Assembly: GCF_000014785.1 (NCBI RefSeq)
Contig: NC_008340.1
Location: 2,250,001 to 2,282,000 of the forward strand
DNA: 32,000 nt
Source: Alkalilimnicola ehrlichii MLHE-1
GTDB lineage: Bacteria; Pseudomonadota; Gammaproteobacteria; Nitrococcales; Halorhodospiraceae
Direction of reading: 5' to 3'
Shown here: piece after piece, positions 1-32,000 of the stretch
How positions within the stretch are numbered: position 1 is the first letter of the stretch
Layout: every line of letters begins with the position of its first letter
Notes under the pieces: model-generated
What the model was told of the DNA's origin: nothing
Databases searched by the model: none
Seen by the model: the letters and a program-made list of their open reading frames with translations, nothing else
Position numbers and translations under genes: made by a program

Positions 1-1690
<1,690 letters not shown>

Positions 1691-1742
1691 GCCGCGCAGT
1701 CTCAACCTTGGGTGAGCGAATGGGATTGGGTGACCGGGCGCC

Positions 1743-2879
1743 TCAGCGGCCCTCGGCCGCCATCAGGTCAATGAACCGGTCGAACAGCGGTTGCACGTCC
1801 CGCGGCCCGGGGCCCGCCTCCGGGTGTCCCTGGAAGCTGAAGGCCGGCCGGTCGGTCCGGGCCACGCCCTGCAACGAACCGTCGAACAGCGACCGGTGGG
1901 TGGCCCGGAGGTTGTCCGGCAGGCTGTCCTCGTCCACCGCGAAGCCGTGGTTCTGACTGGAGATCATCACCCGGCCGGTATCCAGGTCCTGTACCGGGTG
2001 GTTGGCCCCGTGGTGACCGAACTTCATCTTCACGGTGCGGGCACCGCTGGCCAGGCCGAGCAACTGGTGGCCCAGGCAGATGCCGAAGGTGGGTCGACCG
2101 GCCTCCACCACCTGGCGGATCGCCTCAATGGCATACCCCAACGGCTCGGGATCGCCGGGCCCGTTGGAGAGAAAGACCCCGTCCGGGTTCATACCCAGCA
2201 CCTCGTCGGCGCTGGTGCGCGGTGGCACCACGGTCACCCGGCAGCCGCGATCCGCCAGCATGCGCAGGATGTTGTGCTTGATCCCGTAGTCCCAGGCCAC
2301 GACGTGGAAGCGGTCCGCCGGCTGGTCGCCCGCATCGCTGACCCCCATACCCAGGGCCCAGCTGCCGCGACGCCATTCGTAGGGCACCTCGGTGCCGGCA
2401 TCGGTGGCCAGATCCATGCCCTTCAGGCCGGGGAACTCGCGGGCGGCGGCCAGCGCCTTGTCCTCGTCCACCTCGCCCGCCATCAGGCAGGCGTTCTTGC
2501 TGCCCTGCTCGCGCAGCAGACGGGTGAGCTTCCGGGTGTCGATGCCGGCGATGCCCACTACGCCCTGCTCGCTGAGCCAGCCGGAGAGGTCCCCGGTGGC
2601 CCGCCAGTTGCTCATGCGCGGGGGCACGTCGCGCACCACCAGCCCGGCCAGGCGCGCCCCGCTGCTCTCCGGATCCACCTCATTGGTGCCGGTGTTACCG
2701 ATATGGGGGTAGGTCAGGGTGACGATCTGCCGCGTGTAGGAAGGATCGGTGGCGATCTCCTGATAGCCGGTCATGGCGGTATTGAACACCACCTCACCGG
2801 TCACCAGGCCGTCCACCCCGATGGACCGGCCGCGAAAAACCGTGCCGTCCTCCAGTACGAGAATAGCGGGCGTGCTCAA
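1743..2879 (-). CDS. carA: carbamoyl-phosphate synthase small (glutaminase) subunit
   Basis: ORF 1743..2927. The translation contains [60 protein letters not shown] and the GATase nucleophile motif [10 protein letters not shown] place the start at the in-frame TTG at 2877-2879, which has AGGAGG 4 nt upstream and gives 378 aa. From memory, E. coli carA also uses UUG. The GTG at 2927 has its purine-rich stretch directly abutting it. Confidence 0.93.
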
Positions 2880-3109
2880 GAGACCTCCTGGTTGCGCGCG
2901 CAAAAACGGGAGGGAATCCTTGGACACCCTCCCGCTCTTAGATGACTGCCATTCGATGTGGCGGGGATTTTACCGCCACCCGATAGCGCATGTCCAACGC
3001 CGCTTACCCGGCGAGCGCCTGCCACCGAACCCGCCTGCATCTCATGTAAGATGCGCCGGTTATCATCACACGCTTGGCAACCGTTTCATCCGCCACGACA
3101 AGGGGTGTC

Positions 3110-4036
3110 ATGACCGCGCTGTCGCTGACCAATATCAACAAGATCTACGATGACGGCACCATCGCCCTGCGCGATATTCACCTCCGCGTCAGTCGAGGGG
3201 AGTTTTTCGGCCTGCTGGGGCCGAACGGCGCTGGAAAATCCACGCTGATCGGCATCGTCAGCTCCCTGGTGCGCAAGAGCGCCGGCCAGGTCCGGGTGTT
3301 CGGGCACGACCTCGACCGGGACCCGTGGGGGGCCAAATGCAACCTGGGCCTGGTACCGCAGGAGTTCAACTTCAACAACTTCGAGACGGTCGAGCAGATC
3401 CTGCTCAACCAGGCCGGCTATTACGGTGTGCCACGCCGCCTGGCGCGCGGGCGGGCGGAGAAATACCTCAAGGCCCTGGGGCTGTGGGACAAGCGCAACA
3501 CCGTCTCGCGCAACCTCTCCGGGGGCATGAAGCGCCGGCTGATGATCGCCCGCGCCCTGGTCCACGAGCCGGGCCTGCTCATCCTCGACGAGCCCACCGC
3601 CGGCGTGGACATAGAACTGCGCCGCTCCATGTGGGACTTCCTGCGCTACATCAACGACGAGGGCGTCACGATCATCCTCACCACCCACTACCTGGAGGAG
3701 GCGGAGAGCCTGTGCCGTAACCTGGCCATCATTGACGGTGGCCGGATCATCGAGAACACCGACGTACGCAGCCTGCTGCGCACGCTCTCCACCCACAGCT
3801 TCATCCTCGACCTGGTGGAGCCGTTGGCGGAATTGCCCACCATTCCCGATTACCGGCTGAAAAAGCTCGATGACTACACCGTCGAGGTGGAGGTGGACCG
3901 CCACCGCAGCCTGACGGAACTGTTCGCCCAACTGGATAAGCACGGCATCCGCATCGCCAGCATGAAGAACAAGGCCAACCGCCTGGAGGAGACCTTCATG
4001 CGGCTGGTGCAGAAGGAGGAGTCCCAAGGTGCATAG
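3110..4036 (+). CDS. yadG: ABC-2 type transporter ATP-binding protein (YadG-like)
   Basis: Walker A GPNGAGKST, signature LSGGMKRRL and Walker B LLILDEPTAGVD are present. The ATG at 3110 gives 308 aa; the track ORF starts at an upstream TTG at 3074. The stop overlaps the GTG start of the permease gene by 8 nt (GTGCATAG). Confidence 0.9.
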   Translation: MTALSLTNINKIYDDGTIALRDIHLRVSRGEFFGLLGPNGAGKSTLIGIVSSLVRKSAGQVRVFGHDLDRDPWGAKCNLGLVPQEFNFNNFETVEQILLNQAGYYGVPRRLARGRAEKYLKALGLWDKRNTVSRNLSGGMKRRLMIARALVHEPGLLILDEPTAGVDIELRRSMWDFLRYINDEGVTIILTTHYLEEAESLCRNLAIIDGGRIIENTDVRSLLRTLSTHSFILDLVEPLAELPTIPDYRLKKLDDYTVEVEVDRHRSLTELFAQLDKHGIRIASMKNKANRLEETFMRLVQKEESQGA

Positions 4037-4811
4037 CTCGCAGCTCCAGCGGTCGCTGATCTCGCTGCAGACCCTGGCCTGGAAGGAGACCCATCGTTAC
4101 CTGCGGATTTGGGTCCAGACCCTGGTACCGCCGGCGATCACCATGACCCTCTATTTTGTGATCTTCGGCAATCTCATCGGCCCGCGCATCGGCCCCATGG
4201 AGGGCTATTCCTACATGGAGTACATAGCGCCGGGGATCATAATGATGGCGGTGATCACCAACAGCTACGCCAACGTGGTGTCGTCCTTCTTCGGCGCCAA
4301 GTTCCAGCACCATATCGAAGAGGTACTGGTCTCACCCACGCCCAATTACATCATCCTGCTGGGCTATGTTGCCGGCGGCGTGGGGCGGGGCCTACTCACC
4401 GGTCTTATCGTGACCATCGTGGCGCTGTTCTTCACCCGCCTGCCGGTCAACAACCTACCCATCACCATCTCGGTGGTCTTCCTGACGGCCGTGCTGTTTT
4501 CCCTGGGCGGCTTCATCAACGCCGTATTCGCGCGCAAATTCGACGATATCGCCCTGATCCCCACCTTTGTGCTGACACCGCTCACCTACCTGGGCGGGGT
4601 CTTTTATTCCATCAACCTGCTGCCGGATTTCTGGCAGGGCGTCTCCATGGGCAACCCCATACTCCACATGGTCAACGCCTTTCGCTATGGGATATTGGGC
4701 CAGTCGGACATCGGCATTGTCACCGCCTATGGGCTGATCCTAGGGTTCATTGTTCTGCTGGGAAGTATTAGCCTGTGGCTATTGCACCGCGGCACCGGCC
4801 TGAGGAGTTGA
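4029..4811 (+). CDS. yadH: ABC-2 type transporter permease (YadH-like)
   Basis: 260-aa polytopic membrane protein. RIWVQTLVPPAITMTLYFVIFGNLIG, SSFFGAKFQHHIEE and TPLTYLGGVFYSINLLPDFWQG closely resemble E. coli YadH as I remember it. It is translationally coupled to yadG. Confidence 0.9.
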   Translation: MHSSQLQRSLISLQTLAWKETHRYLRIWVQTLVPPAITMTLYFVIFGNLIGPRIGPMEGYSYMEYIAPGIIMMAVITNSYANVVSSFFGAKFQHHIEEVLVSPTPNYIILLGYVAGGVGRGLLTGLIVTIVALFFTRLPVNNLPITISVVFLTAVLFSLGGFINAVFARKFDDIALIPTFVLTPLTYLGGVFYSINLLPDFWQGVSMGNPILHMVNAFRYGILGQSDIGIVTAYGLILGFIVLLGSISLWLLHRGTGLRS

Positions 4812-4818
4812 AAAAACC

Positions 4819-6162
4819 ATGGATCCACTGCGCTCGCCCCTGCTGACGGACCTCTACCAGCTCACCATGCTGGAGAGCTATTACGAGCGCGACATGGTCG
4901 CCCCAGCCACCTTCGAGCTCTATGCCCGCAAACTGCCGCCCCACTGCGGCTACCTGATCGCCGCCGGGCTGGAGCAGGCGCTGGACTGGCTGGAGCAGTT
5001 GCGCTTCGGCCCGGAGGAGCTGGCTTGGCTGGATGGGAGCGGCCTGTTCAAACCGCGGTTCATCGAGCGGCTGGCGGACTGGCGCTTCACCGGCGAGGCG
5101 TATGCGCTGCCGGAAGGCACAGCGCTGTTCCCGGACGAGCCCCTGCTTCAGATCACCGCCCCGCTGCCGGAGGCGCAGCTGGTGGAGAGCCGGCTGATGA
5201 ACCTGGTGCAGTTCCAGACCCTGGTGGCCACCCGCGCCGCCCGGGTGGTGGAGGCGGCCCAGGGCCGTCGGGTGGTGGATTTCGGCATGCGCCGCGCTCA
5301 CGGGGCCGAGGCCGCTCTGTTCGCGGCCCGGGCGACCTACCTGGCGGGATTCGATGCCACCGCGACGGTGCTGGCCGGTGCGGAATACGGCATCCCGGTG
5401 ACCGGCACCATGGCGCACTCCTACATTCTCGCGTTCGCCGAAGAGACGGAAGCCTTCAAGGCCTTTATCGAGGCGCACCCCGACAAGGCGGTGCTGCTGA
5501 TCGACACCTACGACACCGAGGCCGCCGCCGCCAAGGTGGTGGAGCTGGCCCGCCAGGGCTACCGGGCCTCGGCAGTGCGCCTGGACAGTGGTGATCTGGC
5601 GGACCATGCCCGCCAGGTGCGGCGCATCCTCGACGATGGGGGATTGACCGAGACGCTGATCCTGGCCAGTGGCGATCTCGACGAATACGCCGTGGCGGAA
5701 ATGGTCGGACAAGGCGTGCCGATTGATGGCTTCGGGCTAGGCACCCGTATCGACACCGCCTCCGAGCAGCCCTTTCTGGAGTGCGCCTACAAGCTGATGG
5801 CCTACGCGGGCGAACCCCGGCGTAAGCGCTCGGAGGGTAAGGGCCACTGGGCCGGACGCAAGCAGATCTGGCGCCACCACGACGCTCAGGGCCGCGTCCA
5901 GGCGGATACCCTCGGGTTGGCGGAGGAGCGCCCCCCGGCAGCCGCCGAACCGCTGCTGCAATGCGCGATGCGCGATGGCGAACGGCTGGTCGCCCCGGAG
6001 TCGCTGGACGTCATCCGCCGCCGCACCCGCGAGAGCCTGCGTCGGCTCCCCGGCCACTGCCGGGACCTGCAACAGCCCACGCCCATCACCGTACACCCCA
6101 CCGATGCGCTGAAGTCAGCGGCCCGGCGAGCGGATCGCGTCACGGGTTATCAGGGGCCGTAG
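4819..6162 (+). CDS. pncB: nicotinate phosphoribosyltransferase (long, ~450-aa class)
   Basis: 447-aa ORF. It has the N-terminal LLTDLYQLTM motif, then DFGMRRAHG, GTMAHSYI and the GLGTRI barrel motifs typical of NAPRTase. GAGGAG lies 11 nt upstream of the ATG at 4819. Confidence 0.85.
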   Translation: MDPLRSPLLTDLYQLTMLESYYERDMVAPATFELYARKLPPHCGYLIAAGLEQALDWLEQLRFGPEELAWLDGSGLFKPRFIERLADWRFTGEAYALPEGTALFPDEPLLQITAPLPEAQLVESRLMNLVQFQTLVATRAARVVEAAQGRRVVDFGMRRAHGAEAALFAARATYLAGFDATATVLAGAEYGIPVTGTMAHSYILAFAEETEAFKAFIEAHPDKAVLLIDTYDTEAAAAKVVELARQGYRASAVRLDSGDLADHARQVRRILDDGGLTETLILASGDLDEYAVAEMVGQGVPIDGFGLGTRIDTASEQPFLECAYKLMAYAGEPRRKRSEGKGHWAGRKQIWRHHDAQGRVQADTLGLAEERPPAAAEPLLQCAMRDGERLVAPESLDVIRRRTRESLRRLPGHCRDLQQPTPITVHPTDALKSAARRADRVTGYQGP

Positions 6163-6240
6163 GGCACCCCCTGCCGATGAGAAATCGGGGCCGCCGGGAC
6201 ACCGCCCAACGGCCCCGCCGCCGGCCGGGACAGCAGCGCC

Positions 6241-6558
6241 TCAGCCGACGCGCAGCTCATCGATATCGCGCCCCTTCTGTTCCCACTCGTTGATCCAGCG
6301 CGGACGGCGCCCGCGGCCCGACCACGTCTTGGAAGGATCCTCCGGGTGGCGATAGATGGCCTTTGCCTTGGCCTTTTGCCCGCTGGCGGGCTGGGCATTG
6401 CCCACCAGTTCGTTGAGCGCAAAACCATACTTTTCGGCTACCGCCTTCAGCTCCCGCTGCGCCTCTTTTGCCTGCTGCTTACGGCGCTGACGGATCTCAC
6501 GATCAATATCGGTTTTCAGCTTATTCAGCTCGCTGACAGAATACCCACTAAGGTCCAT
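6241..6558 (-). CDS. H-NS family nucleoid-associated DNA-binding protein
   Basis: 105 aa. It has an N-terminal coiled-coil (LNKLKTDIDREIRQRRKQQAKEAQRELKAVAEKYG) and a C-terminal H-NS DNA-binding signature (YRHPEDPSKTWSGRGRRPRWI). GAGGAG lies 5 nt before the ATG. The upstream region is AT-rich. Confidence 0.85.
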   Translation of the reverse strand: MDLSGYSVSELNKLKTDIDREIRQRRKQQAKEAQRELKAVAEKYGFALNELVGNAQPASGQKAKAKAIYRHPEDPSKTWSGRGRRPRWINEWEQKGRDIDELRVG

Positions 6559-6753
6559 TGCCTCTCCTCGTTGGAAAACATGGCTTCAGATCAAAGAATA
6601 CGACTTAACGATCCCTCGTTATGAAAGTATTTTATTCCACGGATTACAGCTGCGCAACAAATTGGCAGGTTCGGGCGCAAGATATTATGTGGCGCCCTTC
6701 TTTTGGGTCAATATGACCCGGTTGCGGGCGTCTGCCCCTAACCACCCCGGCGA

Positions 6754-6772
6754 CTATCAATTAACTTGATAG
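6754..6772. promoter_or_regulatory. perfect 7-5-7 inverted repeat (CTATCAA-TTAAC-TTGATAG) in the divergent hns-like / unknown-gene intergenic region
   Basis: Read directly: 6754-6760 CTATCAA, 6766-6772 TTGATAG. It sits in the AT-rich 304-bp gap between the starts at 6558 (-) and 6863 (+). It looks like an operator; the binding factor is unknown. Confidence 0.35.
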
Positions 6773-6862
6773 ACGGCATAAACAGTCCCGTGGACGTCAC
6801 CCACCCTTTCTGTAAGAATTGGCCGCCCAGCCATCAACAACCGGTTCGAGACCCTTATTCCT

Positions 6863-8086
6863 ATGTCCAGCCAACTTTCCGCTATTGCCGCCGTACTCAC
6901 CGTGGAACTGGCCCCCGATGCCGTCGCCCAGGGCTACCAGCCGCCCCGCCCGCTGGAACGCGACCGGGGCGAGGAGTTGGCCTGGGCCCTGGCCGCGGAC
7001 CTGCAGGAGGTCCTCGGCGATCTTCAGGACTACGGGCTGGTGATCCCCGCCGCTCTCTACGATTTGACCGAGATCCTGCGCCCCGGACTGCCGATGGTGG
7101 ACATCCTGATGGAACTCTACCGGGGCGGATTGCAGGGTGGCGCCTTCCAGCCCCAATTAATGGCCATAGGTGCCCATCAGGGGCATTGGCCGGTGGAGGC
7201 CATCGCCCCCGAGCGCACCCCGGGCGCCGGCCCGATGCTGGGCCTGCCGCTGGTATTCATTGGCCCGGCAGAGACAATGGCGGACCTGGAGCGGCGGCTG
7301 GAGGAGCACCTGCTGGAGAAGGGGCGCGCCGGGCTGCGCACGCGGGAGCTGATGGAGAGCGATTTCCAGGTACCGGCGGTCAATCTGGCCTACGCCACCT
7401 TCAACGACCTCTGCGCCATGCTCCGGCTACAGCTGGAGCACCACGGCTTCGCCGAACTCTGGACGCTGCTGCAGGGGGCCCTGTTCCATCCTGAGCGGCG
7501 CCAGGTGACCCGCCTGGACAGTGGCAACGCCTTTTGGCTCGATGGGAGACGGGTCTACACCCCCTTCTACACCGTGGCCCAGTGGCAGGCCGAGCACGGC
7601 AGCGGCCTCGATGGCTATGCCGCCTGGTTGCGCACTCAGCGCCAATACATGGCCGGCCTGGGCGCGCACGGGCTCGAGGTGATCCTGTGCGCTGCGGACC
7701 CGGCACTGGCCGGGGCCTGTGCCAACAAGGGTGTGGCCCGGCTGCAGGAGAAGGCCCTGCCCCATCCGGACCGGCTGCGGGAGAAGGCGGTGGAGAGCCA
7801 GGAGGGCGACCTCACCGCAGCGACCCGGGTGACGCTGACCGAACAGCACCTCCCCGACCTGGGCCCGATCGCCTACACCGCCGAGTTGCACGGACCGGAC
7901 GGCGAACTGCTGCAGCAAGTCCACGATTACCCGCTGCACCCGGGGGCGCTGCAATCGATTCAAGCCGACTGGCAGGCGCGGGCCCAGGGCCTGGGCGCGG
8001 CATTCGAGCTGTTTCGGCCGGGGCGGGTGGTGACCGACGCGCAGGCACCGGGGCAACTGCGCGGCGACCGGCCAGAGGCCCCCTGA
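6863..8086 (+). CDS. hypothetical protein, 407 aa, no recognised domain
   Basis: Long ORF with ordinary, acidic soluble-protein composition. This contrasts with the overlapping Pro/Arg/Gly-rich alternative frames. No TM segment or motif that I recognise, and no obvious SD before the ATG at 6863. Confidence 0.6.
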   Translation: MSSQLSAIAAVLTVELAPDAVAQGYQPPRPLERDRGEELAWALAADLQEVLGDLQDYGLVIPAALYDLTEILRPGLPMVDILMELYRGGLQGGAFQPQLMAIGAHQGHWPVEAIAPERTPGAGPMLGLPLVFIGPAETMADLERRLEEHLLEKGRAGLRTRELMESDFQVPAVNLAYATFNDLCAMLRLQLEHHGFAELWTLLQGALFHPERRQVTRLDSGNAFWLDGRRVYTPFYTVAQWQAEHGSGLDGYAAWLRTQRQYMAGLGAHGLEVILCAADPALAGACANKGVARLQEKALPHPDRLREKAVESQEGDLTAATRVTLTEQHLPDLGPIAYTAELHGPDGELLQQVHDYPLHPGALQSIQADWQARAQGLGAAFELFRPGRVVTDAQAPGQLRGDRPEAP

Positions 8087-8120
8087 GTGCGACAAAGGCT
8101 CGGGGCGGGGGCGACGATTC

Positions 8121-8711
8121 TCAGGGGTTGAGCAGCCGGTGGCACCAGCCCTCGGCGGTGTGCTCGTAGACGTCACGCTCGTGCAGCCGGCCGGGGCGGG
8201 CCCGCCAGAACTCGATACGGACCGGCGCCAGTCGGTAGCCGGACCAATGCGGGGGCCGCGGCACCGCTTCCCCGTCGGGGAACCGGGCGGCGTACTCCGC
8301 CACCCGCTGCTCCAGAACCTCGCGGGACTCCAGCCCCCGGGACTGGTGCGAGGCCCAGCCACCGATCTGGCTCTCCCGCGGCCGGCCGGCCCAATAGGCA
8401 TCGGCCTCCGCCTCCGCCACCGGCGTGACCACCCCCTCAATGACCACCTGCTCGGCCAACGGCGCCCAGTGGAAGCAGACTGCGGCGCGCGGGTTCTCCG
8501 CCAATGCCTGCCCCTTACGGCTATGGCGATTGGTATAAAAGGCAAAACCGCGCTCGTCATAGCCCTTCAACAACACCGTACGCACCTGCGGCCAGCCACT
8601 GGCGCTGCAGGTGGCGAGGGTGCAGGCGGTATGATCCACCACATCCGCCGCTTCAGCGGCCCGGCCATAGACCTCTGCGAATCGGGCCAGGGCCTGCTCT
8701 AGCAACTGCAT
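8121..8711 (-). CDS. pdxH: pyridoxamine 5'-phosphate oxidase
   Basis: RTVLLKGYDERGFAFYTNRHSRKGQALAENPRAAVCFHW, RESQIGGWASHQS and IEFWRARPGRLHERDVY with the C-terminal ...RLLNP are PdxH hallmarks. I favour the ATG at 8709-8711 (AAGGA 8 nt upstream) over the TTG at 8717 used by the track. Confidence 0.9.
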   Translation of the reverse strand: MQLLEQALARFAEVYGRAAEAADVVDHTACTLATCSASGWPQVRTVLLKGYDERGFAFYTNRHSRKGQALAENPRAAVCFHWAPLAEQVVIEGVVTPVAEAEADAYWAGRPRESQIGGWASHQSRGLESREVLEQRVAEYAARFPDGEAVPRPPHWSGYRLAPVRIEFWRARPGRLHERDVYEHTAEGWCHRLLNP

Positions 8712-8790
8712 GTGCAATCCTTTCCGTCATCACGACGGGTCAGCGGGGTCACCACCCCGATGGTTGTTGGCACGGGAATCCCCGTACCGC

Positions 8791-10212
8791 TCAGGTATGT
8801 TGCAACCCCTCGTGGTGGCTGGCCGTCTCCGCCGGAGCGACCTTGACGTTCAGCCCCTCCATATCCACCACCACCAGGGCCTGTCCGGCCTTGACCGGCT
8901 GGTCGGTGAACGCATTCCAGAGCTCCCCCTGGATGCGCACCTTACCCTTGTGCTCGAAATCCGACACCGCCTCACAGCGCGCGCCGACAATGCTGTCACG
9001 GCCGCCCTTGCGTGGCCGACGCCAGGCCCGCAGGGCCATGGTCGCGATCCCCAGCACGATCACCAGGCTGGCGATGCCGAAACCGACGATCAACCCGAGG
9101 GAGACCTGAAAGCCCTCCACGTCGGTATCGAAGAGCATGATCGAGCCCAATATGAAGGCGATCACCCCGCCGATACCGAGGATACCGAAACTGGGCGCGA
9201 AGGCCTCCGCCACCATGAAGCCCAACCCCAGCAGGATGAGCGCCATACCGGCATAGCTGATGGGCAGTGCCTGGAAAGCAAACAGGGCCAACAGCAGGCA
9301 GATGGCACCCAGCACACCGGGGACCAGGCTGCCCGGGTTCATCAGCTCGAAGATGATGCCGTAGATGCCGATCAGCATCAGCATGTAGGCCACATTGGGG
9401 TTGGTGAGCACAGAGAGCAACTGGGTGCGCCAGTCCGGCTCGATCACCTCCAGCGTGGCGCCGGCGGTATCCAGGGTCACCTCGCCAACGCTGGTCTGCA
9501 CCGTCTGCCCGTCCATGGCCTCCAGCAACGCCTCCAGATTGGAGACCCGGTGCTCGATCACCCCCAGCTCCAACGCCTCGCTGGAGCTGGCGCTGGCGGC
9601 CTCGCGCACGGCCTTCTCCGCCCAGTCGGCGTTGCGGCCGCGCAATTCCGCCAGCCCGCGAATGTAGGAGACCGCGTCTTCCAACACCTTGCGCTCGGTG
9701 GCCGAACCGGGGTCGCGCCGGGGCCGCTCTTCAGGTGCCTCGTCATTGCCGTTGGCCGCCTCGTCGTTGTCGTCCGCGGCCTCCTCCTGTTCCGGCTGGC
9801 CGCCCGGCGGGAAGCCGCCCCCGCCCCCAATCTGCACCGGCGTGGCCGCACCCAAATTGGTGGCCGGCGCCATCGCCGCCACGTGCGAGGCGTAGAGGAT
9901 GTAGGTGCCGGCACTAGCGGCCCGGGCCCCGTCCGGCCCGACCCAGGTGGCCACCGGAACCGGAGAGGCGAGGATGTCCTTGATGATGTCGCGCATGGCG
10001 CTGTCCAGGCCGCCCGGCGTGTCCATACGCAGGATGACCACCACGGCGTCGCGCTCCTCAGCGGTTTTCAGACCGCCGGCAATGAAATGGCTGGTGGCCG
10101 GGCCGATGGGGCCCTCCACATCCAGCACCAGGGCCAGCCGGTCCGCGTCCGCGCCCAGGGGCAGTGCGGTGGCCAGATAAAGCAACAGGACTGCGAGGAC
10201 GTTCTTCAACAC
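8791..10212 (-). CDS. NfeD-family membrane-bound ClpP-class serine protease (long form)
   Basis: The protein has a signal-like N-terminus (VLKNVLAVLLLYLATALPLGADA) and a ClpP/SppA-like domain (ILRMDTPGGL, ARAASAGTYILYASH). These are followed by about five hydrophobic helices and a C-terminal OB-type NfeD domain (GKVRIQGELWNAFTDQPVKAGQALVVVDMEGLNVKV). The track ORF extends to the GTG at 10254. I prefer the GTG at 10210-10212, which has GAGGTG 8 nt upstream. Confidence 0.85.
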   Translation of the reverse strand: MLKNVLAVLLLYLATALPLGADADRLALVLDVEGPIGPATSHFIAGGLKTAEERDAVVVILRMDTPGGLDSAMRDIIKDILASPVPVATWVGPDGARAASAGTYILYASHVAAMAPATNLGAATPVQIGGGGGFPPGGQPEQEEAADDNDEAANGNDEAPEERPRRDPGSATERKVLEDAVSYIRGLAELRGRNADWAEKAVREAASASSSEALELGVIEHRVSNLEALLEAMDGQTVQTSVGEVTLDTAGATLEVIEPDWRTQLLSVLTNPNVAYMLMLIGIYGIIFELMNPGSLVPGVLGAICLLLALFAFQALPISYAGMALILLGLGFMVAEAFAPSFGILGIGGVIAFILGSIMLFDTDVEGFQVSLGLIVGFGIASLVIVLGIATMALRAWRRPRKGGRDSIVGARCEAVSDFEHKGKVRIQGELWNAFTDQPVKAGQALVVVDMEGLNVKVAPAETASHHEGLQHT

Positions 10213-10315
10213 AGGGATCCCACCTCGATTACTCCCGCGCGTGGCGTTCCCCACCCGTGGTCCGGGTAGGGCGCGTTCTTAACCCTCAGACAGCGGCGCG
10301 GCCACCGCCGTTCGC

Positions 10316-11020
10316 TCAACGCCAGCGGGCCAGCACCGTCGGCAACCGGCTCAGGTCCGCCAATTCCACATGAGGCAGCCGCTCCAGGTCCTCCGGCCAG
10401 GGTTCGCCCCGGCGGTTGAGCCAAACGGCCCCCATCCCAAAGCGCACCGCGCCCAGCACGTCGCTGTGCACCTCATCACCCACATGGACCATCTCACCGG
10501 GGGCGATGCCGGCCCGATGACAGGCCGCCTCGAAGATGATCCGGCTCGGCTTGGCCGCGCCGACCTCCACCGCTGAGACACTGAAGTCAAAGTACTCGCC
10601 CAAGGCCAGGCGGTTGACGTCGGCATTACCGTTGGTCAGCGCTCCGATCCGGTAGTGACGGCGCAATGCCGTCAGGGTGGGGGCCACGTCGTCATATGGC
10701 ACCACTTCGTGGCGCCCCTCCATGAAGACATGGAAGGCCGCCTCCACCATATCCTCACCATAGCCGCAGGTCAGCGCGATGCGTCGCAGCGACGCACGGC
10801 GCATGGCGCTGACATTGATCCGCAACTCCGGGTGCTCCTCCGCCATACGCAACCGCAGCCGGCGCATGGCCTCCTCGTCGAAATGCTCGCTGACCCGCGG
10901 ATAGCGCGCCGCCAGAAAGCGCTGCATGCGCTGCTCGGCACGCTGAATGACGTGTTCCAAGTCCCAGAGGGTGAAGTCGAGATCGAAGGTGACCGCCCGG
11001 ATCGCGCCCGACTCAGGCAT
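10316..11020 (-). CDS. HAD-superfamily hydrolase
   Basis: HAD motif I is FDLDFTLWD, motif II ALTNG, and motifs III/IV K...HVGDEVHSDV. The ATG at 11018-11020 overlaps the dnaQ stop (11013-11015) in ATGCCTGA. The track ORF's 50 upstream codons lie inside dnaQ and are unlikely to be translated. Confidence 0.8.
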   Translation of the reverse strand: MPESGAIRAVTFDLDFTLWDLEHVIQRAEQRMQRFLAARYPRVSEHFDEEAMRRLRLRMAEEHPELRINVSAMRRASLRRIALTCGYGEDMVEAAFHVFMEGRHEVVPYDDVAPTLTALRRHYRIGALTNGNADVNRLALGEYFDFSVSAVEVGAAKPSRIIFEAACHRAGIAPGEMVHVGDEVHSDVLGAVRFGMGAVWLNRRGEPWPEDLERLPHVELADLSRLPTVLARWR

Positions 11021-11744
11021 CACCCGCCACCTCCGGCCGGCGCCAGCGGCAACCCCCCCCGGAGGCCTTGTCGATACGGTCCAACAGCGCCTCATGGGCC
11101 CGGCGCTCGGCCTCCCCGGCCCGCACCACTGCAAGGCGGGGCCGATCCGACGGCAGCCGGCGTATCCCACCGCCCTCCCCTTCGTGGGCCTGAGCCTCCT
11201 CCTCGTCCAGGGTGAACAGGGCCTTCTGGCCGCCGGTCATCGCCAGATAAACGTCGGCCAGGATGCGGGCATCGAGCAACGCGCCGTGCAGTTCACGCTG
11301 GGTATTGTCCACGTCGTAGCGCTTGCACAGGGCATCCAGCGAGTTGCGCTGGCCGGGGTGACGTTGCCGGGCCAACAGCAGGGTGTCGAGCACCGAGGCA
11401 AAGTCCTCCACCCGGCCCCAGCCACGGCCCAGACGGCTGAGTTCGTAGTCCAGGAAGCCGACGTCGAAGGCGGCGTTGTGGATCACCAACTCGCTGCCCC
11501 GGATGTACTCGACAAAGCGCTCCGCCACCTCGTGAAAGCGCGGCTTGTCGGCCAGAAAGTCGTTGGTGATGCCGTGCACCTCCACCGCCTCCTGGGGCAC
11601 CTCGCGATCGGGGTTCAGGTACTGGTGGAAGTTATTGCCGGTGGGCCGGCGGTCCACCAGTTCCACGCAGCCGATCTCGATCACCCGATCGCCCTGACTC
11701 CACTCCAGACCGGTGGTCTCAGTATCCAGCACGATCTGCCTCAT
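11013..11744 (-). CDS. dnaQ: DNA polymerase III epsilon subunit (3'-5' proofreading exonuclease)
   Basis: 243 aa. ExoI is [10 protein letters not shown], Exo[15 protein letters not shown] and Exo[19 protein letters not shown]-terminal Q-rich/acidic tail follows, as in DnaQ. Confidence 0.95.
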
Positions 11745-12205
11745 GTCGCGCCCGCCTCCTGCATCTCGTCGATACCCCGATTGGCCAGGGCATCCGCCTG
11801 TTCATTCTCGGCATGGCCGCTGTGCCCGCGTACCCAGTGCCAGTGCACCTCGTGGCGTTGGTTGAGGGCATCGAGCCGACGCCAGAGGTCCTCGTTGAGC
11901 ACCGGCTTGCGGGCCGCCGTGCGCCAGCCCCGGCGCTTCCAGCCGGCCATCCACTCCGTGATCCCTTTGCGGACATATTGCGAGTCGGTGGTCAGGTGCA
12001 CGACACAGGGCCGGTCCAGCGCCTCCAGCGCCTGGATGGCCGCGGTCAGCTCCATGCGGTTGTTGGTGGTGTGGGGCTCGCCGCCGTGCAGCGTGCGCTC
12101 GTGCCCGCGATAGCGCAGCACCACCCCCCAGCCGCCCGGCCCGGGGTTTCCGCGACAGGCGCCGTCGGTCCAGGCGTACACTTCAGATTTGTCGGTGGTG
12201 GACAT
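11741..12205 (-). CDS. rnhA: ribonuclease HI
   Basis: 154 aa. [63 protein letters not shown]. The stop overlaps the dnaQ start (ATGA at 11741-11744). Confidence 0.95.
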
Positions 12206-12998
12206 GGATCCTCGTTCTTGGTGTCGGCTGGACCAGCCGCCCCGGCACCTCCACCGGCGGCGTCTGCCAGACTTGCTTCATATCGATCGGGGCAGGCCGG
12301 CGCTTGCGCGCCTGCAGGAGATGAACACCCGCCAGCCAGGGGGCCAGCCGCCGCTCCCAACCGTTGCGCGCCCGGACCCGGGTGCCCGCCCGGGGCCAGG
12401 GGGCCTTGAGGCCGTGATAGGCCTGGTGCCGGCATTCGAGACCGTGGCGGGCCAGCAGCAAGGTCAGGAGCCCCGGGCCAAGCCCGCGCCGGCGCATTAC
12501 CGGGCGGGCGCGCAGGTGGCGCAGCCCCCAGGTGCTCCAGGCGTTGAACCCCAGCACCCACAACTCCCCCTCCGGCGCCAGCACCTCGACGGCCTCGCGG
12601 ATCAGCGAGGCGGGATCCGCGCTGCAATCCAGCGCATGGGCAAGCAGGAGCAGGTCCACACTCTCCTTGCGCAGCGGGAGCTGCTCCAGGTCGGTGCACG
12701 CATCGGCACCAGCGGTCGGCTCCCAGTCAAGCGCCCAGCAGTCGCTCGCGGGCAGTGCCATGAACAGGCCGTCCCCAAGCCAGCTGCCCCCCACCCGCAC
12801 CACTCGCGCCCGCGGGCCATGGGGGGCGCTGCGCTGTATACGCTCATCGAGGACCGACCGCTCGATCCCGGCCAACTCCCGGCCTGCCGGGGTCTGAAAC
12901 CATTGCACCAGCGAATCCAAGAGCCGGCACCTCCCCAGTTGCCGCATTGTCCGGTCCGGCGGGCCGCAGCCCCGCCCCGTGGCCCGGCCGACTAGCAT
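12183..12998 (-). CDS. YafS-like putative SAM-dependent methyltransferase-fold protein
   Basis: It occupies the position between gloB and rnhA that yafS holds in E. coli. [49 protein letters not shown] resembles the YafS core as I recall it. The start is ambiguous: ATG at 12998 or the internal ATG at 12947. The 3' end overlaps the rnhA start by 23 nt. Confidence 0.7.
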
Positions 12999-13130
12999 AC
13001 CGGCTCCGCAGGTTCACCTCACCCCTCTCCGCACCGTGGATGCCGGCCAACCGGGGCAGATCGACGCACTGGCGCGCCAGACCCCCGGCCCGCTTTTGCC
13101 CCTACGGGAAAAAGTGTTTACGATGCCGGA

Positions 13131-13901
13131 ATGACTGAAATCGTAGCCATTCCCGCGTTTGCCGACAATTACATCTGGCTGGCCGTGGACCGGAACCGAC
13201 GCCTCGCCGCGGTCGTGGACCCGGGCGACGCCGAACCGGTGGAGGCGGCCCTGCGGGCGTCGGGGCTGCGGCTCAGCGCTATCCTGATCACGCACCACCA
13301 CCACGACCACACCGGCGGGGTGGAGGAACTGCTCGCCGCCCACCCGGTGCCGGTGTACGGTCCGGCCGATGAGAGCGTGCCGGGGGTGAGCCAGCCCCTC
13401 CGCGAGCCGGATGCATTTGAAGTACCTGGCTTGGGGTTGCCATTGCGGGTGCTGGACGTGCCCGGCCACACCGCCGGACACATCGCGCTGGTGGCCGACG
13501 GGGCCCTGTTCTCCGGCGACGCCCTGTTCGCCGGGGGCTGCGGGCGGCTGTTCGAGGGCACGCCGGAGCAAATGTACGCCAGTCTGGGGAAACTGGCGGC
13601 ATTGCCGGAAGCCACGCGGGTCTACTGTGGTCACGAATACACCCTGGCCAACCTACGCTTTGCGCACCAGGTCGAACCGGACAACCCCAACCTGACGCAG
13701 CGCCTGCGCCAGGCCGAGGCCGCCCGTCAACGCGGCGAGCCGACCGTGCCCAGCCGAATGGCGGATGAGCATGCCACTAATCCCTTCCTGCGGGCACACC
13801 TGCCGGCAGTGCGGACGGCCGCAGAGCGCTGGTCGGGGCAGACCCTGGACGAACCCGTGGCGGTGTTCGCCGCGCTGCGTCGTTGGAAGGACCAGAGTTA
13901 A
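13131..13901 (+). CDS. gloB: hydroxyacylglutathione hydrolase (glyoxalase II)
   Basis: 256 aa. It has the metallo-beta-lactamase motif ITHHHHDHTGG, then VPGHTAGHI, CGHEYTLANLRFA and NPFLR. Confidence 0.95.
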   Translation: MTEIVAIPAFADNYIWLAVDRNRRLAAVVDPGDAEPVEAALRASGLRLSAILITHHHHDHTGGVEELLAAHPVPVYGPADESVPGVSQPLREPDAFEVPGLGLPLRVLDVPGHTAGHIALVADGALFSGDALFAGGCGRLFEGTPEQMYASLGKLAALPEATRVYCGHEYTLANLRFAHQVEPDNPNLTQRLRQAEAARQRGEPTVPSRMADEHATNPFLRAHLPAVRTAAERWSGQTLDEPVAVFAALRRWKDQS

Positions 13902-13958
13902 CCGTCAAGCGCCACGGACCGGCCGACAGCCCAAAAGACAAAACAACTCGGCGAGGTA

Positions 13959-15584
13959 GTGACCGTGGTTCACACACGTATGATCCCGCTATGCCTGGCG
14001 CTGGCCCTGGGCGCCAGCGGCTGTGCCAGCCTGGACCCGCGCGGCGCCGACGGCGAATCCAAACGGGGCCATCACGCCCGTGTCATCCTCCCCGGCGAGC
14101 CCCTCGCCAATGTCCCCGTGCCGGAAGAAGAGCGCCGCCCCGCGGAGAGCGCAGCCCCGGCGGCGGCGGAGGATATTTGGGCCCGGCTTCGTGACGGCTT
14201 TCAACTGCCCGCGGTCACCCATCAGCGCATCGACCAGGAACGCGCCCGGTTCACCGGTCGTCAGAACTACTTCGACGCGGTGGGTCAGCGAGCCCGACCC
14301 TACCTCTACCACATCCTCGGCGAGCTGGAGGCGCGCGACCTGCCCACCGAATTGGTACTGGTCGCGATGGTGGAGAGCGCTTTCCAGCCCTTCGCCTATT
14401 CCCACGGTCGCGCGGCCGGCCTCTGGCAGTTCATACCCGCCACCGGCAAGCACTTCGGCCTGGAGCAGAATTGGTGGTACGACGGCCGGCGCGATGTCAT
14501 TGCCAGCACCGAGGCCGCCCTGACCTACCTGGACTACCTGCACGGGTTCTTTGACGGCGACTGGCTGCTGGCACTGGCCGCTTACAACGCCGGGGAGGGC
14601 CGGGTACAGCGGGCGGTCAGGGCCAACCAGCGGGCCGGGAAGGCCACGGACTTCTGGAGCCTGAACCTGCCGGCCGAGACCCGCGCCTACGTCCCCCGGG
14701 TGCTGGCACTGCGCGACATCCTTGCCGAACCGGACCGGTTCGGCATCCGGCTGCCGCCCATCGACAACGAACGACAACTGGCGGTGGTCGAACTGGAGCA
14801 CCAGTTGGACTTGGCCCTGGCGGCGGAGATGGCCGGCGTCGAGCTGGACAAGATCTATCGCTATAACCCCGGTTTCAACCGCTGGGCGACGTTGCCGGAG
14901 GGCCGCCACCGCCTGGCCATCCCCAAGGCGAGCAAAGAGCGCTTCACCGCTGCGCTGGCCGATCTCCACCCCTCCGAGATGGTCCGCTGGCAACGCCACG
15001 AGGTCCGGCGCGGTGAAACACTCAGCGGCATCGCCAGCCGTTACAACACCTCGGTCTCGGTTTTGCGCGACACCAATGACCTGAGCGGTGACCGAATCCG
15101 GGTCGGACAGGCGCTGCTGGTCCCCACCGCGAGCCAGGGCAACGAGGCCTACACCCTCAGCGCGGACAACCGGCGCCGCGCCAACCAGAACCGGCAGCGG
15201 GATGGGAGGCACAAGCTGGAGCACACGGTGCGCCCCGGCGATACCTTCTGGGAGCTCGCCCGGCGCCACGGCGTCAGCGTCCGGGAACTGGCGGGGTGGA
15301 ACGATATGGCGCCCGGCGACCCCCTGCGGCCGGGCAACACGCTGGTCATCTGGAGTGGCGACGGCGCTGCCGCCAACGCCCGCAACAGCGGGCCGGGCGA
15401 GCGCCTGCAGCGGGTCACCTATACGGTGCGCAGCGGCGACTCGGTCTACACCATCGCTCGGCGCTTCAACGTCTCCATGCAGGACGTGAAGCGCTGGAAT
15501 AACCTCCGCTCGGGCCAGTACCTGCAACCCGGCCAGACCCTGACCCTGAACGTCGACGTCACCAACCAGTCGGCCGGACTCTGA
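13959..15584 (+). CDS. mltD: membrane-bound lytic murein transglycosylase D-like lipoprotein with LysM repeats
   Basis: Signal and lipobox: MTVVHTRMIPLCLALALGASG-C. SLT catalytic region: ESAFQPFAYSHGRAAGLWQFIPATG...AYNAGEGRV. At least three LysM-like repeats are present (HEVRRGETLSGIASRYN, HTVRPGDTFWELARRHG, YTVRSGDSVYTIARRFN). It is adjacent to gloB, as in E. coli. Confidence 0.9.
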   Translation: MTVVHTRMIPLCLALALGASGCASLDPRGADGESKRGHHARVILPGEPLANVPVPEEERRPAESAAPAAAEDIWARLRDGFQLPAVTHQRIDQERARFTGRQNYFDAVGQRARPYLYHILGELEARDLPTELVLVAMVESAFQPFAYSHGRAAGLWQFIPATGKHFGLEQNWWYDGRRDVIASTEAALTYLDYLHGFFDGDWLLALAAYNAGEGRVQRAVRANQRAGKATDFWSLNLPAETRAYVPRVLALRDILAEPDRFGIRLPPIDNERQLAVVELEHQLDLALAAEMAGVELDKIYRYNPGFNRWATLPEGRHRLAIPKASKERFTAALADLHPSEMVRWQRHEVRRGETLSGIASRYNTSVSVLRDTNDLSGDRIRVGQALLVPTASQGNEAYTLSADNRRRANQNRQRDGRHKLEHTVRPGDTFWELARRHGVSVRELAGWNDMAPGDPLRPGNTLVIWSGDGAAANARNSGPGERLQRVTYTVRSGDSVYTIARRFNVSMQDVKRWNNLRSGQYLQPGQTLTLNVDVTNQSAGL

Positions 15585-15605
15585 ACGGCGCGATCCAGGG
15601 CCGGG

Positions 15606-15890
15606 TCAGCCGCGATCGTGGGCGGCGGCCTGGTCCTGTTGATCGGGCAGGGTGATGTTCAACTCCAGCACCTCGCAGTCGCCCTCCCGGTCAAGTTGGA
15701 AATTCACCGCATCTCGGTCCACCTGCACGTATTTTCGGATCACGTCCAGCAACTCCTCCTTGAGCATGGGAAGGTAGTCGGGCCCGGTGGCGGTCTGCGA
15801 GCGCTCCCGGGCGACGATGATCTGCAGCCGCTCCTTGGCCACCGAGGCGCTGCGCTTTTTCTGCGAACGGAAATAGCTGAGAAAGCCCAT
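15606..15890 (-). CDS. minE: cell division topological specificity factor MinE
   Basis: [31 protein letters not shown] matches the MinE N-terminus. The ATG at 15888-15890 lies 2 nt after the minD stop. The track uses the GTG at 15896, which overlaps that stop. Confidence 0.93.
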
Positions 15891-15892
15891 GC

Positions 15893-16702
15893 TCACCCCC
15901 CGAACAGGCGTCCGAAGAAGCCTTTCTTTTCCACGGTGAGAAACCGGTGTGGGCGCTCTTCGCCCAGGAACCGGGCCACCGCGTCCTGGTAAGCCTGGCC
16001 GGCATCCGAGTCCCCGTCCAGGATCACCGGGATGCCGGCGTTGGAGGCATTGAGCACCGCCTGCGACTCCGGGATCACCCCCAGAAGCTCCACCGCCAGG
16101 ATCTCCCCCACATCGTCCACGGACAGCATATCGCCACGATCCACGCGCTCCGGCGAATACCGGGTCAGCAACAGCCGGCCGCTGATCGGTTCGCCGCCCT
16201 GCTCCGCACGCCGGGTCTTACTGGCCAGGATCCCCAGCACCCGGTCGGAGTCCCGCACGCTGGAGACCTCCGGGTTGGTCACCACAATCGCCTCATCGGC
16301 GAAGTAGGCCGCCATCAGTGCGCCCCGCTCGATCCCGGCCGGCGAATCACAGATGATGTAGTCGAACTGCTGGGACAGCTCATCCAGGACCCGCTCCACG
16401 CCGGCGTGGGTGAGCGCATCCTTGTCGCGGGTCTGCGAGGCGGGGAGGATGAACAGGTCCTTCACCCGCTTGTCCTTGATCAGCGCCTGATTCAGGTTAG
16501 CGTCACCGTTGATGACGTTGACGAAGTCGTACACCACACGGCGCTCGCAGCCCATGATCAGGTCCAGGTTGCGTAGCCCCACGTCGAAATCGATCACGGC
16601 GGTCCGGTGCCCGGCCTCGGCCAGGCCGGCCGCCATGGCGGCGCTGGTGGTGGTCTTGCCCACCCCGCCCTTACCGGAGGTCACTACGACGATCTTTGCC
16701 AC
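15893..16702 (-). CDS. minD: septum site-determining ATPase MinD
   Basis: 269 aa. It has the deviant Walker A motif [13 protein letters not shown] and a C-terminal amphipathic helix ([11 protein letters not shown]). The start is GTG, with GAGGAG 8 nt upstream. Confidence 0.97.
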
Positions 16703-16734
16703 GGGGTTATCTCCTCGATCCGTTGGGTCCGCCC

Positions 16735-17460
16735 TTACAGCGGGGCCACCTTCAGGCTGTCGCCCTCCAGGTAAATCTGTACGTTCCTGCCACGTTCGTC
16801 GTCGCCAATGTGCTCACTGACCCGGTACTGCCCGGCGATGGAGACCAGTTCCGGGTCCAGCCGGGCGCAGAAGATGCGCGCCTCGGTATCCCCCTGCACA
16901 CCGGCCATGGCGCGCCCCTTGAGCGCGCCATAGATGTGGATATGGCCGTCGGCCAGCACCTCGGCACCGGCGCTGACCATGGAGGTGACGATGAGATCCC
17001 CTCCCCGGGCATAGACCTGCTGGCCGGAACGCACCGGTTGGGTGATCAGCATCGAACGGGTCGGTTGCGGCGCCGGCGCGGGGGCCGGCGAAGGCTCCGG
17101 CTCCGGCCCGGCCTTAGGGGGCGCCGGCGCCCGGCCACTCGCCTCAATCAGCGGCAGGCCGGCGCCTGCCGCGAATGCCACGGCCTGGTCACCGGCCGGC
17201 CTGACCCCCAGGACCACCAGGCCGTGCGCCTGTAGCGCCTGGCGCAGCGCCTCGCCATCCAGATCGGCCACTGTCTCGCCCAGCGGCTCGGGGTCGAGCA
17301 ATACCGGGAGCCCGCGGAAAAACTCGGGGGCCTCCGCGATACGGGCAGCCAGGCTGTCCAGCAGATCCGTCTGCTGCGCGGTCAACAGACGCAGCACCGT
17401 GACGGTCATCATTCGCCCTTTAAACTCCAGGGCCCTCACACGCGTGGCCTCCACGCTCAT
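16735..17460 (-). CDS. minC: septum site-determining protein MinC
   Basis: 241 aa. It has an N-terminal FtsZ-interaction domain, a Pro/Ala-rich linker and a C-terminal beta-helix (VRSGQQVYARGGDLIVTSMVSAGAEVLADGHIHIYGALKGRAMAG). It heads the minCDE operon. Confidence 0.9.
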   Translation of the reverse strand: MSVEATRVRALEFKGRMMTVTVLRLLTAQQTDLLDSLAARIAEAPEFFRGLPVLLDPEPLGETVADLDGEALRQALQAHGLVVLGVRPAGDQAVAFAAGAGLPLIEASGRAPAPPKAGPEPEPSPAPAPAPQPTRSMLITQPVRSGQQVYARGGDLIVTSMVSAGAEVLADGHIHIYGALKGRAMAGVQGDTEARIFCARLDPELVSIAGQYRVSEHIGDDERGRNVQIYLEGDSLKVAPL

Positions 17461-17523
17461 GCGATACCCACCATCGCGGGGGCTAGGGTCTCACGTCTGG
17501 TGATCATGGCTTCCTGCAGGGTT

Positions 17524-17567
17524 CGGAAAACAAGGCGGCGCCCCCGCCGTCCCGGCCGGAGCGCCGC
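17524..17567 (-). terminator. candidate intrinsic terminator upstream of the minC promoter region
   Basis: GCGGCGC (17535-17541) pairs with GCGCCGC (17561-17567). The 19-nt interior contains the self-complementary CCGGCCGG. On the minus strand the stem is followed by CTTGTTTTCC. Confidence 0.3.
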
Positions 17568-17938
17568 GCCCTTTATAGCGCGCTGCAGCATGGGCGATCA
17601 ACCCGTACAGCGAGCCAATGCGGCCGAAGTCACCCAAGACACGCGCCCCAGGGCAATTAGAAAGCGCCGGTTAGTCGGCCAACGGCGCGACCCGGAAGGA
17701 CTTCACCTCGCGCTTATGCCGCAGTGTCTGGGCCAAGCGCCGGAAATTAGCCAGGTCGACAGTAAGGCAGCACATGCTCGGCATGGGGGCGACTGGGCAA
17801 CCAGCGCTCCAACACGTACATCGACCATGATACCCACGGCGGGCCAGTGGTGACCTGGCCGGCCAATGAGTTGGAGGCGTATCTCAGCCGGGTCAGCTGA
17901 TGTCCCGGTGACCCGGCTTCCGGGCATCCAACCAGCAT

Positions 17939-18682
17939 TTAGATCCGCCGCGCCATCCAGACCACTCGCCCGACAATGTTCAGTTCAGCGGCATCCTCGG
18001 TGCTGATATGCTGATCGGCATACTGCGGGTTATCACTCCGGACCCACAGCCCACCCTTCCAGTCCACCTGCAGGCGCTTGGCCACCACGTGGTGTTCGAG
18101 CCGTAAGACATAAATGGCGTCTTCGGCAGGCTCCTGCTCTCGGGTGTCCACCAGGAGCAGATCCCCATCCGCCACCGTCGGCACCATGGAATCGCCGCCG
18201 GCGCCGACCAGCACCAGCCCGTCCGGGGCCAGCCCCTCCCCTAGCAGCCAGTCACGGCGGAAGGCCAGCCGCTCCAACATCCGCTGCTCAGCGGGCTGGT
18301 CGGCAGAGGGATGGGACTGGGCGTCGTACCAGGGAATCAATGCGAACTCACCCGCGTACCGCGTCTGCAGGCTGCTCGCAACTCGCAGCCCTGCGGTCTC
18401 ACCGCAATCGCGCACCGGTAACTCGCCGGTTGCCAGCCAACCGACCCGGATGTCCGCGGCGCGGGCGATCATAATCAACTTCTCGAGCCCGGGCATCGAG
18501 CCCTCGAGATACTTACGGATAAGGCTGTCGCTCATGCCACACTTCTGCGCAAAGCGAAACACTGGCTGATCACCGATCGCAAGACGCAGACGCCGGGAGA
18601 ACGCCGCACCTACGCTTTCCGCCTCACGCTCCCCCCCTGACATGACTTCCTTGAGCCGCTGCTGCTCTTGTGCTTTATGCAT
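17939..18682 (-). CDS. CI/LexA-like transcriptional repressor (HTH + S24 peptidase domain)
   Basis: 247 aa. The N-terminal XRE-type HTH is FAQKCGMSDSLIRKYLEGSMPGLEKLIMIARAADIRVGWLATG. The C-terminal S24 domain has the Ser nucleophile in GGDSMVPT (Ser165) and the Lys in VVAKRL (Lys202). Their 37-residue spacing matches LexA S119/K156. Confidence 0.85.
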   Translation of the reverse strand: MHKAQEQQRLKEVMSGGEREAESVGAAFSRRLRLAIGDQPVFRFAQKCGMSDSLIRKYLEGSMPGLEKLIMIARAADIRVGWLATGELPVRDCGETAGLRVASSLQTRYAGEFALIPWYDAQSHPSADQPAEQRMLERLAFRRDWLLGEGLAPDGLVLVGAGGDSMVPTVADGDLLLVDTREQEPAEDAIYVLRLEHHVVAKRLQVDWKGGLWVRSDNPQYADQHISTEDAAELNIVGRVVWMARRI

Positions 18683-19013
18683 AGTGACGCCTCACAGTCT
18701 GACGCAGGGCACTTGCCTCTTCCTGGCCGGGGCCGCTGACGCACTGATCACCACCGCCGCGGCCATCGACCGCGCCGGCTGCTTCTCCTCCTTTTCCCTA
18801 AGGATTACCATACCACCGATCGTTATTTTTTTCCGGCACGCCAGTCCGCGTCTGAAAAAACCTCGGACACAAAAAACGGGGGTGGTCCTAAGGCGACGGG
18901 TCGCTTATTATTCAAGGCAACCGGTAGCCCTACAGGCTCCGTTATATTCTAATTGTTTTGCCATTTTTTCCAACAATAACGTAAAAGACTCACACCCAGG
19001 AGCGAGTCGAGCC
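18683..19013. promoter_or_regulatory. divergent control region between the CI-like repressor gene and a small hydrophobic ORF
   Basis: The 331-bp gap becomes markedly AT-rich in its distal half (18790-19010), with runs such as TTATTTTTTTCC, TGAAAAAACC, ACAAAAAAC and CCATTTTTTCC. No promoter hexamers are confidently assigned. Confidence 0.4.
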
Positions 19014-19196
19014 ATGTGGATCTACGTCATCGTCACCGGCCTGATTGCGTGGCACGGTCTGACCTATCGCGACAAGAACGGTGAACACCCCCCTGTGCAC
19101 CTACTCTTCGGGTGCATCGCCCTGATGTTTTGCCTGCGCTTCCTGCTGGTGGACATCATGGAACTCCCCATCCCGGGCGTCCCCATCTCCAGCTGA
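19014..19196 (+). CDS. possible small 2-TM membrane protein (60 aa)
   Basis: This is the C-terminal part of track ORF 18642..19196, starting from the internal ATG at 19014: MWIYVIVTGLIAWHGLTYRDKNGEHPPVHLLFGCIALMFCLRFLLVDIMELPIPGVPISS. It has two hydrophobic stretches. AGGAG lies 11 nt upstream, which is rather far. No homologue recognised. Confidence 0.35.
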   Translation: MWIYVIVTGLIAWHGLTYRDKNGEHPPVHLLFGCIALMFCLRFLLVDIMELPIPGVPISS

Positions 19197-19236
19197 TAGG
19201 CGCCCCGGGACGCGCTACCAGCGGCTCGCCTCCAGG

Positions 19237-19818
19237 TCAGGGCCGCTGCCGATAGGTCCGCTGCGCCGCATCCTCTTCCGGCATGCTCAGCATGCGTTCC
19301 TCCTCGGGGAGTGCCAGCTGGGCCCGCAGGTAATCGGCGCGATCCGCCACCGTAGGTGGTGGCTCGTCCATGTGCAGCAGGCGGGTGATCCAGCCTGGCC
19401 CGTCCGCCACCCCGTCATCCAGGTACAGGGCGTATTCATAGTCCGCCAGCGCCTGTTCAAAGCGCCCCATGCGGTCGTAAGCAATCCCCCGGTTGGCATA
19501 GGTCCCGGGAAACCCGGGCACCCGTTCGATGGCCTGATCAAACCAGTGGACGGCCTCCTCATGGCGCCCCTTCTGCAGCAGGGTGCGGGCCTTGCCTCGA
19601 ATGGCATCGATACGCTCGGGGTCCGCCTGGAGGGCATCGCGGTAGTTGCGCAGGGCACGCTCATAGTGGCCGTCGGCAAAGGCGCGGTCCGCCGCCTTGT
19701 GGGCCACCTCGCCCGGCGCCGGGTCCGTGCGCAGGGCCTCGAAGATAATCCAGCCGGTGGACAGCACCATCACGGCCACAGCGAGTCGGGTTAGGATTCG
19801 ACGGCTGAGTTCATCCAT
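19237..19818 (-). CDS. membrane-anchored tetratricopeptide-repeat (TPR) protein
   Basis: 193 aa. It has one N-terminal TM helix (LTRLAVAVMVLSTGWIIFEAL) and then TPR-like units (ADGHYERALRNYRDALQADP, GRHEEAVHWFDQAIERVP, GRFEQALADYEYALYLD). The ATG at 19816-19818 overlaps the upstream ORF's stop in ATGGATGA. Confidence 0.75.
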   Translation of the reverse strand: MDELSRRILTRLAVAVMVLSTGWIIFEALRTDPAPGEVAHKAADRAFADGHYERALRNYRDALQADPERIDAIRGKARTLLQKGRHEEAVHWFDQAIERVPGFPGTYANRGIAYDRMGRFEQALADYEYALYLDDGVADGPGWITRLLHMDEPPPTVADRADYLRAQLALPEEERMLSMPEEDAAQRTYRQRP

Positions 19819-20050
19819 AGCTCGGCATACCCACGATATTGAGGCTGAAAATGAAGGAGAACGAGATACTGATGAAGGTGGCCAACACCCAGGCGCGCCT
19901 TTTTTGTCCGGCCAGTTCTTCCTCCGACAGCTCCCGCTGCACCCGAATCTGCAATCGGCGAACGCTGAAATTAAAAATCAAGTGTCGCACCGGAAACGAC
20001 AAAAGGATTGCAAAGGCAATGACGTACATTGCGAACGTGAATGGCGTCAT
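19811..20050 (-). CDS. small 2-TM membrane protein (79 aa), function unknown
   Basis: MTPFTFAMYVIAFAILLSFPVRHLIF...RAWVLATFISISFSFIFSLNIVGM. The ATG at 20048-20050 has AGGAGG 5 nt upstream; the track starts 2 codons earlier at a GTG. G+C is visibly lower than in its neighbours. It is coupled to the TPR gene by an 8-nt overlap. Confidence 0.5.
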   Translation of the reverse strand: MTPFTFAMYVIAFAILLSFPVRHLIFNFSVRRLQIRVQRELSEEELAGQKRRAWVLATFISISFSFIFSLNIVGMPSYG

Positions 20051-20060
20051 CGACACCTCC

Positions 20061-20098
20061 TAAAAGCAGAACGACGGGCCAGCCAGGGCCGACCCGTC
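20061..20098 (-). terminator. hairpin plus T-rich tract between the symporter gene and the 79-aa ORF (possible attenuating terminator)
   Basis: GACGGG (20073-20078) pairs with CCCGTC (20093-20098) around a 14-nt partly self-pairing loop. On the minus strand it is followed by GTTCTGCTTTTA and then immediately by the AGGAGG of the next ORF. Confidence 0.3.
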
Positions 20099-20112
20099 GC
20101 TTCCAACACCGC

Positions 20113-22287
20113 TCAGCTCTTGGCCGGCGCAGGCTCTGGTTGCCTCACATCCGGGCTGCTGACCGCATCCTCGTCGTAGAGGATCTCGATCTCCTTCTTC
20201 GGCACGGTGCTCATCTCCATCTTGTAGCAAAGGAACCACATCATGAACACGCCGAACAGCCAGCACAGGATCTGGTAGACGTAGATGGACGGGAAGCCGA
20301 ACACCCACCAGGTCGACGGATCACTCGGGTTACCGAACAGGTAGGTCCCGATGATGTTGCCCGGGCCGATGGCGAAGATGTAGTACACCGCAACGATGCC
20401 CCAGGCCACCGGGATGAGCCGGCGCTTATCCTGCGGCACCCCGGCGTGCTCCCGCAGCCACTTGTGGAACGTCTCCTTGTGTTCCATCTCGCGGGCATCC
20501 TGGGTGAACGCCGACACCGCAATGGCCACACCCATGTTCAGCACAATACCCCAACCACCGGAGTGGATGGTGAGCGGCCAACGGCCCCAGGGCAGATCCA
20601 GCCCCAGCGTGCTGGCCAGTGCCAGGCCCATGTTATCGGTGAACAGCACGGCCAGGATACCGACGATCAGGCCAGCCACCACGCCCTGCCGGGTCAGCCA
20701 CGACCAGTAGCAGACCGCGATCAGCGGCACCCACATCTGCAGGCCCAGTGCCACCGCGGTACCGCCCAGCAACACCAAGGCGTCCGTGGTGAAGGTCGCC
20801 ACCATCAACGCCGCAAACACCAGGATGACCACGACGATGCGACCCACTTGCTTCTGAACGTTGTGACTGACATTGGGGTTGATGAACCGCCGGAGCACAT
20901 CGCGGGTATAGATCCCGGATGTCGTGGACATGTAGGCCGCACCCGTGGACTGGAACGCACCCAGCGCACAAACCGCCAGCAGACCCACAAACCAGGGGGC
21001 CACCCCCTCCAACAGGCCCATCAGCTGCGGCACCAGGCCGGTGTCACCACCACCCTCGCGGCGCAGGTCCACCCAACCGGCCACTTCACGCGGGTCCTCC
21101 CCGGCACGCAGGGCCACCAGACCGTCATCGATCATCTGGTTGACCTCGCCGCGGCTCAACTCCGGGTTGAAGGTCGCGATCAGGCCACGCTGCAGCACCA
21201 CATCCTCCCGGCTGTCGTACAGATCCCGGTACTGCCCCAGGGTCTCCTCATAGGCCGGGTTGTGGACGTCGCGGGCCAGGTCCGTGTTGGCCCCCAGGCC
21301 GTGACCGGCCATGGCCTGCACCGCCAGCAGCACCACGATCACCGCACCGGAGATCAGGGCCGAGGCCCAGGTCTGCTGCGGGGCGAACGGCCGCGGGTCC
21401 TTGTTGGAGAAGGCCCACATGGTGAAGGAGGGCGAGGCCATGATGCCGGCCATGCTCATCATGTAGCTGAGCACCATCACCGAGGTCCAGGCACCACCGG
21501 TCGCATCCCCGACGTTGCTGACCCACTGGATCACCCCGGGTGTCGCCACGTAGCCGCTGTGCCCAGCCGGCGTAAGCCCCGGTCGACCAGCCTCCTGCCC
21601 ACCGGTGATCAGGTCCCACTGGCTCGCCGCGGCGATCGCCCGTGACAGCTCGCCGATGGAGCCCATGTAGTTGATGGCCACGAAGCTGATCGCGGTCATG
21701 CCGAACAGCAGCAGGACACACTGCATGGCGTCCACGTAGGCCACCGCCCGAAGACCGCCGGAGGCGACGTAGAACAACACGATGGCAGAGAGCGCCCACA
21801 TCCCCACGTTGGTGCCCAGGGCACCGTCAGTGAGGATGTTGAACAGGAACCCGGAGGCCCGCAGTTGGATACCCAGATAGGGAATCGCGAAGATGGTGGC
21901 GACGATGACCACCAGCCAAATGATGGCATTGCTGCGGAAGTAGGTCCCGTACATCTCTCCCGGCGTGACGAACCCCCAGCGGCGCCCGATCATCCACTGC
22001 CGCTTGAGGAACAACATACCGGAGATGGGGATGCCGATGGCGTACAGCCCAATGAAACCGTACTGCAGCCCGGTCATGTAAAGCAGGCCGGGGTGACCGA
22101 CAAAGGTCCACCCCGACCAGGATGTGGCGGTGGCTGCGAGTATGAACACCCACATGGGCACCGACCGCCCGGAAATGAAATAATCACTGGCGGTTTTCGT
22201 CGCCAGGGCACCCTTGATGCCCCAGAAGATACAGTACCCCCAATAGAGGCCGACGAAAACCAAAAGCCATATGGCCTTGGGTTCCAT
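20113..22287 (-). CDS. sodium:solute symporter family (SSF/SLC5) transporter, atypically long (724 aa)
   Basis: The SSF N-terminal signature is SDYFISGRSVPMWVFILAATATSWSGWTFVGHPGLLY. I count about 14-15 hydrophobic helices by eye. A roughly 90-residue hydrophilic insertion lies at about residues 333-425, and there is an acidic C-terminal tail. GGAGGGGAG lies before the ATG at 22287. Confidence 0.9.
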   Translation of the reverse strand: MEPKAIWLLVFVGLYWGYCIFWGIKGALATKTASDYFISGRSVPMWVFILAATATSWSGWTFVGHPGLLYMTGLQYGFIGLYAIGIPISGMLFLKRQWMIGRRWGFVTPGEMYGTYFRSNAIIWLVVIVATIFAIPYLGIQLRASGFLFNILTDGALGTNVGMWALSAIVLFYVASGGLRAVAYVDAMQCVLLLFGMTAISFVAINYMGSIGELSRAIAAASQWDLITGGQEAGRPGLTPAGHSGYVATPGVIQWVSNVGDATGGAWTSVMVLSYMMSMAGIMASPSFTMWAFSNKDPRPFAPQQTWASALISGAVIVVLLAVQAMAGHGLGANTDLARDVHNPAYEETLGQYRDLYDSREDVVLQRGLIATFNPELSRGEVNQMIDDGLVALRAGEDPREVAGWVDLRREGGGDTGLVPQLMGLLEGVAPWFVGLLAVCALGAFQSTGAAYMSTTSGIYTRDVLRRFINPNVSHNVQKQVGRIVVVILVFAALMVATFTTDALVLLGGTAVALGLQMWVPLIAVCYWSWLTRQGVVAGLIVGILAVLFTDNMGLALASTLGLDLPWGRWPLTIHSGGWGIVLNMGVAIAVSAFTQDAREMEHKETFHKWLREHAGVPQDKRRLIPVAWGIVAVYYIFAIGPGNIIGTYLFGNPSDPSTWWVFGFPSIYVYQILCWLFGVFMMWFLCYKMEMSTVPKKEIEILYDEDAVSSPDVRQPEPAPAKS

Positions 22288-22691
22288 TACTTCTCCCCTC
22301 CATCATATATTCAACTTATTTATACTGCAGAGCAGCACTGTCCCGAACTCGAAATGACGAGAAAACCGGTTCCAGCCCACTCTGCTCCGGATTCTAGTCT
22401 AGCGAATGGAGTTTTCCAACATCCTGTTTTTGCGTAGATTTTTTACTTTTTTGCGACTTCACTCCACTTTATTAGCACCACTCCAAAAAAACTTTAACGA
22501 TCCTCTAAACGAAGGGGAAAAATACCCGAGGACCCCTTATTTTTTGCCCACACAAAAAGAAAAAAAGGGGATTAAACACTTGGGCCACAGGCACTTTTTT
22601 GTCAGTCTACATTCATCGCGAAAGCGGCTATCTTTGACGGCACACCACGATGGATCCCGATCCTTAAGCAGATCCAGAGGACTGACATCAC
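22288..22691. promoter_or_regulatory. 404-bp AT-rich divergent control region (symporter operon <-> DUF294/exonuclease operon)
   Basis: By my count 22441-22500 has 20 G/C of 60 nt and 22501-22560 has 26 of 60, against roughly two-thirds G+C in flanking genes. There are many A/T tracts of 5 nt or more. CACTCCA occurs as a direct repeat at 22460-22466 and 22479-22485. An imperfect inverted repeat CCCCTTATTTTTT (22533-22545) / AAAAAAAGGGG (22560-22570) is also present. Confidence 0.6.
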
Positions 22692-24560
22692 ATGGAGATC
22701 GAACGCCTGGCCTCGGCAGAGGCCTTCGGTGCCGTGGACAACGAAGCCTTGGGCGCCCTGCTGGCTCACGGCACCGAACACCGCCTAGAGGATGACGAGG
22801 TCATCTTCCGCATCGGGGAGCCGGATAAGAATATCCTGTACATTGTCTACGACGGTCGCGTCACCCTGACCGGCACCGACGGGAGTAGCACCCTGTACGA
22901 GGCCGTGGCGCTGCTCGGTCTCTCCAGCTACTTCGACGACGAGCCCTACTCCCTGACCGCCCGGGCCGCGGGGCCCTGCCAGCTCATCGAGGTACCGTTC
23001 AGCGCTGTACGGTGCCTGGAGCGGGAGCACCCTGCCCTCGCCGACGCCTTGAGTCACATCATTGCCGACCGCATCCGCGCCGGGACCGCCCAGTGGCGCA
23101 CCGGGGCGGTGGGCGCCCTTTCACAGCCCGTCCGCTGGGCCATGACCGCGCCCCTGGTCTGCCTGCCAGGTGGCGCCAGCCTGACTGAGGCGTACCAGCT
23201 CATGGCCGCCCGCGGCATCGGCAGCCTGGGGGTGGTGGACGGGCAGGACCGGCTGATCGGGCTGGCCACCATCAAATCCCTCGCCCACCGGCTGCTCATC
23301 GAACGCCAGAGCCCGGATGCGCAGCTGTCCACCGCCGCCATGCCGGCCAGGCGCATTTCGCCGGATGCCGCCCTGTGGCAGGCGGAGGAGATCCAGGCAC
23401 GGGAGGCGCTGAAGTACCTGGTGGTGGCGGAAAACGACCGCCCCCTGGGCATGCTCTCGCAGAGCAACCTCATCGAGACCATCCGCGCCCACCAGACCCT
23501 GTTGCGTGACCGGGTGGAGCGTACGGGCACCCTGGCCGACCTGCAGGCCCTCGCCGCCGAGTTACCCAGCGTCGCCCGCCAGGCGCGTGAGGCCAACCGC
23601 GAGGCCAGCCGGGCGGTAACCCAGCTCAGTGAATTCCACCTGCAGCTCCAGCGACGCTGCGTCGAGATACTCCTCACGGAGTTGGCATCGGAAGGTCTCG
23701 GCCCCCCGCCCCGGCGCTATGCCCTGCTGGTCATGGGATCGCTGGCCCGGCGGGAGTCGCTGCTCAATCCGGATCAGGACAACGCCCTGATCATCGCCGA
23801 TAACCGGCCTGGCGAGACGGAGCCGAGCCCCCTCGACGACCGCGAGCGGCGTTGGTTCGACACCTTTGCTGATCGCCTGAATCACCGGCTGGACGCCCTG
23901 GGCTACGACTGGTGCCAGGGTCACATCATGGCCCGCACGCCGGTATGGCACCGTCAACTAGGTCAGTGGCGGCAATGGGTCATGACGGCGACACGACACC
24001 CGAACGGAGACCGGGCCCGCTGGGCCAATATCTTCCTGGACTTTGAACTGCTGCAGGGCGATGCCGGCCTGGTGGATGCGCTCTGGCGGGCGGTTCTGGA
24101 GGCCTTTGCGCAGCACCGAAAGCTGCTGCGGTTCATGGCCGCCGACGATGCCGAGGGCACACCGGCGCTCGGGCTGTTCAACCGGTTGGTCACCTCCGAG
24201 CGCGAAGAGGCCCGGGGTCGGGTCGATATCAAACGCAACGGCATGCGCATCCTGGCCAATGGCTGCCGCATTTACGCCCTTGGCCACCAGGTGCGGGCGA
24301 CCGGCACCCTGGCCCGCTTGCAGGCCCTGCGCCACCAAGGCGTGCTCACGCCGGACAAGGTGGATTCGTTGGTGGCCGCCCAGGAGGCCCTGCTGGGCCT
24401 GCTACTGGACCACCAGCTTCGGCAGTGGGGCGAGGGCCGGCGCCCGGACAAGTACATCGCCCCGGACGCGCTGGACGAGATGCAGCGCCAGGCGTTGGTC
24501 ACCAGCCTGCGCGCCATTCGCCGGTTCCAGGACCGGGTGCAAGGCGTCTTCGGCCTTTAG
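22692..24560 (+). CDS. cNMP-binding-like + tandem CBS + DUF294-type nucleotidyltransferase + DUF294 C-terminal domain protein (COG2905 architecture)
   Basis: 622 aa.
- Residues 1-125 form a cNMP-fold domain (EVIFRIGEPDKNILYIVYDGRVTL...LTARAAG).
- Residues ~145-265 form two CBS motifs.
- The pol-beta NTase signature LLVMGSLARRESLLNPDQDNALI has G349-S350 and D361-x-D363.
- Residues ~440-620 form a helical C-terminal domain. Confidence 0.85.
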   Translation: MEIERLASAEAFGAVDNEALGALLAHGTEHRLEDDEVIFRIGEPDKNILYIVYDGRVTLTGTDGSSTLYEAVALLGLSSYFDDEPYSLTARAAGPCQLIEVPFSAVRCLEREHPALADALSHIIADRIRAGTAQWRTGAVGALSQPVRWAMTAPLVCLPGGASLTEAYQLMAARGIGSLGVVDGQDRLIGLATIKSLAHRLLIERQSPDAQLSTAAMPARRISPDAALWQAEEIQAREALKYLVVAENDRPLGMLSQSNLIETIRAHQTLLRDRVERTGTLADLQALAAELPSVARQAREANREASRAVTQLSEFHLQLQRRCVEILLTELASEGLGPPPRRYALLVMGSLARRESLLNPDQDNALIIADNRPGETEPSPLDDRERRWFDTFADRLNHRLDALGYDWCQGHIMARTPVWHRQLGQWRQWVMTATRHPNGDRARWANIFLDFELLQGDAGLVDALWRAVLEAFAQHRKLLRFMAADDAEGTPALGLFNRLVTSEREEARGRVDIKRNGMRILANGCRIYALGHQVRATGTLARLQALRHQGVLTPDKVDSLVAAQEALLGLLLDHQLRQWGEGRRPDKYIAPDALDEMQRQALVTSLRAIRRFQDRVQGVFGL

Positions 24561-24574
24561 CGGGGTGCTGACTG

Positions 24575-25702
24575 ATGCCTGACGTGACCCAGTCGCCCCG
24601 GAACGGAGACCACCGGTGCGCCCCGGAGCCCGAGCGTCAGCTGATCGCGGTTCGGCTGGAGGCGGCCCGCCGGCCGCGGGGGGCGGGGGACCCAACGCAG
24701 ATCACCGCGGCACAGCAGCGGCTGGTGGCACAGCTCCGGGCCCGGGGCCTGCCCGCGGGTCGCATACAGCGCCGGCTTACCACCCTGAACAATACAGTCA
24801 TCCGCCGGCTCGCCCGACAGGCGGTGGCCGTGGCGCTCCGGCGTGGCGCCGGACCGCCGCCGGTGCGCTTCTGTCTGCTGGTGATGGGCTCAGGCGCCCG
24901 TGACGAGCACTTCCTGGGGCCGGACCAGGACCATGGCATGGTCCTGGCGGACTACCCCGACCGGGATCATGACGCGGTCGATGCCTGGTTCCGCTGCTAC
25001 AGCAGCCACCTGGTGGAGCGCCTGGAGGCCGCCGGCTTTCCCCGTGATACCGGCGACGTCATGTGCACCAACCCGCTCTGGCGCAAAACGCTGGGGCAGT
25101 GGACGCAGCAGATCACCACCTGGGCGCGGCGGGCCGATACCGTCAGCCTCTGCCTCGCCGACGTACTGCTGGACTGCCGCCCCCTGTTTGGGGCCCCGGC
25201 GCTGGCCCGCGCCCTGCGCACAGCGCTGACCCGGCAATTGGCCACAGCAGCGTTCCTGAAGGCCACGGTCATGGCCCATGGCGACCGCGGTGTCGGACTG
25301 GGGTGGTTCAACCGCTTTGTCACTATGGGCCGGTCCGATCCCCACCGGGGCTGCATCAACCTCAAGCACACGGCCCTGCTCCCCTTCATCACCGCCGCAC
25401 GGCAGTTGGCCCTTTACCACCGTGTCCCGGCGCTCAGCACCCGGGGGCGCTTACGGGGCCTCCACCGTCGGGGGGCGCTCACCGAGGCCGACCACCAAGC
25501 CCTGCAGACAGCCATGGACACCCTGGCGGACCAAGTCCTGCGCCACCAGCTCCGGCAACTGCACGAAGGGCAGACAGCGGACTATTTCCTCGACCCGACG
25601 GCCCTGCCGGCGGAGGAGCGGCAAGCCTTGAAAGAGGCCCTGAAGCGAATTCGCCGCTTGCGCGACCAGGCGCGCAATGACATCACCGGACAGATCTTCT
25701 GA
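24575..25702 (+). CDS. DUF294-type nucleotidyltransferase paralogue lacking the sensor domains
   Basis: 375 aa, starting 14 nt after the upstream stop. GAGPPPVRFCLLVMGSGARDEHFLGPDQDHGMVLAD aligns with GLGPPPRRYALLVMGSLARRESLLNPDQDNALIIAD of the upstream gene. The C-terminal halves are also alignable (LGWFNRFVT.../LGLFNRLVT...; ...HQLRQLHEG/...HQLRQWGEG). Confidence 0.8.
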   Translation: MPDVTQSPRNGDHRCAPEPERQLIAVRLEAARRPRGAGDPTQITAAQQRLVAQLRARGLPAGRIQRRLTTLNNTVIRRLARQAVAVALRRGAGPPPVRFCLLVMGSGARDEHFLGPDQDHGMVLADYPDRDHDAVDAWFRCYSSHLVERLEAAGFPRDTGDVMCTNPLWRKTLGQWTQQITTWARRADTVSLCLADVLLDCRPLFGAPALARALRTALTRQLATAAFLKATVMAHGDRGVGLGWFNRFVTMGRSDPHRGCINLKHTALLPFITAARQLALYHRVPALSTRGRLRGLHRRGALTEADHQALQTAMDTLADQVLRHQLRQLHEGQTADYFLDPTALPAEERQALKEALKRIRRLRDQARNDITGQIF

Positions 25703-25717
25703 GGAGGCACGAAGACC

Positions 25718-27907
25718 ATGTCTGTCTCTGATCATAGTGAACACTGGGTGGAGCGGATCAGCCGGGGTCTGCTCGGCCGGCACGCCACGCCTACCGGCCA
25801 CACCAGCCGCCGACTGCTGTTCTGGGCGCCGGCAATGGGGCTGGCTGTTCTGCTGACAGGGCTGTTGCTCGGCCTCGCCTATCTCTCCCTCTCCGCGCTG
25901 CCCGCCGGCGCCGACCCAACACCGCTGGTGGTCGCCTTCGGCGCTGCGGGGCTGCTCCTGCTGGCGGCGATCACGGCCATCTGGCTGTTGCTGGATGCCA
26001 CCGTGCTGCGCTCCCTGTCCGCGCTGGCCCGCGATGCGGCCATACTGGCCTACACCAACCCCGATCACCGGCTTCAGCTGCCGTCGGTGCACCTGCTCGG
26101 CGAGTTGCCCGGGACGCTGCGCAACCTCGCCCGCCAGTTGCAGGTCCGGCGCCGGGAGGTAGAGGCCGCCGCGGCCACGGCCGCCGAACAGGCCGAGGCG
26201 CAGAAGGCGCGGCTGGAGGTGGTGCTGCGCGCCATCCGGCAGGGGGTCGTGGTCTGTGATGCCGACGGACGGATCCTGCTCTACAACCCCGCCGCCGGTG
26301 AGCTGCTCCACAGCGACGCCCTGGGGCTTGGCCGCTCCATCCATGAACTGTTGAACCCAGCCGCCGTTGAGCACCCCCGACAACTGCTGCAACACCGACT
26401 GCGCCAGGATTCGGACGACCCGGTCATGGACGAGGGGGTGGAGTTCGTCTGTACCACGGTCGATGACGGCGCCCTGCTCCGCTGCCAGATGAGTCTGCTG
26501 CCGACCCACGGCCCGCTGCGCTCGGCCTTCGTCATCACCCTGGAGGACATCACCCGCCGGATCGAAGGCGTGGCCCGCCGTGACCAAGCCCTGCGCAGCG
26601 CCGTGGAGGCCCTGCGCTCGCCCCTGGCCGCGGTGTCGGTGGCGGCGGAGCTGCTCAACGAGTACCCGCAGATCGACGATGCCCGCCGACGCCGGTTCAT
26701 CGACATCCTGGCCAAAGAGAGCCACGTGCTGGTCCAGCGCTTCGAACAAATCGCGGAGGCCACTCAGGAGAACGTCTCCGCCCCCTGGACCATGGCCGAT
26801 ATCAGCAGCGACGATTTGGTGGACAGCGTGTTGCTGCGCCACCGCGACACCCTGCCCCGCGTGGCGCTGGCTGGCCTGCCCCTATGGCTCCATGCGGAGA
26901 GCCACGCCATCGGACTCGTGCTCACCCATCTGTTGCACCGTCTGGGACGGGACCACGGCGTCCTGGCCGTGCGCATCGAGGCGCTGATGGGCAACCGCCG
27001 GGTGTACCTGGACATCTCCTGGGCGGGCGAGCCGGTGCCGGGCCCCACCCTAGAGCAGTGGCTTGAGACCCCGTTGCCGGAGGCCATAGGGGAATTGAAC
27101 GCCCGCGCCGTGCTCGAGCGGCACAACAGCCTGGCCTGGAGTCAACGGGACCGGCGAACGCCGGGGTGGGCGTGCCTGCGCATCCCGTTGCCTGCCTCCA
27201 GCCGGCAATGGAACCCGCCCGGGGAGAGCCTCCCCCCGCGCCCGGAATTCTATGACTTCTCTCTCATCGACCAGGCCGCGGACCAGGGCGCTCTCCTCGA
27301 CCGGCCCCTGGACGCGTTGAACTACGTGGTGTTCGACACCGAGACCACCGGCCTGTCTCCAGCGGAGGGTGACGAGATCGTCTCCATCGCCGGGGTGCGA
27401 ATGGTCAATGGCCGCCTCCTGGACGGCGAGCGCTTCGAGCAACTGGTCAACCCCGGCCGGACCATCCCCCGCAGCTCGATCCTGTTCCACGGCATTCACG
27501 ATACGACGGTCGCGGATAAGCCCCGCATCGAAACGGTACTGCCGCGATTCCACACCTTCGTCGGCGACTCAGTGCTGGTCGCCCACAACGCCGCCTTCGA
27601 CATGAAGTTCATCCGACTGAAGGAGCGGCGCTGCGGCGTGCGCTTCGACAACCCGGTTCTGGACACGCTGCTGCTCTCGGTCTTTCTCCACGACCACACC
27701 GCGGACCACACCCTCGAGGCCATCGCCGCTCGGCTTGGGGTGGAGGTGACCGCGCAGCACACCGCCTGGGGCGATGCCCTGGTCACGGCACGGGTCTTCG
27801 CCTGCCTGTTACCGCTACTGCGCGAACGGGGGGTCCACACGCTAAGGGACGCGGTGGCGGCATCAGAGCGGATGGTGGAGGTACGCCGGCAACAGGCGCA
27901 GTTCTGA
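25718..27907 (+). CDS. membrane sensor (2 TM, HAMP-like, PAS, degenerate HisKA/HATPase) fused to a DEDDh 3'-5' exonuclease domain
   Basis: 729 aa, starting 15 nt after the upstream stop, with GAGGAGG 10 nt upstream.
- TM helices at about residues 34-58 and 68-92, then a coiled-coil.
- PAS domain ([30 protein letters not shown]).
- DHp-like helix [12 protein letters not shown], with Glu297 where the phospho-acceptor His would be.
- The N, G1 and G2 boxes are degenerate.
- Exonuclease motifs [22 protein letters not shown] and HTAWGD lie within residues ~534-705. Confidence 0.85.
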
Positions 27908-27927
27908 AAGGAGGCGGGGGGCAAGCC

Positions 27928-27956
27928 GGTGCGGGGCGACCCATGCGCCCCGCACC
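27928..27956. terminator. 11-bp GC-rich hairpin between the convergent exonuclease-fusion gene and htpG
   Basis: GGTGCGGGGCG (27928-27938) pairs perfectly with CGCCCCGCACC (27946-27956) around a 7-nt loop. No clear U-tract on either strand, so function as an intrinsic terminator is uncertain. Confidence 0.45.
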
Positions 27957-27973
27957 CCGGTGTTGCTGACGGA

Positions 27974-29932
27974 TCAGTCCCCGCGGGCGGCGTTGCTCTT
28001 TGCTTCGCCGGCCCGGGCCTGCTCGGTGAGCAGGGCGTTGACCCGCTTGACGAAGGCGGCCGGGTCCTCCAGCTGCCCGCCCTCGGTGAGCAGGGCCTGG
28101 TCGTAGAGCACCGCCGCCCAATCGCTGAAGCGGGCATCGTCCAGCCCCGTGTCCATGCGCTGAACGATGGGGTGGTCGATGTTGATCTCCAGCGCCGGCT
28201 TGCCCTGGGGCATAGCGTGGCCGGCGGCCTTGAGCAACCGCTGCATGCCCATGCCGAAGTCGTACTCGCCCACCACCAGGCAGGCCGGGGAGTCGGTCAG
28301 GCGGGTGGAGACCCGCACCTCGCTCACCTTGTCCTCCAGCGCGCCCTTGAGCTTCTCCAGCAGGTCCTTGTGGCTTTCGGTGGCCTCTTCCGCGGCCTTC
28401 TTCTCCGCCTGGTCCTCCAGCTCGCCCAGGTCCAGGCCGCCCTTGGCCACCGACTTCAGCGGCTTGCCGTCGTATTCATTCAGGTGGGTGATGACCCACT
28501 CGTCCACCGGGTCGGGCAGCAGCAGCACTTCGACCCCCTTCTTGCGGAACACCTCCAGGTGGGGACTGTTGCGGGCGGCGTTGAAGCTCTCGGCGGTGAC
28601 GTAGTAGATGGCCTCCTGGCCCTCTTTCATACGGGCGATGTAGTCGTCCAGGCTGACATCCGGCGTCTCATTCTCGTCTTGGGTGGTGGAGAAGCGCAGC
28701 AGCTTGGCGATGCGCTCGCGGTTGGCGAAGTCCTCGGCCACGCCCTCCTTCAGCACCTTGCCGAAGTTGCCGTAGAACTCGGCGTACTGCTCCGGCTCGT
28801 TCTTGGCCATCTTCTCCAGGCGGTCGAGAATGCGCTTGACCGAGGCGCTGCGGATCTTGTCCAGGAGCGGGTTGTGCTGGAGCAGCTCGCGGGAGACGTT
28901 GAGCGGCAGGTCGTCGGAGTCCACCAGGCCACGCACGAAGCGCAGGTAGCGCGGCATCAGCTTCTCGGTGTCCTCCATGATGAAGACCCGGCGCACGTAG
29001 AGCTTGATGCCGTGGGCCGGCTCCCGCTCGTAGAGGTCGAAGGGCGGGTTCTTCGGAATGTAGAGCAGCGAGGTGTAGGACTGGCGCCCCTCCACGTGGT
29101 TGTGCAGCCAGACCATGGGGTCGTCGAAGTCGTGGGCCACGTGCTTGTAGAAGGCCTTGTAGTCGTCGTCGCTGATCTCCGACTTGGGGCGCATCCACAG
29201 GGCGTTGGTGTTGTTCACCGTCTCCCAGGTCTCGGCGGCTTCCGCCTTTTCGGCCTCATCTTCCGGCTCGTCCTTGTCCTCGGCCTGGGCCGGCATCTGG
29301 ATGGGCACGTCGATGTGGTCAGAGTAGCGGCGGATGATGCCCTTCAGCCGCCAGTCGTCCAGGTATTCGCTCTGGGATTCGGGCAGGGTCAGCACCACCC
29401 GGGTGCCGCGCTCCGCCACTTCCTCGTTCTCCAGGGTGTAGGCGCCCTTGCCGTCGGAGGACCAGCGCACCCCGTGCTCGGCGCCCAGGCCGGCCTTGCG
29501 GGTATGCACGGTGACGTGCTCGGCCACCACGAAGGCCGAGTAGAAGCCCACGCCGAACTGGCCGATCAGCTTGGCGTCCTTTTGCTGGTCGCCGGTGAGC
29601 TGATCCAGGAAGGCCTTGGTGCCGGAGCGGGCAATGGTACCCAGGTTCTCCGCCACCTCGTCGCGGGTCATGCCGATGCCGTTGTCGGCCACGGTGATGG
29701 TGCGGGCGTCCTTGTCCACGGAGACGCGGATACGCAGGTCGCCCTCGCCCTCGAGCAGGGATTCATCCTGCAGGGACTGGAAGCGGAGCTTGTCGATGGC
29801 GTCCGAGGCGTTGGAGATCAGCTCGCGGAGGAAGATGTCCTTGTTGGAGTAGAGCGAGTGGATCATCAGGTGCAGGAGCTGCTGCACCTCGGCCTGGAAC
29901 TCCAGGGTTTCCTTGTGTGCGTCTGTCGCCAT
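27974..29932 (-). CDS. htpG: molecular chaperone HtpG (Hsp90)
   Basis: 652 aa. [71 protein letters not shown]. Confidence 0.97.
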
Positions 29933-30007
29933 GGGCTCCCTCTTTTCCCAAGTCTTGGTGGCAATAATGTCTGCTCATACGTGGGCAGGCATCGTCGGAT
30001 GCAACTC

Positions 30008-30038
30008 GGGATGGGGGCGACCGAAGCGTTTTTCAAGG
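30008..30038 (-). promoter_or_regulatory. sigma-32 (RpoH) heat-shock promoter of htpG
   Basis: The minus strand reads CCTTGAAAAA (-35; CTTGAAA = complement of 30031-30037), a 14-nt spacer, then CCCCATCC (-10; CCCCAT = complement of 30011-30016). The consensus is CTTGAAA-N13-17-CCCCATNT. It lies about 75 nt upstream of the htpG ATG, and the -35 element overlaps the nikR stop codon (30033-30035). Confidence 0.75.
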
Positions 30039-30452
30039 CGTCTTGCGAGCGATCATCGGGATACGGTGCAAACGGCCATGCTGTATACCGGGCCTGGCCA
30101 TGACTGACTCGGCAAACCCTTCAATCTGAGCAGCCTCTCCCTTGAGCATGACCGCCTCCACACAGAGGTCGTGATCCACGTGCATATGCAACGTCGTCAC
30201 CGTCAGATCGAAATGTGCATGATGGGCCTCGGTTAACCGCTTGGCCAGTTCACGCTCTTTGTGGTCATAAAGATAGGTCAGCACCCCAACGCACGGCGTA
30301 TCCGGACGCTCATCGAGTGCCTCGGAGCCTAGCGCACCACGGATCAGGTCGCGAACAGCCTCGGACCGGTTGTTATACCCCCGCCTCTCCAGAAAGTTAT
30401 CGAACTCGGCCGCCAATCCGCTTTCCAATGAGACCGTCACCCGCTCACTCAT
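30033..30452 (-). CDS. nikR: nickel-responsive transcriptional regulator NikR
   Basis: 139 aa from the ATG at 30450-30452. It has the ribbon-helix-helix MSERVTVSLESGLAAEFDNFLERRGYNNRSEAVRDLIR. All four high-affinity Ni-site residues of E. coli NikR are conserved by eye-alignment: H76 in AHHAH, H87/H89 in LHMHV, and C95 in HDLC. The track ORF adds 24 codons that lie inside the kinase gene. Confidence 0.9.
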   Translation of the reverse strand: MSERVTVSLESGLAAEFDNFLERRGYNNRSEAVRDLIRGALGSEALDERPDTPCVGVLTYLYDHKERELAKRLTEAHHAHFDLTVTTLHMHVDHDLCVEAVMLKGEAAQIEGFAESVMARPGIQHGRLHRIPMIARKTP

Positions 30453-31857
30453 CCGGACACCCCACGCTGCTCTCATCTGTCTCCAACGGCAGCCGCAGGC
30501 GGAACAACGCCCCGCCTTGGACATGGTTGTCGCCGCTTAGCTGGCCCCCATGACGCTCCACTATCCCAAAGCTGACCGAGAGCCCCAGTCCGGTTCCCTT
30601 CCCCACGGGTTTGGTGGAAAAAAAGGGATCAAATATCCGCCCCAATGCCTCCTCATCAATCCCTGGCCCGTTATCGTGGAACCAGAGCTCTACCATTCCA
30701 TCCACCACATGACCGGAGATTCGCAACACTGGATCCGGGCACCCCTGCAAGGCATCAACCGCGTTGCTCACGAGGTTAACGACCACCTGCTGCATCTGCC
30801 CCTGTGAGCCACGGACCCAGTACGGCTGCTGCAAGGCATGGACAACGGAAACGGGGTGGGATACCGCCTTCTCCACCCAATGCACTGATCGCTCCACCAC
30901 CTCCCGCAGATCAAACACCTGATCCGCATCCCGGTCTACTGCTGCAAAACGTTTCAAGGCATCCACGATATCGTGCGTGCGCTCAGCCCCTTCGACTGTC
31001 CCCTCGAGTAGCGGCGCAATATCCTCCAGGACGTAGTCGATGCGGAGTTTACTCCTCAGGCGTTGCTGCTCTTCCGCGCTCACTCCCCGGTGGATGGCGC
31101 CCAGATACTCCTCAAGACGCCCGAGATAACGCTTCAGGGCGAAGGCATTACCCACGACAAAGCTAATGGGATTGTTCAGCTCATGGGCCACACCGGCAAC
31201 CAGCTGACCGATCGATGCCAGCTTTTCGCTTTGAATGAGTTGCTGTTGGGTCCGCTTCAAGCTCTCATGGGCCTCACTTAAGTCATGGTAAGCCTGTCGC
31301 AGTTCGCCGACCGGCCGCCCGATCAAAACCAATCCCTGAATCCGTCCGATCCGGTCACGCAGAGGCGCACAGTTCACCGCCACCGGGTTATGGCCGCCCC
31401 GGTGATCAACGAAGTTGACCTCGCAATCATTAACCGCCACAGCCTCGGCATGCTCAAAAACGCCCCTGGTCAACAGGCGATCACGGGATGCCTGATCGGC
31501 AAGGAGATCCCGCAGCGGCCGCCCCACCAGTACATCGCTACCCTCTCCTACCAGCTGTTCCATAGCCGGGTTCACCCGCTGGACCCGCCCCTGGTGATCG
31601 CACACCACCAGGACATCCGACATGGCGGAGAGCACACTAAAGAGAAACTGCTGGGAGCGCTCCAGTTCTGCATTCTTGCGCTCGAGCTCCGTCTCGTTCT
31701 CCAGCAGTTCGCTGTAGACCTCATCCATCCGATGGATGACTTCCAGCCAGGTTTGCTCGTCGAAGCTGCCCTCGGAATCGGTCTGCCCTGCCCCGGGCGA
31801 CATGGCCTGATTGAGCAGGGTCTCCGCCCCACGTCGATGTCTTGAACGTTCACCCAT
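30445..31857 (-). CDS. hupT: soluble PAS-domain sensor histidine kinase, HoxJ/HupT-like (H2-signalling kinase candidate)
   Basis: 470 aa with no TM segment. It has a coiled-coil plus PAS (FLFSVLSAMSDVLVVCDHQGRVQRVNPAMEQLVG). The kinase core is intact: H-box GVAHELNNPISF, N-box NLVSNAVDAL, G1 DNGPGI, F-box FDPFFSTK, G2 GTGLGLSVS. It starts 22 nt after the stop of a regulatory-hydrogenase-like large-subunit gene. The symbol is assigned from context only. Confidence 0.85.
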   Translation of the reverse strand: MGERSRHRRGAETLLNQAMSPGAGQTDSEGSFDEQTWLEVIHRMDEVYSELLENETELERKNAELERSQQFLFSVLSAMSDVLVVCDHQGRVQRVNPAMEQLVGEGSDVLVGRPLRDLLADQASRDRLLTRGVFEHAEAVAVNDCEVNFVDHRGGHNPVAVNCAPLRDRIGRIQGLVLIGRPVGELRQAYHDLSEAHESLKRTQQQLIQSEKLASIGQLVAGVAHELNNPISFVVGNAFALKRYLGRLEEYLGAIHRGVSAEEQQRLRSKLRIDYVLEDIAPLLEGTVEGAERTHDIVDALKRFAAVDRDADQVFDLREVVERSVHWVEKAVSHPVSVVHALQQPYWVRGSQGQMQQVVVNLVSNAVDALQGCPDPVLRISGHVVDGMVELWFHDNGPGIDEEALGRIFDPFFSTKPVGKGTGLGLSVSFGIVERHGGQLSGDNHVQGGALFRLRLPLETDESSVGCPDE

Positions 31858-31879
31858 CGCCCGTTCGGGCCTCCGCTAG

Positions 31880-32000
31880 TCAGTGCACGGTACACACCAT
31901 ACAGGGATCAAACGACCGCACCACATGCTGGACCGCTACCGACTCCCCCGCATCCGCAGCAGGTGTCCCTACCAGCGCCTGCTCCAGCGGCCCGGGCACA
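31880..32000 (-). CDS. hupV: [NiFe]-hydrogenase large subunit, C-terminal 39 codons; probably the H2-sensing (regulatory, HupV/HoxC-type) hydrogenase
   Basis: The reverse complement of 31883-32000 reads ...VPGPLEQALVGTPAADAGESVAVQHVVRSFDPCMVCTVH, followed by TGA at 31880-31882. DPCxxCxxH is the C-terminal Ni-Fe ligand motif. The protein ends exactly at the His with no cleavable extension. The gene continues beyond the window. Confidence 0.8.
   Translation of the reverse strand, partial: VPGPLEQALVGTPAADAGESVAVQHVVRSFDPCMVCTVH

Follow-up and report, generated by a model that had tools for sequence, protein, structure and literature searches.

Organization of the locus

The window analysed, a 32,000-nucleotide stretch of the Alkalilimnicola ehrlichii MLHE-1 genome, contains three consecutive ORFs on the + strand. 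Gene 1 (22692-24560, 622 aa), gene 2 (24575-25702, 375 aa) and gene 3 (25718-27907, 729 aa) are separated by gaps of 14 nt and 15 nt, respectively, and a GAGGAGG lies just ahead of gene 3. Upstream of gene 1, an AT-rich divergent control region of 404 bp (22288..22691) displays a G+C content of 44% versus ~67% for the window and contains a sigma70-like site on the - strand (22419-22391). Neither the ACTU (CrbR) core nor a canonical sigma54 site was found in this region. Similarly, no Rfam family was identified in the control region or the locus, and the locus revealed neither a conserved structured RNA nor a CrbR-type regulator. Downstream, a GC hairpin (27928-27956) with a perfect 11-bp stem and a 7-nt loop separates gene 3 from the convergent htpG. 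The hairpin has no U tract, was left unflagged by the terminator scan and is unremarkable for the local G+C (fold, z = -1.5). The closely spaced ORFs, the AT-rich region and the hairpin had all been described in a sequence-only reading of this DNA, with which the coordinates agree.

The control region separates gene 1 from a divergent transporter operon on the - strand. Its first gene (20113..22287) encodes a 724-aa transporter of the sodium:solute symporter family (SSF), which matches Pfam SSF in two stretches (E = 6e-26), bears a soluble insertion at approximately residues 335-420 and gives merely sub-threshold MctP, VC_2705 and PutP matches in NCBIfam. Close homologues (E <= 1e-200) adjoin DUF294 genes in loci L010-L013, L015, L017, L029 and L035 of the survey described below. 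An 81-aa membrane protein (19811..20056, - strand), with hydrophobic segments at approximately residues 1-30 and 57-75 and no Pfam match, is encoded between the SSF and TPR genes; homologues are found at this position in L003, L007, L009-L011, L013, L015 and L029, making it a candidate small transporter subunit. The last gene of the operon (19237..19818, - strand) encodes a 193-aa protein with Pfam TPR repeats and an N-terminal hydrophobic segment (residues 8-26); its place after the SSF gene is conserved in L001, L003, L007, L009-L011, L013 and L015.

Genes 1 and 2 encode DUF294 nucleotidyltransferases

The gene 1 protein comprises a cNMP-like domain (aa 17-132; Pfam cNMP_binding, E = 6e-11), a CBS pair (143-274; CBS, E = 1.5e-12), a DUF294 nucleotidyltransferase (NTase) domain (290-439; E = 8e-39) and a DUF294_C domain (477-619; E = 1e-44). 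This is the architecture initially proposed, although the second CBS was recovered solely through CBS-pair PDB matches covering residues 143-274. The GS-x10-DQD motif is unbroken (G349 S350 ... D361 Q362 D363) and occupies invariant columns of the alignment, and the third carboxylate is present as D450. In the cNMP-like domain, comparison with CRP reveals Leu in place of E72 and Tyr in place of R82, and the domain, as judged from its sequence, is devoid of the canonical cAMP-contact Glu and phosphate-binding Arg.

Gene 2 encodes only the NTase (DUF294, aa 47-188; E = 6e-40) and C-terminal (DUF294_C, aa 226-368; E = 6e-39) domains, with no sensor domain, as previously noted. Its catalytic motif is likewise unbroken (G105 S106 ... 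D117 Q118 D119) and the third carboxylate is D200. Gene 2 had been described as a paralogue of gene 1, but recent duplication of gene 1 was rejected. The NJ tree and the homologues, which are mostly CBS-DUF294 proteins of 480-500 aa, place gene 2 in a separate CBS-only DUF294 clade, its CBS having been lost; CBS is retained by the gene in the gene 2 position at L007 and L008. For the AlphaFold model of gene 2 (pLDDT 92) Foldseek returned just four matches below E = 1e-3, namely the GlnE AT domain (two 3k7d chains), the GlnE AR domain and DrrA with Rab8a. The DUF294 fold is thus shared, at E about 1e-7, with GlnE and DrrA, enzymes that AMPylate proteins, and DUF294_C falls in one group with the GlnD and GlnE C-terminal domains, in line with the relationship to GlnD/GlnE stated in the earlier reading. 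The oligonucleotide synthase HalB was retrieved at a probability of 0.3 or less and RNA TUTases at below 0.2, while CD-NTase, OAS and cGAS-type structures were absent from the matches.

Gene 3 encodes a membrane pseudo-kinase fused to a DEDDh exonuclease

The N-terminal part of gene 3 contains two transmembrane helices (TM1, aa 33-51; TM2, aa 70-88) followed by HAMP-like helices. The TM helices are separated by a loop of ~18 residues and therefore no periplasmic sensor domain is present. A PAS domain (aa 176-277) precedes a degenerate, WalK-like histidine-kinase core (26552..27196, + strand) defined through MAFFT alignment, the family profile and Foldseek, with DHp at 279-351 and a CA-like domain at 360-493. 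Pfam matched PAS and RNase_T (E = 4e-37), HisKA weakly and below threshold (E = 7e-4), and left HATPase_c unmatched; HAMP is the sole domain claimed for the trio with no direct Pfam match. The family profile aligns with VicK (4i5s) over the HAMP-to-CA stretch (E = 8e-15) and with TM2-HAMP of Tsr (E = 2e-4), and its kinase core also matches DivL. In the AlphaFold model (pLDDT 81) the two TM helices are followed by PAS, DHp and a CA-like alpha/beta domain, after which a disordered linker leads to the exonuclease. Foldseek matches of this model include kinases (WalK, VicK, YF1) as well as exonucleases (PolC, DnaQ). When the family is aligned with canonical kinases, the phospho-acceptor His is replaced by Glu, Asp or Asn (Glu in gene 3), the N-box Asn is missing, the G1 motif DNGPGI becomes SWAGEP and G2 is deleted. 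These kinase-box losses hold throughout the family, and the core is incapable of autophosphorylation.

The kinase core is joined to the exonuclease through a conserved linker motif, RPE[F/Y]YDF (27239..27259, + strand; RPEFYDF at aa 508-514 of gene 3). Across 37 sequences E510, F511, D513 and F514 never vary, and at least 90% share R508, P509 and Y512. Every long, fused form has the motif, and it is missing from stand-alone exonucleases. Model pLDDT falls below 50 on both sides of the motif and in part of it (residues 503-510 and 515-518). The DEDDh 3'-5' exonuclease domain (27320..27901, + strand; aa 535-728) is PolC-exo/DnaQ-like and conserves D540, E542, D628, H681 and D686. It matches PDB 2p1j with E = 5e-28, which improves to 4e-43 when the family profile is used, and its best NCBIfam match, PRK07740, is also that of most stand-alone DUF294-neighbour exonucleases tested. 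The N terminus of these stand-alone partners is extended by 40-50 aa, a feature not found in DnaQ. The domain composition anticipated for gene 3 is thus borne out, and profile-HMM searches recovered both the DUF294/NTase and RNase_T domains. Judged by conserved residues, the trio consists of two NTases whose catalytic motifs are intact and one DEDDh exonuclease with intact catalytic residues.

Distribution and gene neighbourhoods

Alkalispirillum and two metagenomic relatives (L007, L008 and L009) have the trio as well. Of 80 diverse DUF294 loci, with fetched flanks of up to 8 kb on each side, 45 from many phyla have a DEDDh exonuclease gene directly next to DUF294 on the same strand, and the whole survey (1.11 Mb) contains just 52 exonuclease ORFs. 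The NTase-exonuclease adjacency is thus conserved beyond the A. ehrlichii genome. Within the fetched flanks ACS is present in 19 DUF294 loci and an SSF transporter in 25. About 30% of the DUF294 loci with adequate flanks have no exonuclease nearby, nor a consistent substitute. The fused exonuclease family forms ~300 clusters at 50% identity; a DUF294 gene is adjacent or in the cluster at 9/11 distinct fused-exonuclease contexts examined, and Competibacter has the fused exonuclease with no DUF294 gene nearby. Recurrent members of the DUF294/fused-exonuclease loci are acs and the genes for SSF transporters, CrbS-like SSF-kinases and response regulators, and no conserved effector or receptor gene was found in the neighbourhoods. 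The close relatives L011, L013 and L015 carry the order SSF-small-TPR-DUF294-standalone exonuclease-acs, and this synteny shows the trio to be, as the earlier reading proposed, an expanded, membrane-wired version of the pair. A paralogous locus in A. ehrlichii has a REC-only regulator in place of gene 2, and additionally a CrbS-like transporter-kinase, a sigma54 regulator and acs.

In Pseudomonas, as the sequence-only reading had stated and the survey also bears out, single cNMP-CBS-DUF294 genes lie beside a small DnaQ-like exonuclease near actP/acs (PA3232-PA3235, PP_0354/PP_0353, Pflu5625). PA3232-PA3235 are induced together, Pflu5625 bears the CrbR ACTU motif and CrbS/R (MxtR/ErdR) directly targets the simple pair PP_0354/PP_0353. 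In P. putida, deletion of PP_0353 (exonuclease) impairs growth on pyruvate, like actP-I and yjcH deletions, and deletion of PP_0354 (NTase) is silent on pyruvate, while both lower growth on propionate; these phenotypes are mild and belong to a pair distant from the A. ehrlichii trio and unfused. In Shewanella and P. stutzeri a COG2905/RNase T gene and the DUF4212/SSF symporter next to it show cofitness. Cofitness and the P. putida phenotypes lend indirect support to the suggestion that the trio may control the divergent symporter. DUF294 had no defined substrate in the literature as of a September 2026 preprint, as the earlier reading also stated, and no DUF294 protein or partner exonuclease has a published biochemical activity.

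Proposed mechanism and alternatives

The explanation that we favour, tentatively, is an antagonistic nucleotidyl add/remove switch that acts on a protein, governs the adjacent SSF symporter and belongs to a CrbS/R-type regulon, the trio being not unique but a lineage-specific elaboration of the widespread DUF294/DEDDh exonuclease pair. The pair would serve as an accessory module of a CrbS/R (MxtR/ErdR)-type regulon for acetate/short-chain-carboxylate uptake and activation, its NTase(s) and exonuclease exerting opposing actions on one common substrate. The NTase would attach a nucleotidyl group and the exonuclease would hydrolyse the phosphodiester with release of NMP; the substrate state would determine how active the adjacent monocarboxylate symporter is or how strongly it is expressed, with the exonuclease as the positive arm. 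A protein substrate, most likely modified at tyrosine, was chosen because of the GlnE/DrrA fold of DUF294, and candidates include the symporter, its small/TPR partners, Acs and the RPEFYDF linker of the exonuclease itself. Addition would be gated by adenylate/metabolite status through the degenerate cNMP-like and CBS module of gene 1, while the HAMP-PAS-pseudokinase module would keep the remover at the membrane near the transporter and gate removal. In paralogous loci the gating of removal would pass through the REC-only regulator, once the CrbS-like SSF-kinase next door has phosphorylated it; gene 2, as a sensor-less second NTase, may stand in for that regulator here. Several observations temper this proposal. 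Regulon membership rests on synteny, since the locus has no ACTU core or CrbR-type regulator, and the lowered propionate growth of both P. putida deletions is not simple antagonism. Common descent, rather than the kind of substrate, may account for the likeness of the fold to GlnE/DrrA. We know of no case of a DEDDh exonuclease taking a nucleotide off a protein and, because the closest relatives of the exonuclease are DNA proofreaders (PolC-exo, DnaQ), a nucleic-acid substrate fits it better.

RNA or oligonucleotide tailing and trimming, which we regard as rather unlikely, would supply such a substrate: the NTase would add non-templated 3' nucleotides to a specific RNA (a small RNA, for instance, or the mRNA of the symporter or of acs) and the exonuclease would trim them, setting transcript stability post-transcriptionally as in CCA-adding enzyme/RNase T turnover or poly(A) polymerase versus 3' exoribonucleases. 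The sensor fusion would then put trimming at the membrane, where transporter mRNA is translated. An enzyme that adds nucleotides to 3' ends has its natural antagonist in a 3'-5' exonuclease, and the intact DEDDh residues, relatives that work on nucleic acids and the very strong adjacency (45/80 loci) are consistent with this role. The P. putida pyruvate phenotypes, with the exonuclease deletion phenocopying that of actP-I and the NTase deletion silent, fit a destabilising tail that the exonuclease removes. Similar speculation comes from the P. putida authors, for whom the nuclease breaks down mRNAs, and from Price et al., for whom symporter expression requires the neighbour gene. The DUF294 fold, however, matches protein AMPylases rather than RNA TUTases, DUF294_C groups with GlnD and GlnE, Pfam detected no RNA-binding domain in genes 1-3 and the locus offers no structured RNA or Rfam family as a target.

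It is less probable that the NTase nucleotidylylates the exonuclease itself, switching it on or off, with the exonuclease as the output on nucleic acid. GlnE and DrrA, whose fold DUF294 has, control target enzymes through Tyr-AMPylation, and the modification site could be the nearly invariant Tyr of the disordered linker, or the N-terminal extension of stand-alone forms, which DnaQ does not have; fused forms also bring sensor and REC inputs together on the exonuclease. Stand-alone exonucleases do not have the linker motif, hence there is no evident common modification site. An activating version was rejected: NTase deletion should phenocopy exonuclease deletion on pyruvate and does not, therefore only an inhibitory version survives.

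Improbable to a greater degree is a second-messenger cycle, in which the NTase would make a linear or cyclic (oligo)nucleotide sensed by the cNMP-like domain and degraded by the exonuclease, much as Orn or NrnC degrade pGpG. Messenger synthases occur among pol-beta-fold NTases, some DEDDh enzymes break down dinucleotides and gene 1 does contain a cNMP-like domain. That domain, however, is missing the phosphate-binding Arg and the Glu, Foldseek returned no CD-NTase, OAS or cGAS-type structure and HalB only at low probability, the neighbourhoods conserve no effector or receptor gene, and the PADLOC defence-system search yielded nothing beyond generic DEDDh models.

Incidental adjacency, with gene 3 as a DNA repair/replication exonuclease paralogue or an anti-phage part, was already disfavoured and is very improbable: the exonuclease domain does resemble PolC/DnaQ proofreaders and matches the PADLOC DEDDh and PDC-S48 models, but genes 1 and 2 are unmatched by PADLOC, the pairing conserves order and strand in 45/80 loci over many phyla amid conserved metabolic/transport genes rather than defence islands, and the canonical dnaQ (11013-11744; Pfam RNase_T, E = 3.5e-42), recognised at the outset, adjoins rnhA elsewhere in the same window.

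Organization of the three-gene locus

The three genes form a compact array on the forward strand, with gene 1 at 22692-24560, gene 2 at 24575-25702 (14 nt after gene 1) and gene 3 at 25718-27907 (15 nt after gene 2, with GAGGAGG as its ribosome-binding site), and these coordinates agree with the close same-strand spacing described in the sequence-only reading. The protein encoded by gene 3 has a 100% identical NCBI entry from A. ehrlichii MLHE-1. Upstream, a 404-bp gap with a G+C content of 44%, against ~67% for the whole window, separates gene 1 from a divergent gene of the sodium:solute symporter family (SSF; 20113-22287). Past the end of gene 3 and before the convergent htpG, positions 27928-27956 form a hairpin with a perfect 11-bp stem. 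Both elements had been put forward as boundaries of the trio and both are present, but the hairpin has no U tract and its z of -1.5 is unexceptional at this base composition, which leaves it unconvincing as an intrinsic terminator. The core GAC-N4-GTC of ACTU, the binding motif of the acetate-uptake regulator CrbR, is absent from the 404-bp region and from six related intergenic regions. An element of the 404-bp region, GGCAC-T6-G(T/C)C, is kept in Alkalispirillum and not in the metagenomic loci L007 or L008; it was rejected as a canonical sigma54 site because of its GG-N9-GC spacing. An Rfam scan of the window and the intergenic region gave nothing meaningful, the best match being wcaG at E = 0.1.

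Genes 1 and 2 are DUF294 nucleotidyltransferases

Gene 1 contains cNMP_binding, CBS, DUF294 and DUF294_C in that order, all above Pfam cut-offs, and is a member of the COG2905/DUF294 family; its second CBS motif is recognised through CBS-pair PDB matches only. Gene 2 carries DUF294 and DUF294_C only and is therefore a truncated COG2905-type member. The pol-beta motif G[S]-x(9-13)-DxD, in the form GS-x10-DQD, and the third acidic residue are found in both proteins, the catalytic residues being G349, S350, D361, D363 and D450 in gene 1 and G105, S106, D117, D119 and D200 in gene 2, all in columns that are invariant in the alignments. Pfam and alignments thus uphold the earlier description of gene 2 as a paralogue reduced to the nucleotidyltransferase (NTase) and C-terminal domains with its motif intact. 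The cNMP-like domain of gene 1 (22740-23087, aa 17-132, forward strand) aligns with E. coli CRP at 97% probability in a profile alignment, with Leu at the position of CRP E72 and Tyr at that of R82. The fold is there and the phosphate-binding-cassette Glu and Arg that make the canonical cAMP contacts are not. Because of these two substitutions, canonical cAMP binding by gene 1 is unlikely, and its ligand is probably other than cAMP or cGMP. The motif LLGLSSYFDDEPYSLTA in this domain is kept among close relatives.

A neighbour-joining tree places gene 1 among gammaproteobacterial cNMP-CBS proteins with stand-alone exonuclease partners, and gene 2 in a CBS-only clade with the proteins of L090 and L091, two loci that carry a convergent CBS-DUF294 gene. 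On the strength of this placement, gene 2 is read as an old paralogue rather than a recent duplicate. In A. ehrlichii and Alkalispirillum, gene 2 (375-381 aa) has lost its CBS pair, as seen by comparing the N-terminus in the window (24575-24712, forward strand) with the same-position genes of two metagenomic trios, which keep CBS (496-498 aa; L007:8511-10001 and L008:4066-5562).

The AlphaFold model of gene 2 (pLDDT 92) displays a GlnE-like NTase joined to a helical substrate-binding domain. In a Foldseek search only four matches fall below E = 1e-3: DrrA in complex with Rab8a and three GlnE entries, of which two are chains of the adenylylation domain and one is the N-terminal domain. The values are E = 2e-7 with a query-normalised TM-score of 0.64 for 3k7d, E = 1e-6 for 1v4a and E = 7e-7 for DrrA 6yx5. 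Aminoglycoside NTases come next in the list at E ~ 0.1. GlnE is thus the best structural match (E ~ 1e-7, query-normalised TM-score ~0.6), and the two share the pol-beta core G[S]-x10-DxD as well as the helical substrate-binding domain. The likeness of GlnE and GlnD extends to a reversible add/remove logic, proposed for the trio, and, for GlnE, to the possession of two paralogous NTase domains. In contrast, sequence identity to GlnE in the structural alignments is only 14-16%, the Pfam families are separate, and neither the GlnE nor the GlnD_UR_UTase model is assigned to genes 1-2, which are covered by DUF294 and DUF294_C instead. The sensors also differ, being cNMP-like and CBS in the window and ACT or PII-binding in GlnE/GlnD, and removal is carried out by a second NTase domain in GlnE and an HD domain in GlnD, neither of which is a DEDDh exonuclease. 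DrrA/SidM, the Legionella Rab1 AMPylase, has the GlnE-like AMPylase fold in common with DUF294, and with the de-AMPylase SidD it provides an example of writer and eraser as two separate proteins. However, DrrA is a secreted effector acting on a host GTPase with no transporter or metabolic context, and SidD is a PP2C-like phosphatase, not an exonuclease. The locus is therefore GlnE/DrrA-like in fold, and possibly in mechanism, while not belonging to those families. DUF294_C is grouped in the same Pfam clan as the GlnD/GlnE C-terminal domains, and together with the fold matches of the model this favours nucleotidylylation of a protein as the putative activity of the DUF294 enzymes.

Gene 3 joins a pseudokinase to a DEDDh exonuclease

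Among the Pfam families expected of the trio, cNMP_binding, CBS, DUF294, DUF294_C, PAS and RNase_T were recovered, the last two in gene 3, whereas HisKA gave only a sub-threshold match there and HATPase_c none. Kinase relationships were examined by MAFFT alignment and a PDB profile search. A 37-sequence profile of the gene 3 family aligns with the VicK kinase 4i5s over the span from HAMP through CA (E = 8e-15); DivL, a pseudokinase, and Tsr, over its TM2-HAMP region, are matched as well. Similarly, in the AlphaFold model of gene 3 (pLDDT 81) a short loop connects two TM helices, after which come a HAMP-like helical segment, the PAS domain, a DHp hairpin and an alpha/beta domain of CA type, and a disordered linker leads to the exonuclease. 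Foldseek matches to this model are WalK, VicK and YF1 (E = 1e-18 to 1e-14) and the PolC-exo and DnaQ exonucleases. A DHp four-helix-bundle and CA fold thus follows HAMP/PAS. Canonical kinases of the same loci have VSHELRTPL as their H-box where the alignment gives AVEALRSPL for gene 3, and the position of the phospho-acceptor histidine is E, D or N family-wide. Throughout the family the N-box Asn is missing, the G1 box DNGPGI is changed to SWAGEP and the G2 region is deleted. Because the histidine and all three ATP-binding boxes are lost family-wide, gene 3 is, as judged from its residues, a true pseudokinase, with the fold of a histidine kinase and without the residues that define one. Its domain order and fold (TM-HAMP-PAS-DHp-CA) are those of DivL and WalK/VicK, and as in DivL the phospho-acceptor His is replaced; by analogy with DivL, the DHp of gene 3 may dock a receiver domain. 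In contrast to these proteins, gene 3 has also lost all ATP-binding boxes and has a C-terminal exonuclease as its output. A canonical cytoplasmic PAS-HisKA-HATPase_c kinase of 470 aa is encoded on the opposite strand ~2.5 kb downstream of the trio (30445-31857); in hhalign the gene 3 family aligned with it over the PAS domain alone.

The exonuclease contains Exo I (DxE), Exo II (D) and Exo III (H-x4-D), represented by D540, E542, D628, H681 and D686, which are kept across the family and align with PolC-exo and the epsilon subunit. By its motifs gene 3 is a DEDDh exonuclease, and alignments, model and Foldseek concur with the earlier view of a degenerate kinase core joined to a complete exonuclease. 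By the family profile the exonuclease is PolC/DnaQ-like and not RNase T-like (E = 4e-43 for PolC-exo against 7e-5 for RNase T). PRK07740 is the top NCBIfam match of the fused exonuclease domain and of three of the five stand-alone partners tested, and ranks second and third for the remaining two, every score lying below its cut-off. As had been anticipated, gene 3 is not the replicative proofreader: it scores 104 bits against the dnaQ_proteo cut-off of 223, and a canonical dnaQ (243 aa) overlaps rnhA (154 aa) by 4 nt on the same strand at 11013-12205. The linker carries the motif RPE[F/Y]YDF (27239-27259, forward strand, aa 508-514, in a stretch disordered in the model), which varies little or not at all, its Tyr being nearly invariant, and is confined to fused exonucleases; it could serve for docking or be a target of modification.

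Conservation of the DUF294-exonuclease neighbourhood

A scan of genomes, taken at one representative per species, with a 7-sequence DUF294 alignment as query provided 80 diverse DUF294 loci (1.11 Mb). A DEDDh exonuclease ORF lies on the same strand within 300 bp in 45 of the 80 (downstream in 40) and within 5 kb in 50, while only 52 exonuclease ORFs occur anywhere in the survey loci. The window has the same adjacent, same-strand pair, gene 3 starting 15 nt after gene 2, and the adjacency proposed at the outset is thus kept well beyond A. ehrlichii. The adjacent exonucleases include 41 stand-alone ORFs of 164-364 aa (one of them the truncated fused exonuclease of L051), and long fused exonucleases occur at four of the 80 loci. 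Within the flanking DNA retrieved, at most 8 kb to either side, an SSF transporter is present at 25 loci, acs at 19, an SSF-fused kinase at nine and a second DUF294 gene at six. The closest relatives, L011, L013 and L015, display SSF, small protein, TPR, DUF294, exonuclease and acs on one strand, and the window locus is a rearranged form of this cluster with a fused exonuclease. In DUF294 loci without an exonuclease no consistent substitute eraser was found, the downstream genes being heterogeneous (acyl-CoA dehydrogenase, Cache kinases, one metallophosphoesterase, DUF4212 and EF-hand proteins). In a Pelovirga metagenome-assembled genome a DUF4212 small symporter subunit, not an exonuclease, directly follows DUF294 (L023:6377-6811), which is another tie of DUF294 to SSF transporters.

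Distribution of the trio and the fused exonuclease

Searched against 1.84 billion proteins, the pseudokinase-plus-linker segment retrieves 295 representatives of 50%-identity clusters with E <= 1e-10; the majority of the top 150 have a length of ~650-750 aa and the match at the same position, and named members come from Halorhodospira and Competibacter. The exact trio with a divergent SSF-small protein-TPR operon is also present in Alkalispirillum mobile (L009) and a metagenome-assembled genome (L007), and the metagenomic contig L008 carries the trio and an SSF gene, inside which the contig ends. A paralogous locus of A. ehrlichii (L001:1-15081), found also in Halorhodospira (L003:1-15127), begins with a kinase, a sigma54 response regulator and acs. 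It continues with opposite-strand TPR and SSF genes, which diverge from cNMP-CBS-DUF294, followed by a REC-only protein (123-125 aa) in the slot of gene 2 and a fused exonuclease (697-707 aa), and ends with a small ORF and a CrbS-like SSF-fused histidine kinase (917-935 aa). Loci of this type have sigma54-like -24/-12 elements (TGGCACG-N4-TCGCT, 9/11 consensus positions) upstream of the SSF operon at L001:7131-7513, L003:7344-7620 and L010:7514-8000 (minus strand), which fits the neighbouring sigma54 regulator; no counterpart of these sites was found in the 404-bp region of the window.

Of the 11 distinct contexts of the fused exonuclease that were examined, six have a REC-only gene immediately ahead of it, and five of the 11 also have the CrbS-like transporter-kinase. 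L090 and L091 contain REC, fused exonuclease, small ORF and SSF-kinase with the convergent CBS-DUF294, while L070 and L074 display small ORF, SSF-kinase, REC, fused exonuclease and a DUF294 protein without the cNMP-like domain (486 aa). DUF294 immediately adjoins the fused exonuclease in L010, L051 and L075, and the fused exonuclease is accompanied by two NTases in some loci. It stands without DUF294 nearby in L092 and in Competibacter (L005:9618-15220), where REC, fused exonuclease, small ORF and SSF-kinase have no DUF294 within 10 kb. A Competibacterales metagenome-assembled genome (L016) has DUF294 followed by 8 kb that are free of exonucleases, and only 630 bp are available on its upstream side. 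DUF294 and the fused exonuclease may work while unlinked.

The SSF-fused kinases (907-935 aa, with a small ORF of 65-102 residues ahead) resemble the CrbS/CbrA-type SLC5(SSF)-STAC kinases. They lie directly by the fused exonuclease in L001, L003, L005, L070, L074, L090 and L091 and near the simple pair of DUF294 and stand-alone exonuclease in L048, L055 and L084, whereas the window's locus has none. There a possible association with the CrbS/R (MxtR/ErdR) regulon is seen in the divergent SSF transporter, acs and the SSF-kinase occurring only in paralogous/orthologous loci. The regulator by acs in the paralogous locus is sigma54-dependent (NtrC/AtoC-like), not a LuxR-type CrbR.

Relation to the Pseudomonas pair and proposed mechanism

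A signalling nucleotidyltransferase role was predicted for DUF294/COG2905 in 1999. To our knowledge, no substrate has been reported to date. A September 2026 preprint still describes the function as unclear, in keeping with the earlier remark that DUF294 has no defined substrate, and no biochemical activity of the pair is defined in the literature searched. The simple pair is already recognised, as uncharacterised. In Pseudomonas, PP_0354/PP_0353 (P. putida/alloputida KT2440), PA3233/PA3232 and Pflu5625 combine cNMP-CBS-DUF294 with an RNase_T-like exonuclease as direct targets of MxtR/ErdR (CrbS/CrbR); Pflu5625 carries the ACTU motif, and PA3232-PA3235 are co-induced on propionate. Deletion of the P. 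putida exonuclease impairs growth on pyruvate, as do actP-I and yjcH deletions, while deletion of the NTase gives no pyruvate defect, and both deletions lower growth on propionate. Price et al. found cofitness between a COG2905/RNase T neighbour and the DUF4212/SSF symporter beside it, and proposed that this neighbour is needed for symporter expression. PP_0354/PP_0353 and the window's locus share the NTase domain set, the exonuclease type and the order NTase then exonuclease, as well as ties to acs, actP/SSF transporters and CrbS-like kinases, which for the window's locus involve acs and the kinases only through paralogous and orthologous loci. In contrast to the Pseudomonas pair, the window exonuclease carries a TM-HAMP-PAS-pseudokinase module as a fusion, another DUF294 gene, devoid of sensors, lies between NTase and exonuclease, the transporter belongs to a different SSF clade and has small and TPR proteins as partners instead of ActP/YjcH, no ACTU/CrbR site was found, and the cNMP-like domain is without the cAMP-contact residues. 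In the searchable literature no description was found of an exonuclease fused to such a sensor, of its partnership with REC and the SSF-kinase or of a trio with two NTases, and the locus is therefore a variant of the recognised pair.

In its fused form the exonuclease is predicted to be regulated and localised at the membrane, and not a housekeeping nuclease. The genetics fits any model in which NTase and exonuclease are opposed on one substrate and the exonuclease promotes transporter function, and with the features of the fused variant the P. putida phenotypes suggest an antagonistic add/remove cycle. In the explanation that we tentatively rank first, the opposed enzymes would add nucleotidyl groups to, and take them off, a protein in control of the neighbouring symporter. 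The pseudokinase sensor would keep the removing enzyme at the membrane, and in the paralogous loci REC and the SSF-kinase would govern it. The protein-substrate step, taken alone, deserves less confidence than this package.

The main rival, somewhat unlikely in our estimate, is tailing and trimming of RNA 3' ends. Its functional template is the CCA-adding enzyme with RNase T, where a pol-beta-superfamily NTase is countered at one and the same 3' end by a DEDDh 3'-5' exonuclease, as well as poly(A) polymerase I with the 3' exoribonucleases, and the known relatives of the gene 3 exonuclease are nucleic-acid enzymes. However, the genes of these systems are not neighbours and encode no sensor domains, structures of the CCA/PAP class are not the nearest to the DUF294 fold, and RNA TUTases, like HalB, have low probability in the gene 2 Foldseek search. 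If the substrate is RNA, the locus would provide dedicated, signal-gated 3'-end editing for transporter expression; if it is a protein, the exonuclease would represent a new class of eraser enzyme. A bolder form of the protein reading, which we regard as unlikely, makes the DEDDh exonuclease a protein de-nucleotidylylase hydrolysing Tyr-O-NMP adducts made by DUF294, in a new reversible modification cycle for SSF carboxylate transporters or Acs across many bacterial phyla, with signals in the fused family passing from SSF-kinase to REC, pseudokinase and exonuclease output. Less probable still is that the NTase regulates the exonuclease as its effector, and a nucleotide-messenger cycle is very improbable. 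Incidental adjacency or a defence role is disfavoured, the pair recurring across the survey, and PADLOC giving no match for genes 1-2 and generic DEDDh models only for gene 3.

Transporter operon and other genes of the window

The symporter (20113-22287) has a hydrophilic insertion of ~85 residues (aa ~335-420) between TM segments. Its gene is always followed by that of an ~80-aa small membrane protein (19811-20056; no Pfam family) and then by that of a TPR protein with a hydrophobic segment at its N-terminus, and the three look like an uncharacterised three-part transporter clade. Elsewhere in the window, the ORFs at 8710-10269 and 12189-12995 have no Pfam match and both are overlapped by opposite-strand ORFs, and a minD-like ATPase (15893-16702) lies beside minC (16735-17460). 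A repressor-like gene with HTH and S24 peptidase domains (17939-18682) also precedes the transporter operon in L009 and L007.

Follow-up and report, generated by a model that had tools for sequence, protein, structure and literature searches.

The outputs of two-component systems are normally carried by response regulators, and to our knowledge only a handful of pseudo-histidine kinases are known, DivL being one of them. In Caulobacter crescentus, DivL is a dead kinase that senses the phosphorylated regulator DivK~P, its kinase core now serving as an input by which a single-domain response regulator is read (PMC4211667). The acceptor residue of DivL is Tyr, and the protein signals to the CckA kinase and has no enzymatic output domain. 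A second described system is the Pseudomonas putida pair composed of PP_0354, a cNMP-CBS-nucleotidyltransferase, and PP_0353, an RNase_T exonuclease, which are targets of MxtR/ErdR and the genes that depend on MxtR/ErdR most strongly, the deletion of PP_0353 giving poorer growth on pyruvate (PMC9927547; bioRxiv 10.64898/2026.09.07.749794). PP_0353 is reported with the RNase_T exonuclease domain only and with no sensor half, and its control is transcriptional, via ErdR.

Here, we analyze a gene that can be compared with both systems and is located in a 32,000-nucleotide stretch of the genome of Alkalilimnicola ehrlichii MLHE-1 (hereafter the window). The open reading frame at 25718-27907 (+) has GAGGAGG preceding its ATG start and a GC3 of 0.86, the usual value for genes in the window, and its 729-aa product is 100% identical to the "exonuclease domain-containing protein" of this organism. 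From the N- to the C-terminus the protein consists of two TM helices, a HAMP-like linker, a PAS domain, a DHp hairpin, a CA-like domain and a DEDDh exonuclease (Table 1). The layout of TM, PAS, DHp/CA-like and exonuclease parts given in the preliminary description, which was made from the sequence alone, is supported by hydropathy, Pfam, profile alignments and AF2, with the Pfam PAS match covering residues 165-283. The HAMP part of that description is only partly supported: the full-length AF2 model has a helix-connector-helix at this place and the model of NblS aligns over residues 64-373, whereas Pfam HAMP gives no match in the protein at E<=0.1. Hydropathy and AF2 predict the protein to be membrane-anchored; a periplasmic sensor domain is absent, the two TM helices being separated by just a short loop.

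Table 1. Features of the fusion gene and of its neighbours in the window
Feature	Position	Strand	Basis
193-aa TPR protein, third of SSF / small / TPR trio	19237..19818	-	Pfam TPR
81-aa small hydrophobic ORF between SSF and TPR genes	19811..20056	-	ORF; tblastn match in locus L004
Divergent 724-aa sodium:solute symporter-family (SSF) transporter	20113..22287	-	Pfam SSF; sub-threshold MctP and VC_2705-family matches
622-aa cNMP-binding / CBS / DUF294 / DUF294_C putative nucleotidyltransferase, first gene of same-strand run	22692..24560	+	Pfam
375-aa DUF294 + DUF294_C putative nucleotidyltransferase without sensor domains, upstream gene	24575..25702	+	Pfam; context comparison
Whole fusion gene (TM / HAMP-like / PAS / pseudo-histidine-kinase / DEDDh exonuclease)	25718..27907	+	ORF, identity, Pfam, AF2
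Two TM helices (residues ~33-59, ~68-98) with ~8-residue loop	25814..26011	+	Hydropathy scan; AF2 helices 26-59, 68-112
HAMP-like helix-connector-helix linker (residues ~99-154)	26012..26179	+	AF2 secondary structure of full-length model
PAS domain (residues ~158-283)	26189..26566	+	Pfam PAS_4, PAS_8, PAS above cut-offs; AF2 PAS-like strand/helix pattern
DHp-like two-helix hairpin (residues 285-351), Glu297 at phospho-His position	26570..26770	+	HisKA below cut-off; profile alignment
Degenerate CA (HATPase_c-like) domain (residues ~358-495)	26789..27202	+	Profile alignment, AF2, structure matches, homologues
Conserved linker motif (11 residues, 506-516)	27233..27265	+	Homologue conservation; predicted disordered in monomer
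DEDDh (DnaQ-like) 3'-5' exonuclease domain (residues 535-729)	27320..27907	+	RNase_T, PDB 2p1j, invariant catalytic residues

The main point to note is that the kinase-like module is predicted to be catalytically dead, with the acceptor His and the ATP-binding boxes lost and the histidine-kinase fold kept. A profile of residues 285-525 matches solved histidine kinases, namely 9m08_C (E 2.6e-10), the VicK-like 4i5s, HK853 and DivL. The DHp motif AVEALRSPL occupies residues 295-303, and the alignments place E297, encoded by GAG at 26606-26608, opposite the phospho-His of SHELxTPL in 9m08, VicK and HK853, as had been proposed from the letters. In the N-box equivalent LTHLLHRLG (residues 402-410), H404 and R408 align with the two Asn, and in the G1 equivalent LDISWAGEP (431-439), W435-x-G437-x-P439 aligns with DxGxG. 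G458 in GELNARAV (458-465) is the sole survivor of GxGLGL, the G2 box being gone and the lid shortened. Pfam HisKA at residues 288-345 reaches 20.0 bits, below its gathering cut-off of 26.9, and HATPase_c gives no match in the protein at E<=0.1. Thus the substitution of the N-box Asn, the G1 Asp and the G2 glycines claimed earlier is borne out, and neither a His at the acceptor site nor intact N, G1 or G2 boxes were seen in the profile alignments. The claim that the fold is kept fares equally well: the AF2 model of residues 285-525 has a pLDDT of 84 and retains the DHp hairpin and the alpha/beta CA fold, every one of the best 50 PDB matches listed by Foldseek is a DHp-CA structure of the histidine-kinase type (E 7e-11 to 4e-08), and the pseudokinase DivL (4q20) is among both the sequence and the structural matches. 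All the motif coordinates were confirmed except the number of one Exo II Asp, which is given below.

The same pattern holds across the family, as judged by conservation among 68 homologues from at least six phyla (the neighbour counts given below are over 68 or 71 loci). His is found at the acceptor position in none of the 68, with E in 46 and D in 6. W435, which replaces the G1 Asp, is conserved in 67, G437 in 62 and R408 in 47, while each of the catalytic residues D540, E542, D628, H681 and D686 of the exonuclease is present in all 68. The best conserved stretch of the DHp hairpin is helix 1 ([AG]N[LI]RAA[AV]E), and the CA-like domain has its own family-specific conserved residues W390, W435, W448, H469 and W474. 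Taken as sequence evidence, this conservation indicates that the sensor half is under strong selection and is not decaying. The conserved Trp, Arg and His of the CA-like pocket leave room for a ligand of a new kind, in which case the domain would be more than a scaffold.

If the DHp-CA fold is kept under selection with an acidic residue conserved at the acceptor position, it may be asked whether the module is a working kinase or phosphotransfer protein that uses a non-canonical acceptor or nucleotide-binding mode. We find this very hard to credit. Family-wide, the module lacks the Asn for Mg binding, the G1 Asp for adenine binding and the glycines of the G2 lid, to which come the shortened lid and the missing HATPase_c match noted above. 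Moreover, a phosphoramidate cannot form on Glu or Asp, and conservation is lacking at the H+4 Thr/Asn of the phosphatase motif. The sensor half would instead have derived from a HisKA-type histidine kinase, with autophosphorylation permanently lost.

By contrast with the kinase module, the exonuclease carries the complete DEDDh catalytic set and is predicted to be intact. Pfam RNase_T matches residues 537-694 over its full model, 1-164, with E 4e-37 and 128.7 bits against a cut-off of 24, and PDB 2p1j matches the domain with E 5e-28. Exo I is FDTETTG at residues 539-545 (D540/E542), Exo II is HNAAFD at 623-628 (N624, D628) and Exo III contains H681 and D686. All five catalytic residues claimed at the outset are therefore present, with the correction that the Exo II Asp, given there as D627, is D628, residue 627 being Phe. 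The domain shares with the DEDDh domains of DnaQ and PolC (PDB 2p1j, 1j53) the RNase_T fold and intact Exo I DxE, Exo II NxxFD and Exo III Hx4D motifs, and the PolC and Pol III epsilon exonuclease domains are its closest solved relatives. The PADLOC models DEDDh and PDC-S48 also match it, and some sources label homologues "DNA polymerase III subunit epsilon". From these likenesses the protein might be a DnaQ-type exonuclease for proofreading or repair, or else a nuclease effector directed against phages, with the kinase-like part being incidental, but such a function is highly improbable. The domain is not in a polymerase, and it falls under all the dnaQ/PolC equivalog cut-offs, scoring 103.9 against 222.7 for dnaQ_proteo (TIGR01406) and 98.4 against 196 for PRK05711. 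The protein is predicted to be tethered to the membrane and has a conserved PEFYDF leader before the exonuclease. Its neighbours are metabolic and signalling genes (acs, SSF, DUF294, two-component) rather than replication or defence genes, and the cassette described below is stable across at least six phyla. Neither of the two DUF294 proteins has a PADLOC match, and a known defence system was rejected, with the PADLOC matches being confined to the generic DEDDh and PDC-S48 models on the exonuclease domain.

The linker between the two modules has a pLDDT below 50 at residues 500-514 in the full-length AF2 model, and its motif is conserved at E510 in 61, at D513 in 67 and at F514 in 67 of the 68 homologues. 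The motif is also present at or near the N-terminus of short-form exonucleases: the exonuclease with the PEFYDF leader is found alone (226 aa), joined to just two TM helices (~294 aa) and joined to just a PAS domain.

The preliminary description could match the TM-HAMP-PAS-pseudokinase-exonuclease architecture to no characterised protein. This stands in so far as our literature search found no paper describing such a fusion, and a search with "DUF294" and "exonuclease" together found nothing; the matches for "DUF294" that were opened concerned DUF2946 or did not contain DUF294 as a whole word. The architecture is not unique, however. A database survey had been suggested as a check: the pseudokinase module has 246 clusters at 50% identity (E<=1e-30), and near-full-length fusions are found in at least six phyla.

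In the homologous loci the fusion gene belongs to a conserved cassette with signalling, nucleotidyltransferase and acetate-assimilation genes. In 55 of 68 loci the gene immediately upstream, on the same strand, encodes a single-domain response regulator, and in L004 this receiver gene ends on the very base with which the fusion gene begins. A SLC5-like histidine kinase is encoded within 7 kb in 49 of 68 loci, DUF294 nucleotidyltransferase gene(s) within 7 kb in 53 of 71, and acs in 22 of 71. The receiver retains DD, D53, T83 and K105; as a lone domain without an output, it must act on some protein target. The kinases, which have 50-59% identity over the full length in most loci, resemble the CbrA / CrbS / MxtR type. 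The kinase of ~917 aa has ~12 TM helices and matches SSF weakly, its HisKA and HATPase_c domains are intact, and it retains SHELRTPL, NLLSNAAKF, DNGPGI and GSGLGL. The pseudokinase profile aligns with the DHp-CA core of the cassette kinase at 93.7% probability, although the fusion protein has two TM helices, has no transporter domain and is predicted to be unable to phosphorylate. The same profile was also aligned by hhalign to the genuine PAS histidine kinase of the window (30445-31857, -), giving only a 30-residue match at 17.7% probability, and this comparison was set aside for those with PDB and with the cassette kinase.

The window locus itself is a paralogous satellite copy, which has the DUF294 / exonuclease / SSF core and in which a second, sensor-less DUF294 gene replaces the receiver; the A. 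ehrlichii paralogue P0022 and P0002 of Halorhodospira are members of the canonical form. The pairing of the RNase_T gene with the cNMP-CBS-DUF294 gene is present. The 375-aa DUF294 gene fills the slot that is taken by the response regulator gene in most homologous loci, and a PDB search with its product gave no match. Neither a receiver nor a SLC5-like kinase was found near the fusion gene of the window. The SSF and TPR neighbours are conserved in L003, L004 and L005, with 78-aa genes in the slot of the 81-aa ORF in L004 and L005; L005, the sole short-form exonuclease locus examined, also has DUF294 and the SSF / small / TPR trio. Scans for sigma-70 promoters and terminators (19000-28200) and for the sigma-54 pattern gave nothing beyond chance in the intergenic region 22288-22691. 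DHp helix 1 of the window protein reads AAVSVAAE against the consensus ANLRAAAE, and we considered whether the loss of the receiver goes with the divergence of this helix. This holds for the window copy, holds in part for both L058 and P0011/P0013, and fails in L014 and L085, which have no adjacent receiver and keep the consensus helix 1. Because of this inconsistency, the divergence is not used as evidence.

We propose that the fusion protein is a signal-gated exonuclease, in which the pseudokinase serves as a dimeric scaffold and as a DivL-like dock and which is the partner of DUF294 in the control of carboxylate assimilation. We hold this to be somewhat probable. The control of the exonuclease by the scaffold, stated in the preliminary description, enters here as a part of the proposal. 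In the canonical form, the SLC5 transporter-like kinase, with a small membrane subunit, would phosphorylate the stand-alone receiver, and the phosphorylated receiver would then bind the DHp of the pseudokinase, which may thus act as a docking sensor for it in the way that DivL does for DivK~P. The ensuing change of conformation, along with whatever input PAS supplies, would be passed on through the dimeric transmission scaffold and switch the C-terminal exonuclease. The exonuclease and the co-encoded cNMP/CBS-regulated DUF294 nucleotidyltransferase(s) would act jointly, most likely as an add/remove pair on a 3'-nucleotidyl end of an RNA or oligonucleotide, and this chemistry would tune short-chain carboxylate uptake or assimilation (acs, SSF transporter). 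In its most specific form, where the kinase signals through the receiver to the dead-kinase exonuclease as the sole target and DUF294 takes part in writing and erasing a nucleotide tail or an oligonucleotide signal that sets acetate/pyruvate uptake and assimilation, the proposal is tentative and, taken as a whole, rather unlikely to hold in every step.

The likeness to DivL is that both are membrane-associated PAS-DHp-CA proteins with a non-His acceptor residue and a kept fold, and that the kinase core, which reads a single-domain response regulator in DivL (PMC4211667), may do so in the family, where a receiver gene is found directly upstream in most loci. No such gene is present at the window locus. 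The family differs in that Glu or Asp replaces His, in that the N, G1 and G2 boxes are lost and in that the nuclease is in cis. Note also that the window copy, which is without the receiver and the SLC5 kinase, would dock a receiver only through cross-talk with a paralogous locus, or not at all, and that the shared DHp features are no proof of a common partner because they are generic to HisKA kinases.

Alternatively, the sensor half could be a ligand-sensing dimerisation scaffold without regulator docking, with a metabolite bound by the PAS domain, and perhaps by the remodelled CA pocket, switching the exonuclease directly, while the receiver and kinase encoded alongside have other targets, such as transcription or DUF294. 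This is consistent with the window copy and with L014, L058, L085 and L086, which keep the whole sensor half without an adjacent receiver, with the existence of PAS-only and 2TM-only exonucleases without DHp, and with the five conserved residues of the CA-like domain. It leaves out of account the prevalent position of the receiver directly upstream, with the one-base overlap in L004, the need of an output-less receiver for a protein target and the strongest conservation within the hairpin falling on helix 1. We consider this explanation doubtful, though deserving of weight.

The docking proposal can also be compared with the PP_0353/PP_0354 operon of the MxtR/ErdR (CrbS/CrbR) regulon and with the PA3232-PA3235 cluster of P. 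aeruginosa, to which the locus is likened by the domain pair alone. In both cases a cNMP-CBS-nucleotidyltransferase stands beside an RNase_T exonuclease, and both are tied to a sensor kinase of the SLC5 type and to genes for acetate/pyruvate assimilation (PMC9927547; bioRxiv 10.64898/2026.09.07.749794; PMC9765439). By contrast with PP_0353, the fusion exonuclease has its own TM-HAMP-PAS-pseudokinase sensor and mostly a dedicated receiver and kinase beside it. The family offers a handle on the role of the exonuclease/DUF294 pair in the Pseudomonas CrbS/MxtR carboxylate regulon. If the proposal is true, a two-component pathway would have post-transcriptional nucleic-acid chemistry at the membrane as its output instead of transcription, which would be a previously undescribed route. 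Moreover, the family is a widespread one in which a kinase core that is conserved and, by prediction, long dead is hard-wired to a nuclease, usually with a receiver and a real kinase adjacent, and it thereby provides a clean system for studying how dead kinases read phosphorylated regulators.

Finally, we note some minor observations. The long ORFs in L039 and L073, considered as receiver fusions, have no extra Pfam domain in their upstream part and are therefore probably over-extended start calls. P0286 (1154 aa) reads PAS / pseudokinase / RNase_T / CBS / DUF294 and may be a Rosetta-stone fusion, to be taken as a hint only; its RNase_T match covers just 1-107 of 164, so that two genes may have been merged in the call. 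Of the carriers of the family encountered here, the cultured ones are isolates such as Xanthobacter sp. and Ramlibacter aurantiacus. Members are frequent in carbon-storing bacteria of wastewater, namely Competibacter, Accumulibacter, Dechloromonas and Zoogloea, and the control of acetate uptake in these carriers is of practical interest.

The gene found in the window at 25718-27907 is one open reading frame whose codon composition is like that of a gene (GC3 0.86) and whose ATG is preceded by the ribosome-binding site GAGGAGG, and its 729-aa product (hereafter the fusion) is 100% identical to the A. ehrlichii MLHE-1 "exonuclease domain-containing protein". According to hydropathy and an AF2 model of the whole protein (mean pLDDT 78), there are two TM helices, ~33-59 and ~68-98, with a loop of ~8 residues between them and no periplasmic sensor domain. 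In the AF2 model the second TM helix runs on to residue 112 and is followed by a connector and then a helix at 130-154; the NblS model aligns to residues 64-373. This pattern is HAMP-like, making a HAMP-like linker plausible, and only plausible because Pfam HAMP gives no match at E<=0.1. Of the TM-HAMP-PAS-pseudokinase scaffold put forward in the preliminary description, the TM, PAS and pseudokinase parts stand, and the HAMP is plausible. The PAS domain (residues 158-283) exceeds the Pfam cut-offs, HisKA on residues 288-345 reaches only 20 bits versus a cut-off of 26.9, no HATPase_c model of Pfam matches at E<=0.1, and RNase_T covers residues 537-694, the model end to end, with E 4e-37. The motifs quoted in the preliminary description all lie where it placed them, the sole error being the Exo II aspartate, given as D627, which is D628.

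Features of the window, motifs of the fusion (substituted kinase positions from profile alignments to PDB kinases) and a gene pair of three homologous loci
Feature	Position	Strand	Fusion residues	Remarks
minD-like (AAA_31/CbiA/ParA) + minC	15893-17460	-		ordinary cell-division genes, unrelated to the fusion
HTH_3 + Peptidase_S24	17939-18682	-		247 aa, LexA / phage-repressor type
SSF / small ORF / TPR trio	19237-22287	-		conserved
81-aa hydrophobic ORF of the trio	19811-20056	-
Divergent intergenic region	22288-22691			400 bp
cNMP-binding / CBS / DUF294 / DUF294_C	22692-24560	+		Pfam; in same-strand run
DUF294 / DUF294_C only	24575-25702	+		Pfam; 375 aa
Fusion gene	25718-27907	+		final gene of same-strand run
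AVEALRSPL	26606-26608 (GAG, E297)	+	295-303	E297 on phospho-acceptor His of SHELxTPL
LTHLLHRLG		+	402-410	H404 and R408 on the two N-box Asn
LDISWAGEP		+	431-439	W435-x-G437-x-P439 on G1 DxGxG
GELNARAV		+	458-465	last Gly alone of G2 GxGLGL kept, G458
Linker motif	27233-27265	+	506-516	11 residues
FDTETTG		+	539-545	D540, E542
HNAAFD		+	623-628	D628
Further exonuclease residues		+	H681, D686
PAS / HisKA / HATPase_c kinase	30445-31857	-		470 aa, genuine, domains intact
65-102-aa hydrophobic protein + ~917-aa SLC5-like kinase	L003 10108-13081; L004 (Halorhodospira) 10126-13127; L001 10187-13220

A profile of residues 285-525, built from 17 family members (alignment A2) and run against all PDB sequences, matches histidine kinases, with 9m08_C at E 2.6e-10, and also the VicK-like 4i5s (DHp and CA), HK853, WalK and DivL. 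In these alignments the acceptor His, N-box Asn, G1 and G2 positions are substituted, as had been read from the sequence, and the G1-to-G2 segment is ~ten residues shorter. For the AF2 model of residues 285-525 (pLDDT 84), the best 50 listed PDB structural matches are all of the histidine-kinase DHp-CA type, with E from 7e-11 to 4e-08 over 209-246 aligned columns, the pseudokinase DivL being among them. Because of these alignments and structural matches, we are highly confident in the dead-kinase anatomy claimed earlier, with the kinase fold kept and the chemistry lost. It is very unlikely that the module is an active kinase by non-canonical means, because the Asn, the Asp and the glycine lid are all lost.

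Halorhodospira, Competibacteraceae and others have full-length homologues with 40-64% identity, and A. ehrlichii itself carries a paralogue 54% identical. Such fusions are widespread: with one genome per GTDB species, 475 relatives were found among the first 600 pattern matches examined, and the best 80 of the 475 are without exception near-full-length fusions, labelled as coming from Gamma-, Beta- and Alphaproteobacteria, Nitrospirota, Acidobacteriota, Chloroflexi, Desulfobacterales/Desulfuromonadales and actinobacterial bins. In an alignment of 68 sequences, the acceptor position never has His (0/68; E 46, D 6, R 4, T 4, K 3, Q 3), W435 is present in 67, G437 in 62 and R408 in 47, and the former ATP pocket now has conserved residues of its own (several Trp, R408 and H469). 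An exhaustive profile search with the pseudokinase module covered 1.84 billion cluster representatives and found 246 clusters at E<=1e-30, the majority being ~700 aa with the module at ~257-495. The pseudokinase is thus a family trait rather than the decay of a single genome: the kinase lost its activity early and has been held under purifying selection ever since.

The DEDDh exonuclease is catalytically complete in its motifs, as previously described, D540, E542, D628, H681 and D686 each being present in 68/68 sequences, and the nuclease is very probably active. Its nearest solved structures are the exonuclease domains of PolC and Pol III epsilon. A role as a replicative proofreader or a defence nuclease is, however, disfavoured: the dnaQ scores are sub-threshold, the fusion has a membrane anchor, the gene context is metabolic and signalling, and the partner proteins have no PADLOC matches. 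With residues 505-729 as sole query, 4367 matches were obtained at E<=1e-10, fusion fragments included. The module is portable between architectures: it occurs in a minimal form (P0223, 226 aa, beginning at the RLEFYDF motif), with PAS (P0171), and in Rhodospirillaceae with only two TM helices and the motif (P0186 and relatives, ~294 aa). The 2TM form in locus L005 adjoins a CBS-DUF294 gene and the SSF / small ORF / TPR trio. P0286, a metagenomic cluster representative of 1154 aa, has PAS / pseudokinase / RNase_T / CBS / DUF294 / DUF294_C in one polypeptide, its RNase_T match spanning model positions 1-107 only; either the exonuclease and the neighbouring nucleotidyltransferase have fused naturally here, or two gene calls were merged.

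The 30 residues that separate the exonuclease from the CA-like domain form a stretch that is disordered in the AF2 model (pLDDT <50 at 500-514). It holds the linker motif, which is near-invariant across phyla (E510 in 61/68, D513 and F514 each in 67/68) and forms the extreme N-terminus of the minimal stand-alone exonucleases (P0223). This PEFYDF leader looks like a short linear interaction or docking motif, possibly binding the DUF294 partner.

The fusion is firmly associated with a kinase, a receiver and DUF294. In three fuller loci (the A. ehrlichii paralogue, Halorhodospira and Competibacter, the last with the receiver-to-kinase part alone) the composite layout is acs, then TPR and SSF (divergent), cNMP-CBS-DUF294, a ~124-aa stand-alone receiver, the fusion, a 65-102-aa hydrophobic protein and a 907-935-aa histidine kinase; in betaproteobacterial loci the kinase usually comes first, followed by receiver, fusion and DUF294. 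The receiver lies directly upstream of the fusion on the same strand in 55/68 loci (four exceptions are cut by contig ends), the SLC5-like kinase within 7 kb (<=7 kb) in 49/68, and DUF294 and acs nearby in 53/71 and 22/71, respectively. The kinase combines ~12 TM helices and a weak match to SSF with intact motifs (SHELRTPL, NLLSNAAKF, DNGPGI, GSGLGL), the receiver retains DD, D53, T83 and K105, and the pseudokinase profile aligns with the DHp-CA of the neighbouring kinase at 93.7% probability. The hydrophobic protein, detected by tblastn in 32/71 loci, has no Pfam match; its gene immediately precedes or overlaps the kinase gene, and the protein could serve the sensor kinase as a small subunit.

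We propose that the phosphorylated single-domain receiver would dock on the pseudokinase DHp, thereby switching the exonuclease, in the way that DivK~P acts on DivL (PMC4211667). This is the simplest reading because the receiver itself lacks any output and, in L004, its gene lies directly against that of the fusion; it is tentative, with the chances somewhat against it. It is quite possible that the sensor half is a scaffold or ligand sensor only, without receiver docking, since some loci are receiver-less and PAS-only and 2TM-only exonuclease forms exist. In the docking model, the PAS and the remodelled CA pocket might add a metabolite input. The exonuclease and the cNMP/CBS-gated nucleotidyltransferase could work as an add/remove pair with a 3'-nucleotidyl substrate, e.g. 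RNA or an oligonucleotide, and would thereby affect carboxylate uptake or assimilation; we regard this pairing as plausible, though less likely than not.

In P. putida KT2440, PP_0354 (cNMP, 2x CBS, nucleotidyltransferase) and PP_0353 (RNase_T exonuclease) make up an ErdR-bound operon, and deletion of PP_0353 impairs growth on pyruvate and not on acetate, the molecular function being described as unknown (PMC9927547; bioRxiv 10.64898/2026.09.07.749794). In P. aeruginosa, PA3232-PA3235, actP included, are co-induced on propionate (PMC9765439). The putative equivalence of PP_0353/PP_0354 to the exonuclease and DUF294 genes of the window is one of domain content and context. Note also that the component parts are already known (pseudo-histidine kinase, DEDDh exonuclease, SLC5-type sensor kinase, single-domain receiver), while the fusion and cassette are uncharacterised, with merely generic database annotation; consistent with the preliminary description, which could match the architecture to no characterised protein, a literature search found no paper describing a pseudokinase-exonuclease fusion. 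The family offers a widespread, genetically compact model of a dead kinase signalling to an enzymatic output, and a way of approaching the as yet unexplained pairing of exonuclease and DUF294 in the acetate/pyruvate regulon.

In the window, the 375-aa DUF294 gene occupies the slot that a stand-alone response regulator has in most homologous loci. Its product has no cNMP or CBS sensor domains, and no relative of solved structure was found in the PDB. Loci L014, L058, L085 and L086 likewise lack the kinase and have a second DUF294 where the receiver would be (CBS-DUF294, 498 aa, in the related arrangement of L086). The window therefore contains a satellite paralogue of the fuller system coded elsewhere in the same genome, and control of its fusion must come directly from PAS or DUF294 or else through cross-talk with the locus of the paralogue. 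The SSF, TPR and 81-aa genes run in the opposite direction, and the convergent HtpG gene comes next after the fusion gene. The SSF transporter (724 aa) has ~190 residues extra mid-protein versus typical family members, and its MctP and VC_2705-family matches are far under cut-off. The trio accompanies exonuclease / DUF294 genes also in Halorhodospira (L004) and in L005, a metagenomic contig whose exonuclease is NCBI-labelled Rhodospirillaceae.

In a window of 60-70% G+C, the divergent intergenic region stands out by its marked richness in A+T and its long A/T tracts, and it has no convincing sigma-54 or sigma-70 consensus. The stretch holding the repressor-type gene, just past the TPR gene, is lower in G+C (0.62). 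Past htpG, the genuine histidine kinase gives a marginal local match with the pseudokinase profile (hhalign probability 17.7%).
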